A DNA stretch of 64,000 nt from Betaproteobacteria bacterium (lineage in GTDB: Bacteria; Pseudomonadota; Gammaproteobacteria; Burkholderiales; SG8-41): positions 81,377 through 145,376 of the forward strand of contig JAKFYK010000025.1 in the NCBI GenBank assembly GCA_021730905.1. The letters are read 5' to 3'. How positions within the stretch are numbered: position 1 is the first letter of the stretch; the number at the start of each line of letters is the position of its first letter. Below, in pieces: positions 1 to 64,000 of the stretch. A model generated the notes under the pieces. That model saw only the letters and a list, made by a program, of their open reading frames with translations. It searched no databases and was not told where the DNA came from. A program made the translations under genes and the position numbers.

Positions 1-1305
1 CGCGGACATCTGATCGGCGAGTGGTCAACACTGGTGAACCCGGGTATGAGCATTCCGCCGGCGATACAGGCACTGACGGGGATCAACAACAACATGGTGG
101 CGCTGGCACCCTCATTTGCGGAAATCCAGCGCGAACTGCTGCAACGGCTGGAAGGCAGACTGTTCATCGCGCATAACGCGCGATTTGACTACGGTTTTCT
201 CAAAAACGAATTCCGGCGCTGCGGTGTCAGCTTCAACGCGCGTGTGCTGTGTACGGTAAAGCTCTCGCGCAAACTGTACCCGCAACATGCGCGCCACAAC
301 CTCGACACGCTGCTCGAGCGCCACGGCCTCGACTGCGAGGCGCGCCATCGCGCGCTGGGGGATGCCAGGGTGTTGTGGCTGCTCGCTCAAAAATGGACGG
401 AAGAGCGCGGGTCAACGCTGGTGCAGACAGCAGTCGATGTCCTGATAAAAACGCAAAGCGTGCCGGCGGGCCTGCCCGATCTCGCCTTCGACAATATCCC
501 GGAAACGCCGGGCGTTTACCTTTTTTATGGAGATAACAATGTGGTGCTGTATGTCGGCAAAAGCATCAATATGCGATCGCGCGTGATGTCACATTTTTCG
601 GGAGACCATCGCGTCAACAAGGACATGCGGATCGCGCAACAGATCAAACGCATCGACTGGAAGCAGACCGCCGGCGAGCTGGGTGCGCTGCTGCTGGAAT
701 CGCGGCTGGTAAAACAACTCGCACCGGTGCACAACCGACAACTGCGCCGCAATTCACAGTTGTGCGCGTGGCATTGGCATGATGAGGATATCGGGAATCC
801 GCCGCGGCTCGCGACGGCAGCAGACATCGACCTTGCGCATTTCGGCGAACTATACGGCCTGTTCCGCTCGCGCGCCGCTGCGATCGAAGCGCTGCGCGAC
901 ATCGCCGCCTCCCATGGACTGTGCAATATTCTGCTGGGCATCGAGAAGCGCGAGGGGCCGTGCTTCGCGCATCAGATCAAGCGCTGCCGCGGCGCCTGCG
1001 TCGGGCTGGAATCGCCTGCGCAGCATGCACTGCGCCTGAAACAAGCGCTGCGCTCCCTGCGCACGCTGCCGTGGCCGTACAAGGGACGCATCGGCGTGCG
1101 CGAAAACACGCCCGACGGCGAGAACACTGATCTGCATGTGCTGGATCGCTGGTGTTATCTGGGTACCGTGCGCAGCGAAGCCGAATTGCACGATCTTGCC
1201 GAGAACCGCGCTGCGCCGGTCTTCGACGTAGACACCTACAAGATACTCAAACGGTTTCTGGCCAAGCCGCCGCGCGGCACGGAAATCGTGCGGCTGGCGG
1301 CCTGA
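1..1305 (+). CDS. DnaQ-type 3'-5' exonuclease domain fused to a GIY-YIG (UvrC-N/Cho-like) nuclease domain; 5' end outside window
   Basis: Frame 1 is open from base 1 (RGHLIGEWSTLVNPGMSIPP...). Exonuclease motifs FIAHNARFDYGFL and HRALGDARV are present, followed by the GIY-YIG core PGVYLFYGDNNVVLYVGKSINMRSRV. Confidence 0.8.
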   Translation, partial: RGHLIGEWSTLVNPGMSIPPAIQALTGINNNMVALAPSFAEIQRELLQRLEGRLFIAHNARFDYGFLKNEFRRCGVSFNARVLCTVKLSRKLYPQHARHNLDTLLERHGLDCEARHRALGDARVLWLLAQKWTEERGSTLVQTAVDVLIKTQSVPAGLPDLAFDNIPETPGVYLFYGDNNVVLYVGKSINMRSRVMSHFSGDHRVNKDMRIAQQIKRIDWKQTAGELGALLLESRLVKQLAPVHNRQLRRNSQLCAWHWHDEDIGNPPRLATAADIDLAHFGELYGLFRSRAAAIEALRDIAASHGLCNILLGIEKREGPCFAHQIKRCRGACVGLESPAQHALRLKQALRSLRTLPWPYKGRIGVRENTPDGENTDLHVLDRWCYLGTVRSEAELHDLAENRAAPVFDVDTYKILKRFLAKPPRGTEIVRLAA

Positions 1306-1326
1306 TTCATCAGTGATGGGACAGCG

Positions 1327-2004
1327 CTACTGCAGGTTGGGTCCCGACAAGGCGTCGGCTACTGCTGCCGCACGACGGTCGATAAAAGCGTGCATGCTGA
1401 AAAACCATGGCTCCAGCGTCAGCAGACGCGGGGCAGCTCGCACGCGCAGCGCGGCAAACGCCGCCTGACCGTCCCGCAAAGTCAATTCCCCGCTGATGTT
1501 CCTGATGACGGCTTCTCCCGCGTAGGTCTTGCCATAGGATCCTGCGGCAGCATCGCCGACCGGCGTGAACTGTGGCGCGACATGGGTGACATCGTGGTCT
1601 GTCCCGCGCATTTCCACGGTCACCTCAGGCGTGCGCACCCGGTAGCCGGTGTTTTTTCCTTTGGCAATAGCGCCGGTTAAAACGCGCAGTGACCCGCGCG
1701 TCAGTGCAAGCAACGCCTGATTCTGCGGCGCATCGCCGCTGTCCGTAAAACGGTAAGTCTCGATGCGCATTTCCGTGGACGGACGCACCGTGATCTTTGC
1801 GCCGTCGAGCAGGGACAATACCGCCCACGACTTCTCTCCCGTGCGCACGGTGTCACCTTCTTCAAGGTCGAGACCGTAACGCAAGCCGCACTCCTGCTTG
1901 CCTGAAATGACGTTTACCTGCCCCTCCACGGTAAGCACGATGCCCACCTGGGCGCTCGCCGGCAACGCCACAAGTCCCGCAAACATCGCCAGCAACAATT
2001 TCAT
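1327..2004 (-). CDS. secreted FecR-domain protein (chromosomal paralogue of the island gene 24785-25915)
   Basis: Start chosen at MKLLLAMFAGLVALPASA (signal peptide). FecR-like core EEGDTVRTGEKSWAVLSLLDGAKITVRPSTEMRIETYRF...MRGTDHDV aligns along its length with the 24785-25915 product. Confidence 0.7.
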   Translation of the reverse strand: MKLLLAMFAGLVALPASAQVGIVLTVEGQVNVISGKQECGLRYGLDLEEGDTVRTGEKSWAVLSLLDGAKITVRPSTEMRIETYRFTDSGDAPQNQALLALTRGSLRVLTGAIAKGKNTGYRVRTPEVTVEMRGTDHDVTHVAPQFTPVGDAAAGSYGKTYAGEAVIRNISGELTLRDGQAAFAALRVRAAPRLLTLEPWFFSMHAFIDRRAAAVADALSGPNLQ

Positions 2005-2137
2005 CAGCCAAACTGTTCGCATCAGGTAATGATAGCGCGCTTTGATATCCCCCGTACCTTCGGTTCGCCATCGGGCCTTGCGCATGCGCGGCATCACGGT
2101 AAACTGACGCCGAACAAGCGTTCAATAGGAGAGGTTC

Positions 2138-3103
2138 ATGCTGCACGCCATCCGCGCATTTTTGTTATTGGCCGGGCTCGCCTGCGTGGCGACGGCCCAT
2201 GCGCAAAACTATCCCGCCAAACCGCTACGCTTCATCATTCCGTTTCCGCCTGGCGGGCCGACTGACTTGATGGGTCGCACTGCCGCGGACCGTCTCGCCA
2301 AGGCCTGGAACGTACAGGTCGTCGCCGACAACCGTGCCGGCGCAGGCGGCAACATCGGCACCGAACTGTGCGCGAAGTCGCCGCCCGATGGTTACACCAT
2401 CTGCATGATGACAGTGGCGCAGACAATTTCGCCGGCGGTCTACAAAAAACTGGGCTTCGACCCGATAAAGGATTTCAGCCACATCACGTTGATGGCCATG
2501 CTGCCGAGCATGCTCACCACGCATCCGACACTACCGGTGAAAACGGTGAAAGACGTGGTCGCGCTGGCAAAAAACAGTCCCGGCCAGTTGACGTACGCCT
2601 CCACCGGCAACGGCACCAGCCCGCACATGCTGATGGAGATGTTCAGCGCGATGAGCGGCGTAAAAATGGTGCATGTGCCGTACAAGGGTCAGGCGCCGGC
2701 AGTGATCGATCAGATCGCCGGACAAATACAACTCGCATTCAACACTGCGGCTACGGTGCTGCCTTACGTGCAGGCCGGCAAGTTAAAACCGATCGCGATT
2801 TCGACGCGCGAGCGTTTCCCGCCGATGCCCAATCTGTCGACGGTGGAAGAAGGCGGCATCAAAGGCTTCGACGCCAGTTCGTGGCAGTCGGTGGTAATGC
2901 CCGCGAACACGCCGCGCGAGATCGTCGCCAAGGTCTATCAGGAGCTTTCGGCCATGTTGAAGTCGCAGGAGGTGCGTGACCGGTTTCTGGCACAGGGCGC
3001 GCTCGCCTCCGGCATGCCACCCGAAGATTTCGTGGGCTTTGTGAAACGCGAAATGGACAAGTGGGCAAAGGTTGCAAAATTTGCCAATATACGACTCGAC
3101 TGA
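2138..3103 (+). CDS. Bug/TctC-family tripartite tricarboxylate transporter substrate-binding protein
   Basis: Signal peptide then YPAKPLRFIIPFPPGGPTDLMGR, ADNRAGAGGNIG and VHVPYKGQAPA, typical Bug-family motifs. RBS GGAGAGG lies upstream. Confidence 0.9.
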   Translation: MLHAIRAFLLLAGLACVATAHAQNYPAKPLRFIIPFPPGGPTDLMGRTAADRLAKAWNVQVVADNRAGAGGNIGTELCAKSPPDGYTICMMTVAQTISPAVYKKLGFDPIKDFSHITLMAMLPSMLTTHPTLPVKTVKDVVALAKNSPGQLTYASTGNGTSPHMLMEMFSAMSGVKMVHVPYKGQAPAVIDQIAGQIQLAFNTAATVLPYVQAGKLKPIAISTRERFPPMPNLSTVEEGGIKGFDASSWQSVVMPANTPREIVAKVYQELSAMLKSQEVRDRFLAQGALASGMPPEDFVGFVKREMDKWAKVAKFANIRLD

Positions 3104-3668
3104 AGCTGCGGCGCTGGCGCAGGGCACCGGTTTTCGGGCGCGGCGCACGGGAACCGGGATCGCGCTGGAATTTCCCGTGCTGCGCGCGCCCGGCGTAGCG
3201 TTAGGCCTTGCCGCCTTTGCGCTGCTGTGTGGTTTGATGCCTGCGTTGGGATTGTCGGCGCTGCTGCCGCTGGAAAGTGCCAATGCATCGGCAATGTTGT
3301 CGCTGGCGCTGATCGGCGGATTTGCCGCGCCATTCATGCTCGCAAGCGTTGTTTTCGCGGTACTCGCGATTTATCTACTCGCGAATTCGTTGCGTGTCGA
3401 CATCGACGCCGACGGCATACGCACCGAGCGGTGCATCTTTGGACGCATCACCAGCCTGCGCCAAATCGCACGCGAAGACATCACGGAAGTGGAACCGCGC
3501 ATCGGCGCGCGTTATCAAAATGTTTTCAGTGCCACGCCACGTTATGCGCTGATTGCCCGCCATCGCGAACAACGCAGCAAAGATGTCGTGGTCGCCGAAG
3601 ATCTCGTCGGGCAACCGCTGATGATAGAAGTTCGCGCACTGATTCGTACTGCATTATGTATTAAATAA
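3072..3668 (+). CDS. hypothetical membrane protein
   Basis: ORF with two or three hydrophobic helices (LGLAAFALLCGLMPALGL, FAAPFMLASVVFAVLAIYLLA). No recognisable family; start uncertain because it overlaps the upstream gene end. Confidence 0.4.
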   Translation: MQNLPIYDSTEAAALAQGTGFRARRTGTGIALEFPVLRAPGVALGLAAFALLCGLMPALGLSALLPLESANASAMLSLALIGGFAAPFMLASVVFAVLAIYLLANSLRVDIDADGIRTERCIFGRITSLRQIAREDITEVEPRIGARYQNVFSATPRYALIARHREQRSKDVVVAEDLVGQPLMIEVRALIRTALCIK

Positions 3669-3673
3669 TCATT

Positions 3674-3689
3674 TAAAAACATATAGTTA
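3674..3689 (+). repeat. 16-nt AT-rich box, copy 1 (TAAAAACATATAGTTA)
   Basis: Exact 16-mer, also present as reverse complement at 41790-41805. Ends 4 nt before the ATG at 3694. Confidence 0.85.
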
Positions 3690-3693
3690 TATT

Positions 3694-4443
3694 ATGGCTA
3701 TCGAATCTGACGAAACCCGCGCGCGCATCGATCTCACGGCGGCATTGCGCAGCGCGTCGCGCATGGGTTTGGGCGAAGGCATCTGCAATCATTTCAGTCT
3801 CGCGCTGCCCGCCAAGCCAAACACGCCGAGACATTTTCTGATCAACCCGCAGGGCTTGCACTGGTCGGAAATCACCCCGGCGGATCTGGTCATCGTCGAC
3901 GCGCAGGGACGCAAAGTGTCCGGCAGGCACAGCGTGGAGCCGACAGCGTTTTTCATCCACAGCGCGATTCATCGAGGCAACGCCAATGCCACCTGCGTGA
4001 TGCACACGCATATGCCCCACGCAACAGCGCTCACCGCAGTACAGGGCGGAAAGCTGGAATGGGCGAGCCAGGTTGCACTCAAGTTTTATAATCGCATCGC
4101 CTACGACGAAAACTATCAGGGCCTCGCACTCGACCACGCCGAAGGCGAGCGCATGTGCCGTGAAATGGGTAGCGCCGACGTACTGTTCCTCGGCAATCAC
4201 GGCATCATCGTGTGCGGACCAACGGTGTCAGCGACATTTGACGACCTGTATTACCTCGAACGCGCGTGCATGCTGCAAGTGCTGGCAATGGGCACCGGCA
4301 AGCCATTGCGCATCGTGCCGGAAGCTATCGCAGCCAAAACCGCCCGTCAGATGAACGAAGAGAGCCAACAGGCAATGCTGCACCTCGAGGCACTGAAACG
4401 ACTGCTGGATCGCGACGAGCCGGGCTGGTCGCGGCTCGACTGA
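3694..4443 (+). CDS. class II aldolase/adducin-family protein
   Basis: ICNHFSLALP, FFIHSAIHRG...CVMHTHMPHATAL and LFLGNHGIIVCG match the class II aldolase His-cluster pattern. Confidence 0.85.
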   Translation: MAIESDETRARIDLTAALRSASRMGLGEGICNHFSLALPAKPNTPRHFLINPQGLHWSEITPADLVIVDAQGRKVSGRHSVEPTAFFIHSAIHRGNANATCVMHTHMPHATALTAVQGGKLEWASQVALKFYNRIAYDENYQGLALDHAEGERMCREMGSADVLFLGNHGIIVCGPTVSATFDDLYYLERACMLQVLAMGTGKPLRIVPEAIAAKTARQMNEESQQAMLHLEALKRLLDRDEPGWSRLD

Positions 4444-4460
4444 CTCACGGAGAGAAAATC

Positions 4461-5036
4461 ATGCCCGTCGATACCGAAGCCTTGCGCGCCGCCATCAGCA
4501 ATAAGGCGCCGCCGTTCGACCTGCGAAAAATCGGCCATGTGGTGCTGATGGTGGCCGATCTCAAACGATCGGTGGCGTTTTACACCGGCGTGCTCGGCTT
4601 CAAGGTCTCCGACATCTACGGCGACGACATGATGCCCGGCGGCATGGTGTTCATGCGCTGTAACCCCGATCACCATGGCATTGCGCTGGTCGGCGGCGCG
4701 CCGGGGCCCTCGCAGAAACGCGAACTGCATCACATGGCATTCGAAGTCGGCTCGCTCGACGAGGTTTTCCGCGCGCGCAAGCATCTGCGCGAGTGCGGCG
4801 CGACCATTATTTTTGACGGGCGCCGCCGCGCCGGCGTGCAGATCGCAGTGGAATTTCTCGATCCCGACGGCCACAACCTCGAAATCTACTGGGGGCTCGA
4901 TCAGGTCGGAAGCGACGGCGTCGCGCGTCCGAAAGAACAATGGCGCGGCGCGAAATCACTGGAAGAAGCCGTCGCGAATCCACCACCGGGGCAAACGCCG
5001 CTGTTGCGCGATGCCTCGTTGCTGGAACAAAAGTAG
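4461..5036 (+). CDS. VOC-family (glyoxalase/extradiol dioxygenase-like) protein
   Basis: Start at ATG 4461 after GGAGAG. IGHVVLMVADLKRSVAFYTGVLGFKVSD and LHHMAFEV...GRRRAGVQIAVEFLDPDGHNLEIYW show the VOC fold signature. Confidence 0.8.
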   Translation: MPVDTEALRAAISNKAPPFDLRKIGHVVLMVADLKRSVAFYTGVLGFKVSDIYGDDMMPGGMVFMRCNPDHHGIALVGGAPGPSQKRELHHMAFEVGSLDEVFRARKHLRECGATIIFDGRRRAGVQIAVEFLDPDGHNLEIYWGLDQVGSDGVARPKEQWRGAKSLEEAVANPPPGQTPLLRDASLLEQK

Positions 5037-5050
5037 CACGCAACCCGCGC

Positions 5051-5070
5051 GCGCCGCGCTTCAGCGGCGC
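5051..5070. terminator. GC hairpin between convergent genes
   Basis: GCGCCGC-GCTTCA-GCGGCGC, a 7-bp stem between the 5036 and 5074 gene ends. No clear U-run. Confidence 0.4.
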
Positions 5071-5073
5071 ACT

Positions 5074-5307
5074 TTAGTGCAGTACCAGCGGTTGCCCCAT
5101 CAGCACATCGAAGTTGCCCAGAAACTCGTCGATGTTTTCGGGCGAAGCGTCTTCGGCGATTACGCCGTTGATGGACTGGGCGAACTTCTGCGCCACATCG
5201 CCGTGAAAGAAGGTGCTGCGGCGGCCGTGCTTGTCCACCAGCTCGAAACCGCGCTGGTCGGCATACTCGACCACGTAGTAATTGTCGCTGTTATAGACCA
5301 CGTTCAT
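5074..5307 (-). CDS. small DUF3567-like protein
   Basis: Start at MNVVYNSDNYYVVEY preceded by GGAGGTGG. This N-terminus is how I recall the DUF3567 family. Confidence 0.6.
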   Translation of the reverse strand: MNVVYNSDNYYVVEYADQRGFELVDKHGRRSTFFHGDVAQKFAQSINGVIAEDASPENIDEFLGNFDVLMGQPLVLH

Positions 5308-5472
5308 AAGCCACCTCCTTCTAACGTCAATTAAGCCCTCCAATTCCTGTAACGCACCAGCCAGTAATTCGGTTACGGCTCGCCGGCCAACCATCCTTAA
5401 TCACCACACGCTGCACAGGGATAATGGTCGGCGCAAGGCTATAAATCTGATTTCGGGGTGATAACCTAGTTT

Positions 5473-6369
5473 TCAAGTCCCGCGCCGCCATTGCGACACT
5501 GCAATCCCGAGCAAAATCAGTGCCAGAGCAACATAGGCGTGCAAACCCGGTGTTTCACCGAGCAGCGCCACGCCCAGAAACACCGCCACTGCCGGGCTCA
5601 TGTAGTTGACCAGCGACATGAAGGTTGGCCCGGCCGACGCGATCAGTTTGAAATACACCACTGTGGCAATGGCCGTCGGCCCCACGCCGAGCCACACAAT
5701 CGCCCAAAATGATGCAGCGCTGGCCTGGATCTTCCACGGCTGGTCCACCATCAGCGCCACCGGCAGCGCGATCACGCTGGCAATCAACAACATCGCTGTG
5801 GACGCCACCAGCACGTCGTCGCCACGCGCAAGGATGCGCGTCAGCACGCTGTTGCCGGCGTAGCACAACGCTCCAAACAAAATTGCCAGTTGCGACAATG
5901 TCGCCAGCGACTGACTGCTGATTTTATCGAGCGCCGACGGTCCCATCAACACGATGATGCCCGCGAAGCCGAGGATGAATCCGAGCACACGGTTGCGCGT
6001 CATGTGCTCGCCTTTGACGAAAAAATGCGCGAGCACCATGGTGGCCAGCGGCATCACCGCCATCAGAATGCCAGCGAGCGCGCTGTCGGTGCGTTGCTGG
6101 CCCCAGGTGATCGACGTGAACGGGATACAGTTACCGAGCAGCGCGAGGATGGTGTAGTAGCCCCACACCTTCCCGAACGGCGGCAGTCGCGCGCCGCGCA
6201 GATACACCACTACCAGCAGTATCAGCGCGCCGAGTATCAGCCGCGCCGCCACCAACGTGGAAGTCGGCACCGTCGCGACGCCGAGCTTGATGAACATGAA
6301 CGACGAGCCCCACATCGCCACCAGCGCGGCGAGCAGCAGCCAATCAAGCACGCTGTGGCGTGGCGTCAC
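5473..6369 (-). CDS. EamA/DMT-family transporter
   Basis: About 10 hydrophobic helices in two halves; WGSSFMFIKLGV and GPTFMSLVNYMSPAVAVFLG are typical EamA repeats. Confidence 0.85.
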   Translation of the reverse strand: MTPRHSVLDWLLLAALVAMWGSSFMFIKLGVATVPTSTLVAARLILGALILLVVVYLRGARLPPFGKVWGYYTILALLGNCIPFTSITWGQQRTDSALAGILMAVMPLATMVLAHFFVKGEHMTRNRVLGFILGFAGIIVLMGPSALDKISSQSLATLSQLAILFGALCYAGNSVLTRILARGDDVLVASTAMLLIASVIALPVALMVDQPWKIQASAASFWAIVWLGVGPTAIATVVYFKLIASAGPTFMSLVNYMSPAVAVFLGVALLGETPGLHAYVALALILLGIAVSQWRRGT

Positions 6370-6507
6370 GCGCGAGCCGTCGCCGCGAACACCCGCATGG
6401 CGCGGGGCCGGTGTTCGCGATCACCAATCGATCTACAATTTATTTTGCGTTGCGCGCTTTTCATTCCGCGTTATGCTTGCGTGACGATTCGATGGCGAGA
6501 ATACCTG

Positions 6508-7188
6508 ATGAGCCGAAATTATAGTAACTATTTGTTTTTATTGTATTTTTTGTATTCGCTCTCCTGGCAATCTGCTGTCGCGCAATCCACGGCACCGCGC
6601 TTTGCGCCGGTGCCGCCACCGGCGCCGGGACGCAGCGCAACGCCTGCAAAAGAAATCCCCGGTTCCGAACTGCTCGCTGAATTAAAGCGCGGCGGTTACA
6701 CCCTGTTTTTTCGCCACACTTCAACAGACTTCAGCCGCGACGACGTCAGATCGCGCAGCGACGATGATTGCGAAAACCAGCGCCCGCTTACCGACAAAGG
6801 CCGCGACGAAGCACGTCGCATCGGTCAGGACATGCGTGCGCTCGGCATTCCCATCGGCGAGGTGCTGGCCAGCCCGCGCTGCCGCACGGTTGAAGTCGCC
6901 AAGCTCGCCTTCGGCAATTACAAAATGGCGGAAGCAGCACGCGGCGGCGCAATCACGGCGCAGCCTGCGGAACGTTACAGCGGTCTGCGCGCGCTGTTCG
7001 ACAAAGGCCCCGGCGTGGGAAGAAATACCATCATCGTCAGTCACGGCAATCCGTTCTATGCAACCGCCGGCGCGCCCTATCTCGCGGAGGGCGAAGCCGC
7101 TGTTATCAAACCACTGGATAACGATTTCGAAGTGATTGCGCGCGTGCGCTGGGATGGATGGCAAACCTTGGCGGGTGTGAACCGGTGA
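6508..7188 (+). CDS. secreted histidine phosphatase-family protein
   Basis: GGYTLFFRHTSTDFSRDD (RH catalytic motif) and IIVSHGNPF. Start is either ATG 6508 or TTG 6532. The long upstream part of ORF 5890-7188 is antisense to the EamA gene and is ignored. Confidence 0.7.
   Translation: MSRNYSNYLFLLYFLYSLSWQSAVAQSTAPRFAPVPPPAPGRSATPAKEIPGSELLAELKRGGYTLFFRHTSTDFSRDDVRSRSDDDCENQRPLTDKGRDEARRIGQDMRALGIPIGEVLASPRCRTVEVAKLAFGNYKMAEAARGGAITAQPAERYSGLRALFDKGPGVGRNTIIVSHGNPFYATAGAPYLAEGEAAVIKPLDNDFEVIARVRWDGWQTLAGVNR
6525..6540 (-). repeat. 16-nt AT-rich box, copy 2 (TAAAAACAAATAGTTA on minus)
   Basis: Plus strand reads TAACTATTTGTTTTTA. It lies at the 5' end of the 6508-7188 gene, with a TTG at the same box position as the ATG in copy 41790-41805. 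Confidence 0.8.
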
Positions 7189-7218
7189 TACGCAACATCA
7201 TCCATCGTTCAAAACCGT

Positions 7219-8202
7219 CTATTCAACCGTCATGCCTGTGGCGGCAACCACCTTTGCCCATTTTTCCACTTCATTCTTTACAAATACCGTGAAGGCTTCA
7301 GTAGCCAGCGGCGACGGTTCCGCCCCCTGCGCATTGAGCCGGTCACGCACCTCGGGCAAGCGCATGATGCGCATTATTTCTCCGTTCAGTTTTTCCACCA
7401 CGGCGCGCGGCGTGCCCGTGGGCGCAAACACACCCAGCCAGTTGAGCATCTCGTAGCCCGGGACGCCGCTTTCCGCGATGGTCGGCAAATCCGGCAACGT
7501 TGCCGAGCGCTGGCCGCCGGTGACAGCCAGTCCGCGCAACCGTCCGCTCTTGGTGTGCGGGGAAACCGACGCCGCAGTGCCAAACGTCACCGGCACCTGC
7601 CCGGCAACCACGTCGACGATCATCGGTCCGCCGCCTTTGTACGGCACATGTATAAACTTAACCTGCGCCAGATGCTCAAACAGCGCCGCTGCAAGATGTG
7701 TCGAAGTGCCCGAACCAGCAGACGCATACATGATCTGCCCCGGACGCGCGCGGGAGAGGCCTATGAGTTCCTTCACGGAACGTGCGGGAAACGACGGATG
7801 CACGGCAAGTATGCTCGGCCCATCGGCCAGCCGCGTGACCGGCTGAAAATCGCGCAGCACGTTGTACGGCAGTTTGCGGTAAAGGCTCTGGTTAACGCCG
7901 TGCGTGCCGGCGCTGCCGACGACCAGCGTATGGCCGTCCGCTACGGCACGCGCCGCCAACTCTGTGCCAACGATGCCGCCGGCCCCGCCGCGATTGTCAA
8001 TCACCACCTGCTGTCCGAGGGCAGTACCCAGCGGGCCGGACATGACTCGCGCGCCAAGATCGACGAAACCGCCTGGGGGAAACGCCACGATCACGCGCAC
8101 GGGTTTTAGCGGATAGGTTTCTGCGGCCACGACATGTCCGGCGACAATAGCGCCTGACAATATCAGCGCATCTGCAATGATTCTCCTGATGTAAGTCTCC
8201 AC
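7219..8202 (-). CDS. Bug/TctC-family substrate-binding protein
   Basis: YPLKPVRVIVAFPPGGFVDLGAR, DNRGGAGGIVG and IHVPYKGGGPM. Confidence 0.9.
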   Translation of the reverse strand: METYIRRIIADALILSGAIVAGHVVAAETYPLKPVRVIVAFPPGGFVDLGARVMSGPLGTALGQQVVIDNRGGAGGIVGTELAARAVADGHTLVVGSAGTHGVNQSLYRKLPYNVLRDFQPVTRLADGPSILAVHPSFPARSVKELIGLSRARPGQIMYASAGSGTSTHLAAALFEHLAQVKFIHVPYKGGGPMIVDVVAGQVPVTFGTAASVSPHTKSGRLRGLAVTGGQRSATLPDLPTIAESGVPGYEMLNWLGVFAPTGTPRAVVEKLNGEIMRIMRLPEVRDRLNAQGAEPSPLATEAFTVFVKNEVEKWAKVVAATGMTVE

Positions 8203-8210
8203 TTGGATTC

Positions 8211-9566
8211 TTACAACGCAAAATCCAGCGCGCTGATATCCTTCACGTTCTCCGCATCAGCCAGCTGCGAAAACAGTCTTTCTGCTTTTGGACGCGCGCG
8301 ATGCGCCGTCAGCTTGAGAAATTTCTCCAGCAGTTCGCCGCGTGTCAGTGGCATCGTCGGCGTGCCTTTGAAATTGTCGCCTTCGGCGCTCACCGTCGTG
8401 CCGTTTTTCAGATGCAGCGTGACACGCGTCGCCATGCTCACTTGACTCACCGGGTTTTGCGCTGCGGGCATCGGTTCCAGCGTCGCGGATTTCGACAATG
8501 CACGGATGCGTGGATCGTTCACGTTCTTGTCGCAGAATACCCATGGATCGGTCGGATCGACGAACAACGCCAACGCGGTACTGAACGGCACACTGTATTG
8601 TGCCATCGCCAAATCAGCCGGTTCCGGAATATTGTGATGACTCAAACTTTTTTCATTGACCGCCAGCGCAATGCGCGCCACATCTGCGCCGGTAATACCG
8701 TGTTTTGCCTTGAGATCGAGTATCAATGACACCGGTACCTGTGCATTCGCGTGGCAGGCAAAACGTTTTAGCTTGACCTTCATGGTGTGCCACACCTTGC
8801 CCAGTTCTTTCTGCATGCGCTCCGGCTCCGCATCGCGGCAAAACGTGTTCAGCGAACCATATTTGCCCTCGAGCACTTCAGCAGGCCCAGTGTAGCCGTC
8901 GCGCGCCAATGCCGCCGCCAGAAAACCGCCCTCCGCCGCGCGCCCCAGGTGCAGCCGCTTCACCAGTCCGCCGCTGCGCGAAAATTCCATCAGTCCCGAA
9001 CTCATCGAGCCGGCGATGCCAAAGGCGTGGGCCATCTGTTCCGCGCTCTCGTTAAACAGCTTCGCCACCACTGCCGACACGCCATACACGCCCATCACGC
9101 CAGGCGCGTGAAATCCGAGCTTCTCCGGCGAGTGATGCGTCGCCTGCCCGATGCGGTAAAGAATCTCGAATCCCGCCACGAACGCCTCGATCAATTCGCG
9201 GCCGGATTTCTTGCGCCCCTGCGCTACCGCCAGGCCCGGCACGCCGAGCGCGGCGCTGGGATGCATACCCACACTGGGTTCGCACAAGGCATCCAGTTCG
9301 AAAGCGTGCGCCGCCGCACCATTGCACAAGCAGGCAAACGGCGCACGCACTTTGACGGACGTACCCAGCACATTGGATTCGCCCGGCGCGCTGTTCCTTT
9401 TGGCGTACTCGATCACGGTCTGCGTCCACGGCATCTGCGCGCCCAGCACGCAGGCCGCCACGGTATCGATCAGACAATCCTTGGCGCGCTCCACCACTTC
9501 CGCCGGAATCTGTTCGTATTTGAGATCGGTGGCATAGCGCGCAAGCGCCTGGCTGGCGGTAGTCAT
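8211..9566 (-). CDS. MmgE/PrpD-family protein (2-methylcitrate dehydratase-like)
   Basis: Start at MTTASQALARYATDLKYEQIP. CLIDTVAACVLGA, NGAAAHAFELD and HPSAA match MmgE/PrpD motifs. Lies 8 nt upstream of the Bug gene. Confidence 0.85.
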   Translation of the reverse strand: MTTASQALARYATDLKYEQIPAEVVERAKDCLIDTVAACVLGAQMPWTQTVIEYAKRNSAPGESNVLGTSVKVRAPFACLCNGAAAHAFELDALCEPSVGMHPSAALGVPGLAVAQGRKKSGRELIEAFVAGFEILYRIGQATHHSPEKLGFHAPGVMGVYGVSAVVAKLFNESAEQMAHAFGIAGSMSSGLMEFSRSGGLVKRLHLGRAAEGGFLAAALARDGYTGPAEVLEGKYGSLNTFCRDAEPERMQKELGKVWHTMKVKLKRFACHANAQVPVSLILDLKAKHGITGADVARIALAVNEKSLSHHNIPEPADLAMAQYSVPFSTALALFVDPTDPWVFCDKNVNDPRIRALSKSATLEPMPAAQNPVSQVSMATRVTLHLKNGTTVSAEGDNFKGTPTMPLTRGELLEKFLKLTAHRARPKAERLFSQLADAENVKDISALDFAL

Positions 9567-9631
9567 AGGGTTTCCCTTGAGGTTCAGCGCCGCCACGCTG
9601 ACGTACATTTCGGCGGCAGAGCGTATGTTAA

Positions 9632-11693
<2,062 letters not shown>

Positions 11694-11712
11694 GGGAGCT
11701 GCTACGTAACGC

Positions 11713-12648
11713 TCAACCGGCGGCTTCCGACGGTTTCTTCTCGGCTCGCGCAAGGTCTTCGCGCCGCAGGCCCAGCCACATCAACAAAGGGCTGCCGACC
11801 AACACTGACGAATAAATGCCGAAGCAGATGCCGATGGTCAGCGCGAGCGCAAAATAATGCAGCGTCTCGCCGCCGAAGATCAGCATCGAGCACACCATCA
11901 ACTGCGTGCAACCGTGGGTGATGATGGTGCGCGACATGGTGGCGGTAATTGCGTTGTCGATCACCTGCGGCACTGGTGTGTTGCGAAACTTGCGGTTGCG
12001 GAAATTCTCGCGCACCCGGTCCATCACCACCACCGATTCGTTGACCGAATAACCGAGTATGGCCAGTATCGCCGCCAGCACCGGCAGCGAAAATTCCCAC
12101 TGAAAAATGGAAAAAAAACCGAGGATGATCACCACGTCATGCAGGTTGGCGATGATGGCCGAAACCCCAAACTTCCATTCAAAGCGCAGCGCCAGATACC
12201 CGACAATACCCAGCGACACGAACAACAATGCCATGGCGCCGTTCTCCAGCAGTTCCTTGCCGACCTGCGGGCCGACGAACTCCGTGCGCTTCAGGTTGAC
12301 GCTGCCATCGATCTGCTTCAACTCCGCCAACACCTGCTCCGACAACTTCGCACTGGTCACGCCCTGCTTCACCGGCAGGCGGATCAGCACGTCGCGCGTG
12401 GTGCCGAAATTCTGCACGCTGGCCTCGGTGAAGCCCAGCTTGGCCATCGAGTCGCGTATCTTGTTGAGGTCGGCAGGCTGGCTGTAGCTCACCTCCATCA
12501 CCGTGCCGCCGGTAAAATCCACGCCGAGATGCAAGCCTTTGGTCGACAGTGCCACCACTGCGACGACAAACGTGATCAGTGAGATCACGTTGAAGATCAG
12601 CGCATGGCGCATGAACGGGATATCGCGTTTTATTCTGAAGAATTCCAT
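11713..12648 (-). CDS. secF: protein translocase subunit SecF
   Basis: MEFFRIKRDIPFMRHALIFNVIS, GVDFTGGT and the SecF membrane core. Confidence 0.95.
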   Translation of the reverse strand: MEFFRIKRDIPFMRHALIFNVISLITFVVAVVALSTKGLHLGVDFTGGTVMEVSYSQPADLNKIRDSMAKLGFTEASVQNFGTTRDVLIRLPVKQGVTSAKLSEQVLAELKQIDGSVNLKRTEFVGPQVGKELLENGAMALLFVSLGIVGYLALRFEWKFGVSAIIANLHDVVIILGFFSIFQWEFSLPVLAAILAILGYSVNESVVVMDRVRENFRNRKFRNTPVPQVIDNAITATMSRTIITHGCTQLMVCSMLIFGGETLHYFALALTIGICFGIYSSVLVGSPLLMWLGLRREDLARAEKKPSEAAG

Positions 12649-12679
12649 GATAGTTTTCGCAGGCGGTCAGACGGATGCC

Positions 12680-14575
12680 CTAGGCCCTCTGCTCCTTCTG
12701 CTCCGTGGGTCTCCACACCTGCCCGATCGACACGCTGTCCAGTTTGCGCCGCGTGCCGTACCACAGATTCACCAGCGCGCGCGACAACATCACCGCACTG
12801 AACATTGAAGTCAGAATGCCCAGACAGTGAACCACCGCGAATCCCTTGACCGGCCCGGAGCCGAATGCAAACAGCGCGACGCCCGCTATCAAGGTGGTGA
12901 CGTTGGAATCCAGAATGGTGCCCCACGCGCGTTCGTAGCCGGCAAAGATCGCCGCCTGTGGCGTATTGCCGCCGCGTAACTCCTCGCGCACGCGCTCGTT
13001 GATCAGCACATTGGCGTCGATCGCCATGCCCAGCGCCAGCGCGATGGCCGCAATGCCAGGCAGTGTCAGCGTCGCCTGCAGCATAGACAACAATGCTATT
13101 AAAAACAAAAGGTTACATGCAAGCGCCACAATCGAGATCACGCCAAACAGCCCATAATAAATGACCATGAATACGGCGATGGCGGCAAAACCGTACCACA
13201 TCGACTGGAAACCGATCTTGATATTCTCCGCGCCAAGCGACGGCCCCACTGTGCGCTCCTCCACAATTTCCATCGGCGCCGCCAGCGCACCGGCGCGCAG
13301 CAGCAACGACAAATCCTTGGTCTCGGTGGTGGTCTTGAAACCGGTGATCTGAAAGCGCGCGCCCAGTTCGGACTGAATCACTGGAGCGGTCAGCACTTCC
13401 GCCTTGCCGCGGTCGATCAGCAAAATCGCCATGCGACGCTTGACGGACTCACGCGTCACTTGCGTGACGATGCGCGCCCCCTGCCCATCGACGGTGATAC
13501 TGATAATCGGCCGGTTGTCGGTGGAATCAAACCCCGGCGACGCGTCGGTCAGGCGCTCACCGGTAAGCACCACCTGCTTGCTGAGCAGCAGCGCTTCCTT
13601 GCCGCTGTCGCGCTGCGAGTAGTGCAGCTCGGTGCCGAAAGGCACCTGCCCCTTGACTGCCTGCTCGATTTTCTGCGGATCGTAATTGCGCGAAGCCGGG
13701 TCGCCGGCATGCGCCTCGACCATGCGGATTTCCAGTGTGGCGGTACGGCCCAGAATATCCTTGGCGCGCGTCGTGTCCTGCACGCCGGGCAACTGCACTA
13801 CCACGCGGTCGGAACCCTGCTGCTGAATGATAGGTTCGGCAACACCGAGTTCGTTCACGCGATTGCGCAGCGTCAGAATATTTTGTTGCAGCGCGCTTTC
13901 CTGCGTGCGCCTTTCCGCCTCGAGCTTGAGCCTGCCGGTCACACGGAATTCACCGCCGTCCTCCTGTGACCTCAGCTCGAGATCGGGCATGGATTTTTCG
14001 ATCTCGGCCACGCCCTTGTCGCGCGCATCCTTATCGCGAAAGCGCACGATGACCGTATCCTTGTCACGCGACACACCGGTATATTGAATGCGCTTGTCGC
14101 GTAAGCTGCTGCGGATATCGTTAACCGTGGTATCGATCTTCTTGTTGAGCGCGGCCTTCATGTCCACCTGCAGCAGAAAATGCACGCCGCCGCGCAAATC
14201 CAGCCCCAGATACATCGGCAGCGCGCCGATTGATGACAGCCAGTCCGGACTGCGCGACAGCAAATTGAGCGCCACCACGTAATCTTCGCCCAACTGCGTC
14301 TGCAGCAATTCCTTTGCCTTCAGTTGCGAGTCGGTATCGCCAAAGCGCGCCTTGACGCCGGTGGGATCCTGCACCAACCCATCGGGCTTGAGGCCGCCCT
14401 TCGTCAGCGCATCCTCAACACGGCCCAATAACGTCGAATCCACTTTCGTCGTGGGTTTGATCGGCGACACCTGCACCGCGGGCGATTCGCCAAAAAAGTT
14501 CGGCACGGTATACAAAAAACCGAGCGCGAGCACAGTCAGTATCAGTATGTATTTCCAGAGTGGATAGCGGTTCAT
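12680..14575 (-). CDS. secD: protein translocase subunit SecD
   Basis: MNRYPLWKYILI, LGLDLRGGVHFLLQVD and the C-terminal six-helix core; adjacent to secF. Confidence 0.95.
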   Translation of the reverse strand: MNRYPLWKYILILTVLALGFLYTVPNFFGESPAVQVSPIKPTTKVDSTLLGRVEDALTKGGLKPDGLVQDPTGVKARFGDTDSQLKAKELLQTQLGEDYVVALNLLSRSPDWLSSIGALPMYLGLDLRGGVHFLLQVDMKAALNKKIDTTVNDIRSSLRDKRIQYTGVSRDKDTVIVRFRDKDARDKGVAEIEKSMPDLELRSQEDGGEFRVTGRLKLEAERRTQESALQQNILTLRNRVNELGVAEPIIQQQGSDRVVVQLPGVQDTTRAKDILGRTATLEIRMVEAHAGDPASRNYDPQKIEQAVKGQVPFGTELHYSQRDSGKEALLLSKQVVLTGERLTDASPGFDSTDNRPIISITVDGQGARIVTQVTRESVKRRMAILLIDRGKAEVLTAPVIQSELGARFQITGFKTTTETKDLSLLLRAGALAAPMEIVEERTVGPSLGAENIKIGFQSMWYGFAAIAVFMVIYYGLFGVISIVALACNLLFLIALLSMLQATLTLPGIAAIALALGMAIDANVLINERVREELRGGNTPQAAIFAGYERAWGTILDSNVTTLIAGVALFAFGSGPVKGFAVVHCLGILTSMFSAVMLSRALVNLWYGTRRKLDSVSIGQVWRPTEQKEQRA

Positions 14576-14580
14576 TTTAT

Positions 14581-14657
14581 CGTTAGACGTGAGGCGTGAG
14601 ACGTAAGGCGCGAGTGGGTGATGAAATGCTCCTCACGCCTCACGTCTTTCGCCTCAC
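14581..14657. repeat. heptad-periodic palindromic intergenic element H1
   Basis: Reads in 7-mers as CGTTAGA CGTGAGG CGTGAGA CGTAAGG CGCGAGT ... TCCTCAC GCCTCAC GTCTTTC GCCTCAC. Perfect 16-bp arms at 14585-14600 and 14632-14647. Fills the yajC-secD spacer. Confidence 0.85.
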
Positions 14658-14977
14658 GAGATGTTCTTGATCGTGCCTTTGGGCAGCACCACCTGCACAG
14701 CGGAGCGCTGGAGTACCATTTCCACGCCCTGCGCGACTTCGAGCGTGACGTAGTTCTCATTAATCTTGGACACACGACCCAGTATGCCGCCGCCACTGAT
14801 GACCTCATCGCCTTTTTGCAGCGCCTCGATCATCGCCTTATGTTCCTTGGCGCGCTTCATCTGCGGGCGGATCATCAGGAAATACAGCACGCCGAACATC
14901 AATACGATAAGCAGCATGCTTTCGATGCCGCCGCCCTGCGCCCCGCCGCTCTGGGCCCATGCCTCGCTGATAAACAT
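14654..14977 (-). CDS. yajC: preprotein translocase subunit YajC
   Basis: LLIVLMFGVLYFLMIRPQMKRAKEHKAMIEALQKGDEV is the YajC signature. Confidence 0.9.
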   Translation of the reverse strand: MFISEAWAQSGGAQGGGIESMLLIVLMFGVLYFLMIRPQMKRAKEHKAMIEALQKGDEVISGGGILGRVSKINENYVTLEVAQGVEMVLQRSAVQVVLPKGTIKNIS

Positions 14978-15083
14978 TGCCTCTCCCCGGAATGCTGCTT
15001 TTGGTCAGATTGCGGCAGAACTCAAGAGTTCAAGCCGCAGTCGCAAAACCTTTGTATTTTAACCTATTTTTGCGTTTATCGGC

Positions 15084-16214
<1,131 letters not shown>

Positions 16215-16661
16215 CTACTCCACGCCAGTCGTGCGCAACGCTTCGAGCGCACGGCGTATGTCCGCGGGCATTGCCACCGGGCGCTGCGTCTGCCGGTCAC
16301 AAGCCACGTGCACAAAATGCCCCTGTGCCGCGGCCCGAGGTTCGTCATTGCGGAAAATACCGATCTCATAGCGCACACTGCTGTTGCCCAGATGCGCGAC
16401 GCGCAGGCCGCAATGCACGGTATCCGGAAACGAAATCGGGCTGAAAAACTGGCAACCTGTATCGACCACCAGACACACCACCGGTGAACCCTCAAGATCA
16501 AGCACACCCTGCCGCATCATGAATTCGTTCACCGCAGTATCAAAAAACGAATAATAGACAACGTTATTCACATGGCGATAAACGTCGTTATCCATCCAGC
16601 GCGTGGTGATGGTAATGAAATGCCGATAGGCATCGCGGGTGTTGGGCTGCAGGCGTGTCAA
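16215..16661 (-). CDS. 4HBT/YbgC-like acyl-CoA thioesterase
   Basis: TRWMDNDVYRHVNNVVYYSFFDTAVNEF is a hot-dog thioesterase N-terminal motif. Confidence 0.8.
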   Translation of the reverse strand: MTRLQPNTRDAYRHFITITTRWMDNDVYRHVNNVVYYSFFDTAVNEFMMRQGVLDLEGSPVVCLVVDTGCQFFSPISFPDTVHCGLRVAHLGNSSVRYEIGIFRNDEPRAAAQGHFVHVACDRQTQRPVAMPADIRRALEALRTTGVE

Positions 16662-16677
16662 TGGAGAACTTTTTTGT

Positions 16678-17703
16678 TCAGGCTCGTTCGATCAGCATGG
16701 CATCTCCGTAGCTGAAAAAGCGGTATCGTTTGTCTATGGCATGCCGGTAAGCGCGGCGCACATTATCCATGCCCGCGAACGCCGACACCAGCATCAGCAG
16801 CGTGGATTTCGGCAAATGAAAATTGGTGAGCAGCCGATCCGCCACCTTGAACGCGTAACCCGGTGTGATGAACAAACGCGTGTCGCCGGTTCCCGCCTTC
16901 AAGTCCCCATCCGCCGCAGCCGACTCCAGCGCGCGCAGGCTGGTGGTGCCCACCGCGATGACACGCGAACCGCGTTCGCGCGCCGTGCGTATTGCGTCGA
17001 CCGTGGCCTGCGGCACGTCATACCATTCGCTGTGCATCCGGTGCTCGCGCACATCCGCAACGCGCACCGGCTGAAAGGTGCCCGCGCCCACATGCAGCGT
17101 GATATGTGCGATGGTCACGCCCCGCTGCTTCAGCGCTTCCAGCATCGCCGCATCAAAATGCAGCCCTGCCGTGGGCGCAGCCACGGCACCCGGTGCGCGC
17201 GCATAGACCGTTTGATAGCGCGCTTCGTCCATCGCATCGGCAGCGTGGGCGATGTACGGTGGCAGCGGCACCGCGCCGTGGCGTTCGAGCAAGGCAAAAA
17301 TGTCGGAACAATCCTCAAAGCGCAGTTCAAAAAATTCACCCTGTCTGCCCAGCACAGTGGCGATAGTGCCGCCAGAGAGCATGAACCGGCTGCCGACACG
17401 TGGTGATTTGCTTGCGCGCACCTGCGCCAGCGTCCGGTCACTCGCCAGCACGCGCTCGACCAGCACTTCGACCTTCCCACCGCTGTCCTTGGCTCCGGTG
17501 AGGCGCGCCTTGATCACGCGCGTGTCGTTGAAAACCATCACGTCGCCGCGCACGACGTTTTCAGCAAGATGGCTGAAATGGCTATCGGCCAGCGCTCCCG
17601 TCTTGCCATCGAGCAGCAGCAAACGGCTGGCGCTGCGCTCTTCGGCTGGCGACTGCGCGATCAGTTCCGCTGGCAGCTCAAAATCAAAGTCGTCGAGAAG
17701 CAT
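16678..17703 (-). CDS. queA: S-adenosylmethionine:tRNA ribosyltransferase-isomerase
   Basis: Start at [29 protein letters not shown] and [10 protein letters not shown]. The longer ORF to 17889 runs through the tRNA and is rejected. Confidence 0.95.
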
Positions 17704-17789
17704 CGCGCGGATTATACGTGGCGGAAAATATCGATATCGCGCAACGGCGTTTGCGGCGCTATAATCGCGCCATCCAGTTGGCTTACCTT

Positions 17790-17876
17790 GCCGGGATGGC
17801 GGAATTGGTAGACGCACGGGACTCAAAATCCCGCGCTGGCAACAGCGTGCCGGTTCGATTCCGGCTCCCGGCACCA
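17790..17876 (+). tRNA. tRNA-Leu (anticodon CAA)
   Basis: GCCGGGA acceptor pairs with TCCCGGC+ACCA. Anticodon stem CGGGA/TCCCG has loop CT-CAA-AA. Long variable arm and T-arm GCCGG-TTCGATT-CCGGC. Confidence 0.95.
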
Positions 17877-17979
17877 AGAACACTTCCAAGAACGTCCAAA
17901 CAAGTCCGAGAAAAGCGATTTTCTCCTATCAAAACAGCGAAATTAACGTCCAACGCTGTCCAGGCCGGTTTGTTGACTT

Positions 17980-18040
17980 CTGATGGTATCTGATGGTATT
18001 TCTGCTGGTATCTCAAGACGAGTGCCGACGAGATACCATC
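17980..18040 (+). promoter_or_regulatory. putative integrase arm-type sites, left end
   Basis: CTGATGGTAT at 17980 and 17990, and CTGCTGGTAT at 18002, are direct repeats. An inverted copy ATACCATC at 18033-18040 abuts the int ATG. Confidence 0.5.
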
Positions 18041-19258
18041 ATGCCCCTTACTGACCTCCATGTTAAGAATGCCAAACCTACCAATGCGCCTATCAAGTGC
18101 TCAGACGGTGACGGCATGTACCTACTTGTTCAGCCTAACGGCGGAAAATACTGGCGATTCAATTATCGATTTGCAGGCAAGCAAAAAACACTCGCACTGG
18201 GTACCTATCCTGAGGTGAGCCTCGTAAGCGCGCGCAAGAAGCGCGCAGTCGCCCGCGAACTGCTAGCGGCTGATCCTCCTGTCGATCCGATGATGCAACG
18301 TAAGGCCGACCGACGGGAAAACGCTCAACGCGCCTTGCACACCTTTGAAAACATCGCCCGCGAGTGGTGGGAAACCAAGCGCGGCGGCTGGTCTTCAAGC
18401 CATACCAATGCTGTCTTGTCACGCCTTGAAAAGGAGGTGTTCCCTGACTTGGGCGCACGTCCGCTTGCGGATATCACAGCTCCCGAATTACTCGACGTCA
18501 TCAGGAGTGTTGAACGCCGGGGCGCGCTTGAACTGGCCTCTAAAACCTTAATTATCGCCGGACAGGTATTCCGTTACGCAATTGCCACCGGAAGAGCCAA
18601 AGCAGACGTTTCGCGCGATCTGCGGGGTGCCCTCAAAACACGAGAAGTTAATCACTACGCCAAGCTATCAGAAGGTGAACTACCTGAATTTTTGAGAAAA
18701 CTGGATGACTACGATGGCAATCCTCTAACCCAATACGCTATAAAGCTGCTGGTCCAGACCTTTGTCCGCACAGGCGAACTACGCGGAGCACTTTGGACGG
18801 AGATTGACTTCGATAAGCGCGAATGGCGCATCCCGGCAGAGCGCATGAAGATGGGCGTCGAGCATATAGTGCCCTTGTCTAGCCAGAGCATTACTTTACT
18901 GGAGAGCATCAAAACGCTAAGTGGGAATCGTAGCTACGTATTCCCGAACGAACATCGCCCACAACATTTTATGAGCGAGAATACCGTCCTGTATGCCCTT
19001 TACCGTATGGGATACCGAGGAAGGGCAACCGGCCACGGATTCCGTGCCACCGCCAGCACGATTCTGAATGAACAAGGCTGGAATGCCGATGCGATTGAAC
19101 GACAACTTGCGCATGGCGAAAAAGACAAAGTTCGGGCCGCTTACAATTCTGCACAATATTTGCCGCTGAGACGCAAGATGATGCAGCACTGGGCGGATTA
19201 TCTGGACAAGGTAAAACGCGGGGCTAAGGTAATCCCCTTTCGCAGTAATGCACGCTAA
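18041..19258 (+). CDS. int: tyrosine recombinase, P4-type integrase (DUF4102-like N-domain)
   Basis: MPLTDLHVKNAKP...DGDGMYLLVQPNGGKYWRFNYRFAGKQKTLALGTYPEVSL, catalytic HGFRATAST and LAHGEKDKVRAAY. Confidence 0.9.
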   Translation: MPLTDLHVKNAKPTNAPIKCSDGDGMYLLVQPNGGKYWRFNYRFAGKQKTLALGTYPEVSLVSARKKRAVARELLAADPPVDPMMQRKADRRENAQRALHTFENIAREWWETKRGGWSSSHTNAVLSRLEKEVFPDLGARPLADITAPELLDVIRSVERRGALELASKTLIIAGQVFRYAIATGRAKADVSRDLRGALKTREVNHYAKLSEGELPEFLRKLDDYDGNPLTQYAIKLLVQTFVRTGELRGALWTEIDFDKREWRIPAERMKMGVEHIVPLSSQSITLLESIKTLSGNRSYVFPNEHRPQHFMSENTVLYALYRMGYRGRATGHGFRATASTILNEQGWNADAIERQLAHGEKDKVRAAYNSAQYLPLRRKMMQHWADYLDKVKRGAKVIPFRSNAR

Positions 19259-19260
19259 TC

Positions 19261-19386
19261 TTCAATCGTACCATCGTGCCGAATACCTTCCCGAACACCG
19301 CAAAATGATGCATGCGTGGGCGGACTATCTGGACAAGCTAAAATCCGGGGCGAACGTAATACCGCTACACCGCAACGCAGATTAAC
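19261..19386 (+). pseudogene. C-terminal remnant (~41 codons) of a second, diverged P4-type integrase
   Basis: Translates SYHRAEYLPEHRKMMHAWADYLDKLKSGANVIPLHRNAD*. This aligns with the last residues of the intact integrase (AYNSAQYLPLRRKMMQHWADYLDKVKRGAKVIPFRSNAR*) and starts 3 nt after its stop codon. Confidence 0.75.
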
Positions 19387-19512
19387 GTTTAGCCACACCT
19401 GGCCCTTCCGCACGAAAACTGGAAAACCTTCGCCTCACTACCGTACGCCCGCGATGGCAGGCGTTGAGTGCACGTACTTTGAACCGCACTAATTGCGCTT
19501 TGGGTCGATGTA

Positions 19513-19857
19513 TCAGGTCCGGCTGGCAACGCGGCGGCGGTCTATTAGCACTGCGACTTTGGTCGTGCGGCGATCAGAAAGTCCGGCACGACGGATCAAT
19601 TCGTTCCAGACCTCGTCGCCGTCATCAGCTTTGAATCTGATATACAACGCCACTTCCTCGGGAAAAGCACCACCACAACCAAGGCGATCAAGCCGGTACG
19701 TACCTGCGCCCGAGGAAGTATCGGCCTCCCAAGCCCGCATTATCACCTGCCATAACGCTCGCTCGAACGGCTCGTCATTGTCGTCAAATCCGTACTGCCA
19801 TTTCAGGAAGGACGCTTCTGCAAACGATATATCTTTGCTGCGAGACTCTATACTCAT
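19513..19857 (-). CDS. hypothetical protein (island cargo)
   Basis: 114-aa ORF with a GAGGGG RBS. Acidic, with no family recognised. Confidence 0.5.
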   Translation of the reverse strand: MSIESRSKDISFAEASFLKWQYGFDDNDEPFERALWQVIMRAWEADTSSGAGTYRLDRLGCGGAFPEEVALYIRFKADDGDEVWNELIRRAGLSDRRTTKVAVLIDRRRVASRT

Positions 19858-19893
19858 AGCCCCTCGTATTTATTGATTTTCGAGAGCGATACA

Positions 19894-20115
19894 CTACAAC
19901 AGAATAACCGCGAAATACTGGACAACGTGCCACGCAGCCAGTAGCGCCACACTAACAATCAATAGTCGCCTATGCTTCGAGTAGGCGTGCTTTCCTTCAG
20001 GCGATAGCCAGTCCTCAGCAAATCGAGGGCTTTTCCACAAGTACAATAAGATCAGGAGACTGCCAATCGTTATACAAAAGAGACCTGCGGCATTGAGCAT
20101 CCAATTAACAGTCAT
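19894..20115 (-). CDS. small two-helix membrane protein (island cargo)
   Basis: 73 aa, AAGGA RBS, helices GLFCITIGSLLILLYLW and LLIVSVALLAAWHVVQYFAVILL. Confidence 0.5.
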   Translation of the reverse strand: MTVNWMLNAAGLFCITIGSLLILLYLWKSPRFAEDWLSPEGKHAYSKHRRLLIVSVALLAAWHVVQYFAVILL

Positions 20116-20508
20116 TTATTCCTTTCAGCAATACCGCATTCATGTGATTACAAATTTGATCTATCGACACTATATGCGTGCATCAGCAACCATTGTCACA
20201 TCATTTACGAAACCGCTAAAGTTGATTCGTTTTAGCCGAACCATGGGCCGAGAAAAATTAATATTTACGTCTTTTTGCGTACTAAAATACACGTTCAAAA
20301 TGTAGCGAATCCCTGCCCACTGCAATGCTTAGATGGCCATCTATTGCCACTCGTCAGCAGCTGATACGCGCAAGAGTTATCGCACAATGTATTGTTGACT
20401 ATGTGGATGGGGGCTCCAACGCAGTATGGTTGCTGATCCCAAGCAGTATTTCGCTTCGGCAATCGCTTTGCCGAGCGACTTGGTGATAAGAGTCAGATGA
20501 ACATCGTA

Positions 20509-21444
20509 TTAGAACGCGTAGCTCAGGCCAACGCCAGCTCCCCAATTGGGAACAGCATTGCTTAGTCCTTTGAACACGCTGCCGTTCAGACGCACCGCCT
20601 TGGTTATCCGGTGTGAAACGTATGTGGACACTTCTTGCACCGAAGGTCCGTTGTTGCGTGCGGAACTGGCATGGTCGTAAGACACGCCGATCGTGGTTTC
20701 GGGTGTCACTTTGTAACCACCGCCGAGAGCGCCATACCATACGTTACGCAATGAAATACCAGTGGGGTCTCCCAGCCACTTGTAACCCAAACCAGCGTTG
20801 ATGTAGAACTTGCCTATAGATTTCTCTGCTTCGAATTGCAACGCATAGTCGTTTTTTCCAGAACCCAGGCCGCGTGACTCGCTCGCCGTGGCAAATTTAA
20901 CTTTGCCGGTTACGTCAAGCAGCAAGCCATTGGAATTAATGGCGTTGTATGTTAACGCAGCAACGATGTCGCCAAACCCCTCTTCGGTTCTGCGTGCCGG
21001 TACAACGACGGTGCCACCGCCGGCGGTAACCACGGTCGTTGTGGTTCCTGCGCAAGGGCCATCGTCCTCGGGTTTGCTAGCTCCGCCACGGTTGTCAGCA
21101 GCGCATCCAAAGACGCCTATGCTTCCGCCAGAGCTGTTCGCCGATCCACCCGACGAGCCGCTACTGTCGCTGCCTGATCCACCTATGCCGCCGAGACCGC
21201 TTGGGACGACAGCGCCGGCTCCTGAAATGTGCAGCCACGGCACTGATACTTTGAATGTTACCGGGCCACTGGTATATTTAGCGTGGATAGGCACGCTGGT
21301 GATGGTGGTCCGATCTACACCGCCGTACTTACCACTGGAATAGTCGGAACCTATCCCAAATGAAAATCCGTCTGCATGGCACCATGCAGGTACAACAAAG
21401 CCTGCTGCCGAGACAATCAGTACACGACTAATTAATACTTTCAA
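20509..21444 (-). CDS. outer-membrane beta-barrel protein (MetA/phenol-pathway transporter-like) with a Ser/Gly-rich loop
   Basis: TTG start after GGAGAG, signal peptide, alternating beta-strand pattern and C-terminal ...GAGVGLSYAF (aromatic terminus typical of OMPs). Inserted loop GGIGGSGSDSSGSSGGSANSSGGSIG. Confidence 0.7.
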   Translation of the reverse strand: MKVLISRVLIVSAAGFVVPAWCHADGFSFGIGSDYSSGKYGGVDRTTITSVPIHAKYTSGPVTFKVSVPWLHISGAGAVVPSGLGGIGGSGSDSSGSSGGSANSSGGSIGVFGCAADNRGGASKPEDDGPCAGTTTTVVTAGGGTVVVPARRTEEGFGDIVAALTYNAINSNGLLLDVTGKVKFATASESRGLGSGKNDYALQFEAEKSIGKFYINAGLGYKWLGDPTGISLRNVWYGALGGGYKVTPETTIGVSYDHASSARNNGPSVQEVSTYVSHRITKAVRLNGSVFKGLSNAVPNWGAGVGLSYAF

Positions 21445-21600
21445 GATGCTCTCCTATTCCACTTTTTTTACTTAGCCAATGGCCGAATCGAAATTTGCCG
21501 TCGATTCAGCTATTGGTCGTTTTTAATGCTAATTGTCACATGTAAAGCGTAAATAATTTGTGAAGTCGCTAGGCCAGCGCCCTGCGGAATGTTAAGAATG

Positions 21601-23043
21601 TCAACGTCGGGAACCACGCGTACTGTTACTCGATCCACTGCCACGGCTGGAACCGCTGGAACCCGAGGTGCCAGAGCTCGAACTCCCGGAATTCGATCCG
21701 CTGGAACGTGAACTGCCAGAATTGGAGCCGCTCGCACTCGATCCATCGGATCCAGAACTGGATCGGTTCGAACCGGAGTTGCTTGACCCTGATCCCGACT
21801 GATTTGAGCCAGAACCTGAGCTACTGGAACCGGAGTTACTAGTGTCCGAACGGCCCGAATTCCCGGAATCCGAATTGCCAGAATGACTGCCGCTACCGGA
21901 GTTATCCCGATCACTGCTATCGTGTGAATTACCTCCATCATTGCGTCCCGATCCCTGATTACCGCGCGAATCACTTGAAGTTCCGCCCGGATTTTCGCCG
22001 CGCGTGTTTTCGGAACGCTGCAAGATGACGCGATCCGCCAGCCAGGCATCGCCAACGCGGCGAACCTCAACCTGGACTTTGCGGCCGACCTCCAAATCTC
22101 GGTCATTGCCGCCATTGATACGTACCCGCGAAGATAGTTGCAGAGTGACCGCGCCCACGCTTATCTGATTTCCGCGCTGATTTGTTACATAACCCTCGAC
22201 GATGGCCCGCTGCGCACGGGAAATTGCATGTTGTATGGGTTGTACTTCCGTGCGGCTCGCCTGTAGGGCATTGCCTTTCCATGTGCCTGCGATAAAAACT
22301 TCCGTGCCGACCGAAGGCGGTAAGGTGCCTTGTGGCAGATTGACGCGCGTACCGTTTACGATTGCAGTGCCGGCCTCCACACTCGTTACCGTTCCCGACA
22401 CGCTTGCGCTGGCAGCGGATGTCGCTTCCACACGCGACGCGACGACAACGCCACCATCCGTGCGCAGCCCGCTCACGCGCACCGAAGTGCCGGGTTTGAT
22501 CGATCCGAGGTCGGGGACAATTGCGTTGCCCACGCGTACGGTTTGTCCCATCACCTGTAATTCGCGCGCCACCGCATTGATGCCGGTGACAGGGCCGCTG
22601 ACCGCATCGATGGCACCGATACCGTTGGCACGCAACTGGCCGCCGACAGTGCGCGCATGGACTACAACCAGTTGGCCCACCGCCAGATCGCGCGGCGCCG
22701 CTGTTTGACCATTCACGGAGACTGGTGTGCGATTGTCGTAATGAATTTCAACGCCGTTGACACAAATGCTGGCGAAGCCCGTAATGACGCCGACGATGCC
22801 TGTGCCCCCCATGCCGCCTGATCCGGGTACAAGGGGTGTTGTTGCCTCGGCCATAACACCGGTGCCACCCATGCCACCTTTGGCGACTATGCCAGTGCCA
22901 CCCATACCGCCGGTACCAGTATCGGGATTGGAGAGCGATGCACGGGCGCAGATATTTCCTGTCTCAGCGCCGTGTGCGGGCGCGACAGCACATGCAACAG
23001 TAAAAAGCGCGGTCAGGACAACGCGGTGGAACACGCTACTCAC
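21601..23043 (-). CDS. secreted DUF5666-like repeat protein with N-terminal GGMGGTG triplet and ~135-aa Ser/Gly/Asn/Arg-rich tail
   Basis: GTG start and signal peptide. GGMGGTGI occurs three times, followed by ITGFASICVNGVEIHYD and several beta-rich repeats (recalled as DUF5666). The C-terminus is low complexity, ...SGSGSHSGNSDSGNSGRSD...GSRR. Confidence 0.65.
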   Translation of the reverse strand: MSSVFHRVVLTALFTVACAVAPAHGAETGNICARASLSNPDTGTGGMGGTGIVAKGGMGGTGVMAEATTPLVPGSGGMGGTGIVGVITGFASICVNGVEIHYDNRTPVSVNGQTAAPRDLAVGQLVVVHARTVGGQLRANGIGAIDAVSGPVTGINAVARELQVMGQTVRVGNAIVPDLGSIKPGTSVRVSGLRTDGGVVVASRVEATSAASASVSGTVTSVEAGTAIVNGTRVNLPQGTLPPSVGTEVFIAGTWKGNALQASRTEVQPIQHAISRAQRAIVEGYVTNQRGNQISVGAVTLQLSSRVRINGGNDRDLEVGRKVQVEVRRVGDAWLADRVILQRSENTRGENPGGTSSDSRGNQGSGRNDGGNSHDSSDRDNSGSGSHSGNSDSGNSGRSDTSNSGSSSSGSGSNQSGSGSSNSGSNRSSSGSDGSSASGSNSGSSRSSGSNSGSSSSGTSGSSGSSRGSGSSNSTRGSRR

Positions 23044-23909
23044 GTTGTTTGCTCCGCGGGTACTGTCAATGATTCCTCCTGCGGCTCGTGGTAGAAATAC
23101 ACCCCGAAAGTCATGCGTGTGCGGCGCGCGGGCGGCGTGTCACGTGTTGCCGCCAGCGCTTCAGCTGCCCGCGTATTGACGCCGCGCAGTGCGCGCATGC
23201 CTAATTTGACTGCTGCCTTACTGATGTTGTTGACGGCGTCGGCATCAAGGCCGTCATAATGTATGCAGCGTTCCAGCATAGGAGGCCGTCCGCCCGATAG
23301 GTTATGTGCGATTGCTGCAGCGTGGTCATGCAGATCGTGACCGAAATAAAACATTTTTTCGGTGTACCCTTCCTCGGGGATATAGGCATCGGCTTGTAGG
23401 CAAACCTGGCTTTGCTCGTTTAGCGTGGCAATGCCACTGCGCAACCATTCGTCCAGTAGCGCGCGCGGATGCATATCCGTGCTGATGCTTTTAACCAGCG
23501 CTTCAAATGATTGATCACCGCCGTCCAGCGCGAATCGGGCCAGCGGTTTGGGTACACCTTCCTCGTCAACGTAAGCAGGGTGGGCATTCCACGCAGCGAT
23601 GACCTGCGACCCCAGCGATGTATCGGGTGGTATCGCGGATTTTGCACCGGGTGGCCCATGGCGCAATCGCTTGACGTCCTTGCGATGCACACCGGTTAAC
23701 AGGCTGACGCGTGAATCCGTCTGGCGCTTTTTGTCGAGTGCGAATTCGTGATCAGCTACTTCGACGTAGAGGCTTTTAAGCATTTCCGCAGCGGCGGGGT
23801 AATGCAGTCCGCGCGTCAGCATCAAACGTACAAGCGGCAGCAGCACTCGACGCAATGCGTGCGCGAAGGAAGTCTGAATGTCAGCCGTATCCTTATCCAT
23901 GCACATCAT
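23040..23909 (-). CDS. hypothetical cytoplasmic protein with HTH-like segment; first gene of the island operon
   Basis: No signal peptide. TDSRVSLLTGVHRKDVKRL resembles a helix-turn-helix. Its stop overlaps the start of the downstream gene by 4 nt. Confidence 0.5.
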   Translation of the reverse strand: MMCMDKDTADIQTSFAHALRRVLLPLVRLMLTRGLHYPAAAEMLKSLYVEVADHEFALDKKRQTDSRVSLLTGVHRKDVKRLRHGPPGAKSAIPPDTSLGSQVIAAWNAHPAYVDEEGVPKPLARFALDGGDQSFEALVKSISTDMHPRALLDEWLRSGIATLNEQSQVCLQADAYIPEEGYTEKMFYFGHDLHDHAAAIAHNLSGGRPPMLERCIHYDGLDADAVNNISKAAVKLGMRALRGVNTRAAEALAATRDTPPARRTRMTFGVYFYHEPQEESLTVPAEQTT

Positions 23910-23959
23910 TTCCTATTAAAAACATTAATTTTCATAATGTTACGTGATTTTATCATTTT

Positions 23960-24038
23960 ATGGGAAAAATTACCATATTTATGTTGACGCGGGAAAAATA
24001 CCCATGTATATTCTCAATTGCACGGGAAATATTCCCAT
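23960..24038. promoter_or_regulatory. three related dyad sites in the divergent promoter region
   Basis: ATGGGAAAAATTACCAT (23960-23976), CGGGAAAAATACCCAT (23990-24005) and CGGGAAATATTCCCAT (24023-24038). The third contains the palindrome GGGAA-ATA-TTCCC. Spacing is about three helical turns. Confidence 0.45.
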
Positions 24039-24102
24039 TTCCTTGGCTGGATGAGAAGGTAGACCTTTCATCTACACATTCACTTAAACAGGAGAAATAA
24101 AC

Positions 24103-24519
24103 ATGCTGAAGAAAAAATGGATGACAGCTGTCGTAGGTGCGGTACTTGCTGCTGGTGCTGCAATGTCGTATGCGGCGCTGCCGGAAGGCAGCAGTGCTGT
24201 GGCCCGTGAAGCGGCCGAAGGCCCGCGCGGTGGCGATAACGAGCGTCCCGGAGACCGGCAACGGCGTGGCGGTCGTTTGACGGCGGATTCAGCTCCCGAT
24301 GTCACAGCAGCGAAGGGCTCGGGGCGCGGCAAGACCCGCGTTCCCGGTGGTTCGGGCTGTGATGATCCGCGCGATTTGATCGAGCACCCGGAGTGCCAGA
24401 TCGTTGATGCGATGCAGAACAAGGAATTCGTGGCCCGCGAGGCCGGTGAAGGCCCGCGCGGTGGTGATAACGAGCGTCCTGGTGACCGGCAGCGTCGCGG
24501 TGGTCGCGGTCGCGGCTAG
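24103..24519 (+). CDS. small secreted protein with an internal 26-aa duplication
   Basis: RBS AGGAGA and signal peptide MLKKKWMTAVVGAVLAAGAAMSYA. VAREA(A/G)EGPRGGDNERPGDRQRRGGR occurs twice; the DNA repeats are 24199-24275 and 24430-24506. Confidence 0.6.
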   Translation: MLKKKWMTAVVGAVLAAGAAMSYAALPEGSSAVAREAAEGPRGGDNERPGDRQRRGGRLTADSAPDVTAAKGSGRGKTRVPGGSGCDDPRDLIEHPECQIVDAMQNKEFVAREAGEGPRGGDNERPGDRQRRGGRGRG

Positions 24520-24784
24520 GCACTGCAGTAAGCCATATCAGCTTTGAAATCTGAGTATGGCAGCGTGATGGGGTATTGCCGGAATCTCGAGTGCCGGAAA
24601 TACCTCGTCTCGCGATTTCAAAGATACGTTTTGCAGGAGCGCATGCGTCTTTGAATATTACTTTAAGTTCATCCGGTAGTACTGACGCATCGCGGTCGAT
24701 TTATTAAGAAGAAGTAACAACCTCACGCTGTACCACCGATCGTTACTGTTGCTGATGATCGTCACACTTTCCGATAGATGCTAT

Positions 24785-25915
24785 ATGAAATTAATAGTCG
24801 CGTTTGTCTTTCTTTTCTGGTCTGCGGCAATATTCGCGGCGGTCGGGAGTATTGATTCTTTTGACGGCGATGTGCTCATTCTGTCCAAGGGTGTTACTCG
24901 CACGGCAGGCGAGCGTGGATCCATTGAAGAAGGTGATGTAATTCGCAGCGGCAAAGGGGCGTGGGCCTTGGTTCAAATGATGGATGGTGCTTTACTGACC
25001 GTGCGCCCACAAACCGAATTCAGAATCGAAATGTACCGCTATGCCCCTGAGGCGGATCCTGCAACGATGCGCAGCGTGATCTCGCTGAAGCAAGGGGCGT
25101 TGCGTATCGTTACTGGTCTAATCGGGAAACACAACCGGGCGGGCTATGCGCTGAAGACGCCCACGGCAACCATCGGAATACGAGGCACCGATCACGATAC
25201 GGCGCATATCGGTCGCGATGCAGCTTCAGGCGGCGTCAGTCCCGGCACTTACGATCAGGTTCATTCCGGGGGAACCGTGCTGCGCTCGTCGCGCGGCGAA
25301 GTGCAGATCAATCCCGGTCAGACGGCACATGCGGATCTAACCGGGTTGGCACAGCCACGATTACTGGATCGCGAGCCGCGTTTTTATCAGGTTCACCGCG
25401 AGATTGACAGGCGCGTAGCACCGCGCCGCGAAGAATTGCAACGCAAGTCCGTGCGGCAGCGTGGCGCGTCGGCGACCGGTGCCAAGCTTGTTGATGCGCA
25501 ACCTCGAGGGGGAAATGAAGGTGACTTACGCGAGTCACCATCAGGCAGGAGCAGCGGTTCAGCGGGTGAGTCGTCGGGTTCGCACGGGTCCGGGTCGGGT
25601 GAGTCACGCGACAATGACGCGGGAGCAAGGACAATCGTGGCCGCAGATTCTGAAATACGCAGTCCCAGTGGATCTGGTGGCAGCGATTCCATCAGCAGGT
25701 CCAGCAACAGGTCTGATAGCGGTTCCAATGGTAGCGATGGAAGCAAGGAAGGCTTAAGCGGCGGTTCCAGTGGCAGTTCCAGTTCCACGGGATCCAGGAG
25801 CGGTGGTTCTTTTTCGCGGGAATCTTCAACAGCTTCGGAATCCGGTGGAAACCGCAGTTCAGCACCCAGAAGCAGCGGTGGATTGTCGTCGTCGCATGGC
25901 GGACGGAGTCGCTGA
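24785..25915 (+). CDS. secreted FecR-domain protein with ~140-aa Ser/Gly-rich tail
   Basis: Start at MKLIVAFVFLFWSAAIFA. FecR-like core EEGDVIRSGKGAWALVQMMDGALLTVRPQTEFRIEMYRY...IRGTDHDT. The tail reads ...SSGSAGESSGSHGSGSGESRD...GGSSGSSSSTGSRSGG... Confidence 0.7.
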   Translation: MKLIVAFVFLFWSAAIFAAVGSIDSFDGDVLILSKGVTRTAGERGSIEEGDVIRSGKGAWALVQMMDGALLTVRPQTEFRIEMYRYAPEADPATMRSVISLKQGALRIVTGLIGKHNRAGYALKTPTATIGIRGTDHDTAHIGRDAASGGVSPGTYDQVHSGGTVLRSSRGEVQINPGQTAHADLTGLAQPRLLDREPRFYQVHREIDRRVAPRREELQRKSVRQRGASATGAKLVDAQPRGGNEGDLRESPSGRSSGSAGESSGSHGSGSGESRDNDAGARTIVAADSEIRSPSGSGGSDSISRSSNRSDSGSNGSDGSKEGLSGGSSGSSSSTGSRSGGSFSRESSTASESGGNRSSAPRSSGGLSSSHGGRSR

Positions 25916-25932
25916 AGTGGTTTTAAGCTGAC

Positions 25933-26508
25933 TCAAATACCGAATCGTTCGCCGATTCCAAACAGTGTGGCGATTCCCAGGATTGCGAATATAACGGCAG
26001 CGATAGTATGAACCAGTCGAACAGGCATACGATGTGCGATGCGATCACCCAACAGAACCGCCGGAACATTGGCGATCATCATTCCCAAAGTGGTTCCGGC
26101 TACAACAGAAAAGAAGGCGTGATACTGTGCCGCCAAGGCAACCGTCGCGATCTGAGTCTTGTCGCCCATCTCAGCCAGGAAGAACGCGACCAGCGTCGTG
26201 CCAAAGACCCCGAATCGCGCGAGTTTGGCGTCTTTCTCGTCAAATTTGTCAGGAATCAGCATCCAGATTGCCATCCCGATAAATGAGGCACCTAAAATCC
26301 AGCGAAGTGTTTGTGGGCTCATGAGCGAAGTTATCCACGAACCCATGGCACCGGCAAAGGCGTGGTTCGCTAATGTGGCAACAAGAATGCCGATGACAAT
26401 CGGCAGCGATTTCTGAAACTTGGCTGCCAGAATGAAGGCGAGCAACTGGGTCTTGTCACCTATTTCCGCGAAAGCGACGATACCCGCAGAGATGAGGAAG
26501 GCTTCCAA
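25933..26508 (-). CDS. UPF0016 (GDT1/TMEM165-type) putative Mn2+/Ca2+ exporter
   Basis: Two copies of the E-x-G-D-K-T motif (AEIGDKTQLL and AEMGDKTQIA). Start set at TTG 26508 (MEAFLISAG...) after AAGGGA; the ORF extends to 26547. Confidence 0.85.
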   Translation of the reverse strand: MEAFLISAGIVAFAEIGDKTQLLAFILAAKFQKSLPIVIGILVATLANHAFAGAMGSWITSLMSPQTLRWILGASFIGMAIWMLIPDKFDEKDAKLARFGVFGTTLVAFFLAEMGDKTQIATVALAAQYHAFFSVVAGTTLGMMIANVPAVLLGDRIAHRMPVRLVHTIAAVIFAILGIATLFGIGERFGI

Positions 26509-26559
26509 TGCAATTTCCCTTGGCCGGAAGCAGACAAATGACCACATCGCTTCTCCGGC

Positions 26560-26685
26560 CGTCCGAAGGCGATATGGTCAAAGGTCTTGCCAAGTTCAGG
26601 AAACCGCTTGCGCCATGACCGGTGGGTCAAGTGTGTTGACGCAAACCCCTGCATCTTATGCAGGGCGACTACTCCCCAATGACGT
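26560..26685 (-). promoter_or_regulatory. yybP-ykoY-type Mn2+ riboswitch candidate
   Basis: The minus strand reads ...TTGGGGAGTAGTCGCC...GCGTCAACACACTTGAC...CTTGGCAAGACCTTTGACC... It contains the conserved GGGGAGUAG and GGCAAGACC blocks as I recall them, directly upstream of a UPF0016 gene, which is a classic association. Confidence 0.7.
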
Positions 26686-27677
26686 GGAAATTATAACAAA
26701 GATACCTCGTAAAGTGTTCGCTGCTTTATATGCGGGTTACCCACGGAGCGTGTTCCTTGCGGCGCAAATAGGGTTGCCCAATGGCAAGTACCCGTACAGC
26801 ATATCTCGTTGAAACTTAATTTATGGCGCAAAGTCAGATATGCGAATGCGAGGGAGGCCTTTTTTCCTCCTCGCCGATCCAGAATATTACAAAGGATCTC
26901 TTTGGACGTCACTGGACAACACCGGTTATCCGCTGGCTGAGTCAGCCCGTGTGATGCGCGTTAAGCATCAAAGGCTCGCAAGAGCGCCCAGAGCCGGGAA
27001 GTCCTTCTGTAATCCGGCCGGACCGTAGGCTAGGTCTGAAGATCGTAGTGGCAGCACCGTGATACTGCCCGCATGCCCTCTGTGCCGGCAGCGCAGTAAA
27101 CCGCTTCGCAGTGTGAAGCGGTAGTTTTAAATGGCGCAGTCTGCGCCAGTGGCCAACGATAGCATTTCATCAACGGCTGCTGCGCCAGGGTTCTTCGTGG
27201 TTCTGCGCCAGCCCTCTGGGCCAATGCGCGTCGTGACTAGCCAGTGCCAACTGCTAGTAACGACGCGCACAATCTCTGCGTCGTCAGGCACTTAGGCAGT
27301 AGTTCTGAAAGTGACGACCATCAGTGACGGGCCGTTCTGGCCCGTTAAATCGTAGGGAACCGTGCAATGCGGTTCGTCAATTGCCCGCCTACCGGGTGTC
27401 TAGTACAGCGCTTCCCTGGCGCAACCCGTGAGCCCGGGTACCAGCTCAAACCGATGCGTCTTCACGAAGGCACTATCGGCGCCAATGCCACGTATCGGGC
27501 AGGCCAGTCGTAAACACAACGATACATACCGGGAGTGGTGTCCCGCGGTCCCTCGTAGCGCCCCCCATGCTTAGGCATGAAGGCCGGACAGAAACACTTA
27601 CCTTAAACGCATTACACACCAAGAAGAACCGCAGGACAAGACAGACATCCCCTCGCCTGAATAATTGCGTCGAGGCG

Positions 27678-27765
27678 ACTGCGCTCGTACTGCAGTCCGA
27701 CTGCATTCGTACTGCATTCCGGATGCGCCTGGACTGCAATCCGACTGCGTTCGTACGGCAGGCGA
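27678..27765 (+). repeat. eight tandem 11-bp phased repeats (four 22-bp units)
   Basis: ACTGCGCTCGT ACTGCAGTCCG ACTGCATTCGT ACTGCATTCCG GATGCGCCTGG ACTGCAATCCG ACTGCGTTCGT ACGGCAGGCGA. Confidence 0.85.
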
Positions 27766-27796
27766 TATCGGCAGTGCGAGTTCAAATTCTCAGTTG

Positions 27797-27832
27797 GCAG
27801 GAATACCTCCATCTTGATGGAGGTATTCCTGC
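27797..27832. repeat. perfect 36-nt palindrome (17-bp arms, TT centre)
   Basis: GCAGGAATACCTCCATC-TT-GATGGAGGTATTCCTGC. Confidence 0.9.
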
Positions 27833-27890
27833 TCTCTTGATGGTGGGATTCCCTCCGACTGGGCACGCGCTGTGTTCTGACGCCGCATCA

Positions 27891-28575
27891 CCACAAAAAA
27901 TTTGCCTTTTCCCGGTCAACCCCCCCTGTTTTTGGGGGGAATACAGCACTATTTTTTTATAGACACGCGGCAGAATAGATCATTCATAACTCTTGATCTG
28001 TAGATGTCTATGAGCAAGCTGATCTGCGAGCCACGCCGCTTGTGCCTTTCGACCCGCGCACAAAGGATTCCGTTCGGCGCATGGGCGCGTTCTGCGCGCC
28101 ACAGTACCACTGTCTCGAAAACGCAAAAAAGCCGCTTCTACCAAAAAAATAAATCCTTTTCCGGTCCATCCCCCCTCACTTTTGTGGGGGTGGTTTGAAC
28201 AAGGCTCTGTTGACTCTCGGCACAATTGATCTACGCGAATTTCTGAATTGAGAAAGCCCATGACAAACCTGAACTACAAACTTTCCCTTGTGCGCCCTCC
28301 TGCCCGCGTACTTGCGAGTACGCCCGGATTGACTGCGCGAGAGACGCACACTGCGGCGCAGCCCGATGGCGCCACGCATCAACCGGATTTCGAGACCGCA
28401 GCAGTCCGCCATCAGGCCTGCCCAGAGCTGGCACAGGCCACATGGGGGCATATTTCCTCCAACCCCCCCCTATTTTTGTGAGGGTTACAACCATTTTCTT
28501 TTATTGACACACGCGACAATCGATTCACGTGAAACCCTGATTTCTTAGCCCATGAAAGACCTGAACTACGAACTG
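27891..28575 (+). repeat. triplicated module: A-run, C-run/G-run hairpin, TTGAC-box, AATnGAT dyad and start codon
   Basis: Copies at ~27891-28020, ~28141-28280 and ~28441-28575. Hairpins: CCCCCCCTGTTTTTGGGGGG, CCCCCCTCACTTTTGTGGGGG, CCCCCCCCTATTTTTGTGAGGG. Boxes: ATAGACACGCGGCAGAATAGATCATTC, TTGACTCTCGGCACAATTGATCTAC, TTGACACACGCGACAATCGATTCAC. Copies 2 and 3 share AGCCCATGA(C/A)A(A/G)ACCTGAACTAC(A/G)AAC. Confidence 0.65.
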
Positions 28576-29418
28576 AAGAAACTGTGCCAGCGCAACCGCG
28601 ACGGCAGCTACGCCACCCAGCATGCGCGCGAGCGCATCCTGACCCTGGTCGCCAACCAGCTGCATGAGATGGGATTTAAAGACATGAAGGCAACCAGCCT
28701 AAAACCCAAGCATGTGACCGCGCTGGTAGAACGCTGGAAGACGGAATCCCTGGCCGTGGGTACGATCAAGGTGCGTATGTCGGTGCTGCGCTGGTGGGCC
28801 GATAAAATACAAAAACAAAACGTCATCGCGCGTGACAACGAGCACTACGGCATTCCCAATCGGCAGAATGTCACCAATGTCAGCCGCGCTCGGATTCTGA
28901 CGGCTGAAGATCTGACCAAGGTCACCGATCCCTATACGCGACTATCGCTGAAGTTGCAGGCCGCCTTCGGGCTGCGCCGTGAGGAGTCGATCAAGATCCG
29001 GCCGGAATGGGCTGACCGAGGCGATTTGCTTGCCCTCCGGGACACCTGGACCAAGGGCGGACGGGAGCGGGACATCCCGATCCGCAATGAACAGCAACGG
29101 ATCGTATTGGAAGAAGCCAAACAACTGGCCGGCAAAGGCAGTCTGATTCCGCGAGAGATGAATTACAAGCAGCAAATGGAACGCTTCAAGGCGCAGTGTC
29201 AGGACGCTGGCATTCGGCACGTACATGGACACCGTCATCAGTACGCCCAAGATCGCTATCAGGAGCTAACAGGCTGGCTCTCACCGGCGCAAGGCGGGCC
29301 GACTTTCAGGCAACTGACGCCTGAGCAGAAAATCCTGGATCACAACGCGCGGCTCACCATTAGCATTGAACTCGGGCATGAACGCCTGAGCGTGGTGGCA
29401 GTTTACTGTGGCCGATGA
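28552..29418 (+). CDS. integrase-domain protein (plasmid/ICE-type 'Integrase_1'-like tyrosine recombinase)
   Basis: MKDLNYELKKLCQRNRDGSYATQHARERIL...LKPKHVTALVERW...GLRREESIKIRP...HGHRHQYAQDRY. The R...HxxR...Y-type catalytic pattern is recognised from memory. Confidence 0.7.
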   Translation: MKDLNYELKKLCQRNRDGSYATQHARERILTLVANQLHEMGFKDMKATSLKPKHVTALVERWKTESLAVGTIKVRMSVLRWWADKIQKQNVIARDNEHYGIPNRQNVTNVSRARILTAEDLTKVTDPYTRLSLKLQAAFGLRREESIKIRPEWADRGDLLALRDTWTKGGRERDIPIRNEQQRIVLEEAKQLAGKGSLIPREMNYKQQMERFKAQCQDAGIRHVHGHRHQYAQDRYQELTGWLSPAQGGPTFRQLTPEQKILDHNARLTISIELGHERLSVVAVYCGR

Positions 29419-29501
29419 CAGGACGCCGATGAAAACAAATCCCAAAAGCTGTAAACCCCCTTTACTCAAATTTTTTCTTCACAACTAAAGGAAGTATACG
29501 T

Positions 29502-29729
29502 ATGAAAAACGCTAGTGCACCGCAGCTTTCAATCCTGCGGCGCAAACAGGTACAGGCACGGACAGGACTATCCCGCAGTACGATTTACGCGTTTATAAAG
29601 GCGGGCTTGTTTCCAAAATCCATACCGCTAGGCCCCCGAGCCGTGGGATGGCTGGAATCTGAGGTGAGCAATTGGATCACCGAACGCTTAGACAAGGCTC
29701 GCGGCAGCAGCAAAGATGTCATCAATTAA
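29502..29729 (+). CDS. alpA: AlpA-family transcriptional regulator/excisionase
   Basis: ILRRKQVQARTGLSRSTIYAFIKAGLFPKSIPLGPRAVGWLESEVSNWI is a canonical AlpA/MerR-type HTH. Confidence 0.85.
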   Translation: MKNASAPQLSILRRKQVQARTGLSRSTIYAFIKAGLFPKSIPLGPRAVGWLESEVSNWITERLDKARGSSKDVIN

Positions 29730-29856
29730 CCGCCCCTGCATTACAATTCACATTCGAAGCGATGCGACATTTTTACAACAAGCAAGCATAATTGACCAAG
29801 CCGCATATGCCCCGATCCAGGCATGTTTAAGGGGGCGTTACTCAAGCTGATAGGAT

Positions 29857-29878
29857 CGATGGTATCTTTGATGGTATC
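29857..29878 (+). promoter_or_regulatory. putative integrase arm-type sites, right end
   Basis: CGATGGTATC (29857-29866) and TGATGGTATC (29869-29878), in the same orientation as the left-end copies. Confidence 0.5.
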
Positions 29879-29938
29879 AACCCAAATCGTCTGACCCATT
29901 ATTTTTTGAAATCAGAAAGTTGGGAGCGAAGTGTGGCA

Positions 29939-29953
29939 CCGGCTCCCGCACCA
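29939..29953 (+). repeat. attR: direct repeat of tRNA-Leu 3' end
   Basis: CCGGCTCCCGCACCA versus CCGGCTCCCGGCACCA at 17861-17876 (one-base indel). Confidence 0.7.
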
Positions 29954-30024
29954 GCCCCACTGCGCTTGCCTTCACCTCATTAATTGACCTGTTGCATGCA
30001 GCAGATTTTCAAGGGAGAAACCCA

Positions 30025-30336
30025 GTGATCCACGTTGTAGCCATCATCACCGCCAAGCACGGCATGCGTGAAAAGGTGCTGGAAATAGCAAAAGCCAACA
30101 TTCCGGCCGTACAAGCAGAAGACGGGTGCATCGAGTACAGCCTTGCCATCGACGCCGAAGGACTCGGCAGTTTCCAGACGAAGTTTGGCCCCGATACGTT
30201 CGTCTTCATCGAAAAATGGCGCGATACCGCGGCGCTCAAAGCGCATGCCGCCGCGCCGCACATGGCGGCTTACGCAGCCAAGGTCAAAGACATGCTCGCG
30301 GGCCGCGTGATACACGTTCTTTCGCCTGCAGGCTAA
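30025..30336 (+). CDS. antibiotic-biosynthesis-monooxygenase (ABM) family protein
   Basis: GTG start after AGGGAGA. VIHVVAIITAKHGMREKVLE...FIEKWRDTAALKAHAAAPHM is the ABM ferredoxin-like fold pattern. Confidence 0.75.
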   Translation: MIHVVAIITAKHGMREKVLEIAKANIPAVQAEDGCIEYSLAIDAEGLGSFQTKFGPDTFVFIEKWRDTAALKAHAAAPHMAAYAAKVKDMLAGRVIHVLSPAG

Positions 30337-30355
30337 GGCACTTGCAGCGGGGCAC

Positions 30356-30796
30356 TCAGCGCCAGAAAGCCAGTATCATTCCTGCCGCCAGCAGCGCCAC
30401 CAAATGGTAGCCGGCGTTGATGCCGAACAGCCTCCACGATTTGCTTTCCCACGCCACGCCGCCCAGCAGTACGGGCACATAGAATCCGATCCACGTGAAA
30501 AACGCCGAATAGAAACCATAGGTTTCATTCGGTGCATCGGTGCCCGCGTTCCAGGTTGACGGACGCCACACCGCGACGCTGTGCGCCAGTACGATCGCGG
30601 TCAGAAACGCGCTGACGATCATGATGATCATCGAGCGTTTCATCGCCGCCGGATCGGGCTTATGCTCCGGCGACATGCCCATTTCGCGCATCCATGCTTT
30701 GCCAAACAGCGGGCCGTACCACAAAAAACCAATGATGATGCTGGAACCCACCGCCGCCGCGATCGCCAGCCAGTTCAAGTGGATCACCGGTTGCAT
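30356..30796 (-). CDS. DUF1761-family membrane protein
   Basis: LNWLAIAAAVGSSIIIGFLWYGPLFGKAWMREMG is how I recall the DUF1761 N-terminus. Four helices. Confidence 0.7.
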   Translation of the reverse strand: MQPVIHLNWLAIAAAVGSSIIIGFLWYGPLFGKAWMREMGMSPEHKPDPAAMKRSMIIMIVSAFLTAIVLAHSVAVWRPSTWNAGTDAPNETYGFYSAFFTWIGFYVPVLLGGVAWESKSWRLFGINAGYHLVALLAAGMILAFWR

Positions 30797-30818
30797 GGCG
30801 TCCCTCTTTCAACGGCAA

Positions 30819-31439
30819 CTACTTCGTGGAATACAACTCGGTTTGGTGCCGCGCCCGCATCACCTCCTGCGGTTCAGCCGGTTCCGTCTGCCCAATCTGG
30901 TCGCGCAGCATTTCATTCATCGTCGGCAACACTTTGCGTTCGACTTTCGCCTCCGGCGCCCACAATTGTCCGCGCATGATGGCTTTCGCGCAATGCAGAT
31001 AAGCCTCTTTCACCGTGATATGCACCACCAGCTTGGGAAAGCGTCCGTTAACTTCGCACAATGAGGTAAATGCCTCGTCGTTGCGCAGGCTCGCTACGCC
31101 GTTGATGCGCAACGCTTCATCGACGCCCGGCACCAGAAAAATCGCGCCGATGCGGCCAGTGTCCAGAATATTGGAAAACGTATCGAGACGATTATTGCCG
31201 GTCCAGTCGGGCACGATCACGGTATTGTCGTCGATCACCTTGATGAAACCCGCTTCGCCGCCGCGCGGTGACGCGTCCATATTGCCTTCGGCATCGCAAG
31301 TTGAGAACACGGCAAATCGAACCAGCGCCAGAAAATTCCGGCAATGGTGATCGAGCCGCGGCATTTGCTTTTTTACCGCGCGCTCTTTGGCTGGCAGGTA
31401 CATCGATCGCAGTTGCTGCGTGGTTTCTATCGCCGACAT
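30819..31439 (-). CDS. pyridoxamine 5'-phosphate oxidase-family FMN-binding protein
   Basis: FAVFSTCDAEGNMDASPRGGEAGF...VPDWTGNNRLDTFSNI is a PPOX-type split-barrel motif. Confidence 0.75.
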   Translation of the reverse strand: MSAIETTQQLRSMYLPAKERAVKKQMPRLDHHCRNFLALVRFAVFSTCDAEGNMDASPRGGEAGFIKVIDDNTVIVPDWTGNNRLDTFSNILDTGRIGAIFLVPGVDEALRINGVASLRNDEAFTSLCEVNGRFPKLVVHITVKEAYLHCAKAIMRGQLWAPEAKVERKVLPTMNEMLRDQIGQTEPAEPQEVMRARHQTELYSTK

Positions 31440-31460
31440 GACGGCCTCACAATTATCGTT

Positions 31461-31476
31461 TAAAAACAGATAGTTA
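31461..31476 (+). repeat. 16-nt AT-rich box, copy 3 (TAAAAACAGATAGTTA)
   Basis: Identical to copy 4. Lies in the spacer between the panC stop and the PPOX-gene start. Confidence 0.85.
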
Positions 31477-31495
31477 CTAATGTATGGCTGCGCGC

Positions 31496-32329
31496 TCAGC
31501 CGCGATCTATCTCGACGTTGTCGATCAACCGCGTCCTGCCCAACCGTGCCGCCGCCAGCACCACCAGTTTGCGCTCGCCATTGGCCGGCGGCAACAAATC
31601 GGATTGACGCCGCACTGCGATGTAGTCGGGCTTCCAGCCGTGATGCGCGAGTTCGGCCATGACATCGAGTTCGACGCGCTGGTAATCGAGCGCGCCTGAG
31701 GCCAGTTCCTCGCGCGCCTTGCGCAGCAACTGGTAGAGCCGCGGCGCCTCGCGGCGTTCATCCGGCGACAAATAACTGTTGCGCGACGACAGCGCCAGGC
31801 CGTCTTCCGCGCGCACTGTCTCCGCCAGAATAATCTCGATCGGAAGCGCCAGTTGCCGCACCATGTTATTCAGCACCAGGCACTGCTGATAATCTTTTTT
31901 GCCGAAGATCGCCGAGTGCGGGTTCACCATATTGAACAGTTTCAGCACCACGGTGGCGACGCCGCGAAAATGTCCCGGGCGCACCGCGCCGTCGAGCATG
32001 TGTTGAATATCCGGCGGCTCCACGGTATACATCTGCGGCTCGGGATAAATTTCGCCCTCGTCGGGCGCGAACACCACATCGACGCCTGCGGCATTCAACT
32101 TTTCGCAATCGGCGGTGAGGGTGCGCGGATATTTGTCAAAATCCTCGCGCGGGCCGAATTGCAGGCGGTTGACGAAGATACTCACCACGGTGCACGCGGC
32201 GCGCGGTTTGGCGATGTTGATGAGCTGAATATGCCCGGCGTGCAGATTGCCCATGGTGGGCACGAACACGTTGTTGGGTACGCGCTGCAGGCGCTCGCGC
32301 AGTGCAGCGACGGAGTGAATGATGTCCAT
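31496..32329 (-). CDS. panC: pantoate--beta-alanine ligase
   Basis: FVPTMGNLHAGHIQLI, VSIFVNRLQFGP and FGKKDYQQ. Confidence 0.95.
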   Translation of the reverse strand: MDIIHSVAALRERLQRVPNNVFVPTMGNLHAGHIQLINIAKPRAACTVVSIFVNRLQFGPREDFDKYPRTLTADCEKLNAAGVDVVFAPDEGEIYPEPQMYTVEPPDIQHMLDGAVRPGHFRGVATVVLKLFNMVNPHSAIFGKKDYQQCLVLNNMVRQLALPIEIILAETVRAEDGLALSSRNSYLSPDERREAPRLYQLLRKAREELASGALDYQRVELDVMAELAHHGWKPDYIAVRRQSDLLPPANGERKLVVLAAARLGRTRLIDNVEIDRG

Positions 32330-32334
32330 TTTTT

Positions 32335-32411
32335 GGTGAGGCGTTAGGCGTGAGGAGTGAGGCGCGATGGGTTAGGTGTTGCGAGTCACTCCTCACGCCT
32401 AACGCTTCACA
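32335..32411. repeat. heptad-periodic palindromic intergenic element H2
   Basis: GGTGAGG CGTTAGG CGTGAGG AGTGAGG CGCGATG GGTTAGG TGTTGCG AGTCACT CCTCACG CCTAACG CTTCACA. The 25-nt arms (32336-32360 and 32386-32410) pair with one mismatch. Spans the panB stop and the panC start spacer. Confidence 0.85.
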
Positions 32412-33201
32412 CGAAGGAATGATCGCGGTCAGGAAATGTTTTGGCCTTGACTTCTTTCACGTAGCGTTCGACGGCCGTTTGTATCGAGCCCGCGCCCTGC
32501 ATGAAATTTTTCACGAACTTGGCCTTCTTGCCGGGAAACACATCGAGCATGTCGTGCAGCACCAGCACCTGGCCCGCGCAATCGACGCCGGCGCCGATGC
32601 CGATGGTGGGGATGCGCAGCGCGGCGGTCACTTCCTTTGCCAGCGACGACGGAATCGCTTCCAGCACCACCATGCCGGCACCGGCTTCTTCAATCAGTTT
32701 GGCGTCTTCGAGCAAGCGTTCAGCGTCGCTTTGCTGACGGCCCTGCACTTTGTAGCCGCCCAGTTGATGCACCGACTGCGGTGTTAAGCCAAGGTGCCCG
32801 CACACCGGCACGCCGCGCTGCACCAGATAGGCAATGGTTTCCGCCATCGGCTGGCCGCCCTCGAGCTTCACCATCTGCGCGCCGGCAGCCATGATTTCCG
32901 CGGCGTTGCGGAAGGTTTCCGGCGGACTCAACTGAAACGTGCCGAACGGCATGTCGCCGATAATGAACGCACGTTTCGCGCCGCGCGCCACGCACGCGGT
33001 GTGATACACCATGTCGCGCAGTGTTACTGGAAGTGTCGTCTCGTGCCCCTGCAACACATTGCCCAGCGAGTCGCCGATCAGCAATGTTTCCACACCCGCG
33101 TTTTCCAGCAATGCGGCAAAACTCGCGTCGTAGCAAGTCAGCATGGTGATCTTGTCACCGTCCTGCGTCATCTTTTGCAGCGTGGAAAGCGTAATTCTCA
33201 T
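32407..33201 (-). CDS. panB: 3-methyl-2-oxobutanoate hydroxymethyltransferase
   Basis: [32 protein letters not shown] and GHLGLTPQS. Confidence 0.95.
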
Positions 33202-33215
33202 GGTAAATATACCAA

Positions 33216-33231
33216 TAAAAACAGATAGTTA
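33216..33231 (+). repeat. 16-nt AT-rich box, copy 4 (TAAAAACAGATAGTTA)
   Basis: Begins 14 nt beyond the panB start codon (33201), in the spacer after the kinase gene. Confidence 0.85.
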
Positions 33232-33247
33232 TGTAAATTCACTGGAT

Positions 33248-33892
33248 TCAACGCCCGGAACTGAAGAATTCGCGCGGGCCACGCATGGCGGCAATGCGCT
33301 GCAACAATAAATCAAAATCGTCTGTGGAATCAACAAAGTTTAAATTGTCGGAATTCACGATCAGCAGCGGCGCCGCGTCGTATTGATGGAAATAGCGCGT
33401 GTACGTATCACTCAAGCGCATCAGATAATCGTCGCTGATGTCGCGTTCATAGGTGGCTGCGCGTCGCTGCACGCGATCGATCAGCGTCTGCGGCGTGGCT
33501 TGCAGATAAATCACCAGATCGGGCACCGGCGACTGCAGGCTCAGATGGTCATAAATCTGCCGGTACAGTTTGAGTTCATCGTCACGCAAGGTCAGGCTCG
33601 CGAACAGCGGGTCTTTCTCGAACATGAAATCGGCGAATGTCACCTTGCGGAACAAATCCGACTGCGCCAGGTCGCGCACCTGATTCGCGCGCTGAAACAA
33701 GAAAAACAATTGGGTGGGCAACGCATTGCGCTGTGGATCGCGATAGAAGCCCGCGAGAAACGGATTCGCAGCAGGGTCTTCCAGCAACGGCGTGCCGCCG
33801 CAACGCTCCGCCAGCAGCCGCGTGAGACTGGTTTTGCCCGCGCCGATCGGGCCTTCCACCACCACGTAGCGCAAACGCTCCGGCAGTTTCAT
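33248..33892 (-). CDS. deoxynucleoside kinase
   Basis: P-loop VVEGPIGAGKTSL, DPAANPFLAGFY and FLFQR. Confidence 0.85.
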   Translation of the reverse strand: MKLPERLRYVVVEGPIGAGKTSLTRLLAERCGGTPLLEDPAANPFLAGFYRDPQRNALPTQLFFLFQRANQVRDLAQSDLFRKVTFADFMFEKDPLFASLTLRDDELKLYRQIYDHLSLQSPVPDLVIYLQATPQTLIDRVQRRAATYERDISDDYLMRLSDTYTRYFHQYDAAPLLIVNSDNLNFVDSTDDFDLLLQRIAAMRGPREFFSSGR

Positions 33893-34401
33893 GCAGCAGT
33901 TTTCCGCTGCGTGTCAATCCGTCTGACGCTGTTGACGTCCACGCCAGCCAGCAGTTCACGCACGCGCCCACGACCGGGTACGATGGCGTCCGGTGCGATT
34001 TCCGCCAGCGGCACCATGACGAATGCGCGCTCATGCATGCGCGGATGCGGGATCGACAGTCCAGGTTCGTGGATGATCTGCTCGCCATAGAGCGCGATGT
34101 CAAGATCCAGCGTGCGCGGCGCATTGGGAAACTCGCGCACGCGTCCATGCGCGCGCTCGATGGCGAGCAGTGCATCGAGCAACCCGCGCGGCGCCAGTGC
34201 CGTGCGTATCGCCGCTACCGCATTGATGAAATCCGGTTGATCCGCATAACCCACGGGCGCGCTGCGAACCAGCGACGATTGAGCGACCAGTTGCGTGTCC
34301 GGCAAACGCGCCAATGCCGCGAACCCGGACTGCAACTGGCGCTGCGGCTCTTTGAGATTGCTGCCGAGCGCGATGTACGCAGTTTCCACAACTGCACTCA
34401 C
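33889..34401 (-). CDS. folK: 2-amino-4-hydroxy-6-hydroxymethyldihydropteridine diphosphokinase
   Basis: AYIALGSNL, PRTLDLDIALYG, HPRMHERAFVMVPLAEI. Confidence 0.9.
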   Translation of the reverse strand: MSAVVETAYIALGSNLKEPQRQLQSGFAALARLPDTQLVAQSSLVRSAPVGYADQPDFINAVAAIRTALAPRGLLDALLAIERAHGRVREFPNAPRTLDLDIALYGEQIIHEPGLSIPHPRMHERAFVMVPLAEIAPDAIVPGRGRVRELLAGVDVNSVRRIDTQRKTAA

Positions 34402-35789
34402 GCTTCAGGCGCAACTGCGGCGTTGCCATGCACCTTGGGCTTTCTGCGCCGGCGGCGCTTCTTCGGCCCGCTGTCGGGCATCAGCATGCGTTCGCGTTCG
34501 GCTTCGTTGGCATCCTGAAACCGCGTCCACCACTCGCCGATTTCCTTGTCGAGTTCGCCGCTCTCGCAACGCAGCAGCAGAAAATCGTAACCAGCGCGAA
34601 AGCGTGGCAGCTCCAGCAGGCGATACGGGCGCCGCCCGGAACGCTGTTCAAAGCGCGGCTGCATCGCCCAGATTTCTTTCATGTCGCCGCCGAAGCGCCG
34701 CGGAATCGCCAGCTTTTCGGCCTGCATCTGCATCACCTGATCCATCGCCTTGTAGAGCGCCGGAATTGCCGGCACGCCGCCTGCTTCGATGGATTTCCAC
34801 GCCGCAAGCACTTCATGCCACAACAACGTCGCAAATAAAAACGCGGGAGAAACGCCTTTCTCGCCGCGAATGCGCGTGTCGGTATTCTTCAGCGCCAGCA
34901 TCACAAAGCGCTCGCCCAGCGGCTGCTCCAGTATCACATCCAGCAACGGCAACAGGCCGCCATGCAACCCGTCCCTGCGCAGCCGCTTCACCGTTTCGAC
35001 CGCATGGCCGGACAGCAGCAGCTTCAGCATTTCTTCGAACAGGCGCGCCGGTGGCACGTTCGACAGCAAATCCGCCAGTTCGCGTATCGGCTTGCGGGTC
35101 GCCGCATCGATTTCAAAATCCAGCGCCGCCGCAAACCGCACCGCGCGTAGCATGCGCACCGGATCTTCGCGGTAGCGCTGCACCGGATCGCCAATCATGC
35201 GCAGCCGCTTTTTCTTCAGATCGGCCACACCGCCGTGGTAATCATGCACCTGCTGCGTCGCAGGATCGTAGAACAACGCATTGATGGTGAGATCGCGCCG
35301 CGTCGCATCCTGCTGCTGATTGCCGAACACATTGTCACGCAGGATGCGGCCATGTTCGTCGGTCTTGCCTTTTTCGCTGTCTGTCGAGTTGCTGCTTTCG
35401 CTATCGCTATCCTTGCCACTGGTATCGTGCCCCGCGCGGAATGTCGACACTTCCACCGTCTCACGCCCGCACATCACATGCACGATTTGAAACCGCCGCC
35501 CGATAATGCGTGAGCGGCGAAACAGCCCGCGCACCTCATCCGGCGTGGCATTGGTGGCCACGTCAAAATCCTTGGGCTCGCGTTTGAGCAGCAAATCACG
35601 TACCGCGCCGCCCACCACGAACGCGGCAAAGCCCTTGGCCTGCAACGTATCGGTGACGCTCAATGCACAGGAACTGATCTGCCCGCGCGCGACGCCGTGA
35701 TCCTTGAACGGAATCACCTGCGCGCGCGATTTGCCGCGCCCCCCGAACATCCTCCCGGAAAACACCCGGCCGATCAGCTTTTTAATCAT
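34398..35789 (-). CDS. pcnB: poly(A) polymerase I
   Basis: Start at MIKKLIGRVF. AFVVGGAVRDLLL..PKDFDVATNATP, RRDLTINALFYD and RFAAALDF. Confidence 0.9.
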   Translation of the reverse strand: MIKKLIGRVFSGRMFGGRGKSRAQVIPFKDHGVARGQISSCALSVTDTLQAKGFAAFVVGGAVRDLLLKREPKDFDVATNATPDEVRGLFRRSRIIGRRFQIVHVMCGRETVEVSTFRAGHDTSGKDSDSESSNSTDSEKGKTDEHGRILRDNVFGNQQQDATRRDLTINALFYDPATQQVHDYHGGVADLKKKRLRMIGDPVQRYREDPVRMLRAVRFAAALDFEIDAATRKPIRELADLLSNVPPARLFEEMLKLLLSGHAVETVKRLRRDGLHGGLLPLLDVILEQPLGERFVMLALKNTDTRIRGEKGVSPAFLFATLLWHEVLAAWKSIEAGGVPAIPALYKAMDQVMQMQAEKLAIPRRFGGDMKEIWAMQPRFEQRSGRRPYRLLELPRFRAGYDFLLLRCESGELDKEIGEWWTRFQDANEAERERMLMPDSGPKKRRRRRKPKVHGNAAVAPEA

Positions 35790-35799
35790 GAGGCGCGGA

Positions 35800-36573
35800 T
35801 TATAGCGCGGGCACAAAACCAGCCTGCGGTTTATCACCCGCAGGTTGTAACGCACAACCGAACAATGCCTCAAGATTGGCCTGCGTCAGTATCTCGCGTG
35901 CCGCGCCTGAGTGGACACTACCCGAGCCATCCAGTAGCAGCGCATGAGTGCACACCCGCGCAGGCCACAACACATCGTGCAGTACCACGATCACGCCTCT
36001 GCATTGCTGTTTATCCCGCGCCAGCGCCGCCATCAGATCAAGCATTTGAATCTGATAGCGCAAATCCAGATGCTGCAAAGGCTCATCGAGCAACCAATAA
36101 CGCGGGGACTGCGCCAGCAACTGCGCCATGCGCACGCGCTGGCGTTCGCCGCCCGACAGGGTGGCATAACGGCGCCCTGCGAAATCCGCCAACCCCACTT
36201 GATTCAACGCGGTCTGAGCAACGGCTTCGTCGTCGCGCTGCCAGCCGAGCCACGCCGGTGCATGCGGAAAGCAGCCGAGGGAAACGTATTCAAGCGCTGT
36301 TCCCCAGAATTCACTCTCTTCATGCTGCGGCAACACGCCGATGGCACGCGCACGTGTGATGGCATTCATAGCCGCAAGTGGCTGACCATCGATCGCAATG
36401 CTGCCGCCCTCCGGCTGCGCAAGCCCTGCAAGAACGTTGAGCAACGTAGTCTTGCCGCTGCCATTGGGGCCGAGTACTCCCCACACTTCGCCCGGCTTCA
36501 CCGTCCATTCGAGATCGCGGCACAGGGTGCGGCTGGCAACCTTGAGCACGAGGCTTTTGCACGCGAGTGTCAT
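35800..36573 (-). CDS. ABC transporter ATP-binding protein (iron-chelate/cobalamin type)
   Basis: Walker A GPNGSGKTTLL, signature LSGGERQRV and Walker B YWLLDEP. Overlaps the permease stop. Confidence 0.85.
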   Translation of the reverse strand: MTLACKSLVLKVASRTLCRDLEWTVKPGEVWGVLGPNGSGKTTLLNVLAGLAQPEGGSIAIDGQPLAAMNAITRARAIGVLPQHEESEFWGTALEYVSLGCFPHAPAWLGWQRDDEAVAQTALNQVGLADFAGRRYATLSGGERQRVRMAQLLAQSPRYWLLDEPLQHLDLRYQIQMLDLMAALARDKQQCRGVIVVLHDVLWPARVCTHALLLDGSGSVHSGAAREILTQANLEALFGCALQPAGDKPQAGFVPAL

Positions 36574-37538
36574 GCACGCCTCGTCAGCAAATAAAGCATG
36601 CACGGCACGCCGATCAGCGCAGTGAAAATCCCCACCGGCAACTGCTGCGGTGCCATCAACGTGCGCGCGCAGGTATCCGCCAGCGTGAGAAAGCTGCCGC
36701 CCGCCAGCACCGCCACCGGCAGCAGCAAACGATGGCGCACCACGCCCAGTAGTCGAACCGCGTGCGGTATCATCAGTCCGACAAAACCAATAGCGCCGCC
36801 CAGCATCACCGCCGCTACGGTCGCCAGCGCCGCGCCAAAGAAAACCGTGAGTTGCAGTGAAACGACGCTCACGCCGAGTGAACGCGCCTTGGCGTCACCC
36901 AAACCCAGAATATCAAGTCGGGCCGCCAGCGCCACTGCGCCCAGCGTCAGCACCAGCAACAACACGCCAGCGGCGAGCGGATTCTCGGCATAGGACAGAT
37001 CACCCATCAGCCAGAACAGCATGCTCTTGACCTGCGCGCTGGGCGCGATCACCAGTATTAGACTGGTCAGCGCCGCGAATCCAGCCGACAGCACTACGCC
37101 CGACAACAACAACCGATAAATATTCCACGGCCCGCCGCGAAACGTCACGCCAAACACGATGGCAATTGCCGCTATCGCACCCGCCAGCGCGACAGCGTTG
37201 ACCATCGCCATGCCAAAGCCCAGCGTAATCGCGCCCAGCGCGCCGAGTGATGCGCCACCCGACACACCGAGGATGTAGGAATCCGCCAGCGCGTTGCGCA
37301 ACAGCGCCTGCAACAGCACTCCCGCCAACGCAAGCAGTCCGCCGCAGGCAAACGCCGCCAGCGCGCGCGGCAATCGCAGCTGCCACACGATATCGTGCGC
37401 GATACCCGACGGCGCATCGAACAGGCCCGTGAACACTTCGCCCAGTGTCAGCGGCGCCGAGCCCCACGCCAGCGCCACGAACAGACTCAACACCGCAACG
37501 CCCGCGCCCGCCGCAAGTACAGGTATGGCGCGCATCAA
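36570..37538 (-). CDS. FecCD/BtuC-family ABC transporter permease
   Basis: LRLPRALAAFACGGLLALAGVLLQALLRNALADSYILGVSGGASLGA is the FecCD signature. No binding-protein gene is adjacent. Confidence 0.85.
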   Translation of the reverse strand: MMRAIPVLAAGAGVAVLSLFVALAWGSAPLTLGEVFTGLFDAPSGIAHDIVWQLRLPRALAAFACGGLLALAGVLLQALLRNALADSYILGVSGGASLGALGAITLGFGMAMVNAVALAGAIAAIAIVFGVTFRGGPWNIYRLLLSGVVLSAGFAALTSLILVIAPSAQVKSMLFWLMGDLSYAENPLAAGVLLLVLTLGAVALAARLDILGLGDAKARSLGVSVVSLQLTVFFGAALATVAAVMLGGAIGFVGLMIPHAVRLLGVVRHRLLLPVAVLAGGSFLTLADTCARTLMAPQQLPVGIFTALIGVPCMLYLLTRRA

Positions 37539-37542
37539 CCGC

Positions 37543-38202
37543 TCATGTGTTGAGCGACATCACCGGCCACCCGTGCGATGCCGCATGCGCACGCAGCTTG
37601 TCATCAGGGTCTACCGCCACCGGATGACTCACCAACTCCAGCAGCGGCAAATCATTATGCGAATCACTGTAGAAAAAAGCTTTCTCATAAGACCGCAAGG
37701 TCTCGCCACGCACCGCTAGCCACGCTTCCAGCCGCCTGGGTTTGCCTTCCCTGAAACACGGCAATCCGCTGACGCCGCCGGTGAATTCGCCATTGCGATG
37801 TTCCGGCTCGGTGGCGATCAAATGCTCGATGCCGAACAGCCGCGCAATCGGCGCCGTGACAAAGCTGTTGGTCGCCGTCACCACCACGCGCACATCATTC
37901 TTGTGCTTGTCCACCAGGGCACGCGCGGTATCGCGCAGCATGGGATGAATTTTTTTCTTCATGTATTCGCCGTGCCACTGGTCAAGCACCTTGCGCGGAT
38001 GGCGCGACAACGGCTTTAACTGAAAATCGAGGAACTCGTGGATGTCGAGCGTGCCCGCCTTGTACTGATCGTAGAACGCCTGGTTCTGCGCTTCATATAC
38101 TTCGCGGTCGAGCACGCCCTGTTCGATCAAAAACTGCGCCCACTCGAAATCGGAATCGCCGGCGAGCAGGGTGTTGTCGAGGTCAAATAAAGCCAGATTC
38201 AT
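37543..38202 (-). CDS. HAD-IB family hydrolase (SerB-like)
   Basis: LALFDLDNTLL (DxDxT), VVTATNSF and FYSDSHNDLPLL. Confidence 0.8.
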   Translation of the reverse strand: MNLALFDLDNTLLAGDSDFEWAQFLIEQGVLDREVYEAQNQAFYDQYKAGTLDIHEFLDFQLKPLSRHPRKVLDQWHGEYMKKKIHPMLRDTARALVDKHKNDVRVVVTATNSFVTAPIARLFGIEHLIATEPEHRNGEFTGGVSGLPCFREGKPRRLEAWLAVRGETLRSYEKAFFYSDSHNDLPLLELVSHPVAVDPDDKLRAHAASHGWPVMSLNT

Positions 38203-38204
38203 GT

Positions 38205-38220
38205 TAAGTATTTGTTTTTA
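38205..38220 (-). repeat. 16-nt AT-rich box, copy 5 (TAAAAACAAATACTTA on minus)
   Basis: Ends 2 nt before the HAD-gene ATG. Identical to copy 7. Confidence 0.85.
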
Positions 38221-38228
38221 TTCATAAT

Positions 38229-38885
38229 TTATAAAACGCTTTGCAGCAACTCACGCACCATCGGCACCGTCACCGCGCGCTTGGCCTCCAGCGAATGGCG
38301 ATCCAGCGCGTCCAGCGTCGAGAACAGTGCGCCCATGTCGCGCGGTGCGTGGGTAAGCAGATAGGCAATCACTTCATCGGACAACACAAAGCCGCGCGCT
38401 TGCGCGTGTTGCGCCAGCGCCCGCGCTTTTTCTTCGTCGCTCAATGCATGCATCTGCACCACCAATCCCCATCCGAGTCGCGTCAACAGGTCGGCGCGCA
38501 GCGTGAGCTGTACGGGCGGCACGGTGCCGCTGGCGATCAAGCCGCCGCCCTGCTCACGCAGCGTGTTGTAGCGGTTAAACAACGCCACCTGCGCATCGGC
38601 GCCGAGGCGCTCGACATCGTCCGTGGCCAGCAGTAACACATCCCCGTCAAACACGCTGTTCGCACCACAGGCGACATAGGCTGCGTTCGCGCCCGCCGTC
38701 GCTATGGCAGCTTTGAGCAAATGCGTGCGGCCGCTGCCGGGCTCGCCCCACAGGTAGACAAAGCGCTCGCCACTGCCGGCGATTGCCGCACGCAGATGCG
38801 TCAGCACTTCCGCATTGCGGCCGACGACGAAATTATCGAACGTCGGCGCGGGCGGCGACGTGATGTCCAGCGCAAGTTGCCTCAT
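38229..38885 (-). CDS. hda: DnaA regulatory inactivator Hda
   Basis: Start at MRQLALDI. FDNFVVGRNAEV, LWGEPGSGRTHLL and the DnaA-like AAA+ core. The upstream part of the ORF is Cys/Arg-rich junk. Confidence 0.85.
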   Translation of the reverse strand: MRQLALDITSPPAPTFDNFVVGRNAEVLTHLRAAIAGSGERFVYLWGEPGSGRTHLLKAAIATAGANAAYVACGANSVFDGDVLLLATDDVERLGADAQVALFNRYNTLREQGGGLIASGTVPPVQLTLRADLLTRLGWGLVVQMHALSDEEKARALAQHAQARGFVLSDEVIAYLLTHAPRDMGALFSTLDALDRHSLEAKRAVTVPMVRELLQSVL

Positions 38886-38889
38886 CGTG

Positions 38890-40014
38890 TCACGGCGCAG
38901 GGTTGTTGCCCTGGTACATCCCGCTGGCGAGATATTTCGCGCGTACGCGCCGCAGCCACACCAGCAGCGCGGCGCTTGCCGGCAGCGCCAGCAGAACACC
39001 GGTGAACCCGAACAATTGCCCGAATGCGAGCAATGCAAAAATCACCGCCACCGGATGCAGACCGATGCGGTCGCCCACCAGCCACGGCACGAACACATTG
39101 CCCTCCATCACGTTGGCAACCACAAACACCAGCCAGATCCACATCAGGTGCGTGAGATCACCGAATTGCAGCAAGCCCATCAGCGTGGCCAGTACCACGC
39201 CGATGATCACGCCCAGATAAGGCACGAAGGTGAGAAATCCGGCAATCAACCCGACGGACAGCGCATAATTCAGCCCGGCCAGCCACAGGCCTACCGAATA
39301 GAACACCGCCATCAGCAGCATCACCAGCAGCTGCCCGCGCAGGAATTCGCCGAGCACGGCATCGATGTCCTTCAGCAGGGAGGATACGGTGTCGCTCCAG
39401 TTGCGCGGAATCAGTTCCGCCACGCGCGCGAGCATGCCATCCCAGTCGCGCATGAAATAAAACAGCACCACGGGTATCAGCAGCAGGTTGGCGGCGAGTT
39501 CCAGCAGCGCAAGGCCGCCAGTCTTCAGCGACGGCAGCAGGCTCAGCGCAACACCCTGGATTTCCTTCGTGTGTTCGGTCAGCCAGTCCTTCACCAGCGC
39601 GGTATCGAGTTCGACGCCGAAATACTGCTGCACCAGCGGCCCGAGATGCAGCCGTATCCAATCAACGTACTGCGGCACCTGCGTGACGATCGCCTTGATC
39701 TGGCGCACGATCAGGGGCAGCAGCACCAGCAGCAGGACCAGGATCACGCCGGCGATGATCGCCAACGCAGCACACACCGCCAGCGTACGCGGCACACGCC
39801 GCGACATGCGCGTCACCAGCGGATTGAGTATGTAGGCCAGCGTCGCCGCGCACAAAAACGGCGCAAGGATCGGCGCCAGCAGATAGAGCAACCCGGCAGC
39901 GAGCGCGGCTGCGCCCAGCCAAAGCCATGCCTGCGTGTTGTTCGAAATGCCGGGGTCCGGAGTAGTCATTTGCGTTAAAATTGTCGGTGCCGGTGCTGAG
40001 CGAAAATGCATCAA
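38890..40014 (-). CDS. AI-2E/PerM-family transporter
   Basis: Eight helices. FLTFVPYLGVIIGVVLATL and GVLLALPASAALLVWL are typical of the family. Start uncertain (40014 or 39969). Confidence 0.8.
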   Translation of the reverse strand: MMHFRSAPAPTILTQMTTPDPGISNNTQAWLWLGAAALAAGLLYLLAPILAPFLCAATLAYILNPLVTRMSRRVPRTLAVCAALAIIAGVILVLLLVLLPLIVRQIKAIVTQVPQYVDWIRLHLGPLVQQYFGVELDTALVKDWLTEHTKEIQGVALSLLPSLKTGGLALLELAANLLLIPVVLFYFMRDWDGMLARVAELIPRNWSDTVSSLLKDIDAVLGEFLRGQLLVMLLMAVFYSVGLWLAGLNYALSVGLIAGFLTFVPYLGVIIGVVLATLMGLLQFGDLTHLMWIWLVFVVANVMEGNVFVPWLVGDRIGLHPVAVIFALLAFGQLFGFTGVLLALPASAALLVWLRRVRAKYLASGMYQGNNPAP

Positions 40015-40081
40015 TCAGGATGCCGATGCCAGCGCGCAACACCGCCCGCACACTTTATATTGAAGCACTGGACAACTCAAC

Positions 40082-41128
40082 TTGAAAACCCGCAAGCCGA
40101 CCCGGGGCCTGACCTACCGCGATGCGGGCGTGGACATCGACGCCGGCGACAATCTCGTCGAAAACATCAAGCCTTACGCCCAACGCACGCTGCGTCCCGG
40201 CGTGATGGCGGGCATCGGCGGTTTCGGCGCGTTGTTTCGCGTGCCGCGCGGCTACAAGGATCCGGTGCTGGTGTCGGGCACCGACGGGGTTGGCACCAAA
40301 CTCAAACTCGCGTTTGAACTGAAGCGCCATGACACCGTCGGCATTGACCTGGTGGCGATGAGCGTCAACGACATACTGACGCTGGGCGCCGAACCGCTGT
40401 TTTTTCTGGATTACTACGCCTGCGGCAAGCTCGACGTGAAATCTGCGACGCAGGTGATCAAGGGCATCGCCGCGGGCTGCGAACAGGCCGGCTGTGCGCT
40501 GATCGGCGGCGAAACGGCGGAAATGCCCGGCATGTATGCGGCGGGCGAATACGATCTGGCTGGATTCGCGGTGGGTGTCGCGGAAAAATCGAAAATCATT
40601 ACCGGCAAAAACATCAAGCCCGGCGACGTGATACTGGGCCTCGCCAGCAACGGCGCACACTCCAACGGCTATTCGCTGATCCGCAAAATCCTCACCACGC
40701 GCCGCGTCAACTTGTCAGCCAAACTCGGCGGCAAACCGCTGAAAGACCTGATTCTCGCGCCCACGCGCATTTACGTGAAGCCGGTGCTGGCGCTGGCAAA
40801 AAAAATGCCGCTCAAGGGCATCGCACACATCACCGGCGGCGGCCTTGTCGAAAACATTCCACGCGTATTGTCCAAGGGCTTGTGCGCGCGCATTGACAAA
40901 AGCGCGTGGCCGATGCCGCCGTTGTTCACCTGGCTGCAACGCGAAGGCAATGTCGCCGAGGCCGAAATGCACCGCGTGTTTAATTGCGGCATCGGGCTGA
41001 TCGTTGTAGTAAGCGAACGTGATGCGGCGCGCGCGCAAGCCATGTTGGCTCGCGCCGGTGAAAAAGTCTGGCGCATCGGTGTAGTCACACGCCGCGCACG
41101 CGGCGCGCCGCAAACCATCGTCGTGTGA
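40082..41128 (+). CDS. purM: phosphoribosylformylglycinamidine cyclo-ligase
   Basis: TTG start. [25 protein letters not shown] and GGETAEMPG. Confidence 0.95.
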
Positions 41129-41784
41129 GCGGGAGCGCTACTTTGAAGCGCATCGTCATCCTGATTTCCGGCCGCGGCTCGAACATGGAAACGATGTTGA
41201 AAACGCGCCTGCCTGCGGAGATTGCCGCGGTGATCAGCAACGAGGCCGACGCCCGGGGACTGACCACCGCGCAGGATCAGGGCATCGCCACGGCGGTCGT
41301 GCCGCACCGCGCTTTCGCGGATCGTGCCGTGTTCGATGCGGCACTTGCCGCCGAGATGGATCGATATACGCCCGATCTGATCGTGCTCGCCGGATTCATG
41401 CGGGTGTTAACAGAAGGATTCGTCGCGCGTTATGCGGGACGTATGATCAATATTCATCCGTCGCTGTTGCCGTCATTTCCCGGCCTGCACACGCACCGGC
41501 GCGCGCTGGAGGCCGGCGTGCGCGTTCACGGCTGCACGGTGCATTTTGTGACGCCCGGCCTCGACAGTGGTCCAATCATCGTTCAGGCTGCCGTACCGGT
41601 ACTCGCGGGCGACACCGAAGACAGCCTCGCCGCGCGCGTGCTGCGAGAGGAACACCGCATTTACCCGCAGGCTGTGCGCTGGATTTGCGCGGGGCGGGTG
41701 AAACTTGGTGCAAACGGCACGGTCACCATCACAGATGCTGTTACACCCTCTGCGGCGCTGATTGCACCCGCACTGGATACGTGA
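41125..41784 (+). CDS. purN: phosphoribosylglycinamide formyltransferase
   Basis: GTG overlapping the purM stop. [26 protein letters not shown] and [13 protein letters not shown]. Confidence 0.95.
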
Positions 41785-41789
41785 TATCG

Positions 41790-41805
41790 TAACTATATGT
41801 TTTTA
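41790..41805 (-). repeat. 16-nt AT-rich box, copy 6 (TAAAAACATATAGTTA on minus)
   Basis: Plus strand reads TAACTATATGTTTTTA and contains the ATG (41797) of the downstream secreted protein. Confidence 0.85.
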
Positions 41806-42504
41806 ATAAGAATTTTACTAATTCTGATCACGGCTTTTGCAGCCGGCTTATGCGTTGCGGCAACACCGGTCGCGGCATCGATTTCGTACAACCTGTTGCG
41901 CAACGGCACGCACATCGGCGTCATCAATGAAAACTTCGAGATCAAAGACGGCGCCTACATTGCCACCAGTGTAGCCACGGCGATCGGGCTGTTTGCGCTG
42001 GCGCAACGCCGCCCGATTACCTACTCCAGCGCGGGTGAAGCCACCAGGGAAGGCCTGCGCCCGACGCGTTTCGAAGGCCGTCGCAATAACACCACCGCCA
42101 CCGCCGATTTCGACTGGAAAACCGACAAGCTTACGATGACGCACGATGGCGTGAATCAAACCGTTGCGCTGCCGCCCGCGACACAGGACCGGCTTTCGGC
42201 CATGTATCAGTTCATGCATCTGGTGCAAAACAAGCCGGGCGCGGCAACTACGGTCGAGATGCCGATGACCACCGGCCGCAAGCTCGACCGTTACCGCTAC
42301 GACATCAATCCGGATGTGGTCATCGACACGCCGTTAAAACGGCTCACCACGCTGCATCTGGCGAAACAACGCGATCAAAATGATTCGCATACTGAAATCT
42401 GGCTGGCGCCGGAATATCATTATTTGCCGGTCAAAATCGTTATTGTTGAAAGCGATGGCGTGCGCTACGAACAAGTGGTCACGCGGCTGGACGTCCGGCT
42501 TTGA
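41797..42504 (+). CDS. DUF3108-like secreted protein
   Basis: Signal peptide MFLIRILLILITAFAAGLCVA. Beta-rich, with YNLLRNGTHIGVINENFEIKDGAY...; family assignment is from memory. Confidence 0.65.
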   Translation: MFLIRILLILITAFAAGLCVAATPVAASISYNLLRNGTHIGVINENFEIKDGAYIATSVATAIGLFALAQRRPITYSSAGEATREGLRPTRFEGRRNNTTATADFDWKTDKLTMTHDGVNQTVALPPATQDRLSAMYQFMHLVQNKPGAATTVEMPMTTGRKLDRYRYDINPDVVIDTPLKRLTTLHLAKQRDQNDSHTEIWLAPEYHYLPVKIVIVESDGVRYEQVVTRLDVRL

Positions 42505-43577
42505 AACCGCCTTTCTCACGTGCGCGCCCACTGCTTGCCGCGGCGGTACTGTCGACGCTGGCGCATGCGCTGATGTTGTCGGGCGGCTGGCTGCCGATGC
42601 CGTTCAGCGCAAGTGATGCGCCGCCGTTGCAGGCACGGCTGGAGCATTTACCGGAACCGCCGCCCGCCGCGCTGGCACCCCCGCCGCCTCCACCGGTAAA
42701 ACCGGCCGCAACACCTGCAAAAAAACAAGTCGTCGCGGCAGCGCCGCTTGCCGTGTTTTCCGACACTCTGAGTCCGTTCTCCGTTCCCGCTCCCATCACG
42801 GCGGCGCCGGAGTCCGCGGAAGCCGACGCGCCCGCAACCGAGACACCCGCTTCACCGTCGGAGCCGATCGTGATCGCCGATGCCGCACCGAGCACCTTCA
42901 TGCCGGAGCGCGCCGCGATCAAAAGCCTGCCGCGCCGCGGCCGCATCACCTATGCGCTGTACATGGGTACCAACAAATTTGAAGTCGGGCGCACCACGCA
43001 AAGCTGGGAAACCAGCGCCGACAACTACACGCTCGAAAGCACCTCGGGCACCAGCGGCCTGGTCAGCGTATTTCGCTCGGAGCAGCGCGTGTTCCGCAGC
43101 AGCGGGCGCATGACCGAACACGGATTACGCCCGCAGAGTTTTGTGTCGAGCCGCGTCCGCCGCGGCCAGTCCGACGAAGCGATGGCGCGATTCGACTGGG
43201 ACAGGAACAGCATCACGCTCGGCCGCGGTGAAGCGCAACGCAGCGCGGCACTGCCTGCCGGCAGCCAGGACATTCTGAGTTTCATGTATCACCTGGCGCT
43301 CGCGCCGCCGCCGCCGGGTCGCGTGCAGATCGCCATCACCAATGGCTCGCGCTTCGAGACCTACGCTCTCGATGTGCTGGCCGAGGAAACACTGGAAACG
43401 CCGATGGGCAACATCCGCACGCTGCCCGTGAAACAATTGCGGCGCGAGGGCGCGGAAAGTATGGAGATCTGGCTCGCCGCCGACTATCGCTACCTGCCGG
43501 TGCGCATACGCTTCATCGGACGCGACGGCGCGCCGGCGGGCGAGCAGATCGTCACTGAAATCAATATCAGCGACTGA
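42501..43577 (+). CDS. DUF3108-like protein with Pro/Ala-rich N-terminal linker
   Basis: Start overlaps the upstream stop. PEPPPAALAPPPPPPVKPAATPAKK is followed by ITYALYMGTNKFEVGRTTQSWETSADNYTLES, paralogous to the preceding gene. Confidence 0.6.
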   Translation: MKPPFSRARPLLAAAVLSTLAHALMLSGGWLPMPFSASDAPPLQARLEHLPEPPPAALAPPPPPPVKPAATPAKKQVVAAAPLAVFSDTLSPFSVPAPITAAPESAEADAPATETPASPSEPIVIADAAPSTFMPERAAIKSLPRRGRITYALYMGTNKFEVGRTTQSWETSADNYTLESTSGTSGLVSVFRSEQRVFRSSGRMTEHGLRPQSFVSSRVRRGQSDEAMARFDWDRNSITLGRGEAQRSAALPAGSQDILSFMYHLALAPPPPGRVQIAITNGSRFETYALDVLAEETLETPMGNIRTLPVKQLRREGAESMEIWLAADYRYLPVRIRFIGRDGAPAGEQIVTEINISD

Positions 43578-43587
43578 TTAAAACCTG

Positions 43588-43623
43588 TTTCATAATTATT
43601 CACGGGTGCGAATAATTATGAAA
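43588..43623. repeat. AT-rich perfect inverted repeat (14-bp arms, 8-nt loop)
   Basis: TTTCATAATTATTC-ACGGGTGC-GAATAATTATGAAA. Confidence 0.85.
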
Positions 43624-43692
43624 TAGGTTCTGGGAAACACGCCGTCAATTTAATCACATCGGGCGCGAACCATCGCGCGTCAGGCATTCATT

Positions 43693-44958
43693 TTGAAATT
43701 CACTTCTGCGCAGTTTGAAGCCGCGGTTCATGTATTGACCGCGGTATTGAAATTCGACTATCCCGCCGACGGCATCGTCAGCCGTCATTTTCACGAGCAC
43801 CGCGAACTCGGCCAGAACGACCGGGCTTTCATCGCCAACGCCGTGTTCGGCGTGCTGCGCAAAAAGCGGCTGCTCGATCATCTTACTGCCGGCGCTGGCG
43901 TGTCGTCGGCACGCGCGCTGCTGCTGGCGTGGCTGGCGCGCGTGCAAGGACTCAATTCGCGCGAGCTGGCGCCGGTACTGCGGCGCGGCGATGACGAAAT
44001 AGTCGCGACAATCAAACGCGTGAGCAATGCTGACCTGCCGTTGGCGGTGCAGGCGGAACTGCCGGACTGGGTGGTCGAAAAGCTCTTGCCGCACACTTCC
44101 GAAACGGAAATACTCGAATTAGGCCGGGGGCTGGCTGTGCCCGCGCCGCTGGATTTGCGGGTGAATACGCTGCGCGCCAAACGCGATGAAGTGATCGCGA
44201 CGCTTGCGGCGGACCACATCGCCGCGACCCCCACGCCGTACTCGCCGTATGGCTTGCGTATCGAAGGCCGGCCGGTGATCAATCGTAACGCGCTATTCCT
44301 GGATGGCACGATTGAAGTTCAGGACGAAGGCAGCCAGTTGCTGTGCTGCCTGCTCGCACCGACGCGTCACGATTTCGTCGTCGATTTCTGCGCGGGCGCA
44401 GGCGGCAAGACGCTGATGCTGGGGGCAATGATGCACAACCATGGACGCCTCTACGCGTTCGACACGTCTGCGGCGCGCCTGAAAAAACTGCAGCCGCGGC
44501 TGGCGCGCTCGGGACTGTCCAATCTGCGCGCGCAGGTGATTGCGCGCGAAAGCGATATCCGCATAAAGCGCCTGGCGGGTAAAGTGAACCGCGTGCTGGT
44601 GGACGCGCCGTGCAGCGGATTGGGCACACTGCGCCGCAATCCCGATTTGAAATGGCGCCAATCGCCGCAAAGCGTGGCAGAACTGGTGCAAAAGCAAACC
44701 GCTATCCTGCGCGCGGCGGCGGCACTGGTAAAACCCGGCGGGCGGCTGGTCTATGCCACGTGCAGCCTGCTGGCCGAGGAAAACGAATCCATCGTCGACA
44801 CATTTTGCGCAGCCGACCCCGCGTTCAAAATCATCGATTGCGATGCTGTTTTCACGCAACAGAAAATTGCGCTGCGCACCGGCAAATACCTGCGCCTCAC
44901 GCCGCATCAGCATGGCACCGATGGATTTTTCGGCGCAGTACTTACACGCGAGCAGTAG
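43693..44958 (+). CDS. RsmB/NOL1/NOP2/Sun-family RNA cytosine-C5 methyltransferase
   Basis: VVDFCAGAGGKTL (SAM site), VLVDAPCSGLGTLRRNPD and YATCSLLAEENE (catalytic Cys motifs). Confidence 0.8.
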   Translation: MKFTSAQFEAAVHVLTAVLKFDYPADGIVSRHFHEHRELGQNDRAFIANAVFGVLRKKRLLDHLTAGAGVSSARALLLAWLARVQGLNSRELAPVLRRGDDEIVATIKRVSNADLPLAVQAELPDWVVEKLLPHTSETEILELGRGLAVPAPLDLRVNTLRAKRDEVIATLAADHIAATPTPYSPYGLRIEGRPVINRNALFLDGTIEVQDEGSQLLCCLLAPTRHDFVVDFCAGAGGKTLMLGAMMHNHGRLYAFDTSAARLKKLQPRLARSGLSNLRAQVIARESDIRIKRLAGKVNRVLVDAPCSGLGTLRRNPDLKWRQSPQSVAELVQKQTAILRAAAALVKPGGRLVYATCSLLAEENESIVDTFCAADPAFKIIDCDAVFTQQKIALRTGKYLRLTPHQHGTDGFFGAVLTREQ

Positions 44959-45097
44959 CGCGCGTTCGTGCTTTCGCGCGGGTAATATTGTGCTTTGGTG
45001 CTTTCGTGCAGACAGCAATGCGTGTTCGTACCTGTGCGCGAATAGCTTGTTACCTGCGTGCTAGAATCTCCACAAGCAATTTCCATCATTCAATACG

Positions 45098-46393
45098 ATG
45101 CCTAGCTCCACGCCATTGCCCAACCTGCTGGTCAATCTCTGGACCGATCTGCACAATGTCGCGTTTCTGTGGCAGGTCGCCGTCACGCTGGCGAGTCTGC
45201 TGCTGGCGTGGCTCGCCGGCAAAGCGTTGCAGCCGCGCATTGCCTCGATGGAAAAATCACCTACCGTTGGGCGCGATGCGCTTGCCGCAATCCAGTTTCC
45301 GCTGGTTGCGCTGCTGCTGGTTCTGTGCGCACGCGCAGTGATGAATATCGGCGCCCTGACGCTGCTGGACCTGATGGTGGCGCTGCTCACCGCCGCGATC
45401 ATGATCCGGCTGGTGGTGGTGATGCTGCGCCAGGTGTTCGCGCCCAGCGGCTGGCGCGATACGCTGATCCGCTTTATCGCCGCTGCGGTATGGATCGGGT
45501 TCGCGCTGTATGTTGCCGGACTGCTGCCGGACTTGCTGAAATTTCTCGACGGGCTGGGATTTTCGGTCGGCAAACAACGCATATCGCTGCTGCTGATTGC
45601 GCAGGCGCTGCTGTCGGTACTGGCCACGCTGTTGATCGCGCTATGGCTGGGGCGTTTTATCGAAGCGCGCGCGATGACCGCCACCGATCTCGATATCAAT
45701 CTGCGCGTGATGATTTCCAAACTCGCGCAGGCGCTGCTGCTGGTGCTCGCCATACTGATCGCGCTGCCGGCGGTGGGCATCGATCTGACCGTGCTGTCGG
45801 TGTTCGGCGGCGCGCTCGGCGTAGGGCTCGGCTTCGGCCTGCAAAAAATCGCCAGCAACTACATCAGCGGTTTTATCATCCTGATGGATCGTTCGGTAGC
45901 GCTCGGCGATCTGGTGACGATCGACGGTCACACCGGTCAGTTGAGCAAGATGACCGCGCGTTATGTGGTGGTGCGCAGCCTCGCGGGCGTCGAGGCCATT
46001 ATCCCGAACGACACGCTGATTACTTCGACCGTGGTCAACCAGTCGTACACGGACAAACGCGTGCGCCAGGCCCTGTCAGTGCAGGTCGGGTATGACAGCG
46101 ACCTTGAACACGCGATGCGCCTGCTGGAAGAAGTGGCGGTACGACAACCGCGCATACTCGGGGACCCCGCGCCCAAGGCTGTGCTGGTGCGCCTGGGCGA
46201 CAACGGCGTGGACCTTGAACTGGGTTTCTGGGTGGATGATCCGCAGGCCGGCACCGTCACGCTGCGCTCCGACCTGCAACTGGACATCTGGCGGGCGTTC
46301 CGGCTGCACCATATCGAGATTCCCTATCCGCAACGCACCGTGCGGCTGGCAGGCGCACCGGCCGAGGGTGTAAACAAGGCTGGAACGGCCTGA
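45098..46393 (+). CDS. MscS-family mechanosensitive channel
   Basis: Several N-terminal helices, then LQKIASNYISGFIILMDRSVALGDLVTIDGHTGQL..., the MscS pore/beta-domain signature. Confidence 0.85.
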   Translation: MPSSTPLPNLLVNLWTDLHNVAFLWQVAVTLASLLLAWLAGKALQPRIASMEKSPTVGRDALAAIQFPLVALLLVLCARAVMNIGALTLLDLMVALLTAAIMIRLVVVMLRQVFAPSGWRDTLIRFIAAAVWIGFALYVAGLLPDLLKFLDGLGFSVGKQRISLLLIAQALLSVLATLLIALWLGRFIEARAMTATDLDINLRVMISKLAQALLLVLAILIALPAVGIDLTVLSVFGGALGVGLGFGLQKIASNYISGFIILMDRSVALGDLVTIDGHTGQLSKMTARYVVVRSLAGVEAIIPNDTLITSTVVNQSYTDKRVRQALSVQVGYDSDLEHAMRLLEEVAVRQPRILGDPAPKAVLVRLGDNGVDLELGFWVDDPQAGTVTLRSDLQLDIWRAFRLHHIEIPYPQRTVRLAGAPAEGVNKAGTA

Positions 46394-46499
46394 AATGCGG
46401 CAATAAATCAATCCCTTGATATACCTCAAATTCACCCTCATATAGCACTATCCGCGCCTGATAAACTTCGGTAGACTTGACGCGTATAACTAGCTGTAA

Positions 46500-47672
46500 A
46501 TGAGGAGATTTATGTTCTCAGGATTGCTGGACCTGCCGTGGTGGGGTTACCTACTTGCCACGCTGGGATTGACCCACATCACCATCGCTGCGGTGACGAT
46601 TTATCTGCACCGCCATTCCGCACATCGCGCGCTGGACCTGCATCCTATTGTCAGTCATTTCTTCCGCTTCTGGCTGTGGGCGACCACCGGCATGACCACT
46701 AAAGCCTGGACCGCCATTCACCGCAAGCACCACGCTAAATGCGAAACCGTTGAAGACCCGCATAGCCCGCAGATCTTCGGCATTCGCAAATTGCTGCTGG
46801 AAGGCGCGGAACTCTACCGCGTCGAAGGCGCTAACAAGGAAACGCTGGAACACTACGGCCACGGCACGCCTGACGACTGGCTGGAAAAACATGTCTACGG
46901 CAAACACGACCGTATCGGCATCGGCTCGATGCTGATCGTGGATGTCATTCTGTTCGGCCCGATCGGCATCACTATCTGGGCGGTGCAAATGATGTGGATA
47001 CCGTTTCTTGCTGCCGGTGTCATCAACGGCATCGGCCACTGGTGGGGCTACCGTAATTTCCAGTCCGAGGACGCCAGCACCAACGTGGTTCCGTGGGGCA
47101 TCCTGATCGGCGGCGAAGAACTGCATAACAACCATCATGCTTACGCCACCTCGGCAAAGCTTTCCAATCGCTGGTACGAGTTTGATATCGGCTGGATGTA
47201 CATCCGCATTCTAGAGACGCTAGGCCTGGCCACGGTGAAAAAAATCGCGCCGAAGGTAAAACTCGTCGCCAAGACGCAATGCGATTCGGACACCTTGCAG
47301 GCCGTGATCACCCACCGCTACGACGTGGTGACACGTTATGCGCGCTCGTTGCGCGACACCTGTGCTGCCGAGATGCAGGCGTTGAAGGCGCGTGCCGTCA
47401 GCGTGGACAGCGCGCGGTTGCGGCGCTGGCTCCACATCGATGCTGCCGCGCTGCCCGAGAAGGAACTCGCGGAGCGTGCGCAAGTGATCAGCCAGAGCAA
47501 TGTGCTTTCGACGGTATACACCATGCGCGACGAACTCGCCGGCGTATGGCAGCGCTCCACTGCCAGCAAGGAACAGTTGGTGCACAAGCTCGAAGACTGG
47601 TGCCGTCGCGCCGAGCACAGCGGCATCGTGCCGCTGCAGGAATTTTCGAAGCGCTTACGCTGCTACGCGTGA
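46500..47672 (+). CDS. membrane fatty-acid (acyl-CoA/lipid delta-9-type) desaturase
   Basis: Three His boxes: HRHSAH, HRKHH and HNNHH. Confidence 0.85.
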   Translation: MRRFMFSGLLDLPWWGYLLATLGLTHITIAAVTIYLHRHSAHRALDLHPIVSHFFRFWLWATTGMTTKAWTAIHRKHHAKCETVEDPHSPQIFGIRKLLLEGAELYRVEGANKETLEHYGHGTPDDWLEKHVYGKHDRIGIGSMLIVDVILFGPIGITIWAVQMMWIPFLAAGVINGIGHWWGYRNFQSEDASTNVVPWGILIGGEELHNNHHAYATSAKLSNRWYEFDIGWMYIRILETLGLATVKKIAPKVKLVAKTQCDSDTLQAVITHRYDVVTRYARSLRDTCAAEMQALKARAVSVDSARLRRWLHIDAAALPEKELAERAQVISQSNVLSTVYTMRDELAGVWQRSTASKEQLVHKLEDWCRRAEHSGIVPLQEFSKRLRCYA

Positions 47673-47677
47673 AAGAC

Positions 47678-47750
47678 AGTTGGGAGTTTAGCGTCTGGCG
47701 TTGAGAGTAAAAGCGAACCGCGGTTACTTCCGACTCTCAACTCCGAACTC
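47678..47750. repeat. heptad-periodic palindromic intergenic element H4 (diverged)
   Basis: AGTTGGG AGTTTAG CGTCTGG CGTTGAG AGTAAAA GCGAACC, then the complement arm. GTTGAGAGT pairs with ACTCTCAAC around the apex AACCGCGGTT. Confidence 0.6.
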
Positions 47751-47756
47751 CATACC

Positions 47757-47785
47757 AAAAAAGCCCGCTTTCGCGGGCTTTTTTT
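47757..47785. terminator. bidirectional intrinsic terminator
   Basis: AAAAAA-GCCCGC-TTTC-GCGGGC-TTTTTTT, between the desaturase (+) and rpmG (-). Confidence 0.85.
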
Positions 47786-47948
47786 ACTTGATCTTCGCTT
47801 CCTTGTAGATCACGTGCTTGCGCGCAACGGGATCGAACTTAAGGATTTCCATCTTCTCCGGCATGGTGCGCTTGTTCTTCGATGTGGTGTAGTAATGCCC
47901 CGTGCCCGCAGAAGATTCCAGCTTGATTTTGTCTCGTTTGCTTGCCAT
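47784..47948 (-). CDS. rpmG: 50S ribosomal protein L33
   Basis: Hand translation: [54 protein letters not shown]. It falls below the ORF-track length cut-off. Confidence 0.9.
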
Positions 47949-47959
47949 ATCCGGCTCCT

Positions 47960-48196
47960 TTAAACTTCAACGCCCTGGCCGCGCAGATCGGCGAGCACAA
48001 CGTCAATGCCCTTCTTGTCGATAGTACGCAGGCCGGCTTGCGAAACCCGCAGGCTCACCCAGCGGTTTTCGGTTTCCACCCAGAAACGGCGGTAATGCAG
48101 ATTCGGCAGAAAACGCCGCTTGGTCTTGTTATTGGCATGGGAAACATTGTTCCCTGTCATCGGCTTCTTGCCGGTGACCTGACATACGCGTGACAT
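47960..48196 (-). CDS. rpmB: 50S ribosomal protein L28
   Basis: [33 protein letters not shown]. Confidence 0.95.
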
Positions 48197-48349
48197 GGTG
48201 AATCCTCGGGACTAAAAAAGTGACATGCGCAAAGCATGCCCAAAGGGGGCGGATTCTACACGAAATCAGGGCGTTCACTCAAGGATTTAGCAGTATTTCG
48301 GCGTGTTTTCCCAAACAACCGGCCCAATAGCGTAAGTAAAATAAATATT

Positions 48350-48365
48350 TAAAAACAAATACTTA
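48350..48365 (+). repeat. 16-nt AT-rich box, copy 7 (TAAAAACAAATACTTA)
   Basis: Overlaps the radC stop codon and lies upstream of rpmB. Confidence 0.85.
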
Positions 48366-49037
48366 CAATATTCCACGCTCAGCAAACGACATGGTGCTGT
48401 CTGCGCCAATCACAAAATGATCCAGCACGTTCACGTCCACCAGCGCCAAAGCGCGCTTTAAGGTCGCGGTCAGCGTCTCGTCGGCGCGACTGGGTTCTGC
48501 CACGCCCGACGGATGGTTGTGCGCAAAAATCACCGCCGCGGCATTGTGATGCAGCGCGCGTTTGACCACTTCGCGCGGATACACGCTGGTCTGGGTCAAC
48601 GTGCCGCTGAACAGGTCCTCCACCGCCAGCACGCGATTCTGCGCATCGAGAAAAACGCCGACAAACACTTCATGCGGACGATGGTGCAACCGCAGCCGCA
48701 GATAATCGCGCACCGCCTGCGGTGAATTGAGCGCCACGCCCTGCTTCAGTTTTTCGCCCAGCGCGCGCTGTGCCATTTCCAGCACTGCCTGCAACTGCAC
48801 GAACTTCGCTGCACCCAGGCCATGAATGTTGCAGAAGGTTTTTTGATCTGCGCCGCACAACGCCGACAGCGAACCAAATTGCGCCACCACATCGCGCGCC
48901 AGATCGACTGCGGATTTTCCGCTAACGCCGGTGCGCAAAAAAATCGCCACCAGTTCCGCGTCGGAAAGCATCGCTGCGCCCTTGGACAGCAGCTTTTCGC
49001 GGGGACGGTCGTCGACGGGCCAGTCGGTGATTGCCAT
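48363..49037 (-). CDS. radC: RadC-family JAB-domain protein
   Basis: [22 protein letters not shown] and HNHPSG (JAMM motif). Confidence 0.9.
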
Positions 49038-49044
49038 TTTTGAA

Positions 49045-49130
49045 AGTCGAAACGTGAAATGTGCGACGTGACCCGTAATGAACGGGGCGGCAAGCTTATG
49101 GTTTACTGTTCATGTCTCACATTTCACGTT
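49045..49130. repeat. heptad-periodic palindromic intergenic element H3 (variant)
   Basis: AGTCGAA ACGTGAA ATGTGCG ACGTGAC CCGTAAT ... The arm AACGTGAAATGTGCGACGTG (49051-49070) pairs with CATGTCTCACATTTCACGTT (49111-49130) with two mismatches. Lies in the divergent radC/coaBC spacer. Confidence 0.7.
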
Positions 49131-49188
49131 GTTTTACGTTCTGCCGCAGTACGTTACACTCACGGCTGATTCGCGCAGAAAGCGCTAT

Positions 49189-50394
49189 ATGGCTGATATT
49201 TCAAGCAAAAAAGTGGTTTTGGGCGTCACTGGCGGAGTCGCGGCTTACAAGGCCGCCGAACTGGTGCGCCGTCTGGCCGACCACGGCATCGACGTGCATG
49301 TGGTGATGACACAGGCTGCTTGCAGCTTCATCACGCCAGCCACCATGCAGGCGCTTTCCGGCAATCCGGTTTACACCGACATGTGGGATGCGCGCATCAA
49401 CAACAGCATGGCGCACATCGAATTGTCGCGCGACAAAGCCGCGATCGTGATCGCGCCCGCGACGGCGGATTTCATGGCCAAGCTCGTTCATGGGCACGCC
49501 GACGACCTACTATCGACGTTGTGCCTTGCGCGCGACTGCGCGCTGCTCGTTGCACCCGCGATGAACCGCCAGATGTGGGATCACCCGGCAACACAGCGCA
49601 ACGCGGTGCAGCTTGAAAAGGATGGCGTCACGCTGCTCGGTCCCGTCAGCGGCGATCAGGCCTGCGGCGAAACCGGCGCAGGGCGCATGCTGGAGGCGCA
49701 GGACATCGCCGATGCCGTTGCCGCTTTCCTTGCGCCGAAAACCCTCGCGGGCGTACGCGTGTTGATGACCGCAGGCCCCACGTTTGAACCTATCGATGCA
49801 GTGCGTGGCATCACCAATCGCAGCTCGGGCAAAATGGGCTACGCCATCGCGCGCGCGGCTATCGGCGCCGGCGCGAAGGTCACGCTGGTTTCCGGCCCCA
49901 GCAGCCAGCCCGTGCCAGCAGGCGCGTCGGTAACGCACGTGCAAAGCGCTGCGGAAATGTTCGATGCGGTTAAACGCAACGCCAAACAAGCGGACATATT
50001 TATTGGCGTCGCTGCCGTCGCTGATTATCGTGTAGACAAGCCGCGCGAACACAAAATCAAGAAGACGGATAAGTCACAACTGACTTTGAAGCTGGTGTCC
50101 AATCCCGACATCCTCGGCTGGGTTGCGGCACAGGCCACGCCGCCATTCACCGTCGGCTTTGCCGCGGAAAGCCAAAACCTTGAAACCTACGCCGACGAAA
50201 AACGCCGCCGCAAGAAAGTAAACCTGATCGTCGCCAATCTCGCGCAGAGCGCTATCGGCGCCGACGACAATGAGGTTATGCTGCTGGACGATACCGGCAC
50301 GCATAAACTGGTTCGCGCGCCGAAGGAAGTAGTAGCAAAAGATATTGTTGCGCGTATTGCAACGCTTTATAAAGCCGGAAAGAAACGGCGTTAG
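49189..50394 (+). CDS. coaBC: bifunctional phosphopantothenoylcysteine decarboxylase/synthetase
   Basis: Start at MADISSKKVVLGVTGGVAAYKA. APAMN, ITNRSSGKMG and AAVADY. Confidence 0.95.
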   Translation: MADISSKKVVLGVTGGVAAYKAAELVRRLADHGIDVHVVMTQAACSFITPATMQALSGNPVYTDMWDARINNSMAHIELSRDKAAIVIAPATADFMAKLVHGHADDLLSTLCLARDCALLVAPAMNRQMWDHPATQRNAVQLEKDGVTLLGPVSGDQACGETGAGRMLEAQDIADAVAAFLAPKTLAGVRVLMTAGPTFEPIDAVRGITNRSSGKMGYAIARAAIGAGAKVTLVSGPSSQPVPAGASVTHVQSAAEMFDAVKRNAKQADIFIGVAAVADYRVDKPREHKIKKTDKSQLTLKLVSNPDILGWVAAQATPPFTVGFAAESQNLETYADEKRRRKKVNLIVANLAQSAIGADDNEVMLLDDTGTHKLVRAPKEVVAKDIVARIATLYKAGKKRR

Positions 50395-50459
50395 CTGCGC
50401 AAATCAGGGTGGCCTAGATACGCCCACGGCCATCGCTTCCATAGCCTGTTCGCAAGCGC

Positions 50460-50909
50460 ATGAAAAAAATCGACGTCAAAATCCTCGACTCGCGCCTGCG
50501 CGATCAATTGCCGCAATACGCCACGCCAGGCTCAGCCGGCCTTGACCTGCGTGCCTGTGTCGATGTGCCGCTGACGCTGAATCCGGGTCAATGCGAACTG
50601 ATACCCGCCGGCATCGCAATCCACATCGCCGATCCGGGCTACGCGGCAGTGATCCTGCCGCGCTCCGGACTCGGCCACAAACACGGCATCGTGCTGGGCA
50701 ACCTGGTCGGTCTCATTGATTCCGACTACCAGGGACAGTTGTTTGTTTCAACCTGGAATCGCGGCAACACGCCTTTCATCGTCAACCCGATGGAGCGGCT
50801 GGCGCAACTGGTAGTAATCCCGGTGATGCAGGTTGATTTCAATGTGGTTGAAGCGTTCGACACCTCGGATCGCGGGGCGGGCGGATTCGGCAGCACAGGA
50901 AAATCCTGA
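50460..50909 (+). CDS. dut: dUTP diphosphatase
   Basis: [35 protein letters not shown] and GFGSTG. Confidence 0.95.
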
Positions 50910-50922
50910 CTCTCTGCCGTCG

Positions 50923-52212
50923 CTAGGCCACCTTGATCTTGAACCCTCCCGCATACACCGCGGGATTCCTGCCGTCCCACACCACGCCGTCGATCAGCTT
51001 TGACGAGCGCATCGGATCCTTGGGCACGCTCACCTTGACCTGAGACGCCGCCTCTTTGTAAAGGTCAATCTTGTTAATCTGCTTGGCCACCGCGAGGTAA
51101 TCCGGATCCTGCTTCATCAATCCCCAGCGCTTGTGCTGGGTGAGGAACCACATGCCGTCCGACAGGTACGGAAAGTTGACCGCGCCGTCGTTGAAAAATT
51201 TCATGTGGTCTTTATCGTCCCAGGTCTTGCCGAGGCCGTTTTGGTAACGGCCGAGGATGCGCTGGTTGATGACATCCACCGAAGTGTTCACGTAGGCGGT
51301 GTTCGATACCACTTCCGCCATTTTCGAGCGGTTGGACAACGACGCATCAATCCAGCGGCTGGCTTCCAGCACCGCCATAATCATGGCACGCGCGGTGTTG
51401 GGATATTTCTGCACAAACTCGTTGGTCGTCCCCAGCACTTTTTCCGGATGATCTTTCCATACCTCCTGCGAGGTGGCCGCCGTGATGCCTATGCCATCGG
51501 CAATGGCGCGGTGGTTCCAAGGCTCACCCACTGAAAAACCGTCCATGTTACCAATGCGCATGTTGGCCACCATTTGCGGTGGCGGCACGGTGATGATTTT
51601 CGCGTCGCGGAAGGGATTGATGCCGACGGAGGCCATCCAGTAGTACAGCCACATCGCGTGCGTGCCGGTGGGGAATGTTTGCGCAAAGGTGTACTCGCGC
51701 TTTTCTGTGGTCATCAACTTTGCAAGCGAGGGTCCATCAACCGCCCCCTTGTCGGCAAGCTTTTTCGACAGCGAAATCGCCTGTCCGTTATTGTTGATCG
51801 TCATCAGCACCGCCATGTCCTTGCGCGGTCCGCCGTTGCCCAGATGCACGCCGTAGATCAGCCCATAGAGGACGTGCGCGGCGTCCAGTTCGCCGTTCAC
51901 GACCTTGTCGCGCACGCCGGCCCACGACGATTCCTTGGTCGGAATGATCTTGATGCCGTACTTCTCGTCGAACTTGAGCACCGATGCCATCACCACCGAC
52001 GCGCAATCGGTCAGCGGTATGAAGCCGATCTTCACTTCCTTTTTCTCCGGGCCATCGGAGCCCGCGGCCCACGCGGCCTGACGCACACCCGGCGGCACCA
52101 GGCCCATGATGCCCGTCGCCGCAGCCTGTTTGAGAAACGCGCGCCGCGTGCCACGTCGCGCATCGGGCAGGACGGGTTTTCGGGTTTCATTGTTGCGCAT
52201 GCTGTTCTCCAC
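50923..52212 (-). CDS. Tat-signal NrtA/CmpA-like nitrate/nitrite-binding protein, without cognate permease/ATPase genes
   Basis: RRGTRRAFLKQAAATG (twin-arginine) followed by KIGFIPLTDCASVVMA and FAQTFPTGTHAMWLYYW, NrtA-type motifs. The next gene downstream is convergent dut. Confidence 0.8.
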   Translation of the reverse strand: MENSMRNNETRKPVLPDARRGTRRAFLKQAAATGIMGLVPPGVRQAAWAAGSDGPEKKEVKIGFIPLTDCASVVMASVLKFDEKYGIKIIPTKESSWAGVRDKVVNGELDAAHVLYGLIYGVHLGNGGPRKDMAVLMTINNNGQAISLSKKLADKGAVDGPSLAKLMTTEKREYTFAQTFPTGTHAMWLYYWMASVGINPFRDAKIITVPPPQMVANMRIGNMDGFSVGEPWNHRAIADGIGITAATSQEVWKDHPEKVLGTTNEFVQKYPNTARAMIMAVLEASRWIDASLSNRSKMAEVVSNTAYVNTSVDVINQRILGRYQNGLGKTWDDKDHMKFFNDGAVNFPYLSDGMWFLTQHKRWGLMKQDPDYLAVAKQINKIDLYKEAASQVKVSVPKDPMRSSKLIDGVVWDGRNPAVYAGGFKIKVA

Positions 52213-52230
52213 GGTTCAGTCGTTGACTCA

Positions 52231-52264
52231 ATAAAAAAGGTGCCCATTCGCGGCGCATGGCACC
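52231..52264 (-). terminator. intrinsic terminator inside the nrtA-like leader (attenuator candidate)
   Basis: Minus strand GGTGCC-AUGCGCCGCGAAUG-GGCACC followed by UUUUUUAU, about 20 nt before the ATG. An alternative CGCGG...CCGCG pairing overlaps its 5' arm. Confidence 0.55.
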
Positions 52265-52367
52265 GCGCATGAACACCTTTGTCCTTGAACAAGCCCTCGT
52301 TGGCTTGCGTTCACTAATCACTATCGCAAGTCGCGTGCCAGCTGCTCCACGGCTGTTGAATATTATT

Positions 52368-52383
52368 TAAGTATTTGTTTATA
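52368..52383 (-). repeat. 16-nt AT-rich box, copy 8 (TATAAACAAATACTTA on minus)
   Basis: One mismatch to consensus. Lies between the redox operon end and the nrtA-like leader. Confidence 0.75.
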
Positions 52384-52510
52384 AACAATATTTATACATT
52401 ACCCGCGATTAGTGCAGCATGCTTATCACGCCCTGTTGCGATGCACCAATTCGTTGATGCGCACCATCGCTGCGCGCTGGCAGAAAACCCAAGGTAGTAA
52501 GGCAGAGAAT

Positions 52511-53116
52511 TTATGCCGAGCGGAAGCGCGGCACACCGCCGAACATCGGCCGCCAACTGACTGCGACCGCGTACACCGCGCCCAGCCACAGCAGCAGCAT
52601 CCCTGTGCGCTGCTGGTCGTCGGCGAGATAGGCGAGACACAAGCGTTCGTCCGCCGCGAGGTATCCCCATCCGAAGCGCAGCAGCGTGGCGATCACTTCC
52701 AAGTGGACCACCGCGCGCGCGATCACCGGCAGCCGCGGCCACGATAACGCCACCGCGAGACCCGCAGCAGGCACCGACAGAAACTTGATTGCATCAACCG
52801 TAGTATCAAGCCGGGCGAGATCGAGCAGCCGGGGCAACATCCACAACACCATCACAAAACTCGCCGCAATAAGCCCGGAGATACCTCCCGCGTTAAGCAA
52901 TTGGGCATGCTTCAACACGCGCCCTGCGGCCATATCCGGCGCTGAGCGCAGCCATGCCCTGCCCACTGCGTAGCCGGTCAGCGCCAGCAGCGGCAACTGC
53001 ACCAGCATGTGCAACGCCATGCTGCTTTCCATCCACGAGCGCGTTGCGGGTGCGGCCAAAACCAACCAGCCACTCGCGATCCACAACAAGCACCGCCAAG
53101 GTTCAACGTGTTGCAT
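52511..53116 (-). CDS. CtaG(caa3-type)-like membrane protein (possible oxidase assembly factor; 'orf1' of sNOR-type clusters)
   Basis: Start at MQHVEPW (overlaps the SCO gene end by 14 nt). About six helices; MALHMLVQLPLLALTGYAVG is CtaG-like as I recall it. Confidence 0.5.
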   Translation of the reverse strand: MQHVEPWRCLLWIASGWLVLAAPATRSWMESSMALHMLVQLPLLALTGYAVGRAWLRSAPDMAAGRVLKHAQLLNAGGISGLIAASFVMVLWMLPRLLDLARLDTTVDAIKFLSVPAAGLAVALSWPRLPVIARAVVHLEVIATLLRFGWGYLAADERLCLAYLADDQQRTGMLLLWLGAVYAVAVSWRPMFGGVPRFRSA

Positions 53117-53744
53117 TATCGGGTTTCGTCCTGGCGAGTATTCCACGCACCGTGTCCACCACTCTTCCTCCATCCTGCAGGTCGTGAATCGCGACCAGCC
53201 TGCGATCCGGCCCGACCACATGCACCGCCGCGTTATGTGCATAGCCGCCGAGCCCGTCGGGAATCACCACCACGCCGAATGCCGACAGCCAGCGCTGCAT
53301 GTCCGCGCCGGATGCCGGACGCCCGAGTTCCCAGCCCGCCGCGTCTGCGCTGTAGCGTGCACGATAGGCCCGCAGCTGCGCCGGGCCGTCGTGTTCCGGA
53401 TCGAAAGTCACCGACAGCAGGCGCACTTTTCCGGCCGCAATCTCCGCAGCAAGGCGCTGACCGAGCTGCACGTACACCGAACCCAGCGCCCCACAAACCG
53501 TCGGGCAACGGGTGTAAACAAAATCCACCAGCAGCACCTGTCCCGGCAACCCGGCCAACCCGCTACGACCGCCATCCGCAAGGTCAAGCGGCAAGTCCGG
53601 AACCGCAGCCGGCGCACGCAGCGCCTGGAGCCGGCGCGCCGACTCCAGCGTGTACGCCTCGAAGCCGTCGGTTATGCTGTGCGCGACCGCGAGACCCGCG
53701 GCGAACACCAGCGCAGCAGCGACTGCGGTGCGCTTCGCGCTCAC
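53103..53744 (-). CDS. SCO/SenC-family copper chaperone
   Basis: GTG start in a GTGA overlap with the upstream stop. Membrane anchor, LVDFVYTRCPTVCGALG (CxxxC) and distal His (YAHNAAVHVV). Confidence 0.8.
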   Translation of the reverse strand: MSAKRTAVAAALVFAAGLAVAHSITDGFEAYTLESARRLQALRAPAAVPDLPLDLADGGRSGLAGLPGQVLLVDFVYTRCPTVCGALGSVYVQLGQRLAAEIAAGKVRLLSVTFDPEHDGPAQLRAYRARYSADAAGWELGRPASGADMQRWLSAFGVVVIPDGLGGYAHNAAVHVVGPDRRLVAIHDLQDGGRVVDTVRGILARTKPDNATR

Positions 53745-55195
53745 GCCGAAAGCGATACGCGCGGCAACCGTGCAAGCAAACGCACGCACAGCACGACCGC
53801 CGCAACCAGCAGCAGGGCCGCAGCCAGCGTGCCGACCTGCGCGTAGCCCAGCCACGGCGCATCGTGCACGGCAAAGCGCCGCGGCACGCCCTGCCAGCCG
53901 GCCGCGAGAAACACCAGGCAGAACACGGCACCCGCGACGCCATAGGTCCAGAACGACGCACGATCGAGCGCAGTCTCGCGCCAGTCACTGCGCGTGCACA
54001 CGTAGAGCATGGTTCCCAGCAGCATCGGCACCAGGCCAAGCAGCAAATAGAAATGGAAGTGTCCCGGCACCCACTGCGTGTTATGCATGACCAGATTGAC
54101 GCGCACCATGCCGTCGATGATCGCCGGGATCACGCCCGCCACCCATCCGAACAACGAAAAGATCATGAGTCGCAGTGGCAAGTCCCACTTCAGCCCCGAG
54201 CGATGGATGTTGACTAGCGCACCATAAGCCGTCACCAGCAGCACCGGGATGCCGCTCAGATACGACAGCACCTGGCCCATCACCATCATCCACTTCGGCA
54301 TCACGTAATCCATCAGCAGGTGATGCGGATAGACCGCCATCACGATCAGCGTCACCGCCGCCCACGACGCCAGGAACGGCCGGCTGATCAGCCACGGCCG
54401 CCCGGTGTAGCGCGGCACAATTTCGTAAACGCCGATCACTGCCATGTAAATCGTGGCATTGATGAACACATGGCCGAAGAAAAAGATCAGGTTCTTCATC
54501 AGCAGCGCATCGAACACCACGCCCGGCACATAGATGTTGATCAAACTCATCACCAGCACCACCGCGCCGGCGAGGATGCCGAGGATGTTGATGATCACCA
54601 CCATGGTGCTCGCCACCACCGTCGGCGGCAAAGAAGTATCGACTGGCCCGGAACCGAACAACTGGTTGAGGCCCAACGCTTTGGCAAGACTGCCATAGCG
54701 GCGCAGGAGGGCCAGCGCACAATCGAGATAAAACAACAGGAAACCGACGCCGATGAACACCAGTCCGCCGACGAAAGCGCCGGCGGCGTGCGGCCCCCAC
54801 ACGCCCATGCTCTTAGCCGGCAGAGGGTACAAAAACGTCCAGCCGCCCGCGAAACGACCGATGCCAATCGCGGCCAGTATCATCACCACGCCGATCAGCG
54901 AGAGCACGAGCATGGTGAGGAACATTCCGGTAGAAAGCTTGACGTAGCGGCGCAGGAAGTACCACATGACCGCGGCACCGGCGAGGCCGGAAACACCGAC
55001 CATGCCCGCGCCGTGCAACGTCATGATCTCATAGACGAAATTGGGTGGAATCGGCAGCCAGGTGGCCTGCGCGCCGCGAAATACCGCGCCGGCAATCATC
55101 ATCAGCATGTATACCGCGATGCCGATGGCGACATAAAGCTGAAACGCTAATTTGGCGGAAGGCGTGTCGGCGGAGGGTGTGACGGATGTGTTCAT
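53741..55195 (-). CDS. haem-copper oxidase superfamily subunit I (sNOR-like; Asn at the cross-linked Tyr position)
   Basis: 12+ helices. His ligands H61 (TLHGAG), H242 (FFFGHVFIN), H291/H292 (YPHHLL) and H379/H381 (GHFHF). Residue 246 is Asn where A/B-type enzymes have GHPEVY. Confidence 0.85.
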   Translation of the reverse strand: MNTSVTPSADTPSAKLAFQLYVAIGIAVYMLMMIAGAVFRGAQATWLPIPPNFVYEIMTLHGAGMVGVSGLAGAAVMWYFLRRYVKLSTGMFLTMLVLSLIGVVMILAAIGIGRFAGGWTFLYPLPAKSMGVWGPHAAGAFVGGLVFIGVGFLLFYLDCALALLRRYGSLAKALGLNQLFGSGPVDTSLPPTVVASTMVVIINILGILAGAVVLVMSLINIYVPGVVFDALLMKNLIFFFGHVFINATIYMAVIGVYEIVPRYTGRPWLISRPFLASWAAVTLIVMAVYPHHLLMDYVMPKWMMVMGQVLSYLSGIPVLLVTAYGALVNIHRSGLKWDLPLRLMIFSLFGWVAGVIPAIIDGMVRVNLVMHNTQWVPGHFHFYLLLGLVPMLLGTMLYVCTRSDWRETALDRASFWTYGVAGAVFCLVFLAAGWQGVPRRFAVHDAPWLGYAQVGTLAAALLLVAAVVLCVRLLARLPRVSLSA

Positions 55196-55208
55196 GATGG
55201 TTCTCCCC

Positions 55209-55739
55209 TTACGATCCGGCGCGGACTTTGATTACCGTGCGCATGGCGTGATGCGCAGCGCCGCAGTATTCGAGGCACAGCACTTCGTATTCGCCTGGTT
55301 CAGTAAAGCGCACCTGCAGCTTGTTGACGTAGCCGGGCATGGCCTGGGCTTGCGCTATCATCTCGGTCTTGTTTTTGTAGATCGCAAAGCCGTGGTTCAC
55401 GTCGGATGCGGTGAGTTCAAACTCCACCAGCTTGCCGACGGGTACCGTGTCCTTGTCGAGTTCCCAGCGCCATTGATGACCAACGGCACGTATGGTCACG
55501 TCGGGTTTGGCGCCTGACGCCGCGTGTCCTGCAATTGGCCAGTCCCACAAGGTCGCGAATGACAGCACAATGCCGGCGACAATCGCCAGCCAGAACAAAC
55601 GACCGCGCCATTGATACGCGGTCTTGGCCATGGCGCCGGCCTCGCCACCCGTGCGGCTTGCGCCGGCGACGACCCACAGAAACACGGCGGCGACTACCGC
55701 CATCAAGATCAGACTTGATACCCACGCAAGACTTTGCAT
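55209..55739 (-). CDS. haem-copper oxidase subunit II with complete CuA site
   Basis: Two N-terminal helices, cupredoxin DVNHGF and CLEYCGAAHHAM (C-x-E-x-C-G-x2-H-x2-M). Confidence 0.8.
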   Translation of the reverse strand: MQSLAWVSSLILMAVVAAVFLWVVAGASRTGGEAGAMAKTAYQWRGRLFWLAIVAGIVLSFATLWDWPIAGHAASGAKPDVTIRAVGHQWRWELDKDTVPVGKLVEFELTASDVNHGFAIYKNKTEMIAQAQAMPGYVNKLQVRFTEPGEYEVLCLEYCGAAHHAMRTVIKVRAGS

Positions 55740-55772
55740 AAAGCTACCCCCCCTTTGGCCGGTTAGCCGTTC

Positions 55773-56162
55773 CTATTTGACGATAGCCGCCATATAGTCA
55801 ACCGCCGCCTTGACCTGGTCGTCGGTAAGTTTGTCATTGCCGCCACGCGGCGGCATTTGCGTACCCTTGGGACCGGTAAGCCCGCCGAGCGCGCTCTTGT
55901 ATAAAGCGTCCTTCCCTTTCGCCAGTCGCGGCGCCCACGCTGATTTGTTCGTAACCAGCGGCGCGCCGGCGACGTCGTTGGCATGACAGGCTTCGCAGGT
56001 TCCCAACCAGATCGTGCGTCCCTGCTTCAGACGCGCATCGGGAAACTCCGGAAATTTCTGCGCGCTTGCCGGCGTCGCAGCTAGTGAGGCAAAAACAGCC
56101 GCTGCCGCAAGCGCTCCCGCGGGGAGCGCCGCACGCAGCAGTCCTTCCATGTAACGGTTCAC
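55773..56162 (-). CDS. cytochrome c5-family monohaem cytochrome
   Basis: Signal peptide, GTCEACHANDVAGAP, and the axial-Met region GTQMPPRGGNDKLTDDQVKAAVDYM. Confidence 0.8.
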   Translation of the reverse strand: MNRYMEGLLRAALPAGALAAAAVFASLAATPASAQKFPEFPDARLKQGRTIWLGTCEACHANDVAGAPLVTNKSAWAPRLAKGKDALYKSALGGLTGPKGTQMPPRGGNDKLTDDQVKAAVDYMAAIVK

Positions 56163-56169
56163 GTTGCAC

Positions 56170-56733
56170 CTACTTCATCGGAATGCGTATCACCACGCCG
56201 CCCATGGTTTGCCCCAGTTTAAAGTCCTTTTTCGGGGTGTCCTTGTGGTCGTTGTGGCAGCTCACGCACGCAGGTGCGATCGCCTTGTCGGCATAGATCG
56301 CAGTGAAGTACTTGGTTTTACCGAGGGTTTCCTCGCCATAGAACGGTTTGGTGTTGTCCTTGGCGACCGCATCGAGACCCTTTTTTTCCAGCGCTGTCTT
56401 TGGCAAATTCTGCTTGTTGATCGGCCATAGCGACTGCAGCGAATAGCTGAACGGCATTTTCTTTTCCGCCACCATCTCCGCGCCGAAGCGGAACATCTGC
56501 GCCGGCAGCGGTAGTGACTTATCGTCCTTGAAGTGCTCGGTGGCCTTGATCACCTTCTCTTCATTCTGCAGGCGATTGACCACCATGCGCGTGTACACCG
56601 TGCGGTCGGCTTCCATCACCGCATGCATTGCGTCTGCCATTTCCTTGTAACTCACCTGGGCATGTGCGCCTGTTGCCGCTGCAAATCCCGCCATCGCCAG
56701 TGCTGTTACTACTGTTTTCCTCGTCGTCATCAT
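56170..56733 (-). CDS. periplasmic DUF3365/Tll0287-like protein with one CxxCH haem site
   Basis: Start at MMTTRKTV after AAGGAG. Signal peptide, then C-terminal APACVSCHNDHKD. Domain name is from memory. Confidence 0.6.
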   Translation of the reverse strand: MMTTRKTVVTALAMAGFAAATGAHAQVSYKEMADAMHAVMEADRTVYTRMVVNRLQNEEKVIKATEHFKDDKSLPLPAQMFRFGAEMVAEKKMPFSYSLQSLWPINKQNLPKTALEKKGLDAVAKDNTKPFYGEETLGKTKYFTAIYADKAIAPACVSCHNDHKDTPKKDFKLGQTMGGVVIRIPMK

Positions 56734-56779
56734 ATGCTCCTTTTCAAGTTGAATCACATCCGCTGTCGCGGAATTTCGG

Positions 56780-58219
56780 TCACTTCTTTCCCGTAGCAGC
56801 GTTCCCTTGCTGCCGCTTTTCATCTGCCTCTTTCACCCGCTGCGCAACCATCTCCAGACTCTTGATGTGCACCCCCGGCTTGCCGGCAAAGTTGTTCGCC
56901 ACCAGCTTGCGGTCGGCCAGCGCATCGGTGGCAAAACCGAGTCCGTGGCAATTCATGCATACCGGCCGCAGCATCTTTTCGCTGGGACGCAGGTTGTCGT
57001 TCTGGTTGTGCTGCACCAGCACGCGCTTGGCATCGAGATCCCGCACGCGATATTCGTCGCGCGGCAGATGACAACTGGCACAGGACACGCCGCTTCCGGC
57101 TGGCGCTTCTCCCGCCAGTTCCTTTTTCCACAGTGCGTAATGCGGCGAACGTTGATAGGCAATCGTGTGGTCGTCGCGATGACAGCCGGCGCAGGCTTCC
57201 ACCGCCGCTTTTTTTGTATCGAAGCGGTGTGCGCTGTGACAGGTGGTGCAGGTCAGTTCCGTGCTGCGCGCCTTCGTGTGCATGGGCTGGCGCGCGCGGC
57301 CCGGCGTCATCGGTGAAAGTCCTTCTGCGACACGCATGCCGTGCTTGCCGGCAAGAAATCCCTTGGTTTCCGGTTCGTGGCAGGTCGCGCACACCTTCTG
57401 GTCGGGGCGCTGCACCCAGCCCTTTGCACCCTCCTTTTCATCCTGATGACAGCCGCTGCAATTGACGCCCGAGCGTGCATGCGAAGTTGCCAGCCAGTCG
57501 TTAACTGTTTCCTGCGATTTCATGAGATGCGCCGGCGCGTCAGGCTTGGTCTGCGGCTTGAGCGGAAAACGGTCCGAGGGATAGCCGGGGAAATCGGCAG
57601 CGACCGCACGGAAGTTGCGTCCCGGCAACGAAGCGCGTCCCAGCAGGTCCGGCTCGTTCATATGCTTGGCCAGAAAATCCTCATAGAGCGCGCGATTGTC
57701 ATGAAATTTATGACAGCCGGCGGAGTTGCAGGTATCGAACGCCATGCCGACGTGGCTGGGTCGATCCTTGCTGATGTCCTGATGGCAGTGAAAACAAAAA
57801 TCGCCGGCCAGCGTGACGCCCATGGTCTTGGTGATTTCGGGACGATGTTCGATGTGGCAAGTGACACACAAAGTGGCGTCGAGTTTTTCCGCCAGTTCGG
57901 CGTTGCGCGGATCGGTGAATTTGCTGCGTGGATGCTTGTCCACCGCATCCTTCAGTTCCTGTCCATGGCAGCGCTCGCAGGCTTCCTGAATTTTCTCGCG
58001 GCCGCTAAATGCGCTGACGTGGCAACTCTCACAGGCGAGTTCGATCTGGTAGTGGCCGTGACTGGTTTTCCCGGGGAGAAACATCGAGCGCGCAGGCGTC
58101 AGCAGCGGATTGCTGGCCGCGCTTTTCATCAACAATCCCGCCGCGAGATATCCGCTGACCGCCATGCTCAGCACCCCCCACCAGATCCAGAAGATCTTTC
58201 GCCGCGCCGGTTTTGCCAT
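56780..58219 (-). CDS. membrane-anchored multihaem cytochrome c (10 CxxCH + 1 CxxxxCH)
   Basis: N-terminal helix IFWIWWGVLSMAVSGYLAAGLL. Haem motifs: CESCH, CERCH, CVTCH, CFHCH, CNSAGCH, CSGCH, CATCH, CTTCH, CAGCH, CASCH and CMNCH. Confidence 0.85.
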   Translation of the reverse strand: MAKPARRKIFWIWWGVLSMAVSGYLAAGLLMKSAASNPLLTPARSMFLPGKTSHGHYQIELACESCHVSAFSGREKIQEACERCHGQELKDAVDKHPRSKFTDPRNAELAEKLDATLCVTCHIEHRPEITKTMGVTLAGDFCFHCHQDISKDRPSHVGMAFDTCNSAGCHKFHDNRALYEDFLAKHMNEPDLLGRASLPGRNFRAVAADFPGYPSDRFPLKPQTKPDAPAHLMKSQETVNDWLATSHARSGVNCSGCHQDEKEGAKGWVQRPDQKVCATCHEPETKGFLAGKHGMRVAEGLSPMTPGRARQPMHTKARSTELTCTTCHSAHRFDTKKAAVEACAGCHRDDHTIAYQRSPHYALWKKELAGEAPAGSGVSCASCHLPRDEYRVRDLDAKRVLVQHNQNDNLRPSEKMLRPVCMNCHGLGFATDALADRKLVANNFAGKPGVHIKSLEMVAQRVKEADEKRQQGNAATGKK

Positions 58220-58231
58220 ACGAATCCCGGC

Positions 58232-60289
58232 TCAGAAGTAGTAGGTCTTGAGCACATGGAACGCGAGCAATACCGGTATCGGCCAGGCGATCAGGATGTG
58301 CGACCACAACCAGGTACGGCGTAGCCGCGCAGCACCGGCGCCCAACCGATGTTCCAGCGCAATCACGCCGCCAGCGACGGCGCCCAGCGCCACTACACCG
58401 AGAAATGACGCCATCAGCAGGAGATTCAGATTGGCCCCCAGTCGCCCGCCGGTGTGCACGGCAATACCCGCCACCGTCAACACGCCCAGCACCGCATGCG
58501 CAACGCGCCACACCGGAAAATCCCCCAGTGTGAATCGCCGTATGCGTTTTCGCAGCGACATGACGGAAAGCAGTACGGCCAAACCCAGCACCGTAAAGCC
58601 GCTCACCTGTTTCCAGAAGCTTTCGCGCCACAACATGTCCCATTGCCACGGCACCTGTACCGTGGCGGCATACGGTACGGCGACCAGCAGGACCAGCAGC
58701 GCCGTAGGCAACGCCAGCCCGCCGGCACCGAGCAAAGTTTTCCAGCCGCGCGCAGGCTCGGCGGGAGTACTCGCGCCCACCAGTTCCGTCAGCAACGGCC
58801 GGCACGACCCGCATACAGTGGAAGCGCCGGTACGAGCGGCCAGCGTTTCGACCGTGACACAACCTTCGTTCAATGCGCGCCCCAAGTCACCGCGCGTGAC
58901 GCCAGTACAGTTGCACACCGCCGTAGCTGCGGGCCACGCCACCACGCTGCCCAGTTCCTCTTCCGGCCATAGTGATCCTGTACGAATAAATCGCCACAGT
59001 TGCCACGGCCACACGTTGCGCTGGCGCATCGCTGCTTCCTGCAAGCGGCTGAGGTCGGGACATTCCCCCACAGCAACAGCGCCAATCAGGCGTCCGCGCA
59101 AGGTCACCAGCTTGCGGTACGTCGGTCCGTCGCGGTACGTCCAGGTGCGGGCAAAGTCAGGCGTTTCCTCCTCGGTAACCGGCCCCATGCTGAACACTGG
59201 CAGATCGACCACTTTCAGGCGCGTGGCAATCGTCGACCCGTTGTAGCGCGCGCGGCCGCCAGCAATAACATGCGCCGCCACCGTAGCCTGCTCCAGCCCC
59301 GGCGCCACAATGCCGTAAACGCGCTTGCGATGTTCAACACATTCCCCAACCGCATAGATATCTAGATCGGAGGTCTGCAAACTGTCGTTCACGCGTATGC
59401 CGCGCCCGATCGGCAGACCCGCCGCCAGTGCAAGTTCAGTGTTAGGTAATATGCCGGTAGCGACGATCAGCGTGTCACACTCCATGATCAGATCGCTGCG
59501 CAACTGTATGCCGGTTACCCGCACATCGCCGAGCACCTGCTTCACGCCGTCGCCCATCACCACCTTGATGCCCAGCGCTTCCACGTGAGTAAGCAGGTCC
59601 CTGGACGCCGCAACGTCGAGTTGACGCATCATCAGCCGGCTGTAATGTTCGACCACGCAAACTTCCGTGTTGAAACGCTGCATCGCGCGCGCCGCTTCCA
59701 GTCCCAGCAGGCCGCCGCCCAGCACCACGGTGCGGCGGCTGCGTACGCGGCGCGCAAGCAACTGATGCGCATCGCGCACATCGCGGAAGGTATAGACCCC
59801 GGGCAGGCGAATCCCCGGAAGATCGGGCACGTACGGACGCGAACCGGTGGCCAGCACCACCCTGGAATAGGGCTGCACAAAACCCAGGGCGTCGCGCACG
59901 CAGCGATTCTCGCGGTCTATGGCGGTGACGCGGCAACCGAAACGCCTGTCGATGTTTGCCTCTGGCGGCAACACCAGGTCGCGCGTCAATGCCTGCCAAT
60001 TCGCTTCACCGACCAGAAACGACGACAGGCGTACGCGGTTGTATGGCTCCGACGCCTCTTCGCCATACAGTACAACCCGCGTCGCCGGACTGCGGCGGTA
60101 CAATTCCTGCGCAACGCGAATACCCACGGGACCAGCGCCGATGATGACTATCGGCGCGTTGTCGTCACCGCGCTGCGCTTGCAATGACAGTACCGGTTGA
60201 GTTGCCGTTGCCAAAGTCAATCCTAAAAAAAAGCGCCCATGGCCGCCGTCACTGTCTGCGGAAATGGACGCCGTTGCCCCTTGCTTCAT
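58232..60289 (-). CDS. NirB-N-terminal-like FAD/NAD(P) oxidoreductase + BFD-type [2Fe-2S] domain fused to a C-terminal five-helix membrane domain with two H-x13-H pairs
   Basis: Start set at ATG 60289 (AGGA RBS); the ORF extends to TTG 60355. IVIIGAGPVG and TVVLGGGLLG Rossmann motifs. CNCTGV...CGSCRP. Helices with VAHAVLGVLTVAGIAVH and WSHILIAWPIPVLLAFH. Confidence 0.8.
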   Translation of the reverse strand: MKQGATASISADSDGGHGRFFLGLTLATATQPVLSLQAQRGDDNAPIVIIGAGPVGIRVAQELYRRSPATRVVLYGEEASEPYNRVRLSSFLVGEANWQALTRDLVLPPEANIDRRFGCRVTAIDRENRCVRDALGFVQPYSRVVLATGSRPYVPDLPGIRLPGVYTFRDVRDAHQLLARRVRSRRTVVLGGGLLGLEAARAMQRFNTEVCVVEHYSRLMMRQLDVAASRDLLTHVEALGIKVVMGDGVKQVLGDVRVTGIQLRSDLIMECDTLIVATGILPNTELALAAGLPIGRGIRVNDSLQTSDLDIYAVGECVEHRKRVYGIVAPGLEQATVAAHVIAGGRARYNGSTIATRLKVVDLPVFSMGPVTEEETPDFARTWTYRDGPTYRKLVTLRGRLIGAVAVGECPDLSRLQEAAMRQRNVWPWQLWRFIRTGSLWPEEELGSVVAWPAATAVCNCTGVTRGDLGRALNEGCVTVETLAARTGASTVCGSCRPLLTELVGASTPAEPARGWKTLLGAGGLALPTALLVLLVAVPYAATVQVPWQWDMLWRESFWKQVSGFTVLGLAVLLSVMSLRKRIRRFTLGDFPVWRVAHAVLGVLTVAGIAVHTGGRLGANLNLLLMASFLGVVALGAVAGGVIALEHRLGAGAARLRRTWLWSHILIAWPIPVLLAFHVLKTYYF

Positions 60290-60384
60290 CGATCCTAGCC
60301 AACACTGGCCTTCGCGCGCTCCAAACAAGCGCGCTTTCACACTGTGGTTCAGCAACCTCTATGCCAATCACTGAGGATATATAT

Positions 60385-60400
60385 TAACTATTTGATTTTA
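60385..60400 (-). repeat. 16-nt AT-rich box, copy 9 (TAAAATCAAATAGTTA on minus)
   Basis: One mismatch. Lies upstream of the redox operon, downstream of nasT. Confidence 0.75.
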
Positions 60401-60524
60401 AACATATTTAAATAATATAGACAGAAAGACCCACGAGTCGAGAAGCTCCTTATGGCACCACTCTGGCGCGATGCAACATTTCGGGGCACCAAAACCGACA
60501 GTTGGATCGCGCAGTATTCCGCGG

Positions 60525-61100
60525 CTATCCAAGCAATCTGGAAACCGCGATGACCTGTTCGGCCACCGTACCCATCGACGCACTGCGATCCATCGCCAGT
60601 TTGCGCAGCGCATGGTAGGCCTGCGCTTCGGACATTTTTCGGCCCGTCATCAATATGCCCTTGGCACGCTCCACCAGCTTGCGTTCGGACAGCTTGCTGC
60701 GGGTTTGCGCGAGTTCCGTTTGCACCGACTGGAATGCTTCGAACCGCGCGTGCGCGGCTTCGATAATGGGCTCAATACGCTCCGCGGCAAGCCCATCCAC
60801 GACGTAGGCGGTGACCCCCGCGCGCACGGCCTGACGTATGGATTCGCGCTTGGCATCTTGCGTGAACATGACGATGGGCCGCGGGCAGCTTTCGGTGATC
60901 ATGCACAAATGCTCCAGCGTGTCGCGGCTGGGCGACGCCGTATCGACGATGATGGTATCAGGCGCGTGCTGATTCACCGCGTCGTACAGTTTTCGCGGAT
61001 TGGACACTTCCGCGACGACTTCGTAGCCCAAGCGCTCAAGCATCAGCCGCAAGCCCAAAGACCGTTCCGCGGATTCATCGACCAGCATGATGCGTAACAT
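60525..61100 (-). CDS. nasT: ANTAR-domain response regulator (NasT/AmiR-like antiterminator)
   Basis: Receiver domain (IMLVDES...IIVDTASP) plus ANTAR (LSERKLVERAKGILMTGRKMSEAQAYHALRKLAMD). Confidence 0.85.
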   Translation of the reverse strand: MLRIMLVDESAERSLGLRLMLERLGYEVVAEVSNPRKLYDAVNQHAPDTIIVDTASPSRDTLEHLCMITESCPRPIVMFTQDAKRESIRQAVRAGVTAYVVDGLAAERIEPIIEAAHARFEAFQSVQTELAQTRSKLSERKLVERAKGILMTGRKMSEAQAYHALRKLAMDRSASMGTVAEQVIAVSRLLG

Positions 61101-61399
61101 GCTTTAAGGCTCGCAAAATACGTGCCAGCATGTGCCCTTGCGTGGGGCTGGGGCAGGCCTTAGCACCCGTTCAGGCAGGTGATGCAAATGGCTCTCATTT
61201 GAGCATGTTCAGGAAAAGCGCCGTGCCGATGTCAGGTGCAAGTCGTTGGCAATCTGCACGGCAAGCGGCCCCAACAACACCCATACCATGAAGCTCAGAT
61301 CACAATATAAAAACCTGCGAACAGCGTAGGCGTATGGCCCGCTTTCAAGAACGATGATTTCATTGAGGGCTGAAAGAAAATTACTAAGGGGAAATTCTA

Positions 61400-61415
61400 C
61401 AAGTATTTGTTTTTA
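61400..61415 (-). repeat. 16-nt AT-rich box, copy 10 (TAAAAACAAATACTTG on minus)
   Basis: Overlaps the nirD stop codon. Confidence 0.75.
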
Positions 61416-61781
61416 TTTATTAATATGTATATTCACCAAAACCATGCCCCCTTCAACACGCGTCGGGAATACCGCGATACGCACGTCCGCCTCTTCGAGG
61501 CACTGACCGCTGGCAAGGCTGAAATGTTGCTTGTACACGGGGGAAGCAATGACGCATTCGCCCTTCAAATCGCCAACGATGCCGCGGGACAACACGTTCG
61601 CCCGCGAGAAAGGATCGTGATTGTCGATGGCATAAACACTGTCGTCATGGAGGCGGAACACCGCGACCTGACGTCCATCCACCAGCGCACACACGCCGGT
61701 GTCGGGCACGATGTCGGTGAGTTTGCACACCGCGACCCACTCTTGCCCAATGTCCATTTGGACCTTCGGACGCGCACTCAT
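61413..61781 (-). CDS. nirD: nitrite reductase [NAD(P)H] small subunit
   Basis: WVAVCKLTDIVPDTGVCALVDGRQVAVFRL...ASPVYKQHFSLASGQC is Rieske-like NirD. Confidence 0.9.
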   Translation of the reverse strand: MSARPKVQMDIGQEWVAVCKLTDIVPDTGVCALVDGRQVAVFRLHDDSVYAIDNHDPFSRANVLSRGIVGDLKGECVIASPVYKQHFSLASGQCLEEADVRIAVFPTRVEGGMVLVNIHINK

Positions 61782-64000
61782 ACAACGGATTCCGCTTTCA
61801 TCTCGCGTTCCTCACGTTCATCCGCACGCGCAGGCCGTATCTGCCCGCGTTCGGCGACAAACACCACGTTGCGGTCCGGCTCCTCGCTGTTAACGAAGTG
61901 GCGGAAGCGCTTGAGCGTCTCCGGGTCGTTGATGGCCTTCTTCCATTCGCACTCGTAACTGTCTACGAATTTTTGCATATCGGCTTCGAGTTCGGCACCG
62001 AGGCCCAGCGAGTCCTCGCATACCACCTTGCGCACATAGTCGATGCCGCCTTCGAGGTTCTCCAGCCACGTCGCCGTGCGCTGCAAGCGGTCGCCGGTAC
62101 GGATGTAGAACATCAGGAAGCGGTCGATGTACTGGACGAGCGTCCGGTCGTCGAGGTCTTTCGCCAGCAGGTCGGCGTGGCGTGGTTTGATGCCGCCGTT
62201 GCCGCACACGTAAAGATTCCAGCCCTTCTCCGTGGCGATAATGCCGACATCCTTGCCCTGCGCTTCCGCGCATTCGCGGGTGCAGCCCGATACCGCCATC
62301 TTCAGCTTGTGCGGTGAGCGCAGCCCGCGGTAGCGGTTCTCGATATTGATTGCCATGGTCACGGAATCCTGCACGCCGTAGCGGCACCAGGTGCTGCCGA
62401 CGCACGATTTCACCGTGCGCAGCGCCTTGCCGTAGGCGTGGCCGGATTCAAAGCCCGCATCGACCAGATCCTTCCAGATCAGCGGCAGTTGTTCCACGCG
62501 CGCACCGAATAAATCAATACGCTGCGCGCCGGTGATCTTAGTATAGAGGCCGAATTTTTTCGCCACTTCGCCCAGCACGATCAGCTTCTCCGGCAGAATT
62601 TCGCCGCCCGGCACGCGCGGCACTATGGAATAGGTGCCATCCTTCTGCAAATTGGCGAGGTAGTAATCGTTGGTGTCCTGCAACGGTGCGTGCTTGGGCT
62701 TGAGGATGTATTCGTTCCAGCATGCCGCCAGTATGGAAGCCACGGCCGGCTTGCAGATATCGCAGCCGCGCCCCTGGCCGTGTTTGGTAATGATCTGGTC
62801 GAAGGTCTTCAAGCCGCCGACGCGCGTCAGATGAAACAGTTCCTGGCGCGAATACGCAAAATGCTCGCACAGATAATTTTTGACATCCACGCCCTGTTTC
62901 TTCAATTCGCTGTCGAGGATTTGCTTCACCATCGGCCCGCAGCCGCCGCACGAGGTGGCTGCTTTGGTGCCTTTTTTCAGCGCCCCGAGGCTGGTCGCGC
63001 CTGCGGCAATGGCACTGCACAGGCCGCCCTTGGACACGTTGTTGCAGGAGCAAATCAATGCCGTGTCCGGCAACGCATCGACACCCAGACCCTTGCTTGC
63101 CCCGCCTTCGCGCGCGGGGAGAATCAGGTCTTCGGGATGTTCCGGCAACGGAATCGCATTGAGCGTCAGTTGCAGCAAGCTGCCGTAGTCATTGGCCTCG
63201 CCGACCAGCACGGCGCCGAGCAAACGTTTGCGGTCGCCCGACACCACCAGTTTTTTGTAGATGCCCGACGCCTCATCGGTGAACACGTAGTTGAGGGCAT
63301 CCGGGGCCACGCCGTGCGCGTCGCCGATGGATGCCACATCCACACCCAGTAGTTTTAGCTTGGTGCTCATGTCGGCGCCGGGAAAACGCGCATCGTGTTC
63401 GCCCGTAAGATGGCGCGCCGTGACTTCCGCCATCTGATAGCCGGGCGCGACCAGACCGTAGAGGCGTCCGCTCCACAGCGCGCATTCGCCAAGGGCATAG
63501 ATGTCGGCGTCGTTGGTCTGGCAATGGTCGTTGACCGCGATGCCGCCACGCTCGCCAATCGAGAGCCCAGCCGCTTTCGCAAGTTGATCGCGCGGACGGA
63601 TGCCCGCCGAGAACACGATGAGGTCCGTTTCCAGCATGCTGCCATCGGCGAACAATAATTTGTGACGGCAGGTTTCACCCTTGACGATTTCCCTGGTCTG
63701 CTTGGAGGTATGCACCGCAACACCCAGTGCCTCAATCTTGTGGCGCAGCAGACGCCCGCCCGAATCATCCAGTTGCACCGCCATCAAACGCGGCGCGAAC
63801 TCCACCACGTGCGTTTTGAGACCCAGATCGTGCAGCGCTTTGGCCGCCTCAAGTCCGAGCAAACCACCGCCGATTACCGTGCCGACTCTTGCCTGGGAAG
63901 CCGCCATGCGTATCGCTTCCAGATCCTCGATCGCGCGGTAGACAAAGCAATCCTGCCATTCGGTGCCGGGCACCTTCGGCACGAACGGATAAGAACCGGT
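61778..64000 (-). CDS. nirB: nitrite reductase [NAD(P)H] large subunit; N-terminus beyond window
   Basis: The frame stays open to base 64000 (TGSYPFVPKVPGTE...). BFD Cys cluster CSCNNVSKG...CGGCGP and the sirohaem/[4Fe-4S] region SCVGSTWCRYG...VSGCTRECAEAQ. Confidence 0.95.
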   Translation of the reverse strand, partial: TGSYPFVPKVPGTEWQDCFVYRAIEDLEAIRMAASQARVGTVIGGGLLGLEAAKALHDLGLKTHVVEFAPRLMAVQLDDSGGRLLRHKIEALGVAVHTSKQTREIVKGETCRHKLLFADGSMLETDLIVFSAGIRPRDQLAKAAGLSIGERGGIAVNDHCQTNDADIYALGECALWSGRLYGLVAPGYQMAEVTARHLTGEHDARFPGADMSTKLKLLGVDVASIGDAHGVAPDALNYVFTDEASGIYKKLVVSGDRKRLLGAVLVGEANDYGSLLQLTLNAIPLPEHPEDLILPAREGGASKGLGVDALPDTALICSCNNVSKGGLCSAIAAGATSLGALKKGTKAATSCGGCGPMVKQILDSELKKQGVDVKNYLCEHFAYSRQELFHLTRVGGLKTFDQIITKHGQGRGCDICKPAVASILAACWNEYILKPKHAPLQDTNDYYLANLQKDGTYSIVPRVPGGEILPEKLIVLGEVAKKFGLYTKITGAQRIDLFGARVEQLPLIWKDLVDAGFESGHAYGKALRTVKSCVGSTWCRYGVQDSVTMAINIENRYRGLRSPHKLKMAVSGCTRECAEAQGKDVGIIATEKGWNLYVCGNGGIKPRHADLLAKDLDDRTLVQYIDRFLMFYIRTGDRLQRTATWLENLEGGIDYVRKVVCEDSLGLGAELEADMQKFVDSYECEWKKAINDPETLKRFRHFVNSEEPDRNVVFVAERGQIRPARADEREEREMKAESVV

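Follow-up and report, generated by a model that had tools for sequence, protein, structure and literature searches.

What would the NADH-oxidizing half of an assimilatory nitrite reductase do if it were followed by a membrane domain? This question is raised by a gene on the minus strand of the 64,000-nt stretch of DNA analysed here (the window; contig JAKFYK010000025.1), whose homologues are automatically annotated in databases as 'nitrite reductase large subunit'. The initial annotation, made without database searches, had described a NirB-type dehydrogenase half joined to a bis-His dihaem membrane domain, and had proposed an electron path from NAD(P)H through FAD, [2Fe-2S] and two haems b to a periplasmic multihaem cytochrome. 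The fusion itself holds, and every listed motif was found. We propose that the protein exports electrons across the membrane from NADH to cytochrome c, following NOX-like logic with different parts, and that it probably serves nitric oxide (NO) detoxification. We favor this reading by a modest margin (probability about 0.62), and haem binding and activity are inferred. Neither the fusion nor the trio of fusion, 11-haem cytochrome and Tll0287-like genes was described in the literature searched, and within that literature the fusion is likely a membrane protein not previously reported. The features of the locus are collected in Table 1.

Table 1. Features of the locus in window coordinates; residue numbers follow the 685-aa ORF.
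Feature	Coordinates	Strand	Evidence
NMT1_2 nitrate/nitrite-binding protein, NasS/NrtA family	50923..52212	-	Pfam E 2e-100; cluster end
sNOR-like haem-copper module	52511..55739	-	Pfam, sequence, gene order
Membrane ORF of sNOR-like module	52511-53242	-	Gene order as norSY-senC-orf1
SCO1/SenC	53103-53855	-	Pfam SCO1-SenC
Subunit I without cross-link Tyr	53741-55195	-	GHVFIN instead of GHPxVY; Pfam COX1
CuA subunit II	55209-55739	-	CLEYCGAAHHAM; Pfam COX2
Monohaem class-I cytochrome c	55773..56162	-	Pfam Cytochrome_CBB3, Cytochrom_C; in most loci
Tll0287-like (DUF3365 / sCache_haem) periplasmic haem-c protein	56170..56823	-	Pfam E 2e-19
Membrane-anchored periplasmic undecahaem cytochrome c	56780..58219	-	10 CxxCH + 1 CX4CH
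Flavo-[2Fe-2S]-dihaem membrane protein gene (dihaem predicted)	58232..60214	-	ORF; 660 aa from TTG 60214
Five-helix C-terminal membrane domain, predicted dihaem cytochrome b	58235..58744	-	ORF residues 516-685
BFD-like [2Fe-2S] domain	58778..58918	-	Pfam Fer2_BFD E 8e-11, ORF residues 458-504
FAD/NADH ferredoxin-reductase-type module, cytoplasmic	59033..60151	-	Pfam, NCBIfam, Foldseek, invariant columns
Leader RNA	60225..60310	-	Sequence, fold -20.5 kcal/mol
σ54-type -24/-12 promoter element	60351..60366	-	TGGCATAGAGGTTGCT; by eye, consensus only
NasT-like response regulator with ANTAR domain	60525..61100	-	Pfam ANTAR E 1e-18, Response_reg
nirD (assimilatory nitrite reductase, upstream)	61413..61781	-	ORF
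nirB (upstream)	61778 to window end (64000)	-	ORF, NirB comparison

Flavin and [2Fe-2S] modules

The domain composition was established by profile searches and by comparison with the window's own NirB. Residues are numbered from ATG 60289, the first codon of the 685-aa ORF (58232..60289, minus strand). Pfam placed Pyr_redox_2 at residues 47-338 (E 1e-51) and the Rubredoxin_C dimerisation domain at residues 355-419. The two Rossmann motifs are GAGPVG (residues 51-56) and GGGLLG (residues 191-196), and the Cys cluster of the BFD domain reads C459-N-C461...C493-G-S-C496 (codons 58913-5, 58907-9, 58811-3 and 58802-4). Among 96 homologues both Rossmann motifs, the four Cys and four His of the membrane domain were invariant or nearly so, with the four Cys invariant throughout, and this conservation is far beyond chance. 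The second Rossmann strand is terminated by an invariant glutamate, E214, suggesting, on sequence alone, a preference for NADH. The identity with NirB is 35% and stops exactly at the BFD domain. The NirB model TIGR02374 aligned only over its profile positions 1-470 of 794 (354 bits against a cutoff of 578), and NIR_SIR sirohaem domains were absent in the Pfam search. Since the sirohaem/[4Fe-4S] half is missing, the fusion protein cannot be a nitrite reductase. The Rossmann motifs, the Cys cluster and the NirB-like domain order of the initial annotation all held.

When the full-length model was searched with Foldseek, only ferredoxin reductases were recovered. The best matches were BphA4, putidaredoxin reductase and rubredoxin reductase (E ~1e-29), with TMt values of 0.84-0.86 and an rmsd of ~2.8 Å across ~400 residues (TMt and TMq are TM-scores normalised by target and query length, respectively). 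The three-domain FAD/NAD/C-terminal fold of the BphA4/putidaredoxin reductase type is thus present. The linker from the BFD domain to the first transmembrane helix (TM1) is about 10 residues long.

Start codon, leader RNA and promoter

Translation is likely to begin at TTG 60214, which is preceded 6 nt upstream by a Shine-Dalgarno AGGA (60224-60221) and gives a protein of 660 aa, matching the modal length of the homologues (659-661 aa). ATG 60289 sits probably within the leader. The first ~25-30 codons of the ORF, including 'GHGRFFLGL', are unconserved among homologues, and residues 1-41 have a pLDDT below 50. Because it is a translated leader terminator, unconserved and modeled with low confidence, the N-terminal extension is not protein. 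The one part of the initial annotation that failed was its reading of this ~55-aa extension as a Tat-like stretch with a single Arg, which could have made the flavin domain periplasmic. A Tat signal was rejected on the same grounds, and comparable leader terminators also lie 5' of the start in four other loci (L003, L082, L001 and L085).

The leader contains two hairpins, P1 (GGCC-AGUGUU-GGCU, 60310-60297) and P2 (GGGC-AACGGC-GUCC, 60279-60266), both with hexaloops following the ANTAR rule of A at position 1 and G at position 4 (PMC10783516). They are followed by a GC-hairpin intrinsic terminator, GGCGUCCAU...AUGGGCGC and then U8, whose two arms occupy 60272-60264 and 60240-60232 and whose U tract occupies 60232-60225. 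P2 and the terminator overlap, the 3' arm of the former sharing nucleotides with the 5' arm of the latter. A consensus terminator scanner found none in the leader because the hairpin loop exceeds its 8-nt limit; folding reveals the hairpin. The Rfam narK-RNA model matched the leader only weakly (17.7 bits against a threshold of 43.2). The P2/terminator design is common to L003, L001 and L085, and L082 has a strong terminator (z = -7.3).

The nasT gene is directly upstream of the fusion gene and also adjoins it in L001, L003, L080, L082 and L085. With two A1/G4 hexaloops overlapping a terminator and nasT adjacent, the leader has the attributes of a NasT regulon member, its function being inferred. 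Six other loci, L081, L082, L085, L086, L087 and L001, have elements of the form TGGCA(C/T)-N5-TTGCT ahead of the gene, and in L081, L085, L086 and L087 linkage to nirBD is seen as well. These sequence elements suggest that the proteobacterial trio is likely to sit in σ54/NasT-controlled nas operons. We propose that transcription would start at the σ54 promoter and then read through the NasT-controlled terminator, and therefore that the operon would be expressed during nitrate/nitrite assimilation.

Membrane domain

Five transmembrane helices were assigned from hydropathy and both AF2 models, at residues 517-539, 564-579, 596-613, 623-645 and 661-680; the AF2 model of the domain alone has a pLDDT of 87 and a pTM of 0.81. 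TM3 carries the pair H598/H612 in AHAVLGVLTVAGIAVH and TM5 the pair H664/H678 in SHILIAWPIPVLLAFH, each with 13 intervening residues (codons 58496-8, 58454-6, 58298-300 and 58256-8, respectively). The initial annotation's count of about five helices, two of them with His pairs 13 residues apart, therefore held exactly. All four His are invariant across the 96 close homologues and also in 10 sequences at 38-45% identity with three different domain architectures. In cytochrome b and NOX, His residues are similarly spaced at i/i+14 (~21 Å of helix length) on every other helix. We also weighed H647, a fifth conserved His within EHR, as a possible ligand and rejected it because its conservation does not extend to distant variants.

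The loops TM2-3 and TM4-5 are rich in Lys and Arg (6 and 4, respectively) and by the positive-inside rule are cytoplasmic, giving an N-in, C-out topology. The flavin domain is therefore placed in the cytoplasm and the C-terminus outside. H598 and H664 are predicted to lie towards the cytoplasm and H612 and H678 towards the periplasm, so that each pair spans the membrane. Conserved motifs on the periplasmic face are WQWDxLWR..KQxSG, HTGxRxG, WPxP and a C-terminal K..YY. The bis-His dihaem reading is supported by the available computational tests, with haem binding and the His-His geometry remaining inferences.

The domain could not be assigned to a family. Pfam and NCBIfam searches gave no match at or above threshold, phmmer and profile searches of the PDB with the C-terminal domain gave zero matches, and Foldseek with the pLDDT-87 domain model found nothing in the PDB at E <=0.001. 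The best Foldseek matches were STEAP1 (E 3.7, TMq 0.41) and bc1 cytochrome b (E 5.2), and Foldseek has limited power for small bundles of helices. Similarity to the families named in the initial annotation (ferric reductase, cytochrome b561 and DUF4405) was only sub-threshold. DUF4405 (PF14358) scored 13.8 bits (E 0.087) with the window protein, below its gathering threshold of 26.7 bits. The same profile matched 17 of 37 family members at E <1, all below threshold, with 25.7 bits for the best relative; in one of them (P0328, 23.9 bits) profile positions 10-65 of 66 aligned on TM2-TM3. Ferric_reduct (PF01794) gave no match to the window protein with the E limit relaxed to 10, and matched three of the 37 relatives at E 0.0035 or weaker. 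Other weak matches among the relatives were Ni_hydr_CYTB (2/37), PepSY_TM and DUF4079. Similarity to haem-b families thus recurs, always below threshold, for DUF4405, Ferric_reduct, cytochrome b561 and PepSY_TM. We regard the domain as unclassified, the DUF4405 similarity being its sole recurrent sequence signal.

A DUF4405 protein has been shown to bind haem b by pyridine haemochrome (PMC11334425). The four intramembrane His of that family are matched in the window protein by invariance and by topology-based depths, their three-dimensional geometry being inferred; its six transmembrane helices (PMC11334425) are not, since there are five. The window protein also has the ferric-reductase arrangement, in which TM3 and TM5 each bear a His pair separated by 12-13 residues.

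Partner genes

The 11-haem cytochrome c gene begins 12 nt after the stop codon of the fusion gene, as the initial annotation had stated. It lies immediately 3' of the fusion gene in 14 of 14 loci, with a gap of -1 to 12 nt where measured, and all its haem motifs are invariant in 7 orthologues (43-76% identity). The cytochrome has merely weak similarity to NrfA/DmsE, and we presume that it is likely the electron acceptor of the membrane domain.

The positions of these genes and motifs bear on two other explanations. In the first, the fusion is a haem-containing NADH:quinone oxidoreductase resembling NarI/FdnI/SdhC, and the multihaem cytochrome draws separately on the quinol pool. Many dihaem membrane subunits serve a quinone site, the Ni_hydr_CYTB matches noted above are in keeping with one, and a quinone site is not excluded by the present tests. 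However, conservation is strongest on the periplasmic surface (WQWDxLWR..KQxSG, HTGxRxG and K..YY), the cytochrome gene stays tightly coupled in all 14 loci even after a swap of the flavin module, and the cytochrome has only a marginal, off-register match to the NrfH quinol-dehydrogenase model (E 4e-4) and none to NapC/NirT in Pfam and NCBIfam. We consider this explanation unlikely. In the second, electrons flow inward: hydroxylamine, NO or another nitrogen compound is oxidized by the cytochrome, and the b haems pass electrons to NAD(P)+ or other cytoplasmic acceptors. Multihaem cytochromes of the HAO/NrfA superfamily can act oxidatively, and the weak NrfA-like similarity points the same way. 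Against this, inward electrons oppose the membrane potential, electrons from such donors would have to go uphill to NAD+ (about -320 mV), and no HAO-type signature was found. This direction appears very unlikely.

The Tll0287-like gene was present in all 13 loci extending far enough. Its product has one CVSCH motif and no further Cys, and therefore lacks the Cys axial ligand of Tll0287; the biology of this family is treated elsewhere (bioRxiv 10.64898/2026.02.01.703092). As their terminal module, 5 loci have an sNOR-like enzyme and 7 have a single-domain globin. In the window this module has a Tyr-less subunit I, a CuA subunit II, senC and a membrane ORF, as expected of sNOR, membership of the sNOR clade being inferred from these features and the gene order alone, and the module is conserved in L081, L082, L086 and L087. 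Housekeeping genes lie beyond the NMT1_2 gene.

The globin loci raise another possibility, that the protein is a membrane-tethered cytoplasmic reductase like the Flp of Bradyrhizobium, with the membrane domain as an anchor or a redox/NO sensor. In its favor, the globin that follows the trio in the 7 loci is cytoplasmic and has no signal peptide. However, an anchor needs neither four invariant intramembrane His nor a conserved periplasmic face, the sNOR-type loci have no globin, and in L088 the trio is kept, with an FNR-type flavin module, in the absence of globin, haem-copper oxidase and nas genes. We judge a pure tethering role unlikely. The tethered-reductase and exporter roles are not mutually exclusive.

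Proposed electron path

In the exporter reading, NADH would be oxidized by the cytoplasmic ferredoxin-reductase-type FAD domain, and the electrons would pass to the fused BFD-type [2Fe-2S] cluster, ~10 residues off the membrane. They would then enter a cytoplasmic-side haem b with His598 (TM3) and His664 (TM5) as putative ligands, cross to a periplasmic-side haem b held by His612 and His678, and leave to the membrane-anchored 11-haem cytochrome c. From there they may reach the Tll0287-like haem-c protein and, via the monohaem cytochrome c and CuA, the sNOR-type enzyme. The likely job of this path would be to power the removal of by-product NO independently of the quinone pool. The chain of the initial annotation is supported in this order; NADH oxidation and preference, haem binding, the course of the electrons between partners and its direction, and the role of NO as terminal substrate are inferred.

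Several points count against the exporter. It lacks biochemical evidence altogether, the DUF4405 score of the window protein is low, and its membrane domain has no PDB match and no significant Foldseek match. The globin-type loci without a haem-copper enzyme leave the periplasmic end-point of the chain unidentified. There would also be an energetic cost, because outward electron movement dissipates the membrane potential.

Comparison with known systems

The proposed logic, from cytosolic NAD(P)H through a flavin and two bis-His b haems to an acceptor on the far side, is that of NOX/DUOX/FRE proteins (SpNOX, CsNOX5), and the His pairs on TM3 and TM5 with ~13 intervening residues are those of NOX and ferric reductases. 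Relatives of the window protein with EF-hand or cyclic-nucleotide regulatory domains recall NOX5/DUOX. Unlike NOX, in which the membrane domain precedes a C-terminal FNR-like FAD/NADPH dehydrogenase, the window protein has an N-terminal dehydrogenase of the two-Rossmann Pyr_redox_2 ferredoxin reductase type, an extra [2Fe-2S] centre and five helices rather than six, and it is proposed to reduce a multihaem cytochrome c instead of O2 or Fe(III). These likenesses, together with the EF-hand and cNMP-gated variants, could also speak for an oxidase of NOX type, whose outer haem would reduce O2 to superoxide or peroxide while the cytochromes act as accessories. However, the obligate adjacent 11-haem cytochrome offers a protein acceptor, and the nas/NO context supplies no rationale for production of reactive oxygen species; we find an oxidase very unlikely.

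DUF4405, PepSY-like (FoxB) and MsrQ proteins are likewise small helical domains in which four central His ligate two haems b and electrons are carried outward (PMC11334425). They stand alone with separate reductases or flavinylated partners and have six helices, whereas the window protein has five, is fused to its reductase and Fe-S domain, and is partnered by an undecahaem cytochrome c. With NirB it shares the FAD/NADH and BFD [2Fe-2S] module, the operon context and NasT control, but not the catalytic half. In Bradyrhizobium, NasS/NasT-controlled narK-bjgb-flp-nasC encodes a flavoprotein and a globin that detoxify NO from nitrate assimilation (PMC4724949). The window locus resembles it in having an NAD(P)H flavoprotein in a nitrate-assimilation operon, with a globin in seven related loci, and differs in having an sNOR-type enzyme in place of the globin; the description of that system includes neither a membrane domain nor periplasmic cytochromes (PMC4724949). 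The sNOR cluster norSY-senC-orf1 of ammonia-oxidizing bacteria (AOB; PMC6967387, PMC11214002) has the same gene order, CuA subunit II and Tyr-less subunit I. In the window, four extra genes precede the module, encoding the flavo-FeS-cytochrome b, the 11-haem cytochrome, the Tll0287-like protein and the cytochrome c. No dedicated electron-input genes are mentioned in PMC6967387 and PMC11214002, and because the AOB clusters are described in the literature searched merely as norSY-senC-orf1, without mention of the fusion module, this module is not a general requirement of sNOR.

If the exporter reading is correct, evolution solved the problem of 'NAD(P)H inside, electrons outside' twice, the second time with another flavin fold, an extra Fe-S centre, a different membrane domain as yet unclassified, and the domains in reverse order. 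The fusion would be a candidate electron donor for sNOR, whose role as NO reductase or oxidase is still debated (PMC6967387, PMC11214002), and would link nitrate assimilation with periplasmic NO chemistry, extending the Flp/Bjgb paradigm of Bradyrhizobium. Hundreds of proteins named 'nitrite reductase (NADH) large subunit' lack the catalytic half and need a corrected annotation, and two further uncharacterised families, the undecahaem cytochrome and the Cys-less sCache_haem protein, are flagged as obligate partners.

Distribution and domain architectures

An exhaustive search found the membrane domain in 662 of 1.84 billion representatives (clusters at 50% identity), and it was C-terminal in all 150 hits listed. 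All 10 hits that were scanned contained BFD, and the 9 longer than a BFD+TM fragment also had a Pyr_redox_2 or FNR-like flavin domain. In other lineages the flavin module is FNR-like, accompanied by EF-hand or cNMP domains, and it also precedes the membrane domain. From the scanned hits, the membrane domain is likely always fused behind an NAD(P)H-flavin module, of two unrelated types, and BFD. Myxobacterial variants have a disordered linker of 350-560 aa between BFD and the membrane domain, and therefore a rigid [2Fe-2S]-to-haem contact is not universal.

This distribution allows a bolder reading, which we consider possible but clearly less likely than not: the protein would be the founding member of an unrecognised and widespread class of prokaryotic NOX-like exporters (~660 clusters), a quinone-pool bypass driving a periplasmic machine of 11-haem cytochrome c and haem-c Cache protein. 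It would form a new system transforming NO or other N-oxides, provide the electron input of sNOR in proteobacteria and, in other lineages, respond to gating by Ca2+ through EF-hands or by cyclic nucleotides. The gated variants would then be a bacterial parallel, from unrelated parts, to the regulation of NOX5/DUOX.

Gene contexts were gathered from contigs encoding the homologues. A contig scan with the motif GGGLLGLEA, which is common to NirB, was swamped and yielded five full-length loci only, and a word-indexed search with the short membrane domain returned mostly contig-end fragments. Two apparently stand-alone proteins, 'BFD+TM' and 'TM-only' (P0347 and P0349), were rejected as split genes; they are frameshift fragments from long-read assemblies, and the neighbouring nirB is fragmented likewise.

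Domain composition of the flavo-[2Fe-2S]-membrane protein

The initial annotation had proposed that this protein joins an NirB-type dehydrogenase half to a bis-His dihaem membrane domain. Pfam detected the flavin and [2Fe-2S] domains listed in the table, with Pyr_redox also matched, and no domain over residues ~515-685 (numbering of the 685-aa ORF). The NCBIfam NirB model matched over profile positions 1-470 of 794 only, its 354 bits falling short of the 578-bit cutoff. Compared with the window's own NirB, the protein showed 35% identity, and the similarity stopped exactly past the BFD domain; the proposed likeness to the N-terminal half of that NirB thus held as far as this point. Since these domains, the NirB relationship, all quoted motifs (GAGPVG, GGGLLG, CNC...CGSC, AHAVLGVLTVAGIAVH and SHILIAWPIPVLLAFH) and the multihaem cytochrome gene 12 nt downstream were all found, the original observation was confirmed. 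The preferred donor is inferred to be NADH from the invariant Glu214, from sequence alone and without activity data. Database entries for such proteins read 'NAD(P)/FAD-dependent oxidoreductase' or 'nitrite reductase large subunit', the latter incorrectly, and no description of this fusion or of its gene trio was found in the literature searched.

Coordinates of the features discussed (positions in the window unless given as ORF residues)
Feature	Position	Strand	Remarks
Flavo-FeS-TM ORF as first called	58232..60289	minus	685 aa
Flavo-FeS-TM gene, corrected	58232..60214	minus	660 aa from TTG 60214
Pyr_redox_2	ORF residues 47-338		Pfam, E 1e-51
Rubredoxin_C	ORF residues 355-419		Pfam
Fer2_BFD	ORF residues 458-504		Pfam
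σ54-type -24/-12 element	60366-60351	minus	TGGCAT-N5-TTGCT, upstream of the flavo-FeS-TM gene
Leader	60225-60310	minus	two hexaloop hairpins and terminator
11-haem cytochrome c	56780-58219	minus	distinct conserved family (with orthologues, alignment A6)
Tll0287-like haem-c protein	56170-56823	minus	Cys of CVSCH only
Haem-copper subunit I	53741-55195	minus	GHVFIN at the place of the oxygen reductases' His-Tyr cross-link motif
NMT1_2 nitrate-binding protein	50923-52212	minus	end of cluster

Translation start

The reading frame held as an ORF, with its start moved to the TTG codon. In an alignment of 20 homologues, residues 1 to ~30 were unconserved and many proteins started ~20 residues ahead of the first Rossmann strand; the modal homologue length was 659-661 aa, and AlphaFold gave pLDDT <50 over residues 1-41. 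In the DNA, 'GHGRFFLGL' is encoded by GGCCAUGGGCGCUUUUUUUUAGGAUUG, which makes up the 3' arm of a hairpin (-20.5 kcal/mol by folding) and its U8 tail; AGGA comes after the U8, and the TTG 6 nt further on. Because of these four observations, the N-terminal extension was rejected as protein. A terminator also lies directly ahead of the start in four comparison loci, L082 (-36.9 kcal/mol, z = -7.3), L003, L001 and L085, and we therefore assign the shorter gene. The Tat-like stretch that had left open a periplasmic flavin domain is thus leader terminator; the 660-aa protein has no signal peptide, and its flavin part is placed in the cytoplasm.

The membrane domain

Five helices were indicated by hydropathy and by both AF2 models (domain-only model: pLDDT 87, pTM 0.81). 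The loops TM2-3 (RKRIRRF...) and TM4-5 contain six and four Lys/Arg, respectively, and are predicted to be cytoplasmic by the positive-inside rule; the flavin/Fe-S part would therefore be cytoplasmic and the C-terminus periplasmic. This topology would put His598 and His664 close to the inner face of the membrane and His612 and His678 close to the outer one, in the absence of any measured geometry. These four His were invariant in 96 sequences at 59-88% identity, and also in ten sequences at 38-45% identity covering three architectures. A fifth His, H647, was unconserved in those ten and was rejected as a ligand. Besides the His, conservation was strongest on the side predicted to be periplasmic (WQWDxLWR..KQxSG, HTGxRxG, WPxP and a C-terminal K..YY), where these motifs may be haem-propionate contacts or a docking surface.

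For this domain, the window sequence reached the threshold of no Pfam or NCBIfam model and matched no PDB sequence. When 37 family members were scanned singly against Pfam, weak matches were obtained to DUF4405 (17 members, best E 6e-5), DUF4079 (5, 0.015), Ferric_reduct (3, 0.0035), Ni_hydr_CYTB (2, 0.071) and PepSY_TM (1, 0.049). Hence the HMM comparison with ferric-reductase and DUF4405 families that had been suggested returned only sub-threshold signals, most commonly DUF4405, for which the nearest member scored 25.7 bits against a cutoff of 26.7. DUF4405, Ferric_reduct, Ni_hydr_CYTB and PepSY_TM are haem-b membrane families. Haem b binding has been shown for a DUF4405 protein, whose model has four His at its centre, as in MsrQ and PepSY proteins (PMC11334425). 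When the domain model was compared with PDB structures by Foldseek, no match was significant (best E 0.85; STEAP1, 3.7; bc1 cytochrome b, 5.2), and the domain cannot be assigned to DUF4405 or to the ferric-reductase-domain superfamily. By all sequence criteria it is dihaem-cytochrome-b-like, and the weak family matches together with the four His lead us to infer that it works in this way, without haem-binding data.

Distribution and domain architectures

Across 1.84 billion representatives, an exhaustive profile search (E up to 1e-3) found the membrane domain in 662 proteins, 543 of them at E up to 1e-10, and it was C-terminal in 150 of the 150 hits listed. Full-length members are mostly ~660 aa with the architecture of the window protein. 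In the variants, the membrane domain follows EF-hand, BFD, FAD_binding_6 and NAD_binding_1; two or three cNMP-binding domains, BFD and an FNR-like module; or, in Polyangium/Byssovorax (Myxococcota), Pyr_redox_2, BFD and a linker. In every protein scanned, the domain was accompanied by a BFD [2Fe-2S] domain and by an NAD(P)H-flavin module, the latter having either of two unrelated folds; this constant company is independent evidence that the membrane domain receives electrons from such a module.

The EF-hand or cNMP fusions were seen in the metagenomic proteins P0168, P0228, P0248 and P0301 and at 8001-12595 of comparison locus L088. In P0280, P0295, P0296 and P0212, from Polyangium/Byssovorax, an apparently disordered Pro/Ser/Arg-rich linker of 350-560 aa separates BFD from the membrane domain. 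Two long-read metagenome contigs (L083 and L084) contain many frameshift-fragmented genes, with nirB and the flavo-TM gene each in pieces, and short 'stand-alone' database homologues can therefore be assembly artefacts.

Partner genes and proposed electron path

In all 14 loci compared (window included), the gene immediately 3' of the flavo-TM gene, at gaps of -1 to 12 nt where measured, encoded a homologous cytochrome c whose 11 haem motifs are invariant, and a Tll0287-like (DUF3365/sCache_haem) protein came next in 13 of the 13 loci long enough, completing the trio. At L088 the protein has an FNR-type flavin module and cNMP domains, and its gene lies away from any nitrogen genes; both partner genes are directly downstream there too. 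Outside its haem sites, the cytochrome shows the invariant motifs VQHNQN, KMxRxxC, PSH and HxNxALY; its similarity to NrfA is only marginal, and it may have its own catalytic site. The Tll0287-like protein is the best-conserved partner across phyla (48-89% identity). Redox roles and Cys/His ligation are reported for stand-alone sCache_haem proteins (bioRxiv 10.64898/2026.02.01.703092). A Cys axial ligand is reported for Tll0287 and for the stand-alone protein of P. putida; the window copy has no Cys outside CVSCH, and therefore its distal ligation differs.

The trio is followed either by monohaem cytochrome c, COX2, COX1, SenC and a membrane ORF (window, L081, L082, L086, L087) or by a single-domain globin without signal (L002, L003, L004, L080, L083, L084, L085). 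The window haem-copper enzyme has a CuA motif in subunit II and lacks the cross-link Tyr, and its gene order matches norSY-senC-orf1 of sNOR; from motifs and gene order, it looks sNOR-like, in a non-nitrifier nas operon.

We propose, at a probability of about 0.6, that the window protein is a transmembrane electron conduit; there is no biochemistry, the family signals are sub-threshold and the haem and His geometry is inferred. Electrons would pass in the cytoplasmic part from NADH through FAD to [2Fe-2S], then to the inner and outer haem b and on to the undecahaem cytochrome c. At window-type loci, they would continue to the sCache_haem protein and through cytochrome c and CuA to the sNOR-type enzyme; no periplasmic end-point was identified for globin-type loci. 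Inward electron flow along these centres is considered very unlikely. With the cytochrome c gene adjacent in every locus compared, a haem-containing NADH:quinone reductase is considered unlikely. The long disordered linker of the myxobacterial variants is a weakness of the conduit model. A membrane-tethered, Flp-like reductase acting in the cytoplasm is judged improbable. Flavocytochromes b that carry electrons over the membrane are already known from NOX/FRE and MsrQ/DUF4405 systems, and a ROS-forming oxidase is regarded as very unlikely here. What sets the proposed conduit apart from known systems is its components and the order in which they come, together with the extra Fe-S centre, its cytochrome partners and its nas setting.

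Regulation, possible purpose and flanking genes

Equivalents of the σ54-type element (TGGCA(C/T)-N5-TTGCT) were found upstream of the homologous gene in six more loci (L081, L082, L085, L086, L087 and L001), suggesting NtrC/σ54 control besides NasT antitermination. The ANTAR recognition rule asks for a hexaloop with A in position 1 and G in position 4 (PMC10783516), and both leader loops, AGUGUU and AACGGC, conform to it; the second hairpin overlaps the 5' arm of the terminator. A hairpin GG(A/G)C-A(A/G)NGGC-GUCC is near-identical between beta- and gammaproteobacterial loci (window; L003, ~9838-9918; L001; L085). The Rfam narK RNA motif matched the leader weakly (17.7 bits, below threshold). 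The next gene upstream is nasT, and nasT, nasS/nrtA(BC), cobA and nirBD surround the module, with nasA in one case and an Rrf2 regulator at one locus. From sequence alone, the operon would be expected to be regulated as nas genes are, by nitrogen limitation and by nitrate or nitrite.

Both terminal modules (sNOR-like enzyme and globin) consume NO, and in Bradyrhizobium narK-bjgb-flp-nasC a flavoprotein and a globin clear NO arising in nitrate assimilation (PMC4724949). Because of this, the nas-type control and that precedent, NO detoxification can be put forward as the purpose of the system, tentatively and at slightly unfavourable odds.

The NMT1_2 protein has a twin-arginine-like N-terminus (TRRAFLKQAAATG), and no nrtBC transporter genes follow its gene in the window; it could be either a periplasmic NrtA or the NasS partner of NasT. 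An ORF at 46500-47672 (+) combines the N-terminal part of a fatty-acid desaturase with the C-terminal part of an ISL3 transposase, which points to a disrupted gene or to the junction of an insertion sequence.
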